NCBI GenBank assembly: GCA_963775895.1
Contig: CAVZKL010000011.1
Coordinates: 67,967-107,966 of the forward strand
DNA: 40,000 bases
Source of the DNA: Candidatus Bathyarchaeota archaeon
GTDB taxonomy: Archaea; Thermoproteota; Bathyarchaeia; Bathyarchaeales; Bathycorpusculaceae
Direction of reading: 5' to 3'
Numbering within the stretch: the stretch's first letter is position 1; every line of letters starts with the position of its first letter. Shown here piece after piece: positions 1 through 40,000 of the stretch. A program made the position numbers and the translations under genes. Under the pieces are notes generated by a model that worked only from the letters and a program-made list of their open reading frames with translations, searched no databases and was not told the origin of the DNA.

Positions 1-1
1 A

Positions 2-472
2 AATTTCGCAATGGCCTGTAAGTTCTGTGAGGAAGCTCCATGCGTAAAAGCCTGTTCTCGAGGAGCTTTGAAGCAGTCCGAAAAAGGCGGCATCATCATT
101 GTTGACGATGCTAAATGTGACGCATGCTGCTGGTGCCTCCAAGCCTGCCCTTACGGCGGCATCGTATTGCATCCTGAGCAGAAGGTTGTGGCGTGTGATC
201 TATGTGATGGAAAGCCAAAATGTGTCGAGTTTTGCCCAGAAAAAGCACTGGAGCTTACAACCAACGACGCAGACTCCAGAAGAATGTTGGTTGCATCTAT
301 TGAGAAATTGCCCTCGAAGATTGAGAAATTAAACAGTCTAATCAAAAAGAGAGACTGGACGGAGATGTTCGAAGAAGCCGAGGAAAAGGCTAAGAGACTG
401 GAAGAGAAGCTCGACGCGATAAATAAGAGAGAAGCAGAAATTAAACGCGAAAACCAACCAAAGACCAAGTAG
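2..472 (+). CDS. 4Fe-4S dicluster (DmsB/CooF-like) ferredoxin-domain protein, probably 5'-truncated by the window edge, with a charged coiled-coil-like C-terminal tail
   Basis: ORF 11..472, and the frame stays open to base 2. Cys motifs CKFCEEAPCVKAC, CDACCWCLQACP and CDLCDGKPKCVEFCP. The last ~70 aa are Lys/Glu-rich. Confidence 0.75.
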   Translation, partial: NFAMACKFCEEAPCVKACSRGALKQSEKGGIIIVDDAKCDACCWCLQACPYGGIVLHPEQKVVACDLCDGKPKCVEFCPEKALELTTNDADSRRMLVASIEKLPSKIEKLNSLIKKRDWTEMFEEAEEKAKRLEEKLDAINKREAEIKRENQPKTK

Positions 473-705
473 AAGCTTTGTGAATGAAGATCGTCTGCGC
501 AACGCAACACTCATTCGCTATTTTTAAGGAGGCGCACTCGTTGCGTCTTCTTTGTGTTGTTTCTTTTCATCCTCTTCCAGAATCTCTAGGCATGTCCTTT
601 TAGCAGCTCGTGCACGCGCCTGTGCCTGTGCACGGCGATTCAGCCGCAAAAACTTCAAATTCCTTTAACCCCCTATGACTAATCATTAGCCTTTGATGAC
701 TGCAT

Positions 706-1880
706 TTATTCTATTTGTCTCTTATAAGACATATCCAGCAGTTGTGCCAAATGCAACACACGTATTCCCTTTGCGCCTTTCAGCTTAAGGGCTGACGATA
801 TCTGCGTAACGCATCGCGGGCATGCCGTAATCACCGCGTCGACATCCAGTTTTTTAATCATTTTGGCCTTCCTGCTAGCTATTTTGTAGCTCAATTTTGG
901 GTTCAGCATTTTGAGCGTGCCTCCGCAACACCTATCTGCTTCATCCATTTCAATCAGTTTCACGCCAGGGATGCTCTCAATGATCTTCCTCGGTTCGGCC
1001 GATATCTTCAGGCCACGATTGAGGTCACATGGATCATGATACGTGACCTTCAAATTCAACTCGCCCATCGTATCAGTCACTAGGCGTTGTTTCAGAAGAA
1101 ATTCACTGAAATCAAATACCTGTAACTTGTAGTCGATTCCCAACTCTTTACACAGTCGTGGATACCAGTTTCTCAAAGTGCTGGTGCATCCAGCGCACAG
1201 ACTGACCGTTTTTGGAGAATCTTCGAAGGCCTGCAAGTTTTGTTTCAGTAAATGCTTTTGGACTAGATCCACTTGCCCTAATCTGATGAACGGTAGACCA
1301 CAACACACCTGCTGTTTTGGCAGAGAGATTTCTATTTGATTTGACTTCAACACGTTAACGGCCGATTCGCACATGCCGTGAAGACGGAAGTCATAGTCCA
1401 AGAGACACCCCAGGAAAAGGCCCACTTGATCTCTGGGATTATCGACTTCAACCTTGGAGCCTACTTTGCTGAGGAATGGGCTCTTGTTGGGTTTGACGAA
1501 AGATTTACCCGTGGCTTCTATCAGCCCTTCTAGTTCTGCGACTTCTTTCACTGGCGCAATATTTCGCTCTATTGCCATGCGACGCATCGGCATCATAATC
1601 ATATTGGGTACATCTATCTCGTACGGACAGACTGCCGCGCATTTACCACACATAGTGCAGTTGAAAAGCCCCTCTTCAGAAGCCGTTCTAAGTCTGTCAC
1701 CACCGTCTCTAGGATCAAATGCGCGCCTTGCAATTTCGGTCATCAAAGCAGGACCAGCAAATGAGTTCTTTCCCTCAGTGTATGAGGGACACGTGGATGT
1801 GCAAGATAGGCAACTTATGCAACGACTTACGATCCTGAATGTTGAAAAGTCGGCTGGACGCAGCTCTTCAGGTTCCTTTT
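706..1880 (-). CDS. Fumarate reductase/succinate dehydrogenase Fe-S subunit, distal segment: cubane-cluster domain fused to a CCG (HdrD/SdhE/GlpC-like) domain (TfrB-like). Second segment of a frame-split gene.
   Basis: ORF 706..1746. The same frame is open up to 1914 with no ATG/GTG/TTG and encodes CISCLSCTSTCP followed by FAGPA...DPRD and CTMCGKCAAVCP (SdhB cluster motifs). Two CCG motifs are present (QQVCCGLP, ADRCCGG). Confidence 0.8.
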
Positions 1881-2249
1881 CTAGAACCTTTTTTCGTTCG
1901 AGAAAAGCCGAATTCTAGTAAGCTCGTTCAGAATCATCGTGCGATCCACAACCAAATCTCTCACTACGGATACGTTCGACAACGGGTTCAGGACCATCCT
2001 CTCTTGAGCTAGGGTCCTGCAAACCAGAGCTGGTTCTCCATTTACTTCTATCGCACACGACCCGCAGAACCCGTATCTGCACTCATAGTTGAATGCAAGT
2101 GTCGAATCGCAGTTTTGCCTTATGTACATCAGTGCATCGAGCACGGTCATGCCCTTTTGATAGGGGAACTTGTACGTCTCGTACCTTGGATTTGAACTTT
2201 CCTCGGGATTATACCTGTAAATCGTGACCTTCGCTTCTTTCTCGTCCAT
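1881..2249 (-). CDS. Fumarate reductase/succinate dehydrogenase Fe-S subunit, N-terminal 2Fe-2S domain. First segment of a frame-split gene.
   Basis: 122-aa ORF with CRYGFCGSCAIEVNGEPALVCRT and VVRDLVVD, typical of the SdhB/FrdB N-terminal domain. It stops about 20 aa after DLVVD, where homologs continue. Confidence 0.85.
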   Translation of the reverse strand: MDEKEAKVTIYRYNPEESSNPRYETYKFPYQKGMTVLDALMYIRQNCDSTLAFNYECRYGFCGSCAIEVNGEPALVCRTLAQERMVLNPLSNVSVVRDLVVDRTMILNELTRIRLFSNEKRF

Positions 2250-2259
2250 CTTTCACACC

Positions 2260-3954
2260 TTAGGGCTTGGCCTCACGTAAGTCGACTGAACATGTAGTCA
2301 ATTTCATCTCACCATTTTCCAGCGCTATGACAATGTGCTTGAGCCATTTGTCGTCATTTCTCTCCGGGTGATCCTTCCGGAAATGAGCCCCACGGGATTC
2401 ATCTCTCAAAAGAGCAGCCTTGATGACCATTTCTGCGACAGATACCATGTTTTGAACCTCTAAAGCGTCAATCCAATCCATGTTGTACCTCATCGTGGAC
2501 AAGGGAACTGAGACGTTTGCGAGAGAGGATTTGAGTGATTCAATGTCGCTGAGCGCTTGCTTCAGCCCCTCGCCATCCCTGATCAGACCTGCATAGGTCC
2601 ACATGATGTTTTTTAGCTTCATCTTTGCGTCGTACGGTCTGACGTTCCCTTTGGCTCCGAGTAATCCGTAAACCCTCGCATATTCCTCTTTTGCTTGTTC
2701 ACCGTCTATTGGGGCCGCCTGTTCCAATTTTGCAGCATATTCCGCAGCGTATTTTCCAGCACGGGCTCCAGAGACAAGTGTATCTGTTAGGCTGTTTTGA
2801 CTGAGCCTGTTGGCTCCATGGACTCCCCCCACTGTCTCTCCAGCTGCGAAGAGTCCAGGAACAGTTGTCTCCCACTTTTCATTCACTTTCATCCCGCCCA
2901 TAAAATAGTGGCACGTCGGCGAAACTTCCAGCATCTTCTCCTCAGGGTTAATGCCCAATTTCACGCAAAGCGTGTGAACCAGCGGTAACGTAGTCTTTAC
3001 GACGCCTGGTGGATTGAAAGTCATGTCACAGTAGACTCCTCCCCTCTCTGTTTTTCGACCATCTTGAATCTCTTTGTAAACTCCCCTACAGATTATATCT
3101 CTAGTCGATTGTTCAAGCCGACTGGCGTCGTATCTTTCCATCAACCGTTCGCCTTTGTTGTTAAGTAGATGGCAGACGTACAATGCTCCTACAATCAACC
3201 CTCTGAGCGCCTCTGGATATAGCAAACCGAGGGGGTAAAACTGGACAAATTCCATATCTACGAGCTGAGCTCCAGCCTTCAACGCCAAGGCGAACCCGTC
3301 TCCAGTGTTTCGTATCGGCTGTGAGGTGGTGGGATATAATTGGCCTGCACCGCCAGTGGCTAAAACTGTGGCTTTTGACTTGAATAGGATGAAACGCCCT
3401 GTGTTAATGTTGACCGTAGTTGCACCCACGATTGAGCCGTTGGCCATTAACAACTTGGTAACAATAGTATTCTCGAAAATCTGTACATTATTCCGTCTAA
3501 GCGCCTCTCCTTTCATTGCTTTCAGCATCTCATGCCCTGGCCGATCTTCCATGTAAGGAGACCTGTGATGACTGTGGCCGCCATCTATGCGCAGTAAGTA
3601 GTTTTTCCCATCATCCGTTCTCTCCAAAAAAGCGCCATATCGCTCTAATTCCACTATTCGTTGGTCTGCCTCGTCGACGAATATTCTGACTAGGTTCTGC
3701 TCATTAAGGTAGGCTCCACCTTTGACTGTGTCAAGAAAATGAACATCCTTGCTGTCACCAGCTTCATGCCACGAGCCAACACCAGCCATGGCTCCCATAG
3801 CCATAGGGGTAGACCCGCTGCTTCCTAGAATTCCTTTGAGAACCAAGACAGTTGAGACTCCAGAGTTACTGGCCTCGATTAAGGCTCTTAGGCCAGCTCC
3901 TCCGCCTCCAACCACAAAAACATCCGTTTCAATAAGTTCCAATACACAACCCAC
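2260..3954 (-). CDS. sdhA: Succinate dehydrogenase/fumarate reductase flavoprotein subunit (SdhA/FrdA/TfrA-like)
   Basis: 564 aa. N-terminal FAD fold DVFVVGGGGAGLRA, HYFMGG, ESRGAHFRKDHPERND. Lies 10 nt upstream of the Fe-S subunit gene. Confidence 0.9.
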   Translation of the reverse strand: MGCVLELIETDVFVVGGGGAGLRALIEASNSGVSTVLVLKGILGSSGSTPMAMGAMAGVGSWHEAGDSKDVHFLDTVKGGAYLNEQNLVRIFVDEADQRIVELERYGAFLERTDDGKNYLLRIDGGHSHHRSPYMEDRPGHEMLKAMKGEALRRNNVQIFENTIVTKLLMANGSIVGATTVNINTGRFILFKSKATVLATGGAGQLYPTTSQPIRNTGDGFALALKAGAQLVDMEFVQFYPLGLLYPEALRGLIVGALYVCHLLNNKGERLMERYDASRLEQSTRDIICRGVYKEIQDGRKTERGGVYCDMTFNPPGVVKTTLPLVHTLCVKLGINPEEKMLEVSPTCHYFMGGMKVNEKWETTVPGLFAAGETVGGVHGANRLSQNSLTDTLVSGARAGKYAAEYAAKLEQAAPIDGEQAKEEYARVYGLLGAKGNVRPYDAKMKLKNIMWTYAGLIRDGEGLKQALSDIESLKSSLANVSVPLSTMRYNMDWIDALEVQNMVSVAEMVIKAALLRDESRGAHFRKDHPERNDDKWLKHIVIALENGEMKLTTCSVDLREAKP

Positions 3955-3982
3955 TTAAGAAGTGAAAACAGCCGAAACTTTG

Positions 3983-3990
3983 TTTAAATA
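3983..3990 (-). promoter_or_regulatory. TATA-box-like element (TATTTAAA on the minus strand) upstream of the flavoprotein gene
   Basis: CTATTTAAACAA about 30 nt upstream of start 3954. The same 12-mer occurs upstream of xdhC. Confidence 0.5.
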
Positions 3991-4033
3991 GATTTCGTTT
4001 ATCAGCTCTGAAAAGTTTTGCTTCGTCATTGCA

Positions 4034-5359
4034 TCAGGATTTTTCCTTGGGCTTTATCGTTATGGCCTTTGCTGGACAAACACTTGAGCACAGTCCACAG
4101 GCTTCGCATTTCTCATCGTCAATCTTGGCGTGATTTTCAACTTTCACTGCGTCATGGAAACAGGTTCTTTCACACCATCCACATGAGTATGTTCTGAGGT
4201 GTTTCTCGCAGGCAGGTTCATCAACTATGGCGATTTTGGTCGACTTCCCTCCGACCATGACTGGAATCTCTCTTTCTATCTTGTCGGCCGAGATGAAGTT
4301 TTTGAGTGCGATACCTTTGATTTCGTTGATGCTCGTGTAACCTTTCTTCTCCATCCACTCAGTAATTTTATCAAGCCACTTCGTTATTTCCTCGTAGCCT
4401 TTGCACATGATTGCGGTGCAAGTCTGAACAGTGTCTGCGCCAGCCATCAAACAACTTATTACGTCTTCCCATTCCCACACGCCGCTTGTGGCACTTAGTG
4501 GAACTTTTATGCCCGACTCTCTTGATTTTGCGAGCCACCTTAAAGCCAACGGAAGCATAAACGGGCCACCAAAACCTGAGTAGGAGCCCCACTCAATTGG
4601 CCTTGCATTCTCAATGTCTATTAGTACACCCATTAGCCTGTTTATTTCCGTAATGCCATCTGCCCCAGCTTCTTCGCACTTCTTTGCTACTGACACCAAA
4701 TCTCCAACCTGAGCCGTTAGTTTTGGAACTATTGGTAAACTCAGGTTTTTTCGGCATAATCTCGTTATCTCTTCGGCGGCGGCAGGAACCGCTCCGACAG
4801 TTGCGCCGAGCTCTTTCTCAACTTCCATCGCGTGAGGACATGAATAGTTCAATTCAACTGCATCCGCCTTGGACCCGTTTACAATTTTGCATTGGTCTTC
4901 CCATCCTTCGATAGTACCTCCCATGATACTTGCAATAACTGCACAATCCTCTCCGACCTTTTTCTTGGTCTCATCAACGTAGTTCACGTATTTGTCATAC
5001 TCAAATACCGCGGCTTGCTCGATTGAGTACAACGTGAAGAGTTTGGGTTCTTTGACGATCAGCTTCTCACCTGATCGCAGCAACCCAGGCTTCTGGGTGG
5101 GCAAAATGGGATCCCAGTTCAATAGTTTGAACCTAGGCCGCGCATAGAGGTAAGCCGGAGATATCTTGTGGTTTATCCAATTCACCGCATGTGTTTTGTC
5201 GCGTTCTTCTGGGTACAGCGTCTTCAAAACGACGCCTGCAGCTTTAGCTTTCGCAGCTTTGACGCAGCGGTCTGGATCATGCGTAGGAGTTGCAGAAGCG
5301 GCAATGATCGGGTTTTTGAGGGTTAAGCTCCCAAATTTTACAGAAGTGTCAATCATCAT
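4034..5359 (-). CDS. Dihydroorotate/dihydropyrimidine dehydrogenase family flavoprotein (PreA-like) with a C-terminal 4Fe-4S ferredoxin domain
   Basis: ORF 4034..5392. Likely start is ATG 5359 (MMIDTSVKFGSLTLKNPIIAAS) preceded by GAGGG. ELNYSCPH active-site-like motif. C-terminal CEACGLCSSVCP plus a degenerate CGWCERTC cluster motif. Confidence 0.7.
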   Translation of the reverse strand: MMIDTSVKFGSLTLKNPIIAASATPTHDPDRCVKAAKAKAAGVVLKTLYPEERDKTHAVNWINHKISPAYLYARPRFKLLNWDPILPTQKPGLLRSGEKLIVKEPKLFTLYSIEQAAVFEYDKYVNYVDETKKKVGEDCAVIASIMGGTIEGWEDQCKIVNGSKADAVELNYSCPHAMEVEKELGATVGAVPAAAEEITRLCRKNLSLPIVPKLTAQVGDLVSVAKKCEEAGADGITEINRLMGVLIDIENARPIEWGSYSGFGGPFMLPLALRWLAKSRESGIKVPLSATSGVWEWEDVISCLMAGADTVQTCTAIMCKGYEEITKWLDKITEWMEKKGYTSINEIKGIALKNFISADKIEREIPVMVGGKSTKIAIVDEPACEKHLRTYSCGWCERTCFHDAVKVENHAKIDDEKCEACGLCSSVCPAKAITIKPKEKS

Positions 5360-5404
5360 AAGACCCTCGTGTTGATCTAGAAGACCAAACAAAGGGTGAG
5401 ATGG

Positions 5405-5412
5405 TTATTTAA
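5405..5412 (-). promoter_or_regulatory. TATA-box-like element upstream of the PreA-like gene
   Basis: TTAAATAA on the minus strand, about 50 nt upstream of ATG 5359, with a GAGGG SD-like motif in between. Confidence 0.4.
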
Positions 5413-5602
5413 CCATTGTTGTCATTTTTTTCGTTCTTGACATTGATTTTCATTTTATCTTTGCAAACGATGTCTCAAAGGTCTGTGCTCGACATTCATT
5501 CCTTATCACTATTAACTCCGTCCGCCTCGCGCGCGCTCCCACCAAGCCCGTCCGATCCGAGACAAAGACCGTTTACCGAAACTCAACCTCATACGAAGAA
5601 TT

Positions 5603-6823
5603 TCAGTCTATGGTTTCACTATTTATGCGCGAATACTGCTGCATTCCTTTCCTTGCAGAAAACTTGGAGAAGAAAACCGGAAGAACTAGCAAGAAAGCGA
5701 GTAACGCAATGCATAACCATGCATAACCGTATCCTAACCTAATTACAAAGTAGGAGAAGAGCAACGGTGATACAAAAGTGCCTGAAAGTTGGAGGCTGTT
5801 AACCCAACTTAAGGCCAAGGTTTCGTATTCAGGACCCAATCTGTTGGCTTCTCTAGCGACCGCAAAACCAAACGTGAGCCCGGCCCCCGTTCCCAAGCCA
5901 ACGAGGACGCTCGACGCGATTGCCGAGTAAAGCGTCCCAATAAACGCTATGGCGATGCCGACTGCCATAGTTGCACCCGTCACAAAAAGCAACCTTCTTG
6001 CATTTCCAAACTTGTCAAAGACTCTTCCAGAAAACGGTCCTGTCACGAAGGCCGAAGCAGCGGCCAGTGACGCGATCACACCAGCTTCTCCAACGCCGAC
6101 GTTGCACACGTTCTCAAGGTAATAAGCCATGAAATTTTGCACAACAGCACTGCCTACTTGAAAACTCAGCAAAGCAATTGATAACATTATCAAGAATCTA
6201 TTGGTCAGTATGAGCTTCAGACAGTGAAGGTCGATTTGAAAGTCTGAGCGAAGGTTGTCCTTGGGTGCAAAAAAGATGAGCAAAAGAGACGTTGCCAAAC
6301 CTAGCGAGCCACTTATGACAAGGCTGCTGCGCCACCCAAGTCCAACTGCTATTGCTGCCCAACCCGAAAGCCCAATCACACCGCCCAAATAGAAAGCTGA
6401 ATGGTAAGTTCCAACCCCCAATCCCTCCGACCCTTTCCTCAAGAGTCTGATCACCAGAATAATGGCTGGAGCAAAAACGAGGGCCATTCCAGCGCCTACA
6501 AGAAACCTTAGGACCGCTATCTCTGCAAGATTCCTCGCGAAACCGGTCAACAAAGCAGAAACAGACGCAATCGTTGTCCCGTAAATCACAGTCAGACGCG
6601 GACCCGTTTTGGCTGCGAGGATTCCTCCAGGTACTTGAAACGCTCCAATGCCGATGTAGAATGCCGCCGTTACCACCCCCAGCCCTGAGATATCTTGCTG
6701 AAATTCGGAAGCTATCAAGGAAAAAACCGCCGCTATGTTCATCCAGTTTATCGCATACACGACTCTGCCCAAAATGAGCGATGCCAGCGCAGCACGGTTG
6801 GTTGAATTCTTATCAAAGCTCAC
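5603..6823 (-). CDS. Major facilitator superfamily transporter
   Basis: 406 aa, about 12 hydrophobic segments, two-halves architecture, Gly-rich TM helices. Confidence 0.8.
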   Translation of the reverse strand: MSFDKNSTNRAALASLILGRVVYAINWMNIAAVFSLIASEFQQDISGLGVVTAAFYIGIGAFQVPGGILAAKTGPRLTVIYGTTIASVSALLTGFARNLAEIAVLRFLVGAGMALVFAPAIILVIRLLRKGSEGLGVGTYHSAFYLGGVIGLSGWAAIAVGLGWRSSLVISGSLGLATSLLLIFFAPKDNLRSDFQIDLHCLKLILTNRFLIMLSIALLSFQVGSAVVQNFMAYYLENVCNVGVGEAGVIASLAAASAFVTGPFSGRVFDKFGNARRLLFVTGATMAVGIAIAFIGTLYSAIASSVLVGLGTGAGLTFGFAVAREANRLGPEYETLALSWVNSLQLSGTFVSPLLFSYFVIRLGYGYAWLCIALLAFLLVLPVFFSKFSARKGMQQYSRINSETID

Positions 6824-7183
6824 TGGTCTCAGACTCTCAAGACTTCCTTACAAATGAACCTTACCTGTTAATGAGTCTTCACTAACTTTTTCACACTTAG
6901 CGCGTGCTAAGTCTCAGGAGAGTAACAAGGCCTTCTATGGATTTAGCCTGACTTCACCATTCTTTTTCAGTCTTGTGGGTTCACCATTTTCCTGCTCTCG
7001 GCTAAGCCTAGCACTGGCTCACGGCTTTCAGGCTTGTTTCACCTTGGAGGAGGGCTTCTATGGCCGTTGCGTTGAGCCTAGAAGTCCAGTCGTCACAATC
7101 GCGCGCACTGGAGAAGACTTAAATTATGAACACATCCAAGATGTTTAAGAGAAATTAGTAAACTAAACAAGCCGTGATGAAAT

Positions 7184-8215
7184 ATGTCAAAAGAAACTGA
7201 GGCAAAATTTGAAAGGCTTGGAGACGCGGTTGATAGTCTAATAACGCTAGACGTCAGTGCAAGAGGCGCCATAGGCACTCTTTATGAGGGAGCCAGAAGC
7301 AAATATGGAAAATCACTGACATACATCGCTGCAAAGGCATTAAAAGAAAGAGTTGGCCCAGAAAAATACGTTATACTGGGGACAGGACTTCCAGTACGCG
7401 GCTGGATTTCGCCAACCATCTCTGAAACCGATGGACCGACAGGAACTGCTACGCTTGCCAGAGCCTTATACGTAGGCTTTAAAGCCTGGCCAATGATACT
7501 CTGCGAAGAGACACAGTATCCAGGCGTCAAGGCTGCCTGTCGAGGTGCAGGCATGATGATACTAACACCTGAGGAGATGCAAAAATCTAAAGGCTCACCA
7601 TTGGGCGTGCCAGGAGCGGTTGTTCAGACGTTTCCAACGGACGAGAAGCAGGCTAAGAGCGAAGCAGCACGTATCCTCAACAAGTTTGAACCGGCAGCGG
7701 TAATCAGTATTGAAAGGATTGGCAGAAATTCTAAGGGAGTTTGGCACAACATGAAGGGCTTCGATGTATCAAGAATTGTTGCAAAATTCGACTATCTGTT
7801 TGAGGATGCCAAGAAAAGAGGAATCTTCACAATGGGAATGGGCGACGGAGGCAACGAGCTAGGCATGGGAGCCATCAAGGAAACTATTAGAAAACATATT
7901 CCTTATGGAGCAGAATGTCAATGTCCATGCAAAGGCGGCTTGGCAGCAGATTTTGAACCTGACCTTTCCTTAACTGCGACCGTCTCAAACTGGGGCGCAT
8001 GGGGAGTTGAAGCCATGCTGGCAGCTATGCTGGGTAAGCTCGAAGTGCTTCACACTGGAGAGATCGAAATGCGCAGCTTAATCGCCGCTGTTAACGAGGG
8101 ATGCGTAGACGGCATAACAGGATTCGCAGAACCATTAGAAGATGCGGTTCCAGGCGAGATCTGCGCCAATATGGTCGAAATCCTGCGGTTCATGGTTGGA
8201 AAGGCCTTGAAGTGA
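7184..8215 (+). CDS. Conserved hypothetical protein, tentatively DUF4392 / D-glutamate-cyclase-related family
   Basis: 343-aa intact ORF. ETDGPTGTATLARAL and DVSARG motifs recalled from that family; the assignment is from memory only. Confidence 0.5.
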   Translation: MSKETEAKFERLGDAVDSLITLDVSARGAIGTLYEGARSKYGKSLTYIAAKALKERVGPEKYVILGTGLPVRGWISPTISETDGPTGTATLARALYVGFKAWPMILCEETQYPGVKAACRGAGMMILTPEEMQKSKGSPLGVPGAVVQTFPTDEKQAKSEAARILNKFEPAAVISIERIGRNSKGVWHNMKGFDVSRIVAKFDYLFEDAKKRGIFTMGMGDGGNELGMGAIKETIRKHIPYGAECQCPCKGGLAADFEPDLSLTATVSNWGAWGVEAMLAAMLGKLEVLHTGEIEMRSLIAAVNEGCVDGITGFAEPLEDAVPGEICANMVEILRFMVGKALK

Positions 8216-8230
8216 CCTGGTGACAGTGCA

Positions 8231-8479
8231 TTGATTGAAAAAGAGACGCTCATCTTAAGTCAAAAAGACATAAAGCCGCTCTTATCAATGAAGGACACGA
8301 TCGAAGCAGTGGAAAGAGCATTCAAAGATTTTGCCCTGGGAAAGACTCAGATACTTCCTAGAAAATACCTCGTTTTTGAAAAGTACGCCGGAAAGACCGG
8401 GTACATGCCCGCATATATCGACACCCTCGACGCAGCAGGCATCAAGATTGTCAGCGCACATGATGAAAATCCTAAAGAA
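8231..8479 (+). CDS. Ornithine cyclodeaminase/mu-crystallin (archaeal alanine dehydrogenase-like) family protein, N-terminal segment of a frame-split gene
   Basis: TTG start. LSMKDTIEAVERAFKDFALGK...GIKIVSAHDENPK matches the family N-terminus. Homology leaves this frame after codon gaa at 8477-8479. Confidence 0.8.
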
Positions 8480-8480
8480 A

Positions 8481-9230
8481 CATGGGTTGCCCAGAGTGAC
8501 CGCTACATTGGTCTTAACCGACCCAAAAACCGGACTACCACTAGCTATAATGGATGCCACATACACGACGATGATGAGAACCGGCGCCATAGGTGCTATT
8601 GCAGCAAAACACCTGGCGAGAAAGGACTCCAAGGTCGTCGGCATCATCGGCACGGGGGTTCAGGGCAGGGGACAACTAATGGGGTTGATGGAGATTCAAG
8701 ACATCAAGCAAGCATTGGTCTACGATGTGATGCCGGAGCAAGCCAGGAAATTTGTGCAGGAGGTAGGTAAACAGTTTGGAATCGACGTATTGGAGGCGGA
8801 TACTACTCAAAGAGTGACTGAACACTCGGATATCTTGGTAACCTCGACGAATTCAAAAACACCAGTCATAAATGACGAGTGGATTAAACCTGGCTTGCAC
8901 ATAACCACGATGGGAGTAAGTGCTCCAGGCAGCCAAGAGATACCAACAGAAACTTTCAAGCGTTCTAAACTTGTCATAGATGACTTCAATCAGACATCAC
9001 AGATGGGCGGGATTAACGTTCCATTTTCAAAGGGATTACTAAAGAAAGAAGACATTTACGCCGAGATTGGCGAAATACTCTTGGGCAAAAAGCCTGGAAG
9101 AACATCTGGCGAGGAAATAACAGTCTTTGTCACTAGCGGCCTACCAATTCAAGATATAGCCGTAGCGCGACTGGTCTATGAGAAGGCCAAAGAAAGAGGA
9201 ATAGGCAAAATAGTGCAGCTGATGGAATAA
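8481..9230 (+). CDS. Ornithine cyclodeaminase/mu-crystallin family protein, C-terminal segment
   Basis: The frame of ORF 8331..9230 carries HGLPRVTATLVLTDPKTGLPLAIMDATYTTMMRTGA and the Rossmann motif GIIGTGVQGRGQ. Skipping one A at 8478-8480 joins it to the upstream segment. Confidence 0.85.
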   Translation, partial: HGLPRVTATLVLTDPKTGLPLAIMDATYTTMMRTGAIGAIAAKHLARKDSKVVGIIGTGVQGRGQLMGLMEIQDIKQALVYDVMPEQARKFVQEVGKQFGIDVLEADTTQRVTEHSDILVTSTNSKTPVINDEWIKPGLHITTMGVSAPGSQEIPTETFKRSKLVIDDFNQTSQMGGINVPFSKGLLKKEDIYAEIGEILLGKKPGRTSGEEITVFVTSGLPIQDIAVARLVYEKAKERGIGKIVQLME

Positions 9231-9335
9231 ATCAGAGATCTCTAACCTGCCTAGTGAACCATTAGGTTTATCGATTTCTACCTCCTCTTTACCTGATGAT
9301 TTCGGATAAGTGGCTTCGAGTACACTGATGGCGCG

Positions 9336-9343
9336 ATTTAAAC
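9336..9343 (+). promoter_or_regulatory. TATA-box-like element upstream of the XDH-family FAD subunit gene
   Basis: ATTTAAAC, about 24 nt upstream of ATG 9363. Confidence 0.4.
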
Positions 9344-9362
9344 CAAGTCAAGGTGATTGAGC

Positions 9363-10230
9363 ATGGCGCTGCCTACACAATTCAATTACTTTAGGTCCTA
9401 ATACAATAGAAGAAACGTTAAGATTAATGGGAAAATTTGGGGCTCAAGGCAAGGTTTTGGTTGGGGGTACAGACTTGATATCAGGGGTCAGGTCTGGAAA
9501 GATTATCCTACCTGAAAATATCATTGAGATAGGTCACATTAAAGAATTAAACTTCATTGATGACGACGCAGATATTGTCAATGTTGGAGCTACAACAAAG
9601 CTGTCAGAAATCATGTCCTCTCCAATAATCAAAAGCAAAGTCCCAATATTGGCTGAAGCCATATCTACTATGGCATCGTCTCAAATTAGGAATATGGGAA
9701 CGATAGGCGGCAACCTGTGCAATGCCTCCCCTGCTGCTGACACTGCACCTCCACTTCTTGTCTTAGACGCTAAGATCGAAGTCATAGACATAAAGAGCAA
9801 GAGGCTTGTTCCCATTGACCAATTCTTCACGGGACCAAGTAAGACTGCGGTAGGTCCTAACGAAATCGTCACCAAGATACAAATTCCGACGCAGCTGCCA
9901 ACCAATAGGTGGGACTTTGTTAAATTGGGCAGAAGAAAAGCCTTCACCTTATCCATAATTTCCATAGCAGGTCTAGCCAAAATAATCGACAACAGCTTTC
10001 AAGATGTGAAAATAGCTTTAGGCGCCGTGGCGCCTACGCCTCTTAGAGCGAAAAAAGCGGAGACATTTTTGAAAGGAAAGGCTGCAAGCGAAGATGTAAT
10101 CGATGAGGCATCACAAATAGTTAGAGACGAGATAAACCCCATAAGCGATGTCAGGGCATCTAAGGAATATAGACGAGAAATGGCTTGTACTCTTACAAAG
10201 AAAATGCTCATGAATCTATCAAGTGACTAG
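9363..10230 (+). CDS. Xanthine dehydrogenase/CO dehydrogenase family FAD-binding (medium, CoxM/XdhB-like) subunit, with a 1-nt frame change near codon 11
   Basis: ORF 9427..10230 has GGTDLI and IRNMGTIGGNLCNASPAADTAPPLLVLDA. ATG 9363 encodes MALPTQFNYFR, then a stop. Dropping one base near 9393-9397 gives FNYFRPNTIEETLRLM, the family N-terminal pattern. Confidence 0.85.
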
Positions 10231-10315
10231 GGGTGCATCTGAGGTAGAGCAGTTTTCCTACGCAGATAACCAAACAGGACGAAGTATGAAATCGGGCCAT
10301 AGTATATCGGCGATT

Positions 10316-10789
10316 CTAAAGTTTGGTGTTTTGGGCGGCATCTTTTATCGCTTTAACAATGTTTACATATCCTGTGCATCTGCATAGATTGCCAGCGATT
10401 CCTCTTCTTATTTCTTCATCGGTCGGGTCCTTGACCGTTTTCAATAGGTGATAGGCCGATAGAAGCATGCCTGGAGTGCAGTAGCCACACTGCAAAGCGT
10501 AGTTTTCTATGAAAGCGTCCATAAGTGACCGCATTTTCTCATCTTGCATTAGCCCCTCTACTGTGAGAATCTCTTCGCCATCGACTTGAACTGCAAGGGT
10601 GATGCAAGATAAAATGGGCTTGCCATTGAGCAGAACAGTGCATGCTCCACATTCACCTTCTTCGCATCCTCTATGAACACTTTTCATTTTCAAAGTGTTT
10701 CTAAGAAGATCTATTAGAGGGGTTCTAGGCTCGATTTGGACCTCATAAGATCTACCATTCACTTTCAGAGACACATTAACACAGTTCAT
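10316..10789 (-). CDS. Xanthine dehydrogenase family 2Fe-2S (small, CoxS-like) subunit
   Basis: CEEGECGACTVLLNGKPILSC, CGYCTPGM, NLCRCTGY. Start taken at internal ATG 10789 (MNCVNVSLKVNG), 5 nt after the large-subunit stop. Confidence 0.9.
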   Translation of the reverse strand: MNCVNVSLKVNGRSYEVQIEPRTPLIDLLRNTLKMKSVHRGCEEGECGACTVLLNGKPILSCITLAVQVDGEEILTVEGLMQDEKMRSLMDAFIENYALQCGYCTPGMLLSAYHLLKTVKDPTDEEIRRGIAGNLCRCTGYVNIVKAIKDAAQNTKL

Positions 10790-10794
10790 TGCTT

Positions 10795-13176
10795 TCACCT
10801 TTCGCGACTCTTTTTGCATTGGGAAATCAATCTCCATATTCTCTCCTTCGTCGCCGGGGTCTCAGCTATCACTATGTTGAATGGCGATAAAGCGTCTTCA
10901 ACGGCATTTATGATTACCACTTTACTTCCTATAGTCGGAGCCTCACCCATACCCTTCGTGCCCAACTCGGTGAATGGGGACGGTGTTTTCACGTGGCCAA
11001 CTTCTATGTTAGGCGCGTCTAAGGCTGTTGGCATTACATAGTCCATATATGAGGTGGAAAGCAATCGCCCATTCTTATCATAAATCAGATGTTCGTTCAA
11101 TGCTTCGCCTATACCTTGCACGACTCCTCCATGAATCTGACCGTCAACAACCTCCTTGTTTATGATCCTGCCAGCGTCATGTACATGCACGTACCTCAAT
11201 ATTTCTACATCGCCTGTTTCCACGTTTACCTCAACTACGGCGACATCTGCAGACGAACAAAACGTTGTATATGTGCTCGTGGGGTTCTGCGTTGTGTTGG
11301 GGCTGAACCAAGTTTCAGAGACATCGAGCAACGTTTCATGCCCCATCTGAAGTTCCTTTTGAAGACCTTTAGGGCCCGGGAAAAAGTACATATATGCCGC
11401 GAGGTCCTTCATCGATATCCTTTTACTCGGATCCCTTGTTGAGTAGATGCAACTACCCTTCATCTCGATGCTACTACTGTCTTCATTTAAAACACTACTC
11501 GCAACTTTTAACACTCTCTCCCTTAATTTCTTTGCAGCCTTAGCAACCGCGCTGAGGCAGTATACAACACCTCTGCTGGACCATGGACCAGCACCAGTAA
11601 TGTCGGAGGAAAACGGGTGCACGATGACGTCGGCAATGTTAACGCCCAGAATTTCGGATACTACTTGTGCAATAACAACCATGGATCCTTGACCTATGTC
11701 CGTTTGATCGCTATAGACTTCAACTTTCCCATCAGGAGTTATTTTGGTGCGCCCAAGTGTCACGCCACTGAATATGCTGTGGGGTATAGCTCCACCCGCA
11801 GGCTCCACAGTAAATGCCAGTCCTATGCCTAGATACTTGTTTTGCCCGATCAAACCTCGTTTACTTCTCCAAGTGTTTATGTCGATCATCTTTAGGGCTT
11901 TTTTGAGTACTTCTGGGTAGTCTCCACTATCGTAAACGTATCCTGAGATTTGCTTGTACGGAAATTCATTTGGCTGAATAAAGTTTCTGAATCTAATTTC
12001 TTCGGGAGCCAAATTGAGTTCTTTGCTTACAATGTTCATTATTCTCTCAATGAATTTTATGCCCTTATCTTTACCAAAGCCTCTGTAAGCACAATAGAAT
12101 GATTTGTTCGTAACAACGGCGTAAGCATCCGTATATAATGCTTTGAGTTTGTACGCGTTGGGGACTGCGCAGCATGCCGGTACTATGCTGCAGGCGCCTG
12201 CTCCTCTGTTTGTTCCTTCAACTCCAATATCGATTATAAACTTTGCTTTTACTCCTAGTATTTGTCCATCATTCTTAACCGCGACTTCACCATCCCATAT
12301 AACATCTCTTTGATGAGGGCCCGTCGCAAAGTTCTCTCTTCTATTTTCAAACCACTTCACAGGTCTTCCAGTGAGGATTGAAGCAGCACATACTACTACA
12401 TCCTTCGACCAGTTTAGCTTATTGCCAAAAGCTCCGCCAACATCGGGGGCTACAACCTCAACTCTGTTCATGGGTATGCGAAGAGCTTGGGCTATATAGC
12501 GTTGTGCTAGAAAGGGAGATTGAGTAGAGCTCCAAACTTTCAACCTGCCCATCGAGTCGTCGTACCAGGCCACGCAGCCCCGAGGTTCTATAGGAAATCC
12601 TGATACCCTACCTTCACGCCAAGACACCTTAATTATGCGGTCAGCCTCTGAAAATGCTGCGTCAATATCGCCGAATTTGAAGGTTACATGAGCTTGTAAA
12701 TTATCTCCCCACTCTTCATATAACAACGGCGAATTCGGTTCCATAGCCGTGATAGCATCTGTGACGATGGGCAAGGGTTCATACTCAATTTCTATTAACT
12801 TAAGTGCGTCAAATGCGTTATATGGGTCTTCAGCTATCACGACGGCTACTGGCTCGCCTATAAACCTTACTTTGTCTGTAGCCAAAGGGTATGCCTTAGG
12901 TATACGCCAATGCCAGCCTAAAGGTCTATAATCTGCATTTGCGGGTAGTGGGTCCATGATTCCTACTAAGTCTTTGCCTGCGAGGATTCTTAGTACACCG
13001 GGCGCCTTCAAAGCTTTAGCCAGATCGATATTTTTTATCTTCGCATGCGCATGAGAGCTTCGCAAAAACACGCAGTAAGCCATATTGGGCAATTCCACAT
13101 CGTCTATGTAACATCCCTTACCTGACATGAGTCGAATGTCCCTTTCTTTTTTCCACTCAATGATGGGTGAAGACAT
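10795..13176 (-). CDS. Xanthine dehydrogenase/aldehyde oxidase/CoxL family molybdopterin-binding large subunit
   Basis: 793 aa, full-length family architecture. Active-site loop reads CAYRGFGKD. Confidence 0.9.
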   Translation of the reverse strand: MSSPIIEWKKERDIRLMSGKGCYIDDVELPNMAYCVFLRSSHAHAKIKNIDLAKALKAPGVLRILAGKDLVGIMDPLPANADYRPLGWHWRIPKAYPLATDKVRFIGEPVAVVIAEDPYNAFDALKLIEIEYEPLPIVTDAITAMEPNSPLLYEEWGDNLQAHVTFKFGDIDAAFSEADRIIKVSWREGRVSGFPIEPRGCVAWYDDSMGRLKVWSSTQSPFLAQRYIAQALRIPMNRVEVVAPDVGGAFGNKLNWSKDVVVCAASILTGRPVKWFENRRENFATGPHQRDVIWDGEVAVKNDGQILGVKAKFIIDIGVEGTNRGAGACSIVPACCAVPNAYKLKALYTDAYAVVTNKSFYCAYRGFGKDKGIKFIERIMNIVSKELNLAPEEIRFRNFIQPNEFPYKQISGYVYDSGDYPEVLKKALKMIDINTWRSKRGLIGQNKYLGIGLAFTVEPAGGAIPHSIFSGVTLGRTKITPDGKVEVYSDQTDIGQGSMVVIAQVVSEILGVNIADVIVHPFSSDITGAGPWSSRGVVYCLSAVAKAAKKLRERVLKVASSVLNEDSSSIEMKGSCIYSTRDPSKRISMKDLAAYMYFFPGPKGLQKELQMGHETLLDVSETWFSPNTTQNPTSTYTTFCSSADVAVVEVNVETGDVEILRYVHVHDAGRIINKEVVDGQIHGGVVQGIGEALNEHLIYDKNGRLLSTSYMDYVMPTALDAPNIEVGHVKTPSPFTELGTKGMGEAPTIGSKVVIINAVEDALSPFNIVIAETPATKERIWRLISQCKKSRER

Positions 13177-13316
13177 TTCTAAGAAACTCCGATGCTAAAT
13201 TACTCGCCATTATGTATCTACTTAACTTTCTGGTATTTGCGCGCGCGCACGAGCTCAAAGGCAAGAGCGCTAAATCAACTCGGCTTAGCGCGCGCTGACT
13301 GTAGGATGTTAATGTT

Positions 13317-13919
13317 TCATTGATCTTCTGTACCCTCGGGTGGGAAATACCTTTTAAGGTCTTCTTCTGAGTCAAAGTCAATGAGGATCTCGTCTGATCC
13401 TGTTTCCACCTTCTTTATTAGTCCTCTATTTGCATTCACAACTGATTTCAAGCCCATCGTTTCCTCGTTTATGTTCATAATCTGACCGAAGAGGAAGCGA
13501 TCAAAAAGTATTGGATGACCTAATCTGCCTCGATGACTTGCCACTACAATATGGCTTCGAGACTTCTTGTATTCTTCAATGACCATATTGATAGCCTCAG
13601 GTGTAATTAGGGCCATGTCTCCGGGGAGCACCAACACAGCCTCCGCGTAACCCATGACAGAATTAACTCCAGCCTTAATTGAAGAGCTTTGACCGATCTC
13701 ATAGTTTTCATTAATTATGAACCTGCACTTGACGTCTTTGAGAGCCCCTTTGATCATTTGCGCTTCATGGCCTAAAACCACAACGATTTCATCTGCTTTT
13801 GAAGCTACAGCACTTTTGACAACCCTCTCGATAATGGTGGAGTCATCAATTTTTTCAAGTAGCCTATTTCTTCCAAACCTTTTTGATAAACCTGCAGCTA
13901 ACACAATGAGGCATATCAA
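13317..13919 (-). CDS. mocA: Molybdenum cofactor cytidylyl/guanylyl-transferase (MocA/MobA-like nucleotidyltransferase)
   Basis: 200 aa, TTG start, N-terminal LIVLAAGLSKRFG motif, located next to xdhC and XDH-family genes. Confidence 0.8.
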   Translation of the reverse strand: MICLIVLAAGLSKRFGRNRLLEKIDDSTIIERVVKSAVASKADEIVVVLGHEAQMIKGALKDVKCRFIINENYEIGQSSSIKAGVNSVMGYAEAVLVLPGDMALITPEAINMVIEEYKKSRSHIVVASHRGRLGHPILFDRFLFGQIMNINEETMGLKSVVNANRGLIKKVETGSDEILIDFDSEEDLKRYFPPEGTEDQ

Positions 13920-13940
13920 GCAATTTCCCAGGAAATATTA

Positions 13941-14015
13941 CTTAACATTTACGGATAAATCTCTTTTCAAATGATGATCTAGACTTTCCGAGTCATATCG
14001 ATTCTTAACATTTAC
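13941..14015. repeat. Direct repeat CTTAACATTTAC x2 (13941-13952 and 14004-14015) in the xdhC-mocA spacer
   Basis: Exact 12-nt copies 63 nt apart. A related word TACTTAAC also occurs at 13219-13226, upstream of the XDH large-subunit gene. Confidence 0.7.
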
Positions 14016-14049
14016 AAAGAAGTTAAGCTCAAGCGCGTTCCAAGTGGGA

Positions 14050-14853
14050 TTATAGACTTTCTTTATCTTTCCTTCTCTCACTTATTATCTCTGCAAGAAT
14101 GCTTATTCCTATTTCTTCGGGGGTTTGAGCGCCGATGTCCAAGCCCAGTGGAGCATGTAGGGATTTCAGGTCGTCATCACCGATTCCTGTTGCCTTAAGT
14201 TTCGTCACAAGCGTTGCGACCTTTGTCCTGCTACCAAGCAGGCCGATGTAAGCCGGCTTCTTTTTTACAATTTTCTCCAAGGCCAAATAGTCGTGTTCGG
14301 GCTCTCCGTGAGCGATAACTACCAGATCTTCTGAAGTTATATCTGTTTTATCGAGTATTTCATTGAAGTTACCTGCGATAATCTCTTCGGCCATAGGATA
14401 CCGCTCCTTGCAAGCTAATTCCTCATTATCATCTACTATAGTGAGGCTAAACCCCAAGATGTCTGCAAATCTTGCTAAAGGCCAAGCCACATGGCCTGCG
14501 CCGATGATTATGAGCCTCGGTTTTGGCTCAATTACATCGATGAATATCGTTAACTCGCCTCCACATATTAACCCTGTCTCGATTGAACCTTCCTTTTTAG
14601 ATGGATGGAGAGAGAAAAAGGCTTTCCTTGGCTTGCCTTCTCTCAAGGCCTTTAAAGACTCGCTAATCAAAAATCTCTCCATACTCCCCCCGCCAATCGT
14701 TCCGGTAGTTTTACCATCTTCAGTTACAATGATTTTTGCTCCGATATCTCTGGGCCCAGAGCCTACCTTTTCAATCAATGAACATAAAGCCACTTTCTTT
14801 CCACTTTCTAAGAGGCGCAGGGCTTCTCTCAATATTTCTAAATCAGTTGTCAC
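14050..14853 (-). CDS. xdhC: XdhC/CoxI family Mo-enzyme maturation factor
   Basis: 267 aa. N-terminal XdhC_CoxI-like region (ALCSLIEKVGSGPRD) plus a Rossmann-like IIGAGHVAWPLA region. Confidence 0.8.
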   Translation of the reverse strand: MTTDLEILREALRLLESGKKVALCSLIEKVGSGPRDIGAKIIVTEDGKTTGTIGGGSMERFLISESLKALREGKPRKAFFSLHPSKKEGSIETGLICGGELTIFIDVIEPKPRLIIIGAGHVAWPLARFADILGFSLTIVDDNEELACKERYPMAEEIIAGNFNEILDKTDITSEDLVVIAHGEPEHDYLALEKIVKKKPAYIGLLGSRTKVATLVTKLKATGIGDDDLKSLHAPLGLDIGAQTPEEIGISILAEIISERRKDKESL

Positions 14854-14867
14854 GGGTTATCTAATTG

Positions 14868-14875
14868 TTTAAATA
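14868..14875 (-). promoter_or_regulatory. TATA-box-like element upstream of xdhC
   Basis: CTATTTAAACAA on the minus strand, 15-22 nt upstream of GTG 14853. The real start may be the TTG at 14832. Confidence 0.45.
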
Positions 14876-15320
14876 GTTTGTTCTTATTTGAATTTTTTGT
14901 CACCAGAAACTTTTGTTACAAGCACGCGCGTGTTTTTGGAGCTCTCTCAACCTTCCCGCTCTTACTGACAAATGTCTTCAACGCGCGCCTAAGCTTAAGG
15001 GGGGCAGTAATCATTCCAGGCGGTCCGCCGGTTTTGTTAAGCCCTTGTTGATACCTTTCAATATTGTAACTGGTTTCATAATAGATAGCCCTCCTAAAGT
15101 CGAAGTCAAGTGCTCTTAATCGTGTGATCGCTGGTTTCTTCGGAATCCTGCGAGGTTTGCAGACCCCAGTCGTTCAAACATTTTGGGGACTTCCCATCGC
15201 TATCAGTTTGATAGTGGTCTCAGTCAATTGTGCTTCAGGAGCGATTGGAGCGAACGTAGGTGTTCAAGTCCTCCGACAATTATATCACTCTGGAGTGTCC
15301 ATTCCAAGCAGAGGTATAAC

Positions 15321-15944
15321 ATGAACTTCGACACGATGTTAAAAAAGGCTACAAGTTTTCACGGCCACACGTGCACCGGTCTGGTGTTGGGCACTAGAAT
15401 AGTGATTGCGGGGAGTCAAAGATTAGGTATCGACGACCCATCCAAAACGCGTGACTTGATAGTATACGTAGAGATAGATCGGTGTTTGGCGGATGCTATC
15501 CAAGCTATAACATTGTGCTCACTTGGGAAACGCAGACTGAAACATGTTGATTATGGGAAATTTGCAGCAACATTTGTGGACACATCGAAGAATAGGGCGG
15601 TACGCATTTCAATAAAGGAGAAAGCCCGTGAGTGGGCGATGAAATACGGCGAAGAACAAGTATTAATAAATAAAGGTGAAATAGTTAACCGAAAGCAAGA
15701 AATGGACATAATGACAGAAGCTTACATGAAGATACCTGATGTAGAGCTTCTAGACGTTAAGGATGTTAGTATAAGCATACCAAAATGGGATCTCCCAGGC
15801 TTGCCTCAACGAAAAGTGACGTGCACCATGTGCGGTGAAAGAATTTTCGATGGTCGCGCGAAAATAAAAAATGGACGAATTCTATGTAGACCATGTGCAG
15901 AAGGCGCATACTACAAAAATCTCAACGAGACACAACCGGAGTAA
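15321..15944 (+). CDS. FmdE family protein with a C-terminal zinc ribbon
   Basis: Start at ATG 15321 preceded by GAGGT. SFHGHTCTGLVLG motif. C-terminal CTMCGERIF...CRPCAEG. Confidence 0.8.
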   Translation: MNFDTMLKKATSFHGHTCTGLVLGTRIVIAGSQRLGIDDPSKTRDLIVYVEIDRCLADAIQAITLCSLGKRRLKHVDYGKFAATFVDTSKNRAVRISIKEKAREWAMKYGEEQVLINKGEIVNRKQEMDIMTEAYMKIPDVELLDVKDVSISIPKWDLPGLPQRKVTCTMCGERIFDGRAKIKNGRILCRPCAEGAYYKNLNETQPE

Positions 15945-15951
15945 CGACTTT

Positions 15952-16740
15952 ATGCCAGGTAAAATCGTTAACGATATTCTAGATTTACTTCCTAACGTCA
16001 TTCCAGATCTAAATATGATAAGGGTTGACAAAGTCATACTAGGATTGGGTTATACAGGGGTTAAGCTTAGCACAGGACAGGTTGGCGTCTGTTTTACTTT
16101 TCAAACTGAGATTTCATTAAGTTGCTGCCAGATTTACAAGAAAGCTGGCAAATTGACTGGAAGCACAGCGATGGAAATGATGAATATGGCGAGGTCATGG
16201 GATCTTAGTGAAAGTGTAATTGGAATCGCCACAGTAAATGCCCTTTCATCCATCGCTATTGCCAACAATAAGGAAGCATATGTCATCTTAAAGGGGAACA
16301 TCTTGGACCACATAGCGTTGGAAAAAAAAGATACCGTTGTCTTTGTAGGCAGGATCAGTCCATTAATCAAACGAATCGAGGGAAAGGTGAAGAGAATCTA
16401 TGTACTCGAAAGAGACTGGGCTCGTCGTGAGAGTGGAGTTTTGCCTGATACGGCATGTGAGGAGATTCTTCCCCAAGCAGACGTCGCTATAATCACTGGA
16501 ACTGCTTTAGTCAACGGAACCATAGACCGTCTGATAGAACTCTCTAAGGGAGCAAGGGAAATAGCAGTTGTGGGCGCTTCAGCGAGCGTTCTTCCAGGCC
16601 CTCTGTTTAAGTGTGGAGTCACATGCGTTGGTGGGATCAAAGTTCTAGATCCAGATAAATTGATGCAGATCGTGGCTGAAGGAGGGGGAACACAACAGCT
16701 GAAGGCAGCCGCTGAATTCATCAACTTGAGGCCAAAATAG
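15952..16740 (+). CDS. DUF4213/DUF364 (putative heavy-metal chelation, Rossmann-like) domain protein
   Basis: Start at ATG 15952, 7 nt after the fmdE-like stop. KVILGLGYTGVKLSTGQVGVCFTF and VAIITGTALVNGT resemble the family; assignment is from memory. Confidence 0.65.
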   Translation: MPGKIVNDILDLLPNVIPDLNMIRVDKVILGLGYTGVKLSTGQVGVCFTFQTEISLSCCQIYKKAGKLTGSTAMEMMNMARSWDLSESVIGIATVNALSSIAIANNKEAYVILKGNILDHIALEKKDTVVFVGRISPLIKRIEGKVKRIYVLERDWARRESGVLPDTACEEILPQADVAIITGTALVNGTIDRLIELSKGAREIAVVGASASVLPGPLFKCGVTCVGGIKVLDPDKLMQIVAEGGGTQQLKAAAEFINLRPK

Positions 16741-16901
16741 CCGCGAGTGCGCGCGCAGCAAAGACAACCAACCAGCCCTAAGATTACACAATTGAATTTG
16801 CGCACCCTTCTAATTAAGCGCGCGCGCCCATACTGTAAACAGGGGATTACGCTGATAGATTTGAGTATAGACGTCTGTGGCATAAGATTCAAAAATCGTT
16901 C

Positions 16902-16933
16902 TTGAGGGTTAAGCTCCCAAATTAACTCCGTCC
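16902..16933. repeat. 32-nt sequence TTGAGGGTTAAGCTCCCAAATTAACTCCGTCC, whose two halves recur at 5316-5337 and 5511-5523
   Basis: Exact 22-nt and 13-nt matches read directly from the sequence. The halves overlap by ATT here and are 173 nt apart at the other locus. Confidence 0.85.
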
Positions 16934-16955
16934 ACATTGCGCATAAGAATTCGTT

Positions 16956-18191
16956 TCATCTGGGCCGATGTTCTTTTTCTAGCCGTCTTAAGCTGACATC
17001 AAGAGCTTGAACAGTGGAATCCACGTGTTCTGTCGTTGCTATCAACGGGGGCAACATGCGGATAGTTGACTCGCCGCTTAGAGTGACCAATGTTCCAGCC
17101 TCTCTCATCATGTCTTGAACCTGTGCTGCTTCTCTAGCTGCGGGAGTTTTTGTTCTTTGATCCTCAACAAGTTCCACACCAACCATGAGACCTTTTCCCC
17201 TCACGTCACCTATAATTGGATGTTTCTCCTCCAACTCAACTAGGCGGCGCAGTAGATAGTTCCCTACTCTAGAAGCATTTTCTAGCAGGCGATCCCTCTG
17301 GATTATTTCAATAGTCTTCAGACCGGCAACACATGAGACAGGGTTGCCTCCAAACGTTGTGTAATGGTCTCCTGGCTCAAATGCTTCCGCTATTTTCTCG
17401 TTGGTGATGAAAGTACCTAGTGGTAGACCTCCTCCGACGCCTTTTGCAACCGTGATTATGTCTGGACGCAAGTTCCAGTATTCGATCGCAAACATCTTGC
17501 CGGTTCTTCCTATTCCAGTTTGAATCTCATCGTCAATAAGCAATATTCCATGTTCATCACAAATTCTTTTCACTCTGGAAAAGTACCCGTCTGGGGGGAC
17601 GATCACTCCTCCTTCGCCCATTATAGGCTCAAATGCTAAGGCGGCTACATCGCCTGAACTTCCGTATTTTATTGCCTCACTGAGGAGCTCTGCGCAGGCA
17701 AGGTCGCAGTCTGGAAACGTCAGTCTTAGGCTGCAACGATAACAGTATGCAGGCGGAATGTGTACGACGCCTGGGATGTAAGGCCCCATGCCTTTTTTGT
17801 ATTTCATTTGTGCAGTAATGCTCAATGATCCAAGAGTACGGCCGTGGAAGGCTCTGTATAATGCAATCAGCTCGTATTTTTTCGTGTATTTGCGTGCAAG
17901 CTTGATTGCACCTTCCACTGCTTCAGCTCCACTACTACAGAAGAAACTTCGGCATGAGGACATGGGAGCAATTTCGGCAAGTTTCTCGGCAAGATTTGCC
18001 ATAGGAATTGAATAAAACATGTAAGAACTGTGATGCCAAACTTTGTCCAACTGTTCGATGATTGCATTCTTCACCTCTTGATTACAATGTCCTAACGGAA
18101 GAACACCAAACCCCGTTGTGAAGTCCAAGTATTTTTTTCCGTTCACGTCCTCCAAGAAAACGCCATCTCCCTTAGCTACGGTTATGGGCAC
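16956..18191 (-). CDS. Class III (acetylornithine/GABA/LysJ-type) PLP aminotransferase; the true 5' end probably lies at 18240
   Basis: DEIQTGIGRTGKMFA and TVAKGVGGGLPLG motifs. GTG start at 18191, but family-like sequence (KYVITSCLKRIVPITVAKGDG) continues upstream without a start codon. Confidence 0.85.
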   Translation of the reverse strand: MPITVAKGDGVFLEDVNGKKYLDFTTGFGVLPLGHCNQEVKNAIIEQLDKVWHHSSYMFYSIPMANLAEKLAEIAPMSSCRSFFCSSGAEAVEGAIKLARKYTKKYELIALYRAFHGRTLGSLSITAQMKYKKGMGPYIPGVVHIPPAYCYRCSLRLTFPDCDLACAELLSEAIKYGSSGDVAALAFEPIMGEGGVIVPPDGYFSRVKRICDEHGILLIDDEIQTGIGRTGKMFAIEYWNLRPDIITVAKGVGGGLPLGTFITNEKIAEAFEPGDHYTTFGGNPVSCVAGLKTIEIIQRDRLLENASRVGNYLLRRLVELEEKHPIIGDVRGKGLMVGVELVEDQRTKTPAAREAAQVQDMMREAGTLVTLSGESTIRMLPPLIATTEHVDSTVQALDVSLRRLEKEHRPR

Positions 18192-18262
18192 TATCCGTTT
18201 GAGACACGAGGTAATGACATACTTATTCGTATCTCTTCATGGTTTCATGATCTGATCCTTTC

Positions 18263-18270
18263 ATATATAA
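18263..18270 (-). promoter_or_regulatory. TATA-box-like element upstream of the class III aminotransferase
   Basis: TTATATAT on the minus strand, centred about 26 nt upstream of ATG 18240. Confidence 0.5.
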
Positions 18271-18315
18271 TCACCGAAATTGCGATTTCACGCGCTTGTC
18301 TTGGATTACCAAGCC

Positions 18316-18680
18316 TCAAGTCTTTGGTTTGGGCAGTTTTCCTAGGTGATCAAGCTCTTTGGCTATTTTCTTAAGTCCGAGTTCATTCAGCTTTTTCATC
18401 GTAGGTATTCCTGTTTTAACATCCCATCCTCTGAGGTTGTAGTATTCGTCCAGCATCTGATCTAGGTTGCACACGTGTCCTTTAGAGGGACCTGAAGGCA
18501 TTGGTTCTTTGGTAAAACGGTCTGGTAAGCTGTCATCTTTCTTGGTTATTCCTTCTCTCACGTTGAAGGCCCTTTCGACGTTGACGATGCGTTCTCCTAT
18601 GCGAAGGGCATCCTTGCCCGTTAGTTCGAGGCCTGTAATAGCGTTTAACACTTGGGCTTGGGCTTCTGCCAGACGAGACC
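18316..18680 (-). CDS. aor: Aldehyde:ferredoxin oxidoreductase (tungstopterin AOR family), C-terminal segment of a frame-split gene
   Basis: The frame of ORF 18316..18756 carries LNAITGLELTGKDALRIGERIVNVERAFNVREG...DDSLPDRF...MLDEYYNLRGWD, the canonical AOR C-terminus. Confidence 0.85.
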
Positions 18681-20225
18681 TGTTCTGGTGATGAATTTGC
18701 ATGCTTCTATCGAATCCGTGAAAGCTCGGACTTCTTCGAACCATTTGACCATGCATGCTTTTCCGTCGGTTGCAAATCTGTCCGCGGCCCTTGGAGTTCC
18801 AAACAGCTCTTTTGCCTTCTCCGGAGTTATCGTGTATTCGAACGCTGGTAGGGCCCTCAGGTGATCCGCACCTCTCGATCCTACAGCGTAGCCCAATCCA
18901 AACGCTTGTATTCCTCGAGGATCACACTCTATATGCTCTAATCCCTTCGTGTGCATTGCGTATTTGTCAGCACCCTTTCCTATCTTCAGTGCTGCAGTGC
19001 GGCAGCCCTCGGCCAGGAGGTTACCTATTCCCTCTCTCGTAGCGATTTTTTCTATCATTTCGAGAACAGCGTCAGCATTTCCCCATTCGAGTTTCAGACC
19101 GTTGGTGTCTTTATCGCTTAGAATTCCTTTTTCATAGCATTCCATAGCGAATCCTATTACTGCTCCCGTGGATATCGTGTCAAGGCCGTATCTCTGGAGC
19201 AAGTCTATAGCTTTGAGCCCTATCTCCAGGTTGGCAACGCCTACTCGCGTCGTATAGTTCGTCACCATGCCGTATTCCAACTTTGGAGCACTCAAACCCG
19301 CAAACGGGCCGTCCTGTATCATCCAGAAGCTTCCACAGTGAAGTGAACATGAAAGGCATCCTCTCTTCTTGACTTCGTATGTTTTTGTGTAATACTCTCC
19401 CAGTAACCCTTCAATTGGGTTGAATTGTCCTTCTTGGAAGTTTCTAGTGACTTGTGCCCCAAGATTCAAATCGTAAATCCTCATCAAGGCCATCGAACCT
19501 TGTTCTGAAAAAAGCCTCGAAGTCGGATCAGAGTAGAGTATTTTGATGTCGTCTTTGGTGATTTCCAACAGTTTGTCTGGGTCAGCTACTTTTACTCCTT
19601 TCGTTCCTCGTACGGCGATAGCCTTAAGGTTTTTGGAGCCCATTACAGCGCCCATGCCAGTTCTTCCAGCTCCTCTAAAAGCATCGCTTAAGATGTTACC
19701 CATCTTAACTAGGTTCTCACCGGCCACGCCAATTTCAACTGTGTGTATTTCTGGATCTCCTGTTTCTTCCAATATCGATTTGTGCGTGTCGTAGGTGTCT
19801 TTGCCCCAAAGGTGCTTTGCGTCTCGAATCTCCACATTGTCATCGTCAATCCAAACGTAAACTGGCTCGCTCGCTCGCCCGTAAACTATTATCTGATCGT
19901 ATCCAGCGTATTTGAGCTCTGGTGCCCAGAATCCTCCACAATTTGAGTCACCAAGAATTCCAGTTAATGGCGACTTGGCTGTAACATTAAACCTTCCAGA
20001 GCCCAGAGGCGAGAGAGCACCAGTTGTTGGTCCCGTACCAAACATCAATATATTATCTGGACCCAAAGGATCAATCTTTGGTTTCAGTTTCCTGTACAAT
20101 GTGATGACGTTCCTGCCCCTGCCTCCAAGGTACATTTTGGTGTCTGTTGGATCCAATGGATGAGTTACTGTTTTTCTTCGTGTCAGATCTATTTCAAGAA
20201 TCCTTCCCGCCCATCCGCACAGCAT
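18645..20225 (-). CDS. aor: Aldehyde:ferredoxin oxidoreductase, N-terminal and central segment
   Basis: About 526 aa. MLCGWAGRILEIDLT...YLGGRG N-terminus. ATG 20225 overlaps the ferredoxin stop (TGATG) and follows GAGGTGA. Homology leaves this frame around 18660-18695. Confidence 0.9.
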   Translation of the reverse strand: MLCGWAGRILEIDLTRRKTVTHPLDPTDTKMYLGGRGRNVITLYRKLKPKIDPLGPDNILMFGTGPTTGALSPLGSGRFNVTAKSPLTGILGDSNCGGFWAPELKYAGYDQIIVYGRASEPVYVWIDDDNVEIRDAKHLWGKDTYDTHKSILEETGDPEIHTVEIGVAGENLVKMGNILSDAFRGAGRTGMGAVMGSKNLKAIAVRGTKGVKVADPDKLLEITKDDIKILYSDPTSRLFSEQGSMALMRIYDLNLGAQVTRNFQEGQFNPIEGLLGEYYTKTYEVKKRGCLSCSLHCGSFWMIQDGPFAGLSAPKLEYGMVTNYTTRVGVANLEIGLKAIDLLQRYGLDTISTGAVIGFAMECYEKGILSDKDTNGLKLEWGNADAVLEMIEKIATREGIGNLLAEGCRTAALKIGKGADKYAMHTKGLEHIECDPRGIQAFGLGYAVGSRGADHLRALPAFEYTITPEKAKELFGTPRAADRFATDGKACMVKWFEEVRAFTDSIEACKFITRTGLVWQKPKPKC

Positions 20226-20731
20226 CACTTTTTCACCTCATTCTTAAGCAATTCACGGGATCGCAACAGTGGACCTGCAAATTTGTTCAACATACGCTGT
20301 CGTTTAGTTTTCGCAGCCATATCGGCCTCCACGAAACGAATTGCTTCGGTAACGCAGTATTTCACGCAAGTTGGGTCACCATCGCAAAGATCACATTTGG
20401 TCAACTCACGCCGCTCAAGATCGACGTTGATTGCGCCATAGGGGCATACCATCATGCAGGCATTGCATCCGATGCATACAGATGGCTCCAAGATCATTGC
20501 GCCAGTCTGAGGTTTTCGTTGAAGAGCTCCCACTGGGCAAACAGTTCTGCACGGGGCATTTTCGCAATGTTGACAGATTACTGGCAAGTCCAATCCTTCG
20601 TGAGGCATGGAAAGAACCCTTATGCGCGACTTCTGAGGATTACATTCTCCAGTTTTCTTAAGAGAACAGGCTAATTCACATGTTCGGCAGCCAGTGCAAC
20701 GTTCTGGTTCAACGACGATAACTTTCACCAC
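20225..20731 (-). CDS. 4Fe-4S polyferredoxin-type protein co-transcribed with AOR
   Basis: Motifs CTGCRTCELAC, CQHCENAPCRTVCP, CIGCNACMMVCP, CDLCDGDPTCVKYC. Start placed at GTG 20731, because the longer ORF start (20788) would overlap the moaD promoter. Confidence 0.8.
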   Translation of the reverse strand: MVKVIVVEPERCTGCRTCELACSLKKTGECNPQKSRIRVLSMPHEGLDLPVICQHCENAPCRTVCPVGALQRKPQTGAMILEPSVCIGCNACMMVCPYGAINVDLERRELTKCDLCDGDPTCVKYCVTEAIRFVEADMAAKTKRQRMLNKFAGPLLRSRELLKNEVKK

Positions 20732-20791
20732 AGGCGACACCAGAACCTTAAAATGAATATCGGATTTCTTATAAACATTGTTGATCACTCC

Positions 20792-21070
20792 ATGATAACC
20801 GTAAGACTATATTCAATTTTCAGGGAAGTGGTCGGCAAAGAAGAGTTGACCCTTGATTTGAAGGAAGTGACCGTTAAGGGTCTTCTTGACCTACTATTCA
20901 AAAAATACTCAAAAGAATTTGAGGAAAGGAAATACACTAAGGTGGACGGTTTTCCCTCAAATATCGCAATCTACGTTCAAGGTAAAATGCTAAACTTGAA
21001 TGAAGCTCTAGATGTGCGTTTAAAGGACGGCGACGAGATACACCTTCTCGAGATAGTTTTGGGGGGCTAG
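20792..21070 (+). CDS. moaD: MoaD/ThiS-family ubiquitin-like small protein (SAMP-like) ending in Gly-Gly
   Basis: 92 aa from ATG 20792 (MITVRLYSIFREVVGKEEL). The C-terminus is ...LLEIVLGG followed by the stop. Confidence 0.8.
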   Translation: MITVRLYSIFREVVGKEELTLDLKEVTVKGLLDLLFKKYSKEFEERKYTKVDGFPSNIAIYVQGKMLNLNEALDVRLKDGDEIHLLEIVLGG

Positions 21071-21097
21071 GGAGGATGGCCAAGGCTGACTTTGGCT

Positions 21098-21262
21098 CTA
21101 GCTTGTGTTCATTCGCGCGATGGCTCTTCTTCCGATGAAACTCGATAAACTCTTTTGTTTACATCTTGTGCAAAGTTTTAAGTTTCTTTCAAACCTTTCC
21201 AGGTTTTCTTTGCGGATAAGATCAGTTTTCCCCATCACGTTCAATATTTCTTTGAATTGGGG
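21098..21262 (-). CDS. Possible frame-shifted C-terminal extension of the hydrogenase small subunit (completes a CxxC...CxxC zinc-ribbon)
   Basis: The frame of ORF 21098..21295 reads PQFKEILNVMGK...LKLCTRCKQK. Adding one C to the run at 21259-21262 (G4 on the + strand) joins it after VRCEKCGRIIGQRP. No family evidence for this tail. Confidence 0.35.
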   Translation of the reverse strand, partial: PQFKEILNVMGKTDLIRKENLERFERNLKLCTRCKQKSLSSFIGRRAIARMNTS

Positions 21263-22053
21263 CGCTGACCAATTATGCGTCCACACTTCTCGCATCTCAC
21301 TTCTTTGATCTCAATACTCGTCGCCATGTTTTCTCTTTTACACGTTGACATTTCGAAAACCTTGGTCAGGCGTATCGCACTTTCCGGGCATGCTTCTTCG
21401 CATTTTGCGCAGAACATGCACTTGCCGATGTCTAGCTTCAGCACTTCCTTGCCGTCTTTGTCTGCAATTGTTATTGCTTCGGTAGGACACACAAATGCAC
21501 AGGCGCCACATCCGATGCACTTTGCAGAATCAAGTTCTGGTTTGCCTCTGAATTCTTTGGGAGCGGGGGTGGGATGATACGGTATCTTCTTTATTCCAAG
21601 CAGTTTTTCTGACATTAAGAGTATTCCTTGGAATATTGCCTGCGGCCTCGGGGGGCATCCGGGAACGTAGACATCTACGGGAAAAAGCTTGTCTACGGGT
21701 CCAGAAAAGGAATCACTCTTGCCGAAAACCGCCCTGGATATCGCGCATGTCCCTACCGCTACGACGCCTTTTGGTTCTGGAACTGATTCATATACTCTTA
21801 TCAAGTCATCTGTTATTTTCATAGGGACAGGACCAGTGATCACCAAGATGCTGGCTTCAGCAGGCGAATTCACGAACTTGAACCGGAACCCTTCAACATC
21901 AAAACAGCGTACTGCTGCCGTAAGAGCTTCAATATCGCAAGCGTTGCATGATCCTGCATCGGCACGGAATATGCCAACTTCCTGAAAATGTTTTCTTTGT
22001 GTGGCCACTCCTTTTAATTTAGGTCTCTTCTGATGGTTAGTGCCAATACTCAT
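21241..22053 (-). CDS. [NiFe] hydrogenase group-4-type small subunit (NuoB/HycG-like) fused to a 2x[4Fe-4S] NuoI/HycF-like domain
   Basis: GSCNACDIE, GTCAIS and PGCPPRP (NuoB-type cluster ligands), followed by CIGCGACAFVCP and CMFCAKCEEACP. Confidence 0.85.
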   Translation of the reverse strand: MSIGTNHQKRPKLKGVATQRKHFQEVGIFRADAGSCNACDIEALTAAVRCFDVEGFRFKFVNSPAEASILVITGPVPMKITDDLIRVYESVPEPKGVVAVGTCAISRAVFGKSDSFSGPVDKLFPVDVYVPGCPPRPQAIFQGILLMSEKLLGIKKIPYHPTPAPKEFRGKPELDSAKCIGCGACAFVCPTEAITIADKDGKEVLKLDIGKCMFCAKCEEACPESAIRLTKVFEMSTCKRENMATSIEIKEVRCEKCGRIIGQRPNSKKY

Positions 22054-22071
22054 AGGCGCGTTTCTCCTTCG

Positions 22072-23661
22072 CTAGCCAATCAAGCGCCCCTTTTTCACTA
22101 CCTTACCATTTTCAATGATCGCCATGCGATCAGTACAGCTGAAGCATGGGTCAATGCTTGCTATGATTGTATTGAGAATTACGGGTTCAGTAGTGGACTC
22201 ATCCATTAACATCGGTTTCAATGCAACGAGATTTGCCAGGGTTGGTGTCCGTATCTTAACCCGCTCAGGATACAGAGAGCCGTTAGACCTAACATAATAC
22301 ATGTTCTCTCCCCTGGGAGCTTCGCCTCTTCCTACTGCCTCACCTTTTGGTATTTCCAATACGGGCACGGCAATGGGTCCTCTTGGTATGTTGCCTAACA
22401 GATTCCTGATGATCCTGGACGATTCAAGAATCTCATCAATTCGTACCATCAGCCTTGCCTTCACGTCGCCTTCGCTTCTGGTCACGACATTAAAGTCTAT
22501 CTCAGGGTAGGCAGCATAAGGATCTAGTTTTCTTATATCCAGTGATAATCCAGAAGCGCGAGCGTTCGGCCCGACTACATCCAATTTCTTCGCTTCTTCT
22601 CGTGTAAGAACGCCTTTTCCCTCTATTATCTTTGCGATCGAAGGTTTTTTCTGAAATGCGTCTTCGATCTTCTGCATATCTGAGTCTATGTTATCCAGAG
22701 CGCTGGTTATCATGGCGGCTTTTTTCTCATTGATATCCCGTCGCACTCCTCCTAATTCGAGTATCCCGTAATGAACACGGTTGCCCGTCACTGTTTCAAA
22801 GATGTCCATAACTCTTTCCCGTTCTGAAAAGATCCGCGCGAAAAGATCTTCAGCCCCTGTTTTCTCAGCTTCTAGCCCCAAGTATAGCATGTGACTGTGG
22901 ATTCTTTCCAGCTCAGAGATGATTGTTCTAATGTATCTAGCTCTGTCCGGGGTTTTCACCTTCGTGATGTCCTCCACAGCTTGCGTGAAACACAATGGAT
23001 GAATGTTCGAGCAAATTCCGCAGACTCTTTCCACGATGGCAACTGCCTGGTGAAATGTTCTGGATTCAACTAACTTTTCTATCCCTCTAGTAATATAGCC
23101 TATGTTTATGCGGACATCAACTATCTTGGTGCCGTCTGCAATTATCTCCAATTGTTCTGGCTCGTCAAGCCACGGATGAAAGGGACCTATTATGACTCTT
23201 GAACTGGATGAAACTGCGCCACGCGCCCGAACACTCTCGAGCGGATACTCTGCCTTCGGCGGTTTTTTTGACGCGACACTCATTCGAGGGTTAGCACGAC
23301 GATCTCTGAACTTGATTCCAAACAAATCCGTTACTTCTCTTTCGTAAAGATAAGCGGACGGAATTATGTCTGCAATGGTTTCAAGCTCCAGAGTATCTCT
23401 GGGAATTGAGGTCTGAACATTTGTGAGAATTCCGGCGATGTCGAAATGATAGATTACTTGGAATCCAAGAGGAGCATCTACCCCAGTTACGGCGACAAGA
23501 CGAGCCTGAAACTTTTCTCTCAAGAATTCCGCAGCAATTTTGTATCCTTTTTCGTTAACCTTTATGAATACGCGCCTTTTTCTTGGAATTACATGGCTCA
23601 TTAGACGCTTTCCCAATCTTTTCCTTAGATCTACCAGAATCGTGTCCTCGTCAACTTTCAT
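22072..23661 (-). CDS. [NiFe] hydrogenase group-4-type large subunit with a fused N-terminal NuoC-like domain (HycE-like architecture)
   Basis: 529 aa. NiFe-ligand motifs RVCGICSNIH (L1) and DPCFSCTDR (L2), with 17 residues after L2. The N-terminal ~130 aa are NuoC-like. Confidence 0.85.
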   Translation of the reverse strand: MKVDEDTILVDLRKRLGKRLMSHVIPRKRRVFIKVNEKGYKIAAEFLREKFQARLVAVTGVDAPLGFQVIYHFDIAGILTNVQTSIPRDTLELETIADIIPSAYLYEREVTDLFGIKFRDRRANPRMSVASKKPPKAEYPLESVRARGAVSSSSRVIIGPFHPWLDEPEQLEIIADGTKIVDVRINIGYITRGIEKLVESRTFHQAVAIVERVCGICSNIHPLCFTQAVEDITKVKTPDRARYIRTIISELERIHSHMLYLGLEAEKTGAEDLFARIFSERERVMDIFETVTGNRVHYGILELGGVRRDINEKKAAMITSALDNIDSDMQKIEDAFQKKPSIAKIIEGKGVLTREEAKKLDVVGPNARASGLSLDIRKLDPYAAYPEIDFNVVTRSEGDVKARLMVRIDEILESSRIIRNLLGNIPRGPIAVPVLEIPKGEAVGRGEAPRGENMYYVRSNGSLYPERVKIRTPTLANLVALKPMLMDESTTEPVILNTIIASIDPCFSCTDRMAIIENGKVVKKGRLIG

Positions 23662-23910
23662 TCTTTCATCTTCATAGAAGAGCGCGCAAGTCTACTGACT
23701 GGGAAAGAAGCTAATAAACTTGAAGCCTTGAAAGTCGATACTTTGACCAATGCGGCGTGGTGAAATTTCCTCTAAAGTCATCATGCCCTTGCGGATTACC
23801 GCTCGTGCTTGTTGGACAGGGTATAATTCCTGAAATCAACTGAACACAAAGCGCGTTCTCACGTGAAGTTATATTGTTCGGCGACCTAGCGGACAATTTT
23901 CATATTAATG

Positions 23911-24774
23911 TCAAAAACAGCTTTTGACGAGGCTGATAACGTCAGCTGGTCTTGCAGCTATTTTGACTCCTGCACGCCTCAAAATATCGGTCTTACTTTG
24001 AACCGTGCCCCTTTCACGCAAAATTATTGCACCTGCGTGGCCCATTCTCTCTCCCGCGGGAGCTACTCGACCTGCTACGTAAGCGACGACTGGCTTCGTC
24101 ATCTTACGGATGAATCCCGCAGCCTCCTCTTCCTGTACTCCACCAATCTCGCCTACGACGACTACGAGTTTTGTTTGTTGGTCTTCTTCGAACAGTTTCA
24201 ATATGACCGTCAAATCAATCCCGACCACTGGGTCAGCGCCTATTCCCAAGCAGGTGCTCTGTCCGATGCCAGACGCCGAGAGATTACCTGCGATCTCATA
24301 CGACAAAGTCCCGCTTCTAGAGACTATTCCAACGTTGCCTTCGGTGAAGACACTTGCTGGCATAATGCCGATCTTTGTTTTTCCGGGACTTATTACCCCT
24401 GGAGTTGTTGGGCCTATGACTTTTGTTCCCATAGATTGTGCGTATTCTCGGATGTAAATCGTGTCGTGAACTGGAACGTGTTCGGTTATTATCACGATAA
24501 GCTTTATGCCAGACGATATTGCTTCAATGGCAGCATCTTTTGTTCCCCAAGCGGGAACGAATATGATCGAGGCATCAGCGGCGCGTTCCGAAACTGCCTG
24601 ACTCACGGTGTCATAGACCGGTACATCGTAGACCTTTGTGCCTCCCTTTCCAGGAGTTGTACCTGCAACTATCTTAGATCCGTAGTCGAGCATGAGTTTC
24701 GTTTGGATGTTTCCCACTCTGCCCGTTATCCCTTGAACTATGATGCGAGTTTCTTTATCTGCAAGAATGCACAT
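23911..24774 (-). CDS. sucD: Succinyl-CoA synthetase-type ligase alpha subunit (SucD / malate-CoA ligase-like)
   Basis: 287 aa. IVQGITGRVG and the phosphohistidine loop RMGHAGAI. Confidence 0.85.
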   Translation of the reverse strand: MCILADKETRIIVQGITGRVGNIQTKLMLDYGSKIVAGTTPGKGGTKVYDVPVYDTVSQAVSERAADASIIFVPAWGTKDAAIEAISSGIKLIVIITEHVPVHDTIYIREYAQSMGTKVIGPTTPGVISPGKTKIGIMPASVFTEGNVGIVSRSGTLSYEIAGNLSASGIGQSTCLGIGADPVVGIDLTVILKLFEEDQQTKLVVVVGEIGGVQEEEAAGFIRKMTKPVVAYVAGRVAPAGERMGHAGAIILRERGTVQSKTDILRRAGVKIAARPADVISLVKSCF

Positions 24775-24777
24775 GGA

Positions 24778-25917
24778 TTATTCACCAAGCAAGCTCTTCA
24801 ATTTCTCAACTGCGACCTCGGTCTGAATCTCTTTGACAACAGGTATTCCGGCCCTTTCAAGCAAACTGCATGCTTCTTCTTGCTGGTTGCCAATTAGCTT
24901 CACAAGAATCGGTATGCTCGGTCTGAGCTTGTCATAGGCTCTAACAATTCCTCTAGCGGCTTCAGGCATGGGGTTTATTCCTCCGTAGAGGTTGATTATA
25001 AGCGCTTTCAGACGCTTGTCTCCAAGGACCACTTCAACCGCTCCTTCCATCAGTTCTGCAGTTATTCCCCCACCGGTTTCAAGAAAATTCGCAGGTTCCA
25101 TTCCAAAGTCTTTTATGAGATCAATGGTGGTCATGGTCAATCCCGCCCCGGACCCAATAACTCCAATATTTCCATCCAATCTCACGTAGGTGAGACCTCG
25201 CTTGTTTGCTTCTCTTTTTACTTTGTCCTTCACTCTTTCATTCAAGTGAATGCTGATTTCTTGATGTCGGAATAAGGAGTTATCGTCGATTTCTAACACA
25301 GCACCAACGGCGAAGACGTCACCTTCTCTCGTAGTCACAAGTGGATTTATCTCAGCTATAATGGCGTCGTATCGACTGAATACCCCGTACAGTTGGTATA
25401 GAACATTGCTTACTTTGAGAAGAAGGGCCCCGCTAAGATTTGATTGTCTACAGATGTCTGTAGCTTCAAATCTGAACAGCCCACGCCTCAGATCCACATT
25501 TCTAGAAATTAGCAGTTCCGGTCTATCCTTCGACAGAGTTTCTACATCTACACCACCTTCTGTCGAAAACATGACAACAGGTTGTCCTGAGAGTTGATCG
25601 ATTGTCACTGCCAAGTAATACTCTTTTTGAACTTCCAGCTTCTTTTCAACAAGAACTCTCTTGACGTTTTCTCCCCTGATTTTTCCATCCATCAGGCCTT
25701 CAGTTTGTTTCATGGCATCTGTCAAGTTATTAGCGAATTTTATGCCTCCAGCCTTTCCTCTCCCACCCACCAACACTTGCGCTTTTATTGCGACAGGAAA
25801 GCCGAATTTTCTCACAGCGGACTCAACTTTCTTCGAAGAATTTGCAACTATTCCAAGGGGCACCGGAATGTCGAAGGTCTTGAAAATCCTTTTTGCTTCG
25901 TATTCGAAAAGCCTCAC
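24778..25917 (-). CDS. sucC: Succinyl-CoA synthetase-type ligase beta subunit (SucC-like, ATP-grasp)
   Basis: 379 aa. GTG start MRLFEYEAKRIF, VAIKAQVLVGGRGKAGGIKF, NLYGGI. Confidence 0.85.
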   Translation of the reverse strand: MRLFEYEAKRIFKTFDIPVPLGIVANSSKKVESAVRKFGFPVAIKAQVLVGGRGKAGGIKFANNLTDAMKQTEGLMDGKIRGENVKRVLVEKKLEVQKEYYLAVTIDQLSGQPVVMFSTEGGVDVETLSKDRPELLISRNVDLRRGLFRFEATDICRQSNLSGALLLKVSNVLYQLYGVFSRYDAIIAEINPLVTTREGDVFAVGAVLEIDDNSLFRHQEISIHLNERVKDKVKREANKRGLTYVRLDGNIGVIGSGAGLTMTTIDLIKDFGMEPANFLETGGGITAELMEGAVEVVLGDKRLKALIINLYGGINPMPEAARGIVRAYDKLRPSIPILVKLIGNQQEEACSLLERAGIPVVKEIQTEVAVEKLKSLLGE

Positions 25918-25921
25918 GTTG

Positions 25922-27205
25922 TCACCCTGTTTTGAAGATGGGAACGGTGGTCGTTCCGTGAGGCGAAACTAGTATCTTCGCTTTTTTACCCGTTTTTTTC
26001 AGGGACATTTCGAGTGCCTCATCCATAGTCTTGATCGCGCTCATCTTCATTTCCTCTACGGCGCCGGGGATTTTTGATCCGACGATTATAACGCTTGCTC
26101 TTTTCAGTATCTTGGCCATGATGTAGGGTCTATGTGCTCCGATCGTTGGTTCCTTCTTGCCCCTTTCCAAGATTTCGTCGAGGTTTCTCGCGTCCTTCAT
26201 CCATTCATAGAACGTTTTGCTGCCAACTCCATCTTCGCACGGAGCGGGAATTATTATCACGCCTCCCTTCTTGATCGCGGGTGTCGGACCACAAACGAAA
26301 TTGTTTGCAGCTCTTGTTGCTTGGTAGAGGTCTCTGTCCTTTGGATATCCCGCGCATGATACAACTATGTCCGGCAACTCCTGAATGGGAACTTTGACGC
26401 AGTCATCCATGGTCCTCACCAATTCTCCGTGGGCGCGAACCATGTCACCAGCAGCAGCTTTCGCTATTTCGCCTTTGCCATTCAAGATCACATTCACTAT
26501 AAAGCGGAGATCAGCTTTTCGAGCTGCCTCAACTATGTCCAAGTGCACTGGATTACGATCAACAAGGCATACTCCGACGTTGGGATTGTCAAGCAACTCA
26601 GGTCTATGCATCCCCTCAATAGTCTTTATTGCAGAGACGCCTGGCATCACGCTTTTTCCATTTCCAGCATAACCCGCGAAGATGTGGGTGTCCACCATCC
26701 CTGTAGAGATTAGCATATTCGTGTTGATGATCTCCTTGTTGACCGACAGTGGAATATCCAGATTGGGAGTTTTTCCGATGAACTTAAGATCCTCTTGATC
26801 GGTGCAGACGTGATTGATAATGGTCGTTTTCTCAAATACCTCTTCCCCAACCTTCTCCTTCAATTCCTGATCTGTCATTGGACGATGACTTCCATTCGCT
26901 ACGATCATGGTCACTTGATCCTTGCGAACGTTTGCCATGTCCAATTCCCGGAGAATCGCCGGTACAAGCCTGTCATCGGGACAGGGGCGAGAAATGTCTG
27001 TTACGATGATGGTTACCTTGTCATTCTGTTTCACAATCTTGGACAGGCGGTCGCTACCGATTGGATTGAGCAACGCATCCTCAATTTTGCCCTTCTTGCT
27101 GGGCAAACTTGCAATCTCTTTTGGCTCTATGATTCCGACTAATCTTTCGTCAGGTATTTCTGCTGTGACCTTTCCATTTTTCCCATAAGGAAGTTCAATT
27201 CGCAT
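25922..27205 (-). CDS. larA: LarA-like (DUF2088) nickel-pincer-cofactor-dependent 2-hydroxyacid racemase/epimerase family protein
   Basis: Start at ATG 27205 (MRIELPYGKNGKVTAEIPDERL). ANGSHRPMT and HIFAGYAGNGKSVMPG resemble LarA catalytic/cofactor motifs. Only 4 nt separate it from the sucC-like start. Confidence 0.7.
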   Translation of the reverse strand: MRIELPYGKNGKVTAEIPDERLVGIIEPKEIASLPSKKGKIEDALLNPIGSDRLSKIVKQNDKVTIIVTDISRPCPDDRLVPAILRELDMANVRKDQVTMIVANGSHRPMTDQELKEKVGEEVFEKTTIINHVCTDQEDLKFIGKTPNLDIPLSVNKEIINTNMLISTGMVDTHIFAGYAGNGKSVMPGVSAIKTIEGMHRPELLDNPNVGVCLVDRNPVHLDIVEAARKADLRFIVNVILNGKGEIAKAAAGDMVRAHGELVRTMDDCVKVPIQELPDIVVSCAGYPKDRDLYQATRAANNFVCGPTPAIKKGGVIIIPAPCEDGVGSKTFYEWMKDARNLDEILERGKKEPTIGAHRPYIMAKILKRASVIIVGSKIPGAVEEMKMSAIKTMDEALEMSLKKTGKKAKILVSPHGTTTVPIFKTG

Positions 27206-27219
27206 CGCTTGCACCTAAC

Positions 27220-28383
27220 CTATAACGCCTCAACAGTCTCCTTAACCCTAACAAGTGCCTCACTAATCTTTTCTAGTGATGTCGCGTATGAAAGTCTCAA
27301 AAAGCCCTCCCCGTTTTTTCCGAATTCTGAACCTGGAACCGTAACCACTCTGGCCTTGCTTATGAGAAGTTTTGCCAGGTCCATTGAAGACATTCGCAAC
27401 GATTCGACGTTGGGGAAGACATAAAATGCGCCTTTGGGCATGTGGCACTTGAAACCTGGTATCTCGTTCACTCGACTGACCATTTCCTGCCGGCGTTTGT
27501 CATATTCTCTAACCATCTTTTCAACTGAATCCTGTGGACCCGTTAATGCTGCCAGAGCGGCTTTTTGTGAGATAGAACAGGCGCAAACGTTCATGGAATG
27601 ATGAACTTTTGATATGCTTTTCATCATATCCTCACTAGCGACAATGTATCCAATTCGCCAACCTGTCATCGCGTACGCTTTAGAGAACCCGTTTATGGTT
27701 ATTGTCCTCTCTTTCATGCTTGGAAGGGAACCGACGCTGCAGTTTTCTGTTCCATCATAAGTCATCTTCTCATACAGTTCGTCGGAGACGACTATCAAAT
27801 CGTGATCTTTGGCTATTTCTGAGATTGTTCTGAGCGTGTTTTTGTCTAAAACGCTTCCAGTGGGGTTGTTTGGGGAAATAAGCACTAGCAACTTCGTTTT
27901 CTTTGTGATTCTTGCTTCCAAATCCTCAGGATCTATTATAAATTCTCTTTCTTGGCGAAGAGGGACCGTAACCATTCTCGCGCCAGCCAGTCGCAGGGCA
28001 ACCTCATAGGAGGGAAAGAAGGGATCTTGCACTATCACTTCGTCCCCTGGATCTATCAGAGTTTGGCAGACGGCAAAAAAGGCTGGTTGCGTCCCTGCTG
28101 TTATGAGTATCTCCTTTTCAGGATCCGCGTGAATTCCGTTTTCGGCCTCTAGTTTCCGGGCTATGGCTTCGCGAAGTTCAGGTATACCTTGGATTGAGGT
28201 ATAGTGCGTGAATCCTCCGTCTATCGCTTTTTTGGCTGCTTCCCTTATGTTTTCAGGAGTCGCAAAATCTGGTTCGCCTATATTGAGGAATATCACGTCA
28301 GTGAGTCCCTTCGCGTATTCCATTATTTTTCTTATGCCTGATAATGGAATAGAGGACACTCTTTCCGGTATTTTTGATGCCAT
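27220..28383 (-). CDS. Class I PLP aminotransferase (aspartate/aromatic type)
   Basis: 387 aa. SPNNPTG and the NGFSKAYAMTGWRIGY PLP-lysine motif. Confidence 0.85.
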   Translation of the reverse strand: MASKIPERVSSIPLSGIRKIMEYAKGLTDVIFLNIGEPDFATPENIREAAKKAIDGGFTHYTSIQGIPELREAIARKLEAENGIHADPEKEILITAGTQPAFFAVCQTLIDPGDEVIVQDPFFPSYEVALRLAGARMVTVPLRQEREFIIDPEDLEARITKKTKLLVLISPNNPTGSVLDKNTLRTISEIAKDHDLIVVSDELYEKMTYDGTENCSVGSLPSMKERTITINGFSKAYAMTGWRIGYIVASEDMMKSISKVHHSMNVCACSISQKAALAALTGPQDSVEKMVREYDKRRQEMVSRVNEIPGFKCHMPKGAFYVFPNVESLRMSSMDLAKLLISKARVVTVPGSEFGKNGEGFLRLSYATSLEKISEALVRVKETVEAL

Positions 28384-28428
28384 GCTCTAAATCCTCTTCA
28401 AATTCACTCTACCCTTGGTTGTGTATGG

Positions 28429-28858
28429 CTACATCACTTTCAGTATTCCATTTTCGGTGATTTTTCTGCCGTCTATCTCAATCGTTGGGTCTCGAATTAT
28501 CAGGTCTATGTGAAGAGGCGCCTGGATCTTGCCTCCGAGGGGCAGATTGCTTCCCACGCCGATATGAGCGGTTCCAAGGGCTCCCTCGTCTTCCAACAGT
28601 CTTCCAATGACCGTGGCCTTGGGGTTTAGTCCGAGCCCAACCTCGGCTATGTTGTACACGTTCGAATCTTTCGTGCTTTCAAGCATTTTCCTGAGCTTCT
28701 CAGCCTCCTCTCCTCCTTCAATTGAAGTGATGAATCCCTTTTTTATCACAACTTTGATCGGTTTTTTCACGATTCCTATTGCGCTCGCTGCCGCATCGAC
28801 CATCAAAATTCCGTCGGCAGTTCCTTCAAGCGGAGGCACATTGACCTCGACATCTGGG
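28429..28858 (-). CDS. M29/AmpS (aminopeptidase T)-like family protein, C-terminal segment of a frame-split gene
   Basis: The frame of ORF 28429..28887 reads PPDVEVNVPPLEGTADGILMVD...GALGTAHIGVG...HIDLIIRDPTIEIDG. Confidence 0.7.
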
Positions 28859-29399
28859 GGTGGCCGAAATCGCCAGGCTTGTGGCAAATTCCAGTTTCCA
28901 TGTTCGTTCTCCTTCCTTTGATGATCGCTGTGAGATTTGTTCCTGCTGGATTCGTAACTTTGATGGTGTCACCGTGGAAAACCTTTGAGACTCTTTCTGC
29001 CAGATCTTTCAAAACAGTGAAATCTGCCTCGATTCCGCCCTCTATGAGCATGTTCTCAGAATAGTCGGGCATTGTTATCATCCGAGCTCCAGTCTTCAGA
29101 GCTTCCACGGTCGCTTTGGTTCGGCTTATTGAGAAGGTTGTGGGGGAGAAGATTACATCTGCTGCTTTCATCGCGGCTGCCACCGTTCTTGGTGGTTCTT
29201 CACTGTGCAGTTTGCGTGGCGTCATGACAATAATTGCCGTCTCAGCTTCTTTGGAGTATGCGGCCGCAGCTAGGACCTCGGCTATGCTGAGCTTGTTCGT
29301 GTCAGCGACTATCAACACATTCTCGCCTTTTTGGACTCCGCCGCAGACCTCTACAAGCTTCATCGCACCTTTCATCATTCGAATTCTGTCAGATTCCAA
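28859..29399 (-). CDS. M29/AmpS-like family protein, N-terminal segment
   Basis: ORF 28803..29399 (MMKGAMKLVEVCGGVQKGENVLIVADTN...). One extra C in the run at 28856-28860 (G5 on the + strand) joins ...KPGDFGHP to PDVEVNVPP. Confidence 0.7.
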
Positions 29400-29417
29400 T
29401 AATCGTCACCAATCCGC

Positions 29418-29425
29418 TTTTATAT
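29418..29425 (-). promoter_or_regulatory. TATA-box-like element upstream of the M29-like gene/operon
   Basis: ATATAAAA on the minus strand, about 22 nt upstream of TTG 29399. Confidence 0.45.
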
Positions 29426-29693
29426 GGGCCATAATTTTAATTGCCCTCGGATATTTAAGACATCACCATTGATTTGTACTCATCGTCCATTGTCATTCGA
29501 TTTCAGGCAGATCTAGTCTTCTGATTCACAGAAAGCACGAGTCGAGCCATGGTTTTTTCCCTCGGCATAGGGCACTTTAGGAATCGAAGCTATACGAGAT
29601 TATCTAGAAGAAATTTGACTGATTCGCGCAGCATTCACCGTCTTTTTTCAACGGAAAGAAAGGTAGCTATTAAGAACCTTGTTTTGAGAAGGC

Positions 29694-29701
29694 TTTTATA
29701 A
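29694..29701 (+). promoter_or_regulatory. TATA-box-like element upstream of the transcarbamylase gene
   Basis: TTTTATAA centred about 28 nt upstream of GTG 29726. Confidence 0.5.
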
Positions 29702-29725
29702 CACATATCAAAAAATCAGTGCAGG

Positions 29726-30687
29726 GTGCGACCTTTGAAAAACGATTTGAAGGGAAGGAATCTTGTCTCAACAGATGATCTTTCCAGACAAGAGATGGAA
29801 ATAATCTTCAACTTAACAAGAGAGTTCAAATTGTCAAGAAGCATGGGCAAACATGAAAGGGTGCTCGAAGGGAAAACCTTGGGGCTTGTTTTCGAATGGG
29901 CGTCTACGAGGACAAGGTTGGGTTTCGAAGTTGCGATGGCCCAATTAGGTGGGTCCTCTATATACATGGCAACTGAAACTACGATGGCCTCCAAGGGGGA
30001 ACCAATGAAAGATACGAGCAGGGTTCTTAGCAGGCTCGTAGATGCTATTGCCATCCGTCCGTTCAAACATGAAACAGTCATTGAATTTGTCAAACATGCA
30101 GACGTTCCCGTGATAAATTGCAGCAGTTCCGTAGGGCATCCAACTCAGGGACTCGGTGAATTATACACGATCTTGGAAAAGAAGAGAAAGTTAGAAGGAC
30201 TCAAGTTGGCCTACGTTGGCATGACAAGAGGACTCTTCCACGAACTCTTGTTGGCATGCCCAAAAGTGGGAATGAATATAGCAGCTGCGTATCCTGATGT
30301 TGGAGGAGGCGCCTACACGCCGGACAAAGAAATCGTAAAGCGATCTCAAGAAATTGCGGAAGAGACAGGATCGGAAATAGTTTTGACTCATAACCTTCTG
30401 GAAGCGGTAAAGGATGCCGACGCGGTTTATGCATCCACCTTGCTGAGAAGCTCACTCACAGGGGAAAAGACCGCTGAAGAAGGGAAGATAAACGTAGCGG
30501 CGTACCAGGTTTCTTCAGAAGTGTTGAAATACGCCAAGAAAGACGCCATGTTGATGGCTCCGGGTCCAACGTACCGCAACGTCGAAGTAACTGAAGAAGC
30601 GTTCGAAGGGCAAAATCAGTGGTTTGGGATCAGGTTGAGAACGCGCTTCACGTCAAGAAAGCGATCCTAGCACTCTTGATCACTTAG
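29726..30687 (+). CDS. Aspartate/ornithine carbamoyltransferase superfamily protein with a non-canonical second-substrate site; 1-nt frame change near the 3' end
   Basis: STRTR and HPTQ are present. No SMG or HCLP/HPLP motif (LLRSSLTGEK and LMAPGP instead). Adding one A to the A4 run at 30612-30615 restores the family C-terminus VVWDQVENALHVKKAILALLIT (stop at 30685-30687). Confidence 0.8.
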
Positions 30688-30745
30688 CTCTTTCGTAGCG
30701 AGCGAGCACGCCATCACTGAGGATTTCAAAAAAACTATCAGTAGC

Positions 30746-31722
30746 TCACTGTTGAGTCTTAGAAAAATGCCCTCTTTCTCTGAGGATTTTCACAACTTCT
30801 CTGACAAATATCAGTTCCTCATTCGTAGGAATGACGTAGATTCGTACGCGCGAATTTGAACGACTTATGTCCATTTCCACTTCTCCGCCAATTGCCTGCA
30901 TATTCTTTTGGGGATCAATTTGGATACCTAGGAATTCGAGTCCTTCACATATCTTTCCACGATAAAGGGAAGAGTTTTCGCCGACTCCCGCAGTGAAGAC
31001 GACAGCGTCTATTCCTCCCATTGCCGCCGCATAAGCTCCTATGAACTTCTTCAATCTGTGGCATTCCACTTCAATGGCCAGTTTTGCTCTGTCATCTCCG
31101 TCTTCAGCCGCTTTAATCACATCACGTCTGTCGACGTATTTGCCTGTTATTCCCAAGAGTCCACTTTTCTTATTTAGGATGTCACTCATTTGGGTGTGCG
31201 TCAGATTTTCTTTTTCCATGATGTGCAATGCCACACCCACGTCTAGATCGCCAGAGCGAGTTCCCATCACAGCTCCTTCCAGCGGAGTGAACCCCATGCT
31301 GTGATCATAGGCTACGCCTTTCTTCACAGCGGTTACGCTGACACCATTCCCAATGTGAAGTGTGATGACGTTGATCTCCGATGGTGTTTTTCCAAGAAGT
31401 TCAGCAGCTCTCCTCGAGACGTAAGAGTGGGAACTGCCGTGGAAACCGTATTTTCGGACACCATACTTTTCGTACCATTGATACGGTACGGCGTAAGTGT
31501 AAGCGTGGGCAGGCATGGTTGAAAAGAAGGCTGTGTCAAAAATTGCCACCTGCGGTATATTTGGAACCAGATTCATTGCCGCTCTTATACCCTGAAGATT
31601 GGGTGGATTATGCAGAGGAGCAAGCGTGCTGCATTCTTCGATCGCTCTTATGACGTTATCATCAATAAGCACAGAATCTGTAAACTTTGCTCCTCCGTGA
31701 ACAACGCGATGACCTATTGCAT
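30746..31722 (-). CDS. ackA: Acetate/propionate kinase family protein, C-terminal segment of a frame-split gene
   Basis: APLHNPPNL, GFHGSSHSYV, GFTPLEGAVMGTRSGDLD, VFTAGVGENS, VIPTNEEL. The same frame upstream reads INAIGHRVVHGGAKFTDSVLID without a start codon. Confidence 0.9.
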
Positions 31723-31974
31723 TTATCTGGCGAGATTCTTTATCAAGTGGTCCTCTGAACCTATCAAAAGATCAAATATCGACTTGATTGCGATTTCATA
31801 AGTGGGACAGTTGACGTCGAAGGTTACTTCCTTATCATCTACTCGTCGCCTGATAAGAGAATCACCCATTCCTACCCGTTCTACGATTCCTTTGCACATC
31901 TCGACCTCATCGGGCACACTCCATAAAGAGTATTTTACGGATGAGCTGCCACAGTTTAAGGTCATTATTTTCAT
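31723..31974 (-). CDS. ackA: Acetate/propionate kinase family protein, N-terminal segment
   Basis: MKIMTLNCGSSSVKYSLW is the canonical AckA N-terminus. The frame ends at 31723, just before the GHRVVHGG motif, which continues in another frame. Confidence 0.9.
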   Translation of the reverse strand: MKIMTLNCGSSSVKYSLWSVPDEVEMCKGIVERVGMGDSLIRRRVDDKEVTFDVNCPTYEIAIKSIFDLLIGSEDHLIKNLAR

Positions 31975-32016
31975 TTCACATCACTCGACTTGGAAAACTA
32001 AGAATCATTTAGCGTG

Positions 32017-32718
32017 CTAGGCAATTCCCAGATAAGCCTTTCTAATGTACTCGTTCTGCGATAGATCTTTTCCTTCCAGTGCGATTTTGCCGTTTTCCAG
32101 CACGTATCCTCTTTCAGCTATTTTCAACGCTTGCAAAACGTTCTGCTCAACCAAGAGAATAGCGACTCCCTCATCGTGAAGTTTTCTCAGTATATCAAAA
32201 GTCTTGTCTATGATTATTGGCGCCAACCCCAAAGATGGCTCGTCCAACATTAGGAGCTTTGGTCCCGACATCAATGCCCGCGCTATTGATAGCATTTGCT
32301 GTTCCCCACCACTTAGAGTTCTCGCCAACTGATTCTTCCTCTCCTCTAGAACGGGGAACGTGTTGAAAACCCGTTTCAGGTTCTCATTCTTCTCCTTCCT
32401 GCATTTGGGAAGATAGGCCCCTACCAGAAGGTTTTCCATAACGTTCAAGTAAGGAAAGCTGGGTCTTCCTTCAGGCACCTGGGTTAAGCCTGACCCTACG
32501 ATCTGATGTGTCGGCAGTTTCTCTATTCTTTTCCCCAAAAACGTTATGGTTCCGGAGGTTGGTTTCAAAAGACCACTTATGGTGAGAAGCATCGTGCTCT
32601 TGCCGGCACCATTGGAACCGACGATAACTACAAGTTCACCCTCGTCCACGCTGATTGACACGTTGTGGAGGGCCTGAAGAACTCCATAGTGGACGTTTAA
32701 GCCGTCAAGCTCCAGCAT
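32017..32718 (-). CDS. livF: Branched-chain amino acid-type ABC transporter ATP-binding protein (LivF-like)
   Basis: 233 aa. Walker A GSNGAGKST, signature LSGGEQQ, Walker B LLMLDEPS. Confidence 0.9.
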   Translation of the reverse strand: MLELDGLNVHYGVLQALHNVSISVDEGELVVIVGSNGAGKSTMLLTISGLLKPTSGTITFLGKRIEKLPTHQIVGSGLTQVPEGRPSFPYLNVMENLLVGAYLPKCRKEKNENLKRVFNTFPVLEERKNQLARTLSGGEQQMLSIARALMSGPKLLMLDEPSLGLAPIIIDKTFDILRKLHDEGVAILLVEQNVLQALKIAERGYVLENGKIALEGKDLSQNEYIRKAYLGIA

Positions 32719-34388
32719 ATGCTCTCCCCATGTAGGCTTCGAGGACCTTCTTATCTTTGATTATCTCCGTTGGTTCTCCTTCAGCAATTTTCTCTCCATG
32801 GTCAAGCACGATGATTCGATCTGCCATGGTCATAACGAATTTCATCACATGTTCGACGATGCATATTGTGACACCTTTTTCATGGACTTCTCGCATCTTC
32901 TCGCACATCGTTTCTATCTCTACGGGGTTCAATCCAGCCGCGCACTCGTCTAGGAGCAATAGCTCTGGATCAGAAGCCAGAGATCTGGCCAATTCGAGTT
33001 TTCTTCTTTCTACCAGATTCAAGTTTCCAGCTGGTTGATTCTTCTTCTCCTCAAGACCTACAAAGTTCAAAAGTTCAATAGCTTTGTCCTTGACATCCTT
33101 AGGGTTTTCTCCCAACGATTTCAGCGCACCTGCGCGTTTGTCGCCTCGTGAAGATCCAAAAAATCCTGCAACAGTCACGTTCTCAAGGACTGTTAAGTTG
33201 CTGAACGGTCTGACAATCTGATGTGTTTTGCTGATCCCCTTTCTGCAGATATCATGCGGCTGGAAACCTGCAATGTTTTCTCCCTTGAAGTCTATTGTTC
33301 CGGAGTCAGGGCGATAGACTCCCGTAAGAAGATTGAAGAAGGTGGTTTTTCCTGCTCCGTTGGGTCCTATCAGGCCTAGAGACTGTCCTTTGTCGATGTG
33401 AAGATCTAGTTCCTTAACGGCTACTAGACCGCCGAAAGACTTGGTCAGCTTGCTAACTTCCAGCATCATTAGATTTCTCAACCTTTGATGGAGACGCTTC
33501 ATAAGTTTCAAGAGGAATCGCCTCAGTCTGCTTTCTGTTCCGAGAATGCCTGATGGTTCAAAAAGCATCACGAGTACTATTACGATACCATAGATTAGGA
33601 AGCGCGATTCTATTGGTACGTATCCCCTTAAAATCTCTGGAACAAGTGTCGGAACAAAAGCGCCCACAAGCGGTCCGATTGTGGTTCCCATCCCTCCGAG
33701 AACGACCATCGTGAACACCTCAACCGATCCTCCGAAATCAAAATAGGTTGGGTACGCAGATCTGAGGAAATAGGCGAAAAAACAGCCGCCCAGTCCGGCA
33801 TAGAGAGAGCCTAAGACAAAAGCCAAAACCTTGAGTCGAAGGGTGTTGATTCCAGAAGACTCCGCAGCAACGCCGTCTTCTCTCACTGCTCTTAAGCCCA
33901 GTCCCAACATTGACCTTGAGAATTTCAAATCAAAAAACAGCAAAACGATGGCGAACGCCAAAGTGAGAATTGAAAATGCGGCGGTGGAGGAAAAGGAGAA
34001 ACCCAAAATATCTGGAGCATGAACTCCCATAATTCCATACATTCTGCCAAAATAGGGAGCGAAAGTGAATATTGCTACCATGACAAAATTGAAACCGATA
34101 CTTCCCACGACGAGATAGGGTCCAGCCAATTTCCCTCTCATAAAGAGCAAGCCCACTCCGAGTCCAACCAGCATTGCCGTGAGGCCAGATAGAGGCAACG
34201 TCACCGCGAACGGGAGATTATACGATGAAGATAGAATTGCCGTAGTGTACGCTCCGACAGAGACCAAGCCCATGTATCCGAGCATTGGCAGTCCCCCCGT
34301 ACCCTAACATGACATTCTGACCCATCGCAAATATCCAATAGATTGCGAAGTAGGCGAGGAGAGTGGTTATATAAGCCAGTTCAATCAT
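32705..34388 (-). CDS. Fused LivM-like permease / LivG-like ATPase of an ABC amino acid importer, with a 1-nt frame change near the 5' end
   Basis: ORF 32705..34285 has permease TM segments followed by GPNGAGKTT...LLLLDECAAGL. ATG 34388 encodes MIELAYITTLLAYFAIYWIFAMGQNVMLGYGG. Removing one G from the run at 34292-34297 (C6 on the + strand) joins it to LPMLGYMGLVSVGAY. Confidence 0.85.
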
Positions 34389-34391
34389 TGC

Positions 34392-35297
34392 CTATCTTCC
34401 TTTTCCTAGAATTCCTCTAGGCCGTATTAATAGAATGACGATAAGAACGATGAAGGATACCAACGTCCGCGGAAATGTGAGTGGAATATAGGCAATCGCG
34501 AAAGTCTCTAGCAGTCCCATTAATAACCCTGCAATCATCGTTCCAGGTACACTGCCCAACCCGCCTACGATCTGCACGGCGAGCGCAATGTTGACAGGGT
34601 ATAATGCGATTCCGGGAGAAACATCATTGTAATACAAACTAAGCAAGCCGCCCGACAGGCCCCCCAGCAGTGAACCAATCAGAAGGGCTATCACGTTCAG
34701 CTTAAGTGGACTGATTCCACAGAGCTCGGCGAGCTTAGGATCTTGATCTAATGCTTTTAAACCTCTGCCTTCGTTCGTCTTGGACAGAAACAGCCACAGG
34801 AGGGACATTGAAACAAGCGCGACCGCCGCGCACACAAGCTGAATCACAAAGACGGAAATTCCAAAAATGGTTACACTTATCGAGTTTATTGGCACTGGAA
34901 ACGGAAACTCCTGATGTCTGACGCCAAACATGACCAATAGAGCCTCTTGGCTGGCAAGCAGAATGGCTACGCTGGAGATTAGAATGGCATCGTATTGACG
35001 TTTTTTCAGCAGAGGGAGGTACACGCCCATTCCCATGAGCGTGCCCAGACCGCCTGCGATCAGTGTTCCAAATGCTAAAGTGATTACGATGTTATTTCCA
35101 AAAAAAGGGAGTAGTAGGAGGCTGGAATACGCCCCTATGAGAAGCATCGTCCCGTGGGCTATGTGCAATATTCGAAGCACGCTGTAGATCAGAGTCATAC
35201 CAATGGCAAACGTTATGTAGAGACCGCCGACAGCCAGTCCATTAACGAGCTGTTGTACTATCCCTTGTAGTAGTCCGTCCATGACTGCTTGCAACAT
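34392..35297 (-). CDS. livH: Branched-chain amino acid-type ABC transporter permease (LivH-like)
   Basis: 301 aa, multi-TM, N-terminal GLLQGIVQQLVNGLAVGGLY pattern typical of LivH. Confidence 0.85.
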   Translation of the reverse strand: MLQAVMDGLLQGIVQQLVNGLAVGGLYITFAIGMTLIYSVLRILHIAHGTMLLIGAYSSLLLLPFFGNNIVITLAFGTLIAGGLGTLMGMGVYLPLLKKRQYDAILISSVAILLASQEALLVMFGVRHQEFPFPVPINSISVTIFGISVFVIQLVCAAVALVSMSLLWLFLSKTNEGRGLKALDQDPKLAELCGISPLKLNVIALLIGSLLGGLSGGLLSLYYNDVSPGIALYPVNIALAVQIVGGLGSVPGTMIAGLLMGLLETFAIAYIPLTFPRTLVSFIVLIVILLIRPRGILGKGR

Positions 35298-35319
35298 TGC
35301 CGTATCATGCCTTGTTTCA

Positions 35320-36510
35320 TTAGAATGGCGACGTGTACTGTGGATCAGTGATCAGCATCGCGAGATGGAATGTGTCGTTCTGAATAGTGTAGATGGGTAT
35401 GGGCTTTATGGCTTCTCCTTGTGTGTACGAGTTGATGGTTCCTCCGACGCCGGTGTAGTTTGTGAGCGCTTTGATTCCATCTGTTATCTTTGCAGGGTCA
35501 GTTCCGACGTCTCCGATTACTTTGGCCAAGATTTTGATACAATCGTACGTGGTGTAAGACGAAGTCGGTCCTGGAGCTTTACCATATCGAGCCTCGTACG
35601 TTGTGGCGTAAGCTGCGGTCGAGGGGTCATCAAATACAAGATACGACAGAACGTATAGTCCTCCTCCGGTCGTTGCGACGTCTTTGACGCCAGCTAAGAA
35701 TTCCGGAGTGTTAGATGAAGAACCGAACATCATTGGAGCAGTTATTCCTAGGCCTCGCGCTTGAGACACGAACGGAATTGACATTGAAAAGTCATGTGGT
35801 CCCATTATGACGTCGGCTCCCGTCGCCTTTACTGCAGTCAGCATGGAAGTGTACTCTGCCTCTCCCCATTCGACGAGTTTGTCGTAGACGACTGTACCTC
35901 CAAGTGTCGTAAATTCGGCTTTCATGGCATTTGCGTAGGCTTCTTCGTAAGGATCCACTGTAACGATGGAAGCGAACTTTCTGGCTCCTAAGACGCTGTA
36001 GGCATAGTAAGCCATTGCTTTGCCAGGTGCGGTTGCAGACAAGCCTACTCGGAAAATGTATCCACCTTTGACTATGTCAGGATGGCCCGCCCATGGAACA
36101 AGCGCTGGCTCCTTTAGCTCGTTGAAGATTCCAGCTGCTGCGATGGCCAGGTCACTTCCGTGATTCAAGATTCCGGCCACAACATGGTCGTCCTGAATCA
36201 GTTTTCGAGACAAAGTTACTGCTCCCTCTGGAGTGCCGCCGTCGTCGTAGTAAATGAGTTGGATAGTTCTGCCGTTTATTCCACCTGCCTGGTTTATTTG
36301 TTCAACCGCGAGTTCTGCTCCGTTCAGTCCATCGAATCCAATCCAAGCTTCTGTGCCGGTCAAAGTGGCTACCATACCGATCTTTATGGGTCCAGATGTG
36401 GTTGCTGGTTGTATTGACGCGTAGTAAATTCCCCCAAAGGCCGCAACGGCAATTATGATCACTGCTATCACTGCTATTGCTATTCGCGATATTCCCCTTC
36501 TGTTCAACAA
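35320..36510 (-). CDS. ABC transporter substrate-binding protein (LivJ/K-type, periplasmic-binding-protein type I) with an N-terminal membrane anchor
   Basis: 396 aa. TTG start preceded by GGAGGA. N-terminal hydrophobic anchor IAIAVIAVIIIAVAAFGG, then IKIGMVATLTG. Confidence 0.85.
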   Translation of the reverse strand: MLNRRGISRIAIAVIAVIIIAVAAFGGIYYASIQPATTSGPIKIGMVATLTGTEAWIGFDGLNGAELAVEQINQAGGINGRTIQLIYYDDGGTPEGAVTLSRKLIQDDHVVAGILNHGSDLAIAAAGIFNELKEPALVPWAGHPDIVKGGYIFRVGLSATAPGKAMAYYAYSVLGARKFASIVTVDPYEEAYANAMKAEFTTLGGTVVYDKLVEWGEAEYTSMLTAVKATGADVIMGPHDFSMSIPFVSQARGLGITAPMMFGSSSNTPEFLAGVKDVATTGGGLYVLSYLVFDDPSTAAYATTYEARYGKAPGPTSSYTTYDCIKILAKVIGDVGTDPAKITDGIKALTNYTGVGGTINSYTQGEAIKPIPIYTIQNDTFHLAMLITDPQYTSPF

Positions 36511-36670
36511 ATTCCTCCACTATGATTGCAATCTATTCATGCTTAATAGTTTTTCCATTTTCGAGTCTTTGACTAATAGCACACGCCATGGCGGCCAGTC
36601 TTGAGTGTTTCAAGAAATTCGGAAATTATCAAGGTATGATCGAGTTCTTCAGGCTGTCAGTCTCTTCTTC

Positions 36671-37804
36671 TTATTTGGGTGTCACCATGGCTTTACAACA
36701 TTTTTTGTCCCTAGAAGTAAGAATAGCTTTTTCGGTTTCATCTATAGAAAATTTATGTGTGACTAGTTCTTCGTATGGATATCTGTCGATGGTCATCTCT
36801 ATAACGGACAATGCTGTACCAAGTTCTGATGGCGGGTACGCCCAGACGCCTAGGAGGTCCAGATCTCTGAAAGATATGTGTTGTGGGTTGATTGGAATTG
36901 TGCCGACGTCAGTGAAGTGCCCCAGTTCCACGTATTTGCCTCCTCTCCGAGTCATTTCCATTCCTTCTTGGAAAGCCACTGGCACTCCTGAACATTCGAT
37001 TACGACGTCTGCTCCTAGTCCACCTGTGAGTCTTCGAGCTTCTTGAATTCTCTTTTCAGATGTGTCATAGGTCTTCAGATCAATCACGTTGTCGACACCA
37101 AACTTCTTTGCCATCGCAATTCTGGAATCCACACCCTCTATTCCGATGACTTTTCGCGCGCCAGCAGTTTTGGCGGCAGCAGTCGTCAGTATACCGATCG
37201 GCCCGAGTCCCTGAACGATGACGGTTTTCCCTAGTCCAAATCCGTCTCCTGCGTATGGAAGACCGGGTTGGAAGGCTCTTTCAAGCCCTCTCAGTCCCAC
37301 GGCTAGAGGGTCGGCTAATATTCCAATTTCGGTTTTTATGACTTTAGGAGTTTTGAATATCCATGAACGAGGAACGATGTACATGTATTTTGAGTAGGCA
37401 CCGAACAGATGTGGTGGATCTTTGCAGCTCATTGTTATGCCATAAACCGGGCCCACTTCACACAGATTCGATCGGTGGGGCTCAAATCTGCAGAAGTAGC
37501 ATTCTCCGCATGGAACGGATGCGCAGACATTCACTCTGTCTCCTTCTACTATCTTGTTTCCAAATGCGTCTTTTCTTGGAAACTTTGACCCCATCTCTTC
37601 TATGATGAAAGTGGCTTCGTGCCCCATAACCATGGGGTAAGGCGCGGGCAGGTGTCCTTCGTAGACGTGCGGGTCGGTTCCGCATACGCCACAAGCTTCC
37701 ACCTTGAAAAGTGCAGAATTGTCTGCCACTTTGGGTTTTGGAAACTCTCTAATTTCAATCTTCTTAACTGCGGTCAACACCGCTGCCTTCACTTTCTCAA
37801 CCAT
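36671..37804 (-). CDS. Zinc-dependent medium-chain alcohol/polyol dehydrogenase
   Basis: 377 aa. CGVCGTDPH, GHE, structural-zinc CGECYFCRFEPHRSNLC, NAD fold VQGLGPIG. Confidence 0.85.
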   Translation of the reverse strand: MVEKVKAAVLTAVKKIEIREFPKPKVADNSALFKVEACGVCGTDPHVYEGHLPAPYPMVMGHEATFIIEEMGSKFPRKDAFGNKIVEGDRVNVCASVPCGECYFCRFEPHRSNLCEVGPVYGITMSCKDPPHLFGAYSKYMYIVPRSWIFKTPKVIKTEIGILADPLAVGLRGLERAFQPGLPYAGDGFGLGKTVIVQGLGPIGILTTAAAKTAGARKVIGIEGVDSRIAMAKKFGVDNVIDLKTYDTSEKRIQEARRLTGGLGADVVIECSGVPVAFQEGMEMTRRGGKYVELGHFTDVGTIPINPQHISFRDLDLLGVWAYPPSELGTALSVIEMTIDRYPYEELVTHKFSIDETEKAILTSRDKKCCKAMVTPK

Positions 37805-37939
37805 TCTCTAACAATCCTCACCTTGCAATTGATACAAAATCTAATCGCTTCAGCTCATATAAATAAGTTCCTCTGAACGTGTTGGACGGAGATGGAATGG
37901 AGGACTATGGTGAGTCAGGGTTGTAGGCTCGAGGCGTTT

Positions 37940-39031
37940 TCAACGTTTTACTTCTTCGAGGCCTGGTCCACGATCACGCGTTAAGAACATAGTCATGCAT
38001 CTTATTCCGTTGGTACCTCCTTTTGTTAACCCCGTGTTTTCGACTTCTATTACGTCGATGCCTTGTTTGCGCAGGGCGGCGTTCGTTATTTTCGCTCCTG
38101 CGGGCATTATCACTTTGCCGGGCTCCAACACGACGTTGTTGGCAGGAACGTATTTTTTCTGCTCGTCAGGAGGTATCTCTATCAGTGTGAAACCCTTTTC
38201 CTTCAACCACGCGTACGTCTGGTAGTCTAGGCATCCGGGATACACGACAGCGATGCCTGTATCCACGGTTCCTGCAACCATGTCTAGGTGAAATTCTCCT
38301 CCGGATTCAAAGCTGTCCATAATTGTTTGAAGGTAGACCAAATGATAGTCTTTGAGACCGCATCTCTGAAGAACGGGAAGAATCTGGTTGAGGCCTTCTT
38401 GGTTTCCTGCGCATGATTGATGAATCAGCAGAGCATCCTCGGCGATTGGTACTAGACCTGGACCCGTCTCGAAGATTCCATTGCCACAGACCATCAAGAG
38501 AATCGGGCAACCTATGCTTGCCAAGAATTTTTCAAAATGTGGTTCCAGCCCACGCTTATAGGAGGCGTGCCCATATCTGGACATTATTGCGCCTCCGTTG
38601 GTCACAAATACTTCGCAGGCCATGTAAAGCTTTCTCATCGGACCATAGGCACCCATTGGATCATCGATGTTCATCCAGTGGATATGAACGCCATTTTCCT
38701 TCAAGGTTTTCGCATAGGACTCGTGTTGAGATACTAATAGGTCTAGGGCTTTTTGATCTATTATGCCCTGCCTCATTAAGAAGAAGGTTGGGTCTTTAGC
38801 CCAGAGAGGGTTTGCTTCATGTTCGCTAGGCTTTATGAGGGCTACTTCTCGAAGTTTTCCAATGCCCTGTGCCCCCCATCGTTTGCCCCATATTCTCTCT
38901 AACTCATCAGAATACGAAAATTTGTCTAGTTTTTCGACTCTTGGAGGCTTGCCAGGCTCATAGTCTGGGTAATTATCTAGAGGATAATCCTCAATTCTGC
39001 CTTTCCACTCTTTTTTTGGATTCTGCAACAT
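37940..39031 (-). CDS. Guanidino-group-modifying (pentein) superfamily enzyme, arginine-deiminase/amidinotransferase-like
   Basis: 363 aa. GKLREVALIKPSEHE, EFHLDMV and the C-terminal GGTNGIRCMTMFLTRD (catalytic Cys context). GAGGTG lies 7 nt upstream of ATG 39031. Confidence 0.7.
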   Translation of the reverse strand: MLQNPKKEWKGRIEDYPLDNYPDYEPGKPPRVEKLDKFSYSDELERIWGKRWGAQGIGKLREVALIKPSEHEANPLWAKDPTFFLMRQGIIDQKALDLLVSQHESYAKTLKENGVHIHWMNIDDPMGAYGPMRKLYMACEVFVTNGGAIMSRYGHASYKRGLEPHFEKFLASIGCPILLMVCGNGIFETGPGLVPIAEDALLIHQSCAGNQEGLNQILPVLQRCGLKDYHLVYLQTIMDSFESGGEFHLDMVAGTVDTGIAVVYPGCLDYQTYAWLKEKGFTLIEIPPDEQKKYVPANNVVLEPGKVIMPAGAKITNAALRKQGIDVIEVENTGLTKGGTNGIRCMTMFLTRDRGPGLEEVKR

Positions 39032-39425
39032 TCAACACACCTCAGATTAAGAAATCTTGAAAAAAGGATATTTCTCGAAACCATCGCACTTGCCATCTCA
39101 GTCATTGATTTCGCGTGCGCTCGTGGATTATGGGTGCTATTCCTATCGATCGAATCATATATATAACTTTGGCACTTTTGAGGATTACTCGGCCGAGAAT
39201 AACTAGACCACGAGATGGTTTTGAAGCGCGCGCAAGGAGATTGGCCACGTTGCATTCAGATTACCATCCTAAGAAAGTAGTGTTAGTAGCTCTGAAGCGA
39301 AGATGCTTGCTTTCGAACAACTCCCAAATTCGATGCTTGGCAGTTCGCAAGGGATGCTAAACGGCCCAGCTTCCAAAATCAAAACGATTGAAAAAAAAGG
39401 AGTGAAAGTGATTTCACTTGCGTAC

Positions 39426-40000
39426 TTAGGCTGGTGGGACCATCTTGAAGTTCAAGTCGAGGTCTATTGCTTTTCTTCTGAGTTGGTAACGTCTGATGTA
39501 GTAGTAGATTATGCAAATGACGACCCAAGACCACATGACGACCAAGACTGGGACAGATGCTAAGCCGAGTGCAGGGGTTACGCTGTAATAGTAAAGTTGT
39601 AGGATCAAGAACGGAATGGCTATTGCGGCGATGACAGATATCAGTGTTCGCCATTTTGCAGCTGGTGAGGCTTTCCATATTTCTCTTGTGCTCTTGCGGA
39701 ACGGAAAGACTAACCCAGCTACCATCGTCATGAGGTATGAAAACACAATGACGTACATTGATACCAAGATGTAGGGAGATATGTAGCTGTAGACGAACAG
39801 CACGATTTCGACGCCTACAAACAGTATCCAATATGAATTGATAGGCGTCCCCGGCCACCTCTTGCTTATTCCAGATATCCATGCAGGCGTAATTCTGTCA
39901 AACGACTGTGATACTAGCACTCTTGTACAAGATAACCACACGTTGACCATCAATTGGTAGCAGTTGAAGATTATCCCGATGAATACGAGAATGATGACTA
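39426..40000 (-). CDS. APC-family amino acid/polyamine permease, C-terminal part (the gene continues beyond the window)
   Basis: The frame is open to base 40000. Several TM segments are followed by a basic cytoplasmic tail YYYIRRYQLRRK. Confidence 0.6.
   Translation of the reverse strand, partial: VIILVFIGIIFNCYQLMVNVWLSCTRVLVSQSFDRITPAWISGISKRWPGTPINSYWILFVGVEIVLFVYSYISPYILVSMYVIVFSYLMTMVAGLVFPFRKSTREIWKASPAAKWRTLISVIAAIAIPFLILQLYYYSVTPALGLASVPVLVVMWSWVVICIIYYYIRRYQLRRKAIDLDLNFKMVPPA

Follow-up and report, generated by a model that had tools for sequence, protein, structure and literature searches.

Closest described systems

Membrane-less clusters of group 4 [NiFe] hydrogenase genes are already known – EchEDFC of Sulfurospirillum (PMC5357620) and Drh of Methanocellales (PMC9723716) – and, given these precedents, the two-gene module described here is less unprecedented than a first-pass annotation, which saw in it a possible unusual minimal architecture, had supposed. 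The module lies on a 115-kb contig, 40 kb of which – the window, that is, the whole stretch of DNA analysed – was covered by the gene searches around it.

The Sulfurospirillum multivorans cluster, termed 'Ech-like', was called remarkable for having no membrane-subunit genes, and its transcripts are negligible (PMC5357620). The cluster and its relatives (type 2: the Geobacterales and Campylobacterota loci L018, L030, L031, L034 and L039) share with the module a fusion of the B and I units with a Cys quartet and a convergent loss of the same signature residues (those conserved in membrane-bound homologues; see below), but are bacterial, follow Coo-type phylogeny and gene order (BI–C–D–Fer4–HypA), keep C and D unfused and have no aldehyde oxidoreductase neighbourhood. 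The type 1 (T1) operons of the HdrB-interacting group 4 hydrogenases – Ehd, Ehe, Ehg, Drh and the 'Ehd-like' enzymes of Bathyarchaeia (PMC9723716) – are archaeal and hold the closest BI-fusion relatives (33–43% identity over the full length). They too have lost the signature residues and carry a HycB-like Fer4_11 gene, and Drh and the Bathyarchaeia/Hadarchaeota loci are without antiporter-like subunits. In T1 operons, however, a CCG-domain (HdrB-like) gene always stands between C and D, often with an HdrC-like and a second CCG gene, and the module lacks all of these. The C protein of T1 is unfused (227 aa), and the presumed partner is a disulfide rather than an aldehyde oxidoreductase.

The formate hydrogenlyase (FHL) of Escherichia coli (Hyd-3; FdhF–HycBCDEFG; group 4a; PDB 7Z0S) parallels the module in the HycE-type fusion of NuoC and NuoD (TM 0.86), a HycG-like small-subunit domain, a HycF-like relay domain complete with C-terminal Cys quartet, a large-subunit processing tail past ...CTDR and, encoded alongside, a HycB-like four-cluster polyferredoxin and a pterin-dependent substrate dehydrogenase. 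The module differs in having no HycC/HycD membrane subunits, in the fusion of HycG and HycF (G, then F), in its unconserved NDUFS7-loop residues and in its input, which would be a tungsten aldehyde oxidoreductase (AOR) in place of FdhF, the Mo/Se formate dehydrogenase; identity is ~28–34%. MbhJKLN, the peripheral module of the Pyrococcus furiosus membrane-bound hydrogenase (MBH; group 4d; PDB 6CFW), comprises the same four units B, C, D and I, provides the best PDB sequence matches (MbhL and MbhJ) and, as a further likeness, serves ferredoxin-linked H2 evolution in a peptide-fermenting organism; yet its four subunits are separate and sit via MbhM on a ten-subunit Mrp-like membrane arm, whereas the window has two proteins and no membrane arm in view, and MbhN shows no match to the HycF-type C-terminal extension. 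The split MBH of Thermoprofundales subgroup E resembles the module in that its peripheral-arm genes lie apart from those of the membrane arm, but that arm is encoded elsewhere in the same genome and the proteins are typical Mbh (PMC9585477).

The closest full-length relatives of the large subunit (40–44% identity) belong to the Fpo-like [NiFe] hydrogenase Hfo of Bathyarchaeia (11 subunits; group 4g; PMC7886697), which has the same NuoC+NuoD fusion and intact L1 and L2 motifs; its operons, however, encode NuoB, H, I, J, K, L, M and N (L003–L006), with B and I as separate genes, and all signature residues are kept. On the input side, AorABC of Aromatoleum aromaticum and WOR1 (Wor1LS–Wor1ABC) supply the best PDB matches of the AOR and its four-cluster partner (9MQX_D/E, 8C0Z_A/C) and likewise have a MoaD-like gene nearby. 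Their AOR–polyferredoxin dimer feeds an exchangeable output module – AorAB-type units plug into varied ones (PMC12096430) – which is an FAD subunit (AorC) or a HydABC-like bifurcating module, whereas that of the window would be a group 4 [NiFe] hydrogenase, a combination that was not found in the literature searched.

A two-gene module with fused subunits

Table 1. Positions in the window of the module, its motifs and its neighbours.
Feature	Positions	Strand	Description
sucD-like gene	23911-24774	-	Flank of the module
Large-subunit gene	22072..23661	-	529 aa; NuoC-like domain fused to NuoD/HycE-like [NiFe] catalytic domain
NuoC/HycE-N-terminal-like domain	23257..23661	-	aa 1-135; PF00329 match
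β1–β2 loop	23158..23193	-	IIGPFHPWLDEP; aa 157-168, large subunit; column comparison
G177-T178	23128..23133	-	Large subunit; Thr replaces Glu of the 'GE' turn
L1 [NiFe]-binding motif	22999..23028	-	RVCGICSNIH; aa 212-221, Cys214 and Cys217; direct reading
L2 [NiFe]-binding motif	22126..22152	-	DPCFSCTDR; aa 504-512, Cys506 and Cys509; direct reading
C-terminal tail	22075..22125	-	MAIIENGKVVKKGRLIG; 17 aa past Arg512; direct reading
Small-subunit fusion gene	21098..22053	-	NuoB/HycG-like, HycF/NuoI-like 2x[4Fe-4S] and C-terminal Cys-quartet extension
NDUFS7 coupling-loop counterpart	21850..21885	-	RFKFVNSPAEAS; small subunit; corresponds to HycG 69-80
First Cys pair	21283..21294	-	C254-E-K-C257; HycF-type metal-binding quartet; invariant in A1 and A3
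Frameshift site	21259..21268	-	One C short relative to intact P0248 (GGT-CCA-GCG-CCC-CAA)
Second Cys pair	21161..21172	-	C295-T-R-C298; same quartet; out of frame in the assembly
ThiS/MoaD-family gene	20753..21070	+	Convergent with the module; ends Gly-Gly; PF02597, 1.8e-10
AorA/HycB-like polyferredoxin gene	20225..20788	-	187 aa; PF13247 Fer4_11
Tungsten aldehyde:ferredoxin oxidoreductase (AOR) family gene	18316..20228	-	PF02730 and PF01314 on both pieces

The large subunit had been annotated as a fusion with both NiFe motifs and a 17-aa tail, and Pfam matches together with direct reading bear this out (Table 1): PF00329 (Complex1_30kDa; aa 34–129, 1.7e-15) is followed by PF00346 (Complex1_49kDa; 1.2e-61) and PF00374 (NiFeSe_Hases; 3.3e-16). 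Its PDB sequence matches include MbhL (6CFW_L, 2.9e-71) and HycE (7Z0S_E, 8e-66), and HycE is also the top fold match of its AF2 model (pLDDT 88.2; TM 0.86/0.86 across both domains), in which the linker to the catalytic domain (aa 121–151) is of low confidence (pLDDT <50). In sister lineages, the NuoC-like domain is a separate gene of 129–143 aa that ends 1–20 nt ahead of the D gene. The L1 motif, invariant across alignment A2 (38 sequences), agrees with the pattern C[GS][ILV]C[AGNS]xxH (PMC7886697). The L2 residues D504, C506, C509 and R512 are likewise invariant across A2. By analogy with HycE processing, which serves as the model, the 17-aa tail is likely to be the substrate of a HycI-type maturation endopeptidase; HycI genes adjoin related T1 operons, and the large subunit of a sister lineage (P0003) stops exactly at ...CTDR.

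The small-subunit gene follows the large-subunit stop codon after an 18-nt spacer with GGAG. Its call in the assembly is 270 aa (21241–22053, minus strand), but undoing a 1-nt frameshift extends the product to 318 aa. The NuoB/HycG–NuoI/HycF fusion proposed for it holds: the called ORF matches PF01058 (Oxidored_q6, 7.7e-24) and Fer4 (the 2x[4Fe-4S] domain), the NCBIfam HycF/HyfH models match the fusion, and the cysteine motifs GSCNAC, GTCA, PGCPP and two CxxCxxCxxxCP are present. Its PDB matches are MbhJ (4.7e-36), HycG (1e-25) and HycF (4.8e-22, over aa 156–301), and HycF, HycG and MbhJ are the top fold matches of its AF2 model (pLDDT 82.7).

In our leading reading, the two genes pack into two polypeptides the entire redox arm of a [NiFe] hydrogenase of group 4 (complex-I-related): as predicted from sequence, a HycE-like one (NuoC+NuoD) and a HycG–HycF fusion that would hold one proximal and two relay [4Fe-4S] clusters and a HycF-type Cys4 site.

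Loss of membrane-coupling residues

As first annotated, the window holds no membrane-subunit genes. Among all sizeable ORFs of the 40-kb window, Pfam searches gave no match to NADHdh, Proton_antipo, Oxidored_q2/q3, Hyp or HycI. Respiratory genes with several TM segments, whether NuoH-like, antiporter-like or other, are absent from it, and a crude measure of hydropathy gave fewer than three TM segments for every ORF lying no more than 8 kb from the module. Nor are there NuoH or antiporter genes around the C–D–BI module in three sister lineages, represented by six loci (compared as L001/L002, L007 and L091/L092). The nearest BI-fusion relatives lie in operons that are likewise membrane-less, in Bathyarchaeia/Hadarchaeota (19 loci, with HdrB-like CCG subunits) and in Geobacter/Campylobacterota, and, in the phylogeny, the window clade stands outside every sampled membrane-bound cluster.

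The module could still belong, as peripheral arm, to an ordinary group 4 hydrogenase that is membrane-bound and energy-converting, with the NuoH- and antiporter-like genes elsewhere, in a split operon. MbhJKLN and the membrane-arm genes are encoded apart in this way in Thermoprofundales subgroup E (PMC9585477), and L115, L132 and L143 are also B–C–D–Fer4 loci without an adjacent NuoH. A residue test bears on this reading. Its signature positions were chosen, with the window clade left aside, as those conserved to at least 80% among 26 membrane-bound homologues. In this set – a convenience sample with phylogenetic non-independence, its signature columns mapped in 3-D for the NDUFS7 loop only – the window keeps 9/23 signature positions (2/9 in the D domain, 7/14 in the B domain), as against 22–24 of 24 (8–9/9 and 13–15/15) in five loci without a NuoH-like gene beside the peripheral-arm genes. 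Core positions are kept at 95% in the window (69/72 and 20/22), and signature positions at ~40%, compared with 4–7% in the T1 family; the held-out test splits membrane-docking from membrane-less group 4 enzymes.

In the β1–β2 loop, whose role is known from the FHL structure (PMC9474812), the catalytic Glu167 and His162 are kept, and the flanking P and A of membrane-bound homologues have become I and W. All 26 membrane-bound homologues sampled and all five from split operons have the Glu that the 'GE' turn has lost here, as do at least 90% of the 38 sequences of A2. The lost B-domain positions fall in the NDUFS7 loop (HycG 69–80), one of four soluble/membrane interface loops in FHL (PMC9474812): the segment ends in G-SP-(R/K)-H-A-D in membrane-bound homologues, this 'SPRHAD' loop is NSPAEAS in the window, and 4/4 signature positions (B-domain columns 38, 41, 42 and 44) are altered. 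The B-to-I fusion, furthermore, has nothing matching HycF residues 1–16, the membrane-surface amphipathic helix, whose free N-terminal form in the HycF/NuoI subunit it abolishes. Some interface residues, such as His162 and the B-domain D-x-E, do remain, as a split operon would lead one to expect; yet the fuller retention in loci of that kind, the altered NDUFS7 loop, the six loci devoid of membrane genes, the lost helix and the phylogenetic placement all argue the other way and make a split operon unlikely. The first-pass interpretation is partly supported: its soluble reading is strengthened by the three lineages without membrane genes, the membrane-less BI relatives and the lost coupling residues.

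The aldehyde oxidoreductase neighbourhood

The flanking genes are those first annotated, sucD-like on one side and a convergent moaD (ThiS/MoaD family) on the other; the protein of the latter probably starts with MITVRLY at 20792, and the gene is 57% identical to the convergent gene of L002. The polyferredoxin beyond it has 16 Cys in four cluster motifs, and hence presumably four [4Fe-4S] clusters, and matches AorA (8C0Z_C, 4.4e-41), 9MQX_E (5.7e-39), WOR5 beta (2e-25) and HycB (5.1e-23). The AOR matches 9MQX_D (2e-135), P. furiosus AOR (1AOR, 2e-129) and AorB (8C0Z_A, 2e-116); split in the window by a 1-nt deletion at ~18668, it is intact in L007 (636 aa, by alignment). Peptide fermenters carry AOR genes in multiple copies, which counts against reading the AOR as the module's electron source. 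Elsewhere in the window are genes of amino-acid catabolism – two aminotransferases, succinyl-CoA-synthetase-like genes, the arginine deiminase pathway and a branched-chain amino-acid ABC transporter – and a Zn-dependent alcohol dehydrogenase gene (36671–37804).

An AOR and a Fer4_11 gene lie within 5 kb of the module in 3/3 lineages, in three differing arrangements; among other group 4 loci, 2/167 have an AOR nearby. In all three lineages the module's neighbours are an AorA-like polyferredoxin, a tungsten AOR and a MoaD/ThiS-like gene, and the association persists though the AOR partner differs (73% vs ~40% identity). ThiS-like genes flank the module in L091 and stand between AOR and hydrogenase in L024. 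A HycB/AorA-like four-cluster protein also occurs inside related T1 and Coo-type operons, and a one-direction operon of Bacillus sp. DNRA2 reads Fer4_11–AOR–ThiS–CooM–CooK–B–Fer4–C–D–HypA. The ferredoxin–AOR link suggested in the first-pass annotation is supported by this conserved, rearranged synteny and by the bacterial AOR–Coo-type operon, but its 'ferredoxin' is an AorA/HycB-type four-cluster subunit, not free ferredoxin.

The module might instead stand alone, as a soluble ferredoxin:H+ oxidoreductase re-oxidising the free ferredoxin that any 2-oxoacid or aldehyde oxidoreductase reduces in amino-acid fermentation, with the vicinity of the AOR reflecting co-regulation and no physical complex. 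The abundance of amino-acid catabolism genes would suit such a role, as would the module's own 249-bp upstream gap, the distance of the AOR pair in L001 (4.5 kb) and the convergent ThiS gene, which intervenes between module and AOR pair so that the two are not one operon in the window. We nonetheless find this improbable: in FHL, the HycF-type extension, invariant here, contacts a HycB-type polyferredoxin rather than free ferredoxin, the four-cluster protein stands beside the module in all three lineages and inside T1/Coo-type operons, and the AOR association outlasts the swap of the AOR itself.

The small-subunit frameshift

The frameshift suspected in the small-subunit gene is real: ORF 21098–21295 (minus strand) carries on the protein in another frame, supplying the second CxxC, and P0248, a JGI protein 95% identical to the window's small subunit, has the full 318 aa uninterrupted, with ...CGRIIGPAPQFKEIL... 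at this point. Repair at either GGT(C)CAG (~21267) or the C4 run 21259–21262 restores the frame, but the P0248 sequence places the missing base at the former and not, as first proposed, in the C run. With the frame corrected, the protein has the CxxC...CxxC ending that had been anticipated, all four Cys being kept in 14/14 and 28/28 aligned family members (A1 and A3). The corresponding quartet of E. coli HycF (C117/C120/C155/C158) binds metal, touches HycB and lies near FdhF (PMC9474812); as encoded in the assembly, the small-subunit product is without half of the quartet proposed for polyferredoxin docking.

The same lesion recurs in an independent, 99.86%-identical contig (L007), there are no hyp or hycI genes in the 40-kb window, and the membrane-less Sulfurospirillum homologue is barely transcribed, with loss of function considered there (PMC5357620), all of which could mark the module as a decaying or inactive remnant. 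This is very doubtful, however, as the gene is intact in the 95%-identical relative, the out-of-frame tail is open for 53 codons and conserved like the remaining protein (92.5% vs 95.4%), and 20/20 Fe-S and Ni-Fe cysteine ligands of the module are intact. Strain differences in the large subunit are two synonymous and two conservative; its gene is maintained. Assembly indels are, moreover, common, given at least three other split genes in the window and an AOR frameshift that is absent from L007. The hyp and hycI genes may, like those of a membrane arm, be encoded in another part of the genome.

Proposed function

The best reading, held with about even confidence, is an 'aldehyde hydrogenlyase' that resembles formate hydrogenlyase but is cytoplasmic and uncoupled, or else an H2-evolving module that depends on ferredoxin; we infer solubility in vivo, the direction of catalysis, docking to the AorA-like protein and AOR, and the activity of the frameshifted allele. 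Least likely of all is that the enzyme mainly takes up H2 and passes low-potential electrons to ferredoxin, or to the AOR for reduction of acid to aldehyde and on to alcohol: AOR reduces acids given such electrons, H2 can drive bacterial AOR (PMC12096430) and the window has its alcohol dehydrogenase gene, but, on established potentials, reducing acids with H2 costs energy under standard conditions, group 4 enzymes of the FHL type favour H2 production (PMC9474812) and, without membrane coupling, ferredoxin reduction would have no energy input.

As an aldehyde hydrogenlyase, the module would act in the cytoplasm and, having neither a NuoH-like anchor nor an antiporter-like subunit, would translocate no ions. 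Its electrons would most likely come from the neighbouring AorAB-type tungsten aldehyde oxidoreductase, whose W-pterin would oxidise the aldehyde and pass electrons through the AOR [4Fe-4S] cluster to the four clusters of the AorA/HycB-like polyferredoxin. The HycF-like C-terminal extension would dock this polyferredoxin, much as HycB is docked in E. coli formate hydrogenlyase, and the electrons would then cross both clusters of the HycF domain and, after them, the proximal cluster before reaching the [NiFe] site, where H2 would be formed from protons. Overall, the module would catalyse R-CHO + H2O -> R-COOH + H2. With the acid/aldehyde couple near -580 mV and H+/H2 at -414 mV, such a reaction is strongly exergonic, so that membrane coupling would be unneeded.

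Identity of the two subunits

The module consists of two genes that run in the same direction on the minus strand, with an 18-nt spacer holding a GGAG ribosome-binding site between them, and is almost certainly a bona fide group 4 [NiFe] hydrogenase core. The first-pass annotation had described it as a NuoC+NuoD (HycE-like) fusion with intact L1 and L2 motifs and a 17-aa tail, accompanied by a NuoB/HycG+HycF fusion, and both Pfam and motif reading bear this anatomy out. In the large subunit, PF00329 and PF00346 lie within one ORF, as in HycE, and the NuoD/[NiFe] domain is matched by PF00346 at 1.2e-61 and by PF00374 at 3.3e-16. L1 (RVCGICSNIH, aa 212-221) and L2 (DPCFSCTDR, aa 504-512) are both intact, the latter followed by the tail, and conform to the group 4 patterns C[GS][ILV]C[AGNS]xxH and [DE][PL]Cx[AGST]Cx[DE][RL] in a protein of NuoD/49-kDa fold. 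Among solved structures, MbhL of the Pyrococcus membrane-bound hydrogenase is closest by sequence (2.9e-71), followed by HycE from Escherichia coli formate hydrogenlyase (FHL; 8e-66). An AlphaFold2 model (pLDDT 88.2, pTM 0.89) finds its best fit in HycE, both domains included (TM 0.86/0.86), its top Foldseek match being 7Z0S_E over 530 columns.

The tail occupies 22075-22125, whereas the large subunit of a sister lineage (P0003/P0242, contig L091 4361-5455) ends exactly at ...CIACTDR; the need for endopeptidase processing thus seems to vary inside this small clade.

The second gene encodes a NuoB-type small subunit (PF01058, 7.7e-24; MbhJ match, 4.7e-36) whose proximal [4Fe-4S] cysteines C36, C39, C103 and C133 are invariant in the family alignment. 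It continues into a ferredoxin-like domain, with HycF aligning to aa 156-301 of the fusion.

Features of the window, with positions on the 40,000-nt stretch
Feature	Position	Strand	Remarks
SdhA-like flavoprotein (564 aa), Fer2_3 protein (122 aa), CCG+Fer4_8 protein (346 aa)	706-3954	-	soluble trio, thiol:fumarate-reductase or succinate-dehydrogenase-like
Dihydroorotate-dehydrogenase-like protein	4034-5392	-	C-terminal 2x[4Fe-4S] domain; adjoins the SdhA-like trio
Ornithine cyclodeaminase	8231-9230	+	broken: two overlapping ORFs
Xanthine-dehydrogenase/CO-dehydrogenase-family cluster	9427-16740		FAD subunit, [2Fe-2S] subunit, 793-aa MoCo subunit
AOR-family gene	18316-20228	-	broken: 1-nt deletion at ~18668
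AorA/HycB-like Fer4_11 polyferredoxin	20225-20788	-	187 aa
ThiS/MoaD-family gene	20753-21070	+	convergent with the module
Small-subunit fusion gene	21098-22053	-	as called, 21241-22053 (270 aa): NuoB/HycG-type domain, then HycF/NuoI-type domain with two CxxCxxCxxxCP motifs
Large-subunit gene	22072-23661	-	529 aa: NuoC-type domain PF00329 (aa 34-129), then NuoD/[NiFe] domain
M29 peptidase	28429-29399	-	broken: two ORFs
Acetate-kinase-family ORF	30746-31672	-	broken

Interrupted reading frames

A frameshift suspected earlier in the small-subunit gene proved correct in substance: an ORF at 21098-21295 carries the protein on in another frame and adds a second CxxC. The resulting quartet (C254, C257, C295 and C298), invariant in family alignments of 14 and 28 members, is complete only after repair, the second pair being out of frame in the assembly as given. 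The exact position first proposed, a C-run at 21259-21262, has to be moved. P0248, a JGI protein of the same 90% cluster, is an uninterrupted 318 aa and reads ...CGRIIGPAPQFKEIL...; the window therefore misses one C at GGT(C)CAG (~21267), about 5-8 nt upstream of the C4 run, with repair at either place restoring the frame. The lesion is common to the window and to an independent Logan contig, L007, which is 99.86% identical to it over 5.9 kb. The out-of-frame tail is 92.5% identical to P0248, and the remaining protein 95.4%, so the two are about equally conserved. The frameshift is either an assembly error common to both contigs or a strain-level truncation of very recent date. A programmed -1 frameshift on C-CCC was also considered and is not supported, given the intact allele and the further assembly-type indels in the window.

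The deletion in the AOR-family gene yields ORFs of 527 and 146 aa; the AOR of L007 is intact (636 aa) and free of it. An assembly indel or a strain-specific lesion is the probable cause. At least three further genes are split, among them the acetate-kinase-family ORF, which matches profile positions 102-391 only and lacks its N-terminus. Either the assembly is prone to indels or the genome carries many recent frameshifts.

Gene neighbourhood

The absence of membrane-subunit genes from the window, noted at first reading, was upheld by Pfam annotation of virtually every ORF of appreciable size in the 40 kb, which returned no NuoH, NuoJ/K, antiporter-like, Hyp or HycI domains, and by a hydropathy scan, which detected no ORF with at least three TM segments within 8 kb of the module. 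Neither a NuoH-like anchor nor an antiporter-like (PF00361) subunit is encoded in the window or in six loci of three related lineages, whereas an energy-converting membrane complex would be expected to have the anchor and at least one antiporter-like gene alongside its hydrogenase genes. No tRNA or Rfam family was found in the window.

Directly downstream of the module lie the convergent ThiS/MoaD-family gene, whose product has a Gly-Gly end, then the genes for the Fer4_11 protein (PF13247) and the AOR-family enzyme (PF02730/PF01314). Sixteen Cys make up the four cluster motifs of the Fer4_11 protein, which in the PDB comes closest to AorA (8C0Z_C, 4.4e-41), the 9MQX small subunit (5.7e-39), the WOR5 beta subunit and HycB (5.1e-23); the AOR-family protein comes closest to 9MQX_D, Pyrococcus furiosus AOR and AorB. 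An AFOR_N+AFOR_C catalytic subunit with an adjoining four-cluster polyferredoxin constitutes an AorAB-type pair, for which tungsten is predicted.

Genes for amino-acid and organic-acid catabolism are spread over the window (two aminotransferases, and SucCD-like, LarA-like and arginine-deiminase-pathway genes), along with a branched-chain amino-acid ABC transporter, the xanthine-dehydrogenase-family cluster and the Sdh/Tfr-like trio. MobA-like, XdhC, FmdE+zinc-ribbon and DUF364/DUF4213 genes accompany the xanthine-dehydrogenase-family cluster, and with the MoaD-like gene they make pterin-cofactor functions abundant in the neighbourhood.

Relatives and phylogeny

Sampling of the window's lineage is very sparse. 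When 5.8 billion proteins were searched by word index, only three closer relatives, partial or full, came up, at 82, 65 and 57% identity, the next standing at 40-44%. Among the 1.84 billion representatives covered exhaustively with HMMER, no full-length match exceeded 46% identity; a scan of GTDB-representative genomes gave no relative closer than 40%, and the metagenome matches listed included none closer than 39%. The nearest relatives of the hydrogenase genes belong to Bathyarchaeia and Hadarchaeota.

The contigs of the closer relatives represent three lineages, each with the module and without membrane genes; the possibility that close homologues always sit in operons with membrane subunits, which would have told against a soluble enzyme, is thus not what is seen in L007, L001/L002 and L091/L092. 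In L007 the module is followed by convergent ThiS and then by Fer4_11 and AOR. In L001/L002, C (129 aa) and D (359 aa) are separate and accompanied by a NuoB-NuoI-type (BI) fusion of 289 aa and convergent ThiS, with Fer4_11-AOR 4.5 kb upstream, and in L091/L092 a group of AOR, Fer4_11 and an 87-aa ORF diverges from C (143 aa), D (364 aa), BI (291 aa) and a ThiS-like gene. As C and D are separate in these sister lineages, the C-D fusion is specific to the window's lineage. Read from gene structure, the sequence is one of progressive fusion, from four putatively ancestral units through three genes to two.

In a neighbour-joining tree (200 bootstraps) of 54 context-labelled large subunits, the window clade was monophyletic at 100% and the HdrB-linked archaeal operons (type 1) received 89%; no placement of a sister to the window clade – type 1, Coo/type 2 or Nuo-like – was supported (4-55%). 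The large subunit is 38-41% identical to those of Coo-like loci.

Group 4 architectures with and without a membrane arm

Around homologues in species-representative genomes and metagenomes, 172 loci were collected and their ORFs labelled with HMMs built from seed proteins. Four architectures emerged. Type 1, in 19 Bathyarchaeia and Hadarchaeota loci (L008-L012, L014, L015, L017, L019, L025, L032, L093-L099 and L101), comprises Fer4_11, NuoC (227 aa), a CCG (HdrB-like) gene, the [NiFe] large subunit (375 aa) and a BI fusion, sometimes with an HdrC-like and a second CCG gene, and often with HycI and HypF/C/D nearby and Ni/Co-type transporters (CbiQ/O, ZIP). These operons, which are probably the 'Ehd-like/Drh' HdrB-interacting hydrogenases of PMC9723716, contain no NuoH or antiporter gene in any of the 19 loci. 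A different, hidden membrane anchor was sought and rejected, the adjacent multi-TM genes being ZIP, CbiQ, YeeE-like and EamA transporters.

Type 2, found in Geobacterales (L018, L031) and Campylobacterota (L030, L034, L039), reads BI-C-D-Fer4-HypA, likewise without membrane genes; a further bacterial locus, L103, has the same cluster. This is the arrangement of Sulfurospirillum EchEDFC, called 'remarkable' in PMC5357620. Coo-type operons encode a CooM-like 1270-aa protein, CooK, B, Fer4, C, D, HypA and CooF. The fourth architecture comprises the Mbh/Mrp-, Hyc- and Nuo/Hfo-type membrane complexes, including Hfo of Bathyarchaeia with its 11 subunits (PMC7886697); the window's large subunit has its closest full-length relatives among the NuoCD fusions of Hfo.

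The module differs from each system that it resembles. It shares the NuoC+NuoD fusion of HycE with FHL (group 4a), but has no FdhF or HycC/HycD next to it: in place of molybdopterin formate dehydrogenase, NADHdh and Proton_antipo domains, none of which adjoin the module, stands an AOR-family enzyme. Coo-type (4c) operons follow the order cooMKLXUH with CooF/CooS CODH, whereas the module reads CD-BI, with CooM, CooK and CODH absent. Unlike the HdrB-interacting type 1 operons, it has no CCG gene between or beside its genes. AorABC and WOR1 deliver electrons to AorC or a HydABC-like module, yet neither an AorC FAD subunit nor a HydABC-like module is encoded beside the AOR pair, whether in the window or in L001, L007 or L091. 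The only CCG protein in the window (CCG/Fer4_8, 706-1746) was considered as a missing HdrB-like partner and set aside, being 20 kb distant and placed with SdhA/SdhB-like genes.

Residues that track membrane docking

Gene context alone is insufficient here, since Thermoprofundales subgroup E encodes MbhJKLN apart from its membrane arm (PMC9585477); residues that track the membrane arm were therefore compared. Signature columns were those conserved in at least 80% of 26 homologues with membrane subunits and retained in at most 30% of types 1 and 2 and L103, with the window clade held out; there are 9 such columns for the D domain and 15 for the B domain, alongside 72 D and 22 B core columns conserved in both sets. 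This is a convenience sample that covers about five independently losing clades, with structural placement for the NDUFS7 loop only.

The window keeps 69/72 D and 20/22 B core positions and 9 of 23 signature positions (2/9 in D, 7/14 in B). Its sister lineages keep 4-6/9 and 4-5/14-15 of the signature, and type 1 has lost nearly all of it. Membrane-bound homologues average 0.90 in D and 0.92 in B, with minima of 0.67 and 0.73. Five held-out Mbh-like B-C-D-Fer4 loci without an adjacent NuoH-like gene (L115, L132, L143, L081 and L070) retain 8-9/9 and 13-15/15, or 22-24 of 24 in total, and therefore probably remain docked to a membrane arm, as in the split MBH of Thermoprofundales subgroup E; in L143, J/K/antiporter membrane-arm genes lie about 2 kb downstream. 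What the signature tracks is therefore docking rather than which genes are neighbours.

Four of the B-domain columns correspond to 'GSPRHAD' at its G, R, H and D; the window has NSPAEAS there. The HycG offset places them in the NDUFS7 loop (HycG 69-80), one of four soluble/membrane interface loops tied to coupling in the FHL structure paper (PMC9474812). The window lacks both SP(R/K)HAD and the usual flanks of the beta1-beta2 loop, whose catalytic Glu167 it keeps. The 'GE' turn of the D domain has Glu in 26/26 membrane-bound and 5/5 split-operon sequences and Thr178 in the window, while the other membrane-less clades have D, N, G or H. Geobacterales type 2 sequences nest among Coo-type ones but have SPAEAD in place of the SPKHAD of their Coo-type relatives, apparently a convergent change of the same kind as the window's. 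Finally, the B-to-I fusion leaves no equivalent of HycF residues 1-16, an amphipathic helix on the membrane surface in all solved complex-I-family structures (PMC9474812). A membrane-bound locus, L172 (779-10774), combines a CD fusion with a fused Fer4/B protein of 355 aa; if the order is F then G, the HycF N-terminus would remain free.

Taken with the gene content, these residues suggest that the module probably has no dedicated membrane arm. A membrane enzyme with a split operon, for which Thermoprofundales provides the precedent, is unlikely, the split operons examined keeping the very residues that the window has lost.

Association with an aldehyde oxidoreductase

In each of the three lineages, AOR and its Fer4_11 partner are found no more than 5 kb from the module, the gene arrangement being different each time; AOR is nearby in only 2 of 167 other group 4 loci. 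One of these two is the cultured Bacillus sp. DNRA2 (L024 2417-12942, NZ_JABAIT010000018.1), in which Fer4_11, AOR (4-nt overlap), ThiS, a CooM-like 1270-aa antiporter-type protein, a CooK/NuoH-like protein, B, Fer4, C, D and HypA form a one-direction operon. To judge by its genes, this looks like a candidate membrane-bound, energy-converting aldehyde-dependent hydrogenase, with AOR where CO dehydrogenase would stand. In L160, a Hyc-like membrane operon (8316-17374; antiporter-like genes, NuoH-like, CD fusion, Fer4, B) is followed 3-7 kb downstream by genes for Fer4_11, for an AOR in the opposite orientation and for ThiS.

A structural route for such a partnership comes from FHL, where a C-terminal extension of HycF with a Cys quartet binds metal and contacts HycB near the FdhF interface (PMC9474812). 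The extension being invariant in the BI fusions, it might thus serve, by analogy, as a natural docking site for the AorA/HycB-like subunit. AOR-polyferredoxin dimers are known to plug into varied output modules, namely AorC and, in WOR1, a HydABC-like module (PMC12096430, PMC10413684); a hydrogenase in this role is not reported in the full-text literature searched, nor did that search yield a description of an AOR-linked or two-gene group 4 module.

Whether AOR is the module's specific partner is evenly balanced. In AOR the window shares 73% identity with L001 and ~40% with L091, in the hydrogenase 65% with L091 and 57% with L001; as the order is reversed, the partners were not simply co-inherited. 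A stand-alone ferredoxin:H+ oxidoreductase that is only co-regulated with AOR is an improbable alternative, against which the persistence of the pairing despite such an exchange of AOR also tells.

Proposed mechanism

The reading judged most likely, at perhaps even odds for the whole electron chain from aldehyde to H2, is that the module is a cytoplasmic, ion-uncoupled FHL-like enzyme. Aldehyde would be oxidised at the tungsten AOR, from which electrons would pass through the four polyferredoxin clusters and the two HycF-domain clusters to the proximal cluster, and thence to the [NiFe] site, where H2 would form. Established potentials put the oxidation of aldehyde to acid with release of H2 at roughly 30 kJ/mol on the exergonic side, which makes it plausible that the enzyme works uncoupled.

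An inactive remnant, as the broken small-subunit gene might suggest, is quite improbable beside the intact allele and unbroken [NiFe] ligand motifs. Least probable is an uptake enzyme that drives acid reduction with the same components, against the exergonic direction.

The fully specified version of the cytoplasmic, FHL-like reading – a natural soluble 'aldehyde hydrogenlyase', in which an AorA/HycB-like polyferredoxin connects a tungsten AOR to an ion-uncoupled group 4 hydrogenase of two polypeptides – is offered tentatively, as less likely than not. It would be a cytoplasmic counterpart both of FHL and of the Bacillus sp. DNRA2 AOR-Coo operon.

Significance for group 4 hydrogenases

The first-pass annotation had called the module an unusual minimal architecture. 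This stands for the compression into two genes, CD and BI, which appears new; it does not for the lack of a membrane arm as such, membrane-less group 4 enzymes having already been remarked on in Sulfurospirillum and Methanocellales. Also apparently new are the recurrent pairing with an AorAB-type AOR, including the bacterial AOR-Coo operon, the reach of membrane-less families in Bathyarchaeia and Hadarchaeota, and the convergent residue signature that sets detached modules apart from merely split ones.

Group 4 hydrogenases are generally taken to be energy-converting membrane complexes, and reconstructions credit any 'group 4' match with ion pumping. A membrane-less clade, together with larger related families without the coupling-loop residues, would call for different scoring in metabolic reconstructions. 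The signature, drawn from a convenience sample, is a cheap and testable predictor of membrane docking that parts split operons from truly soluble enzymes.

According to one idea, MBH and complex I go back to the joining of a soluble [NiFe] module to an Mrp antiporter (PMC8165549), and membrane-less modules would be either survivors of that pre-Mrp state or repeated reversions to it. If the soluble reading is true, complex-I-type hydrogenase modules have been repeatedly released from membrane arms, or never joined to them, and truly soluble group 4 enzymes would be predictable from a missing SPRHAD in the NDUFS7 loop and a missing 'GE' turn in NuoD. A direct wire from AOR to hydrogenase would be a new module combination for tungsten enzymes, and would provide a compact two-gene [NiFe] hydrogenase for aldehyde/acid-H2 chemistry.
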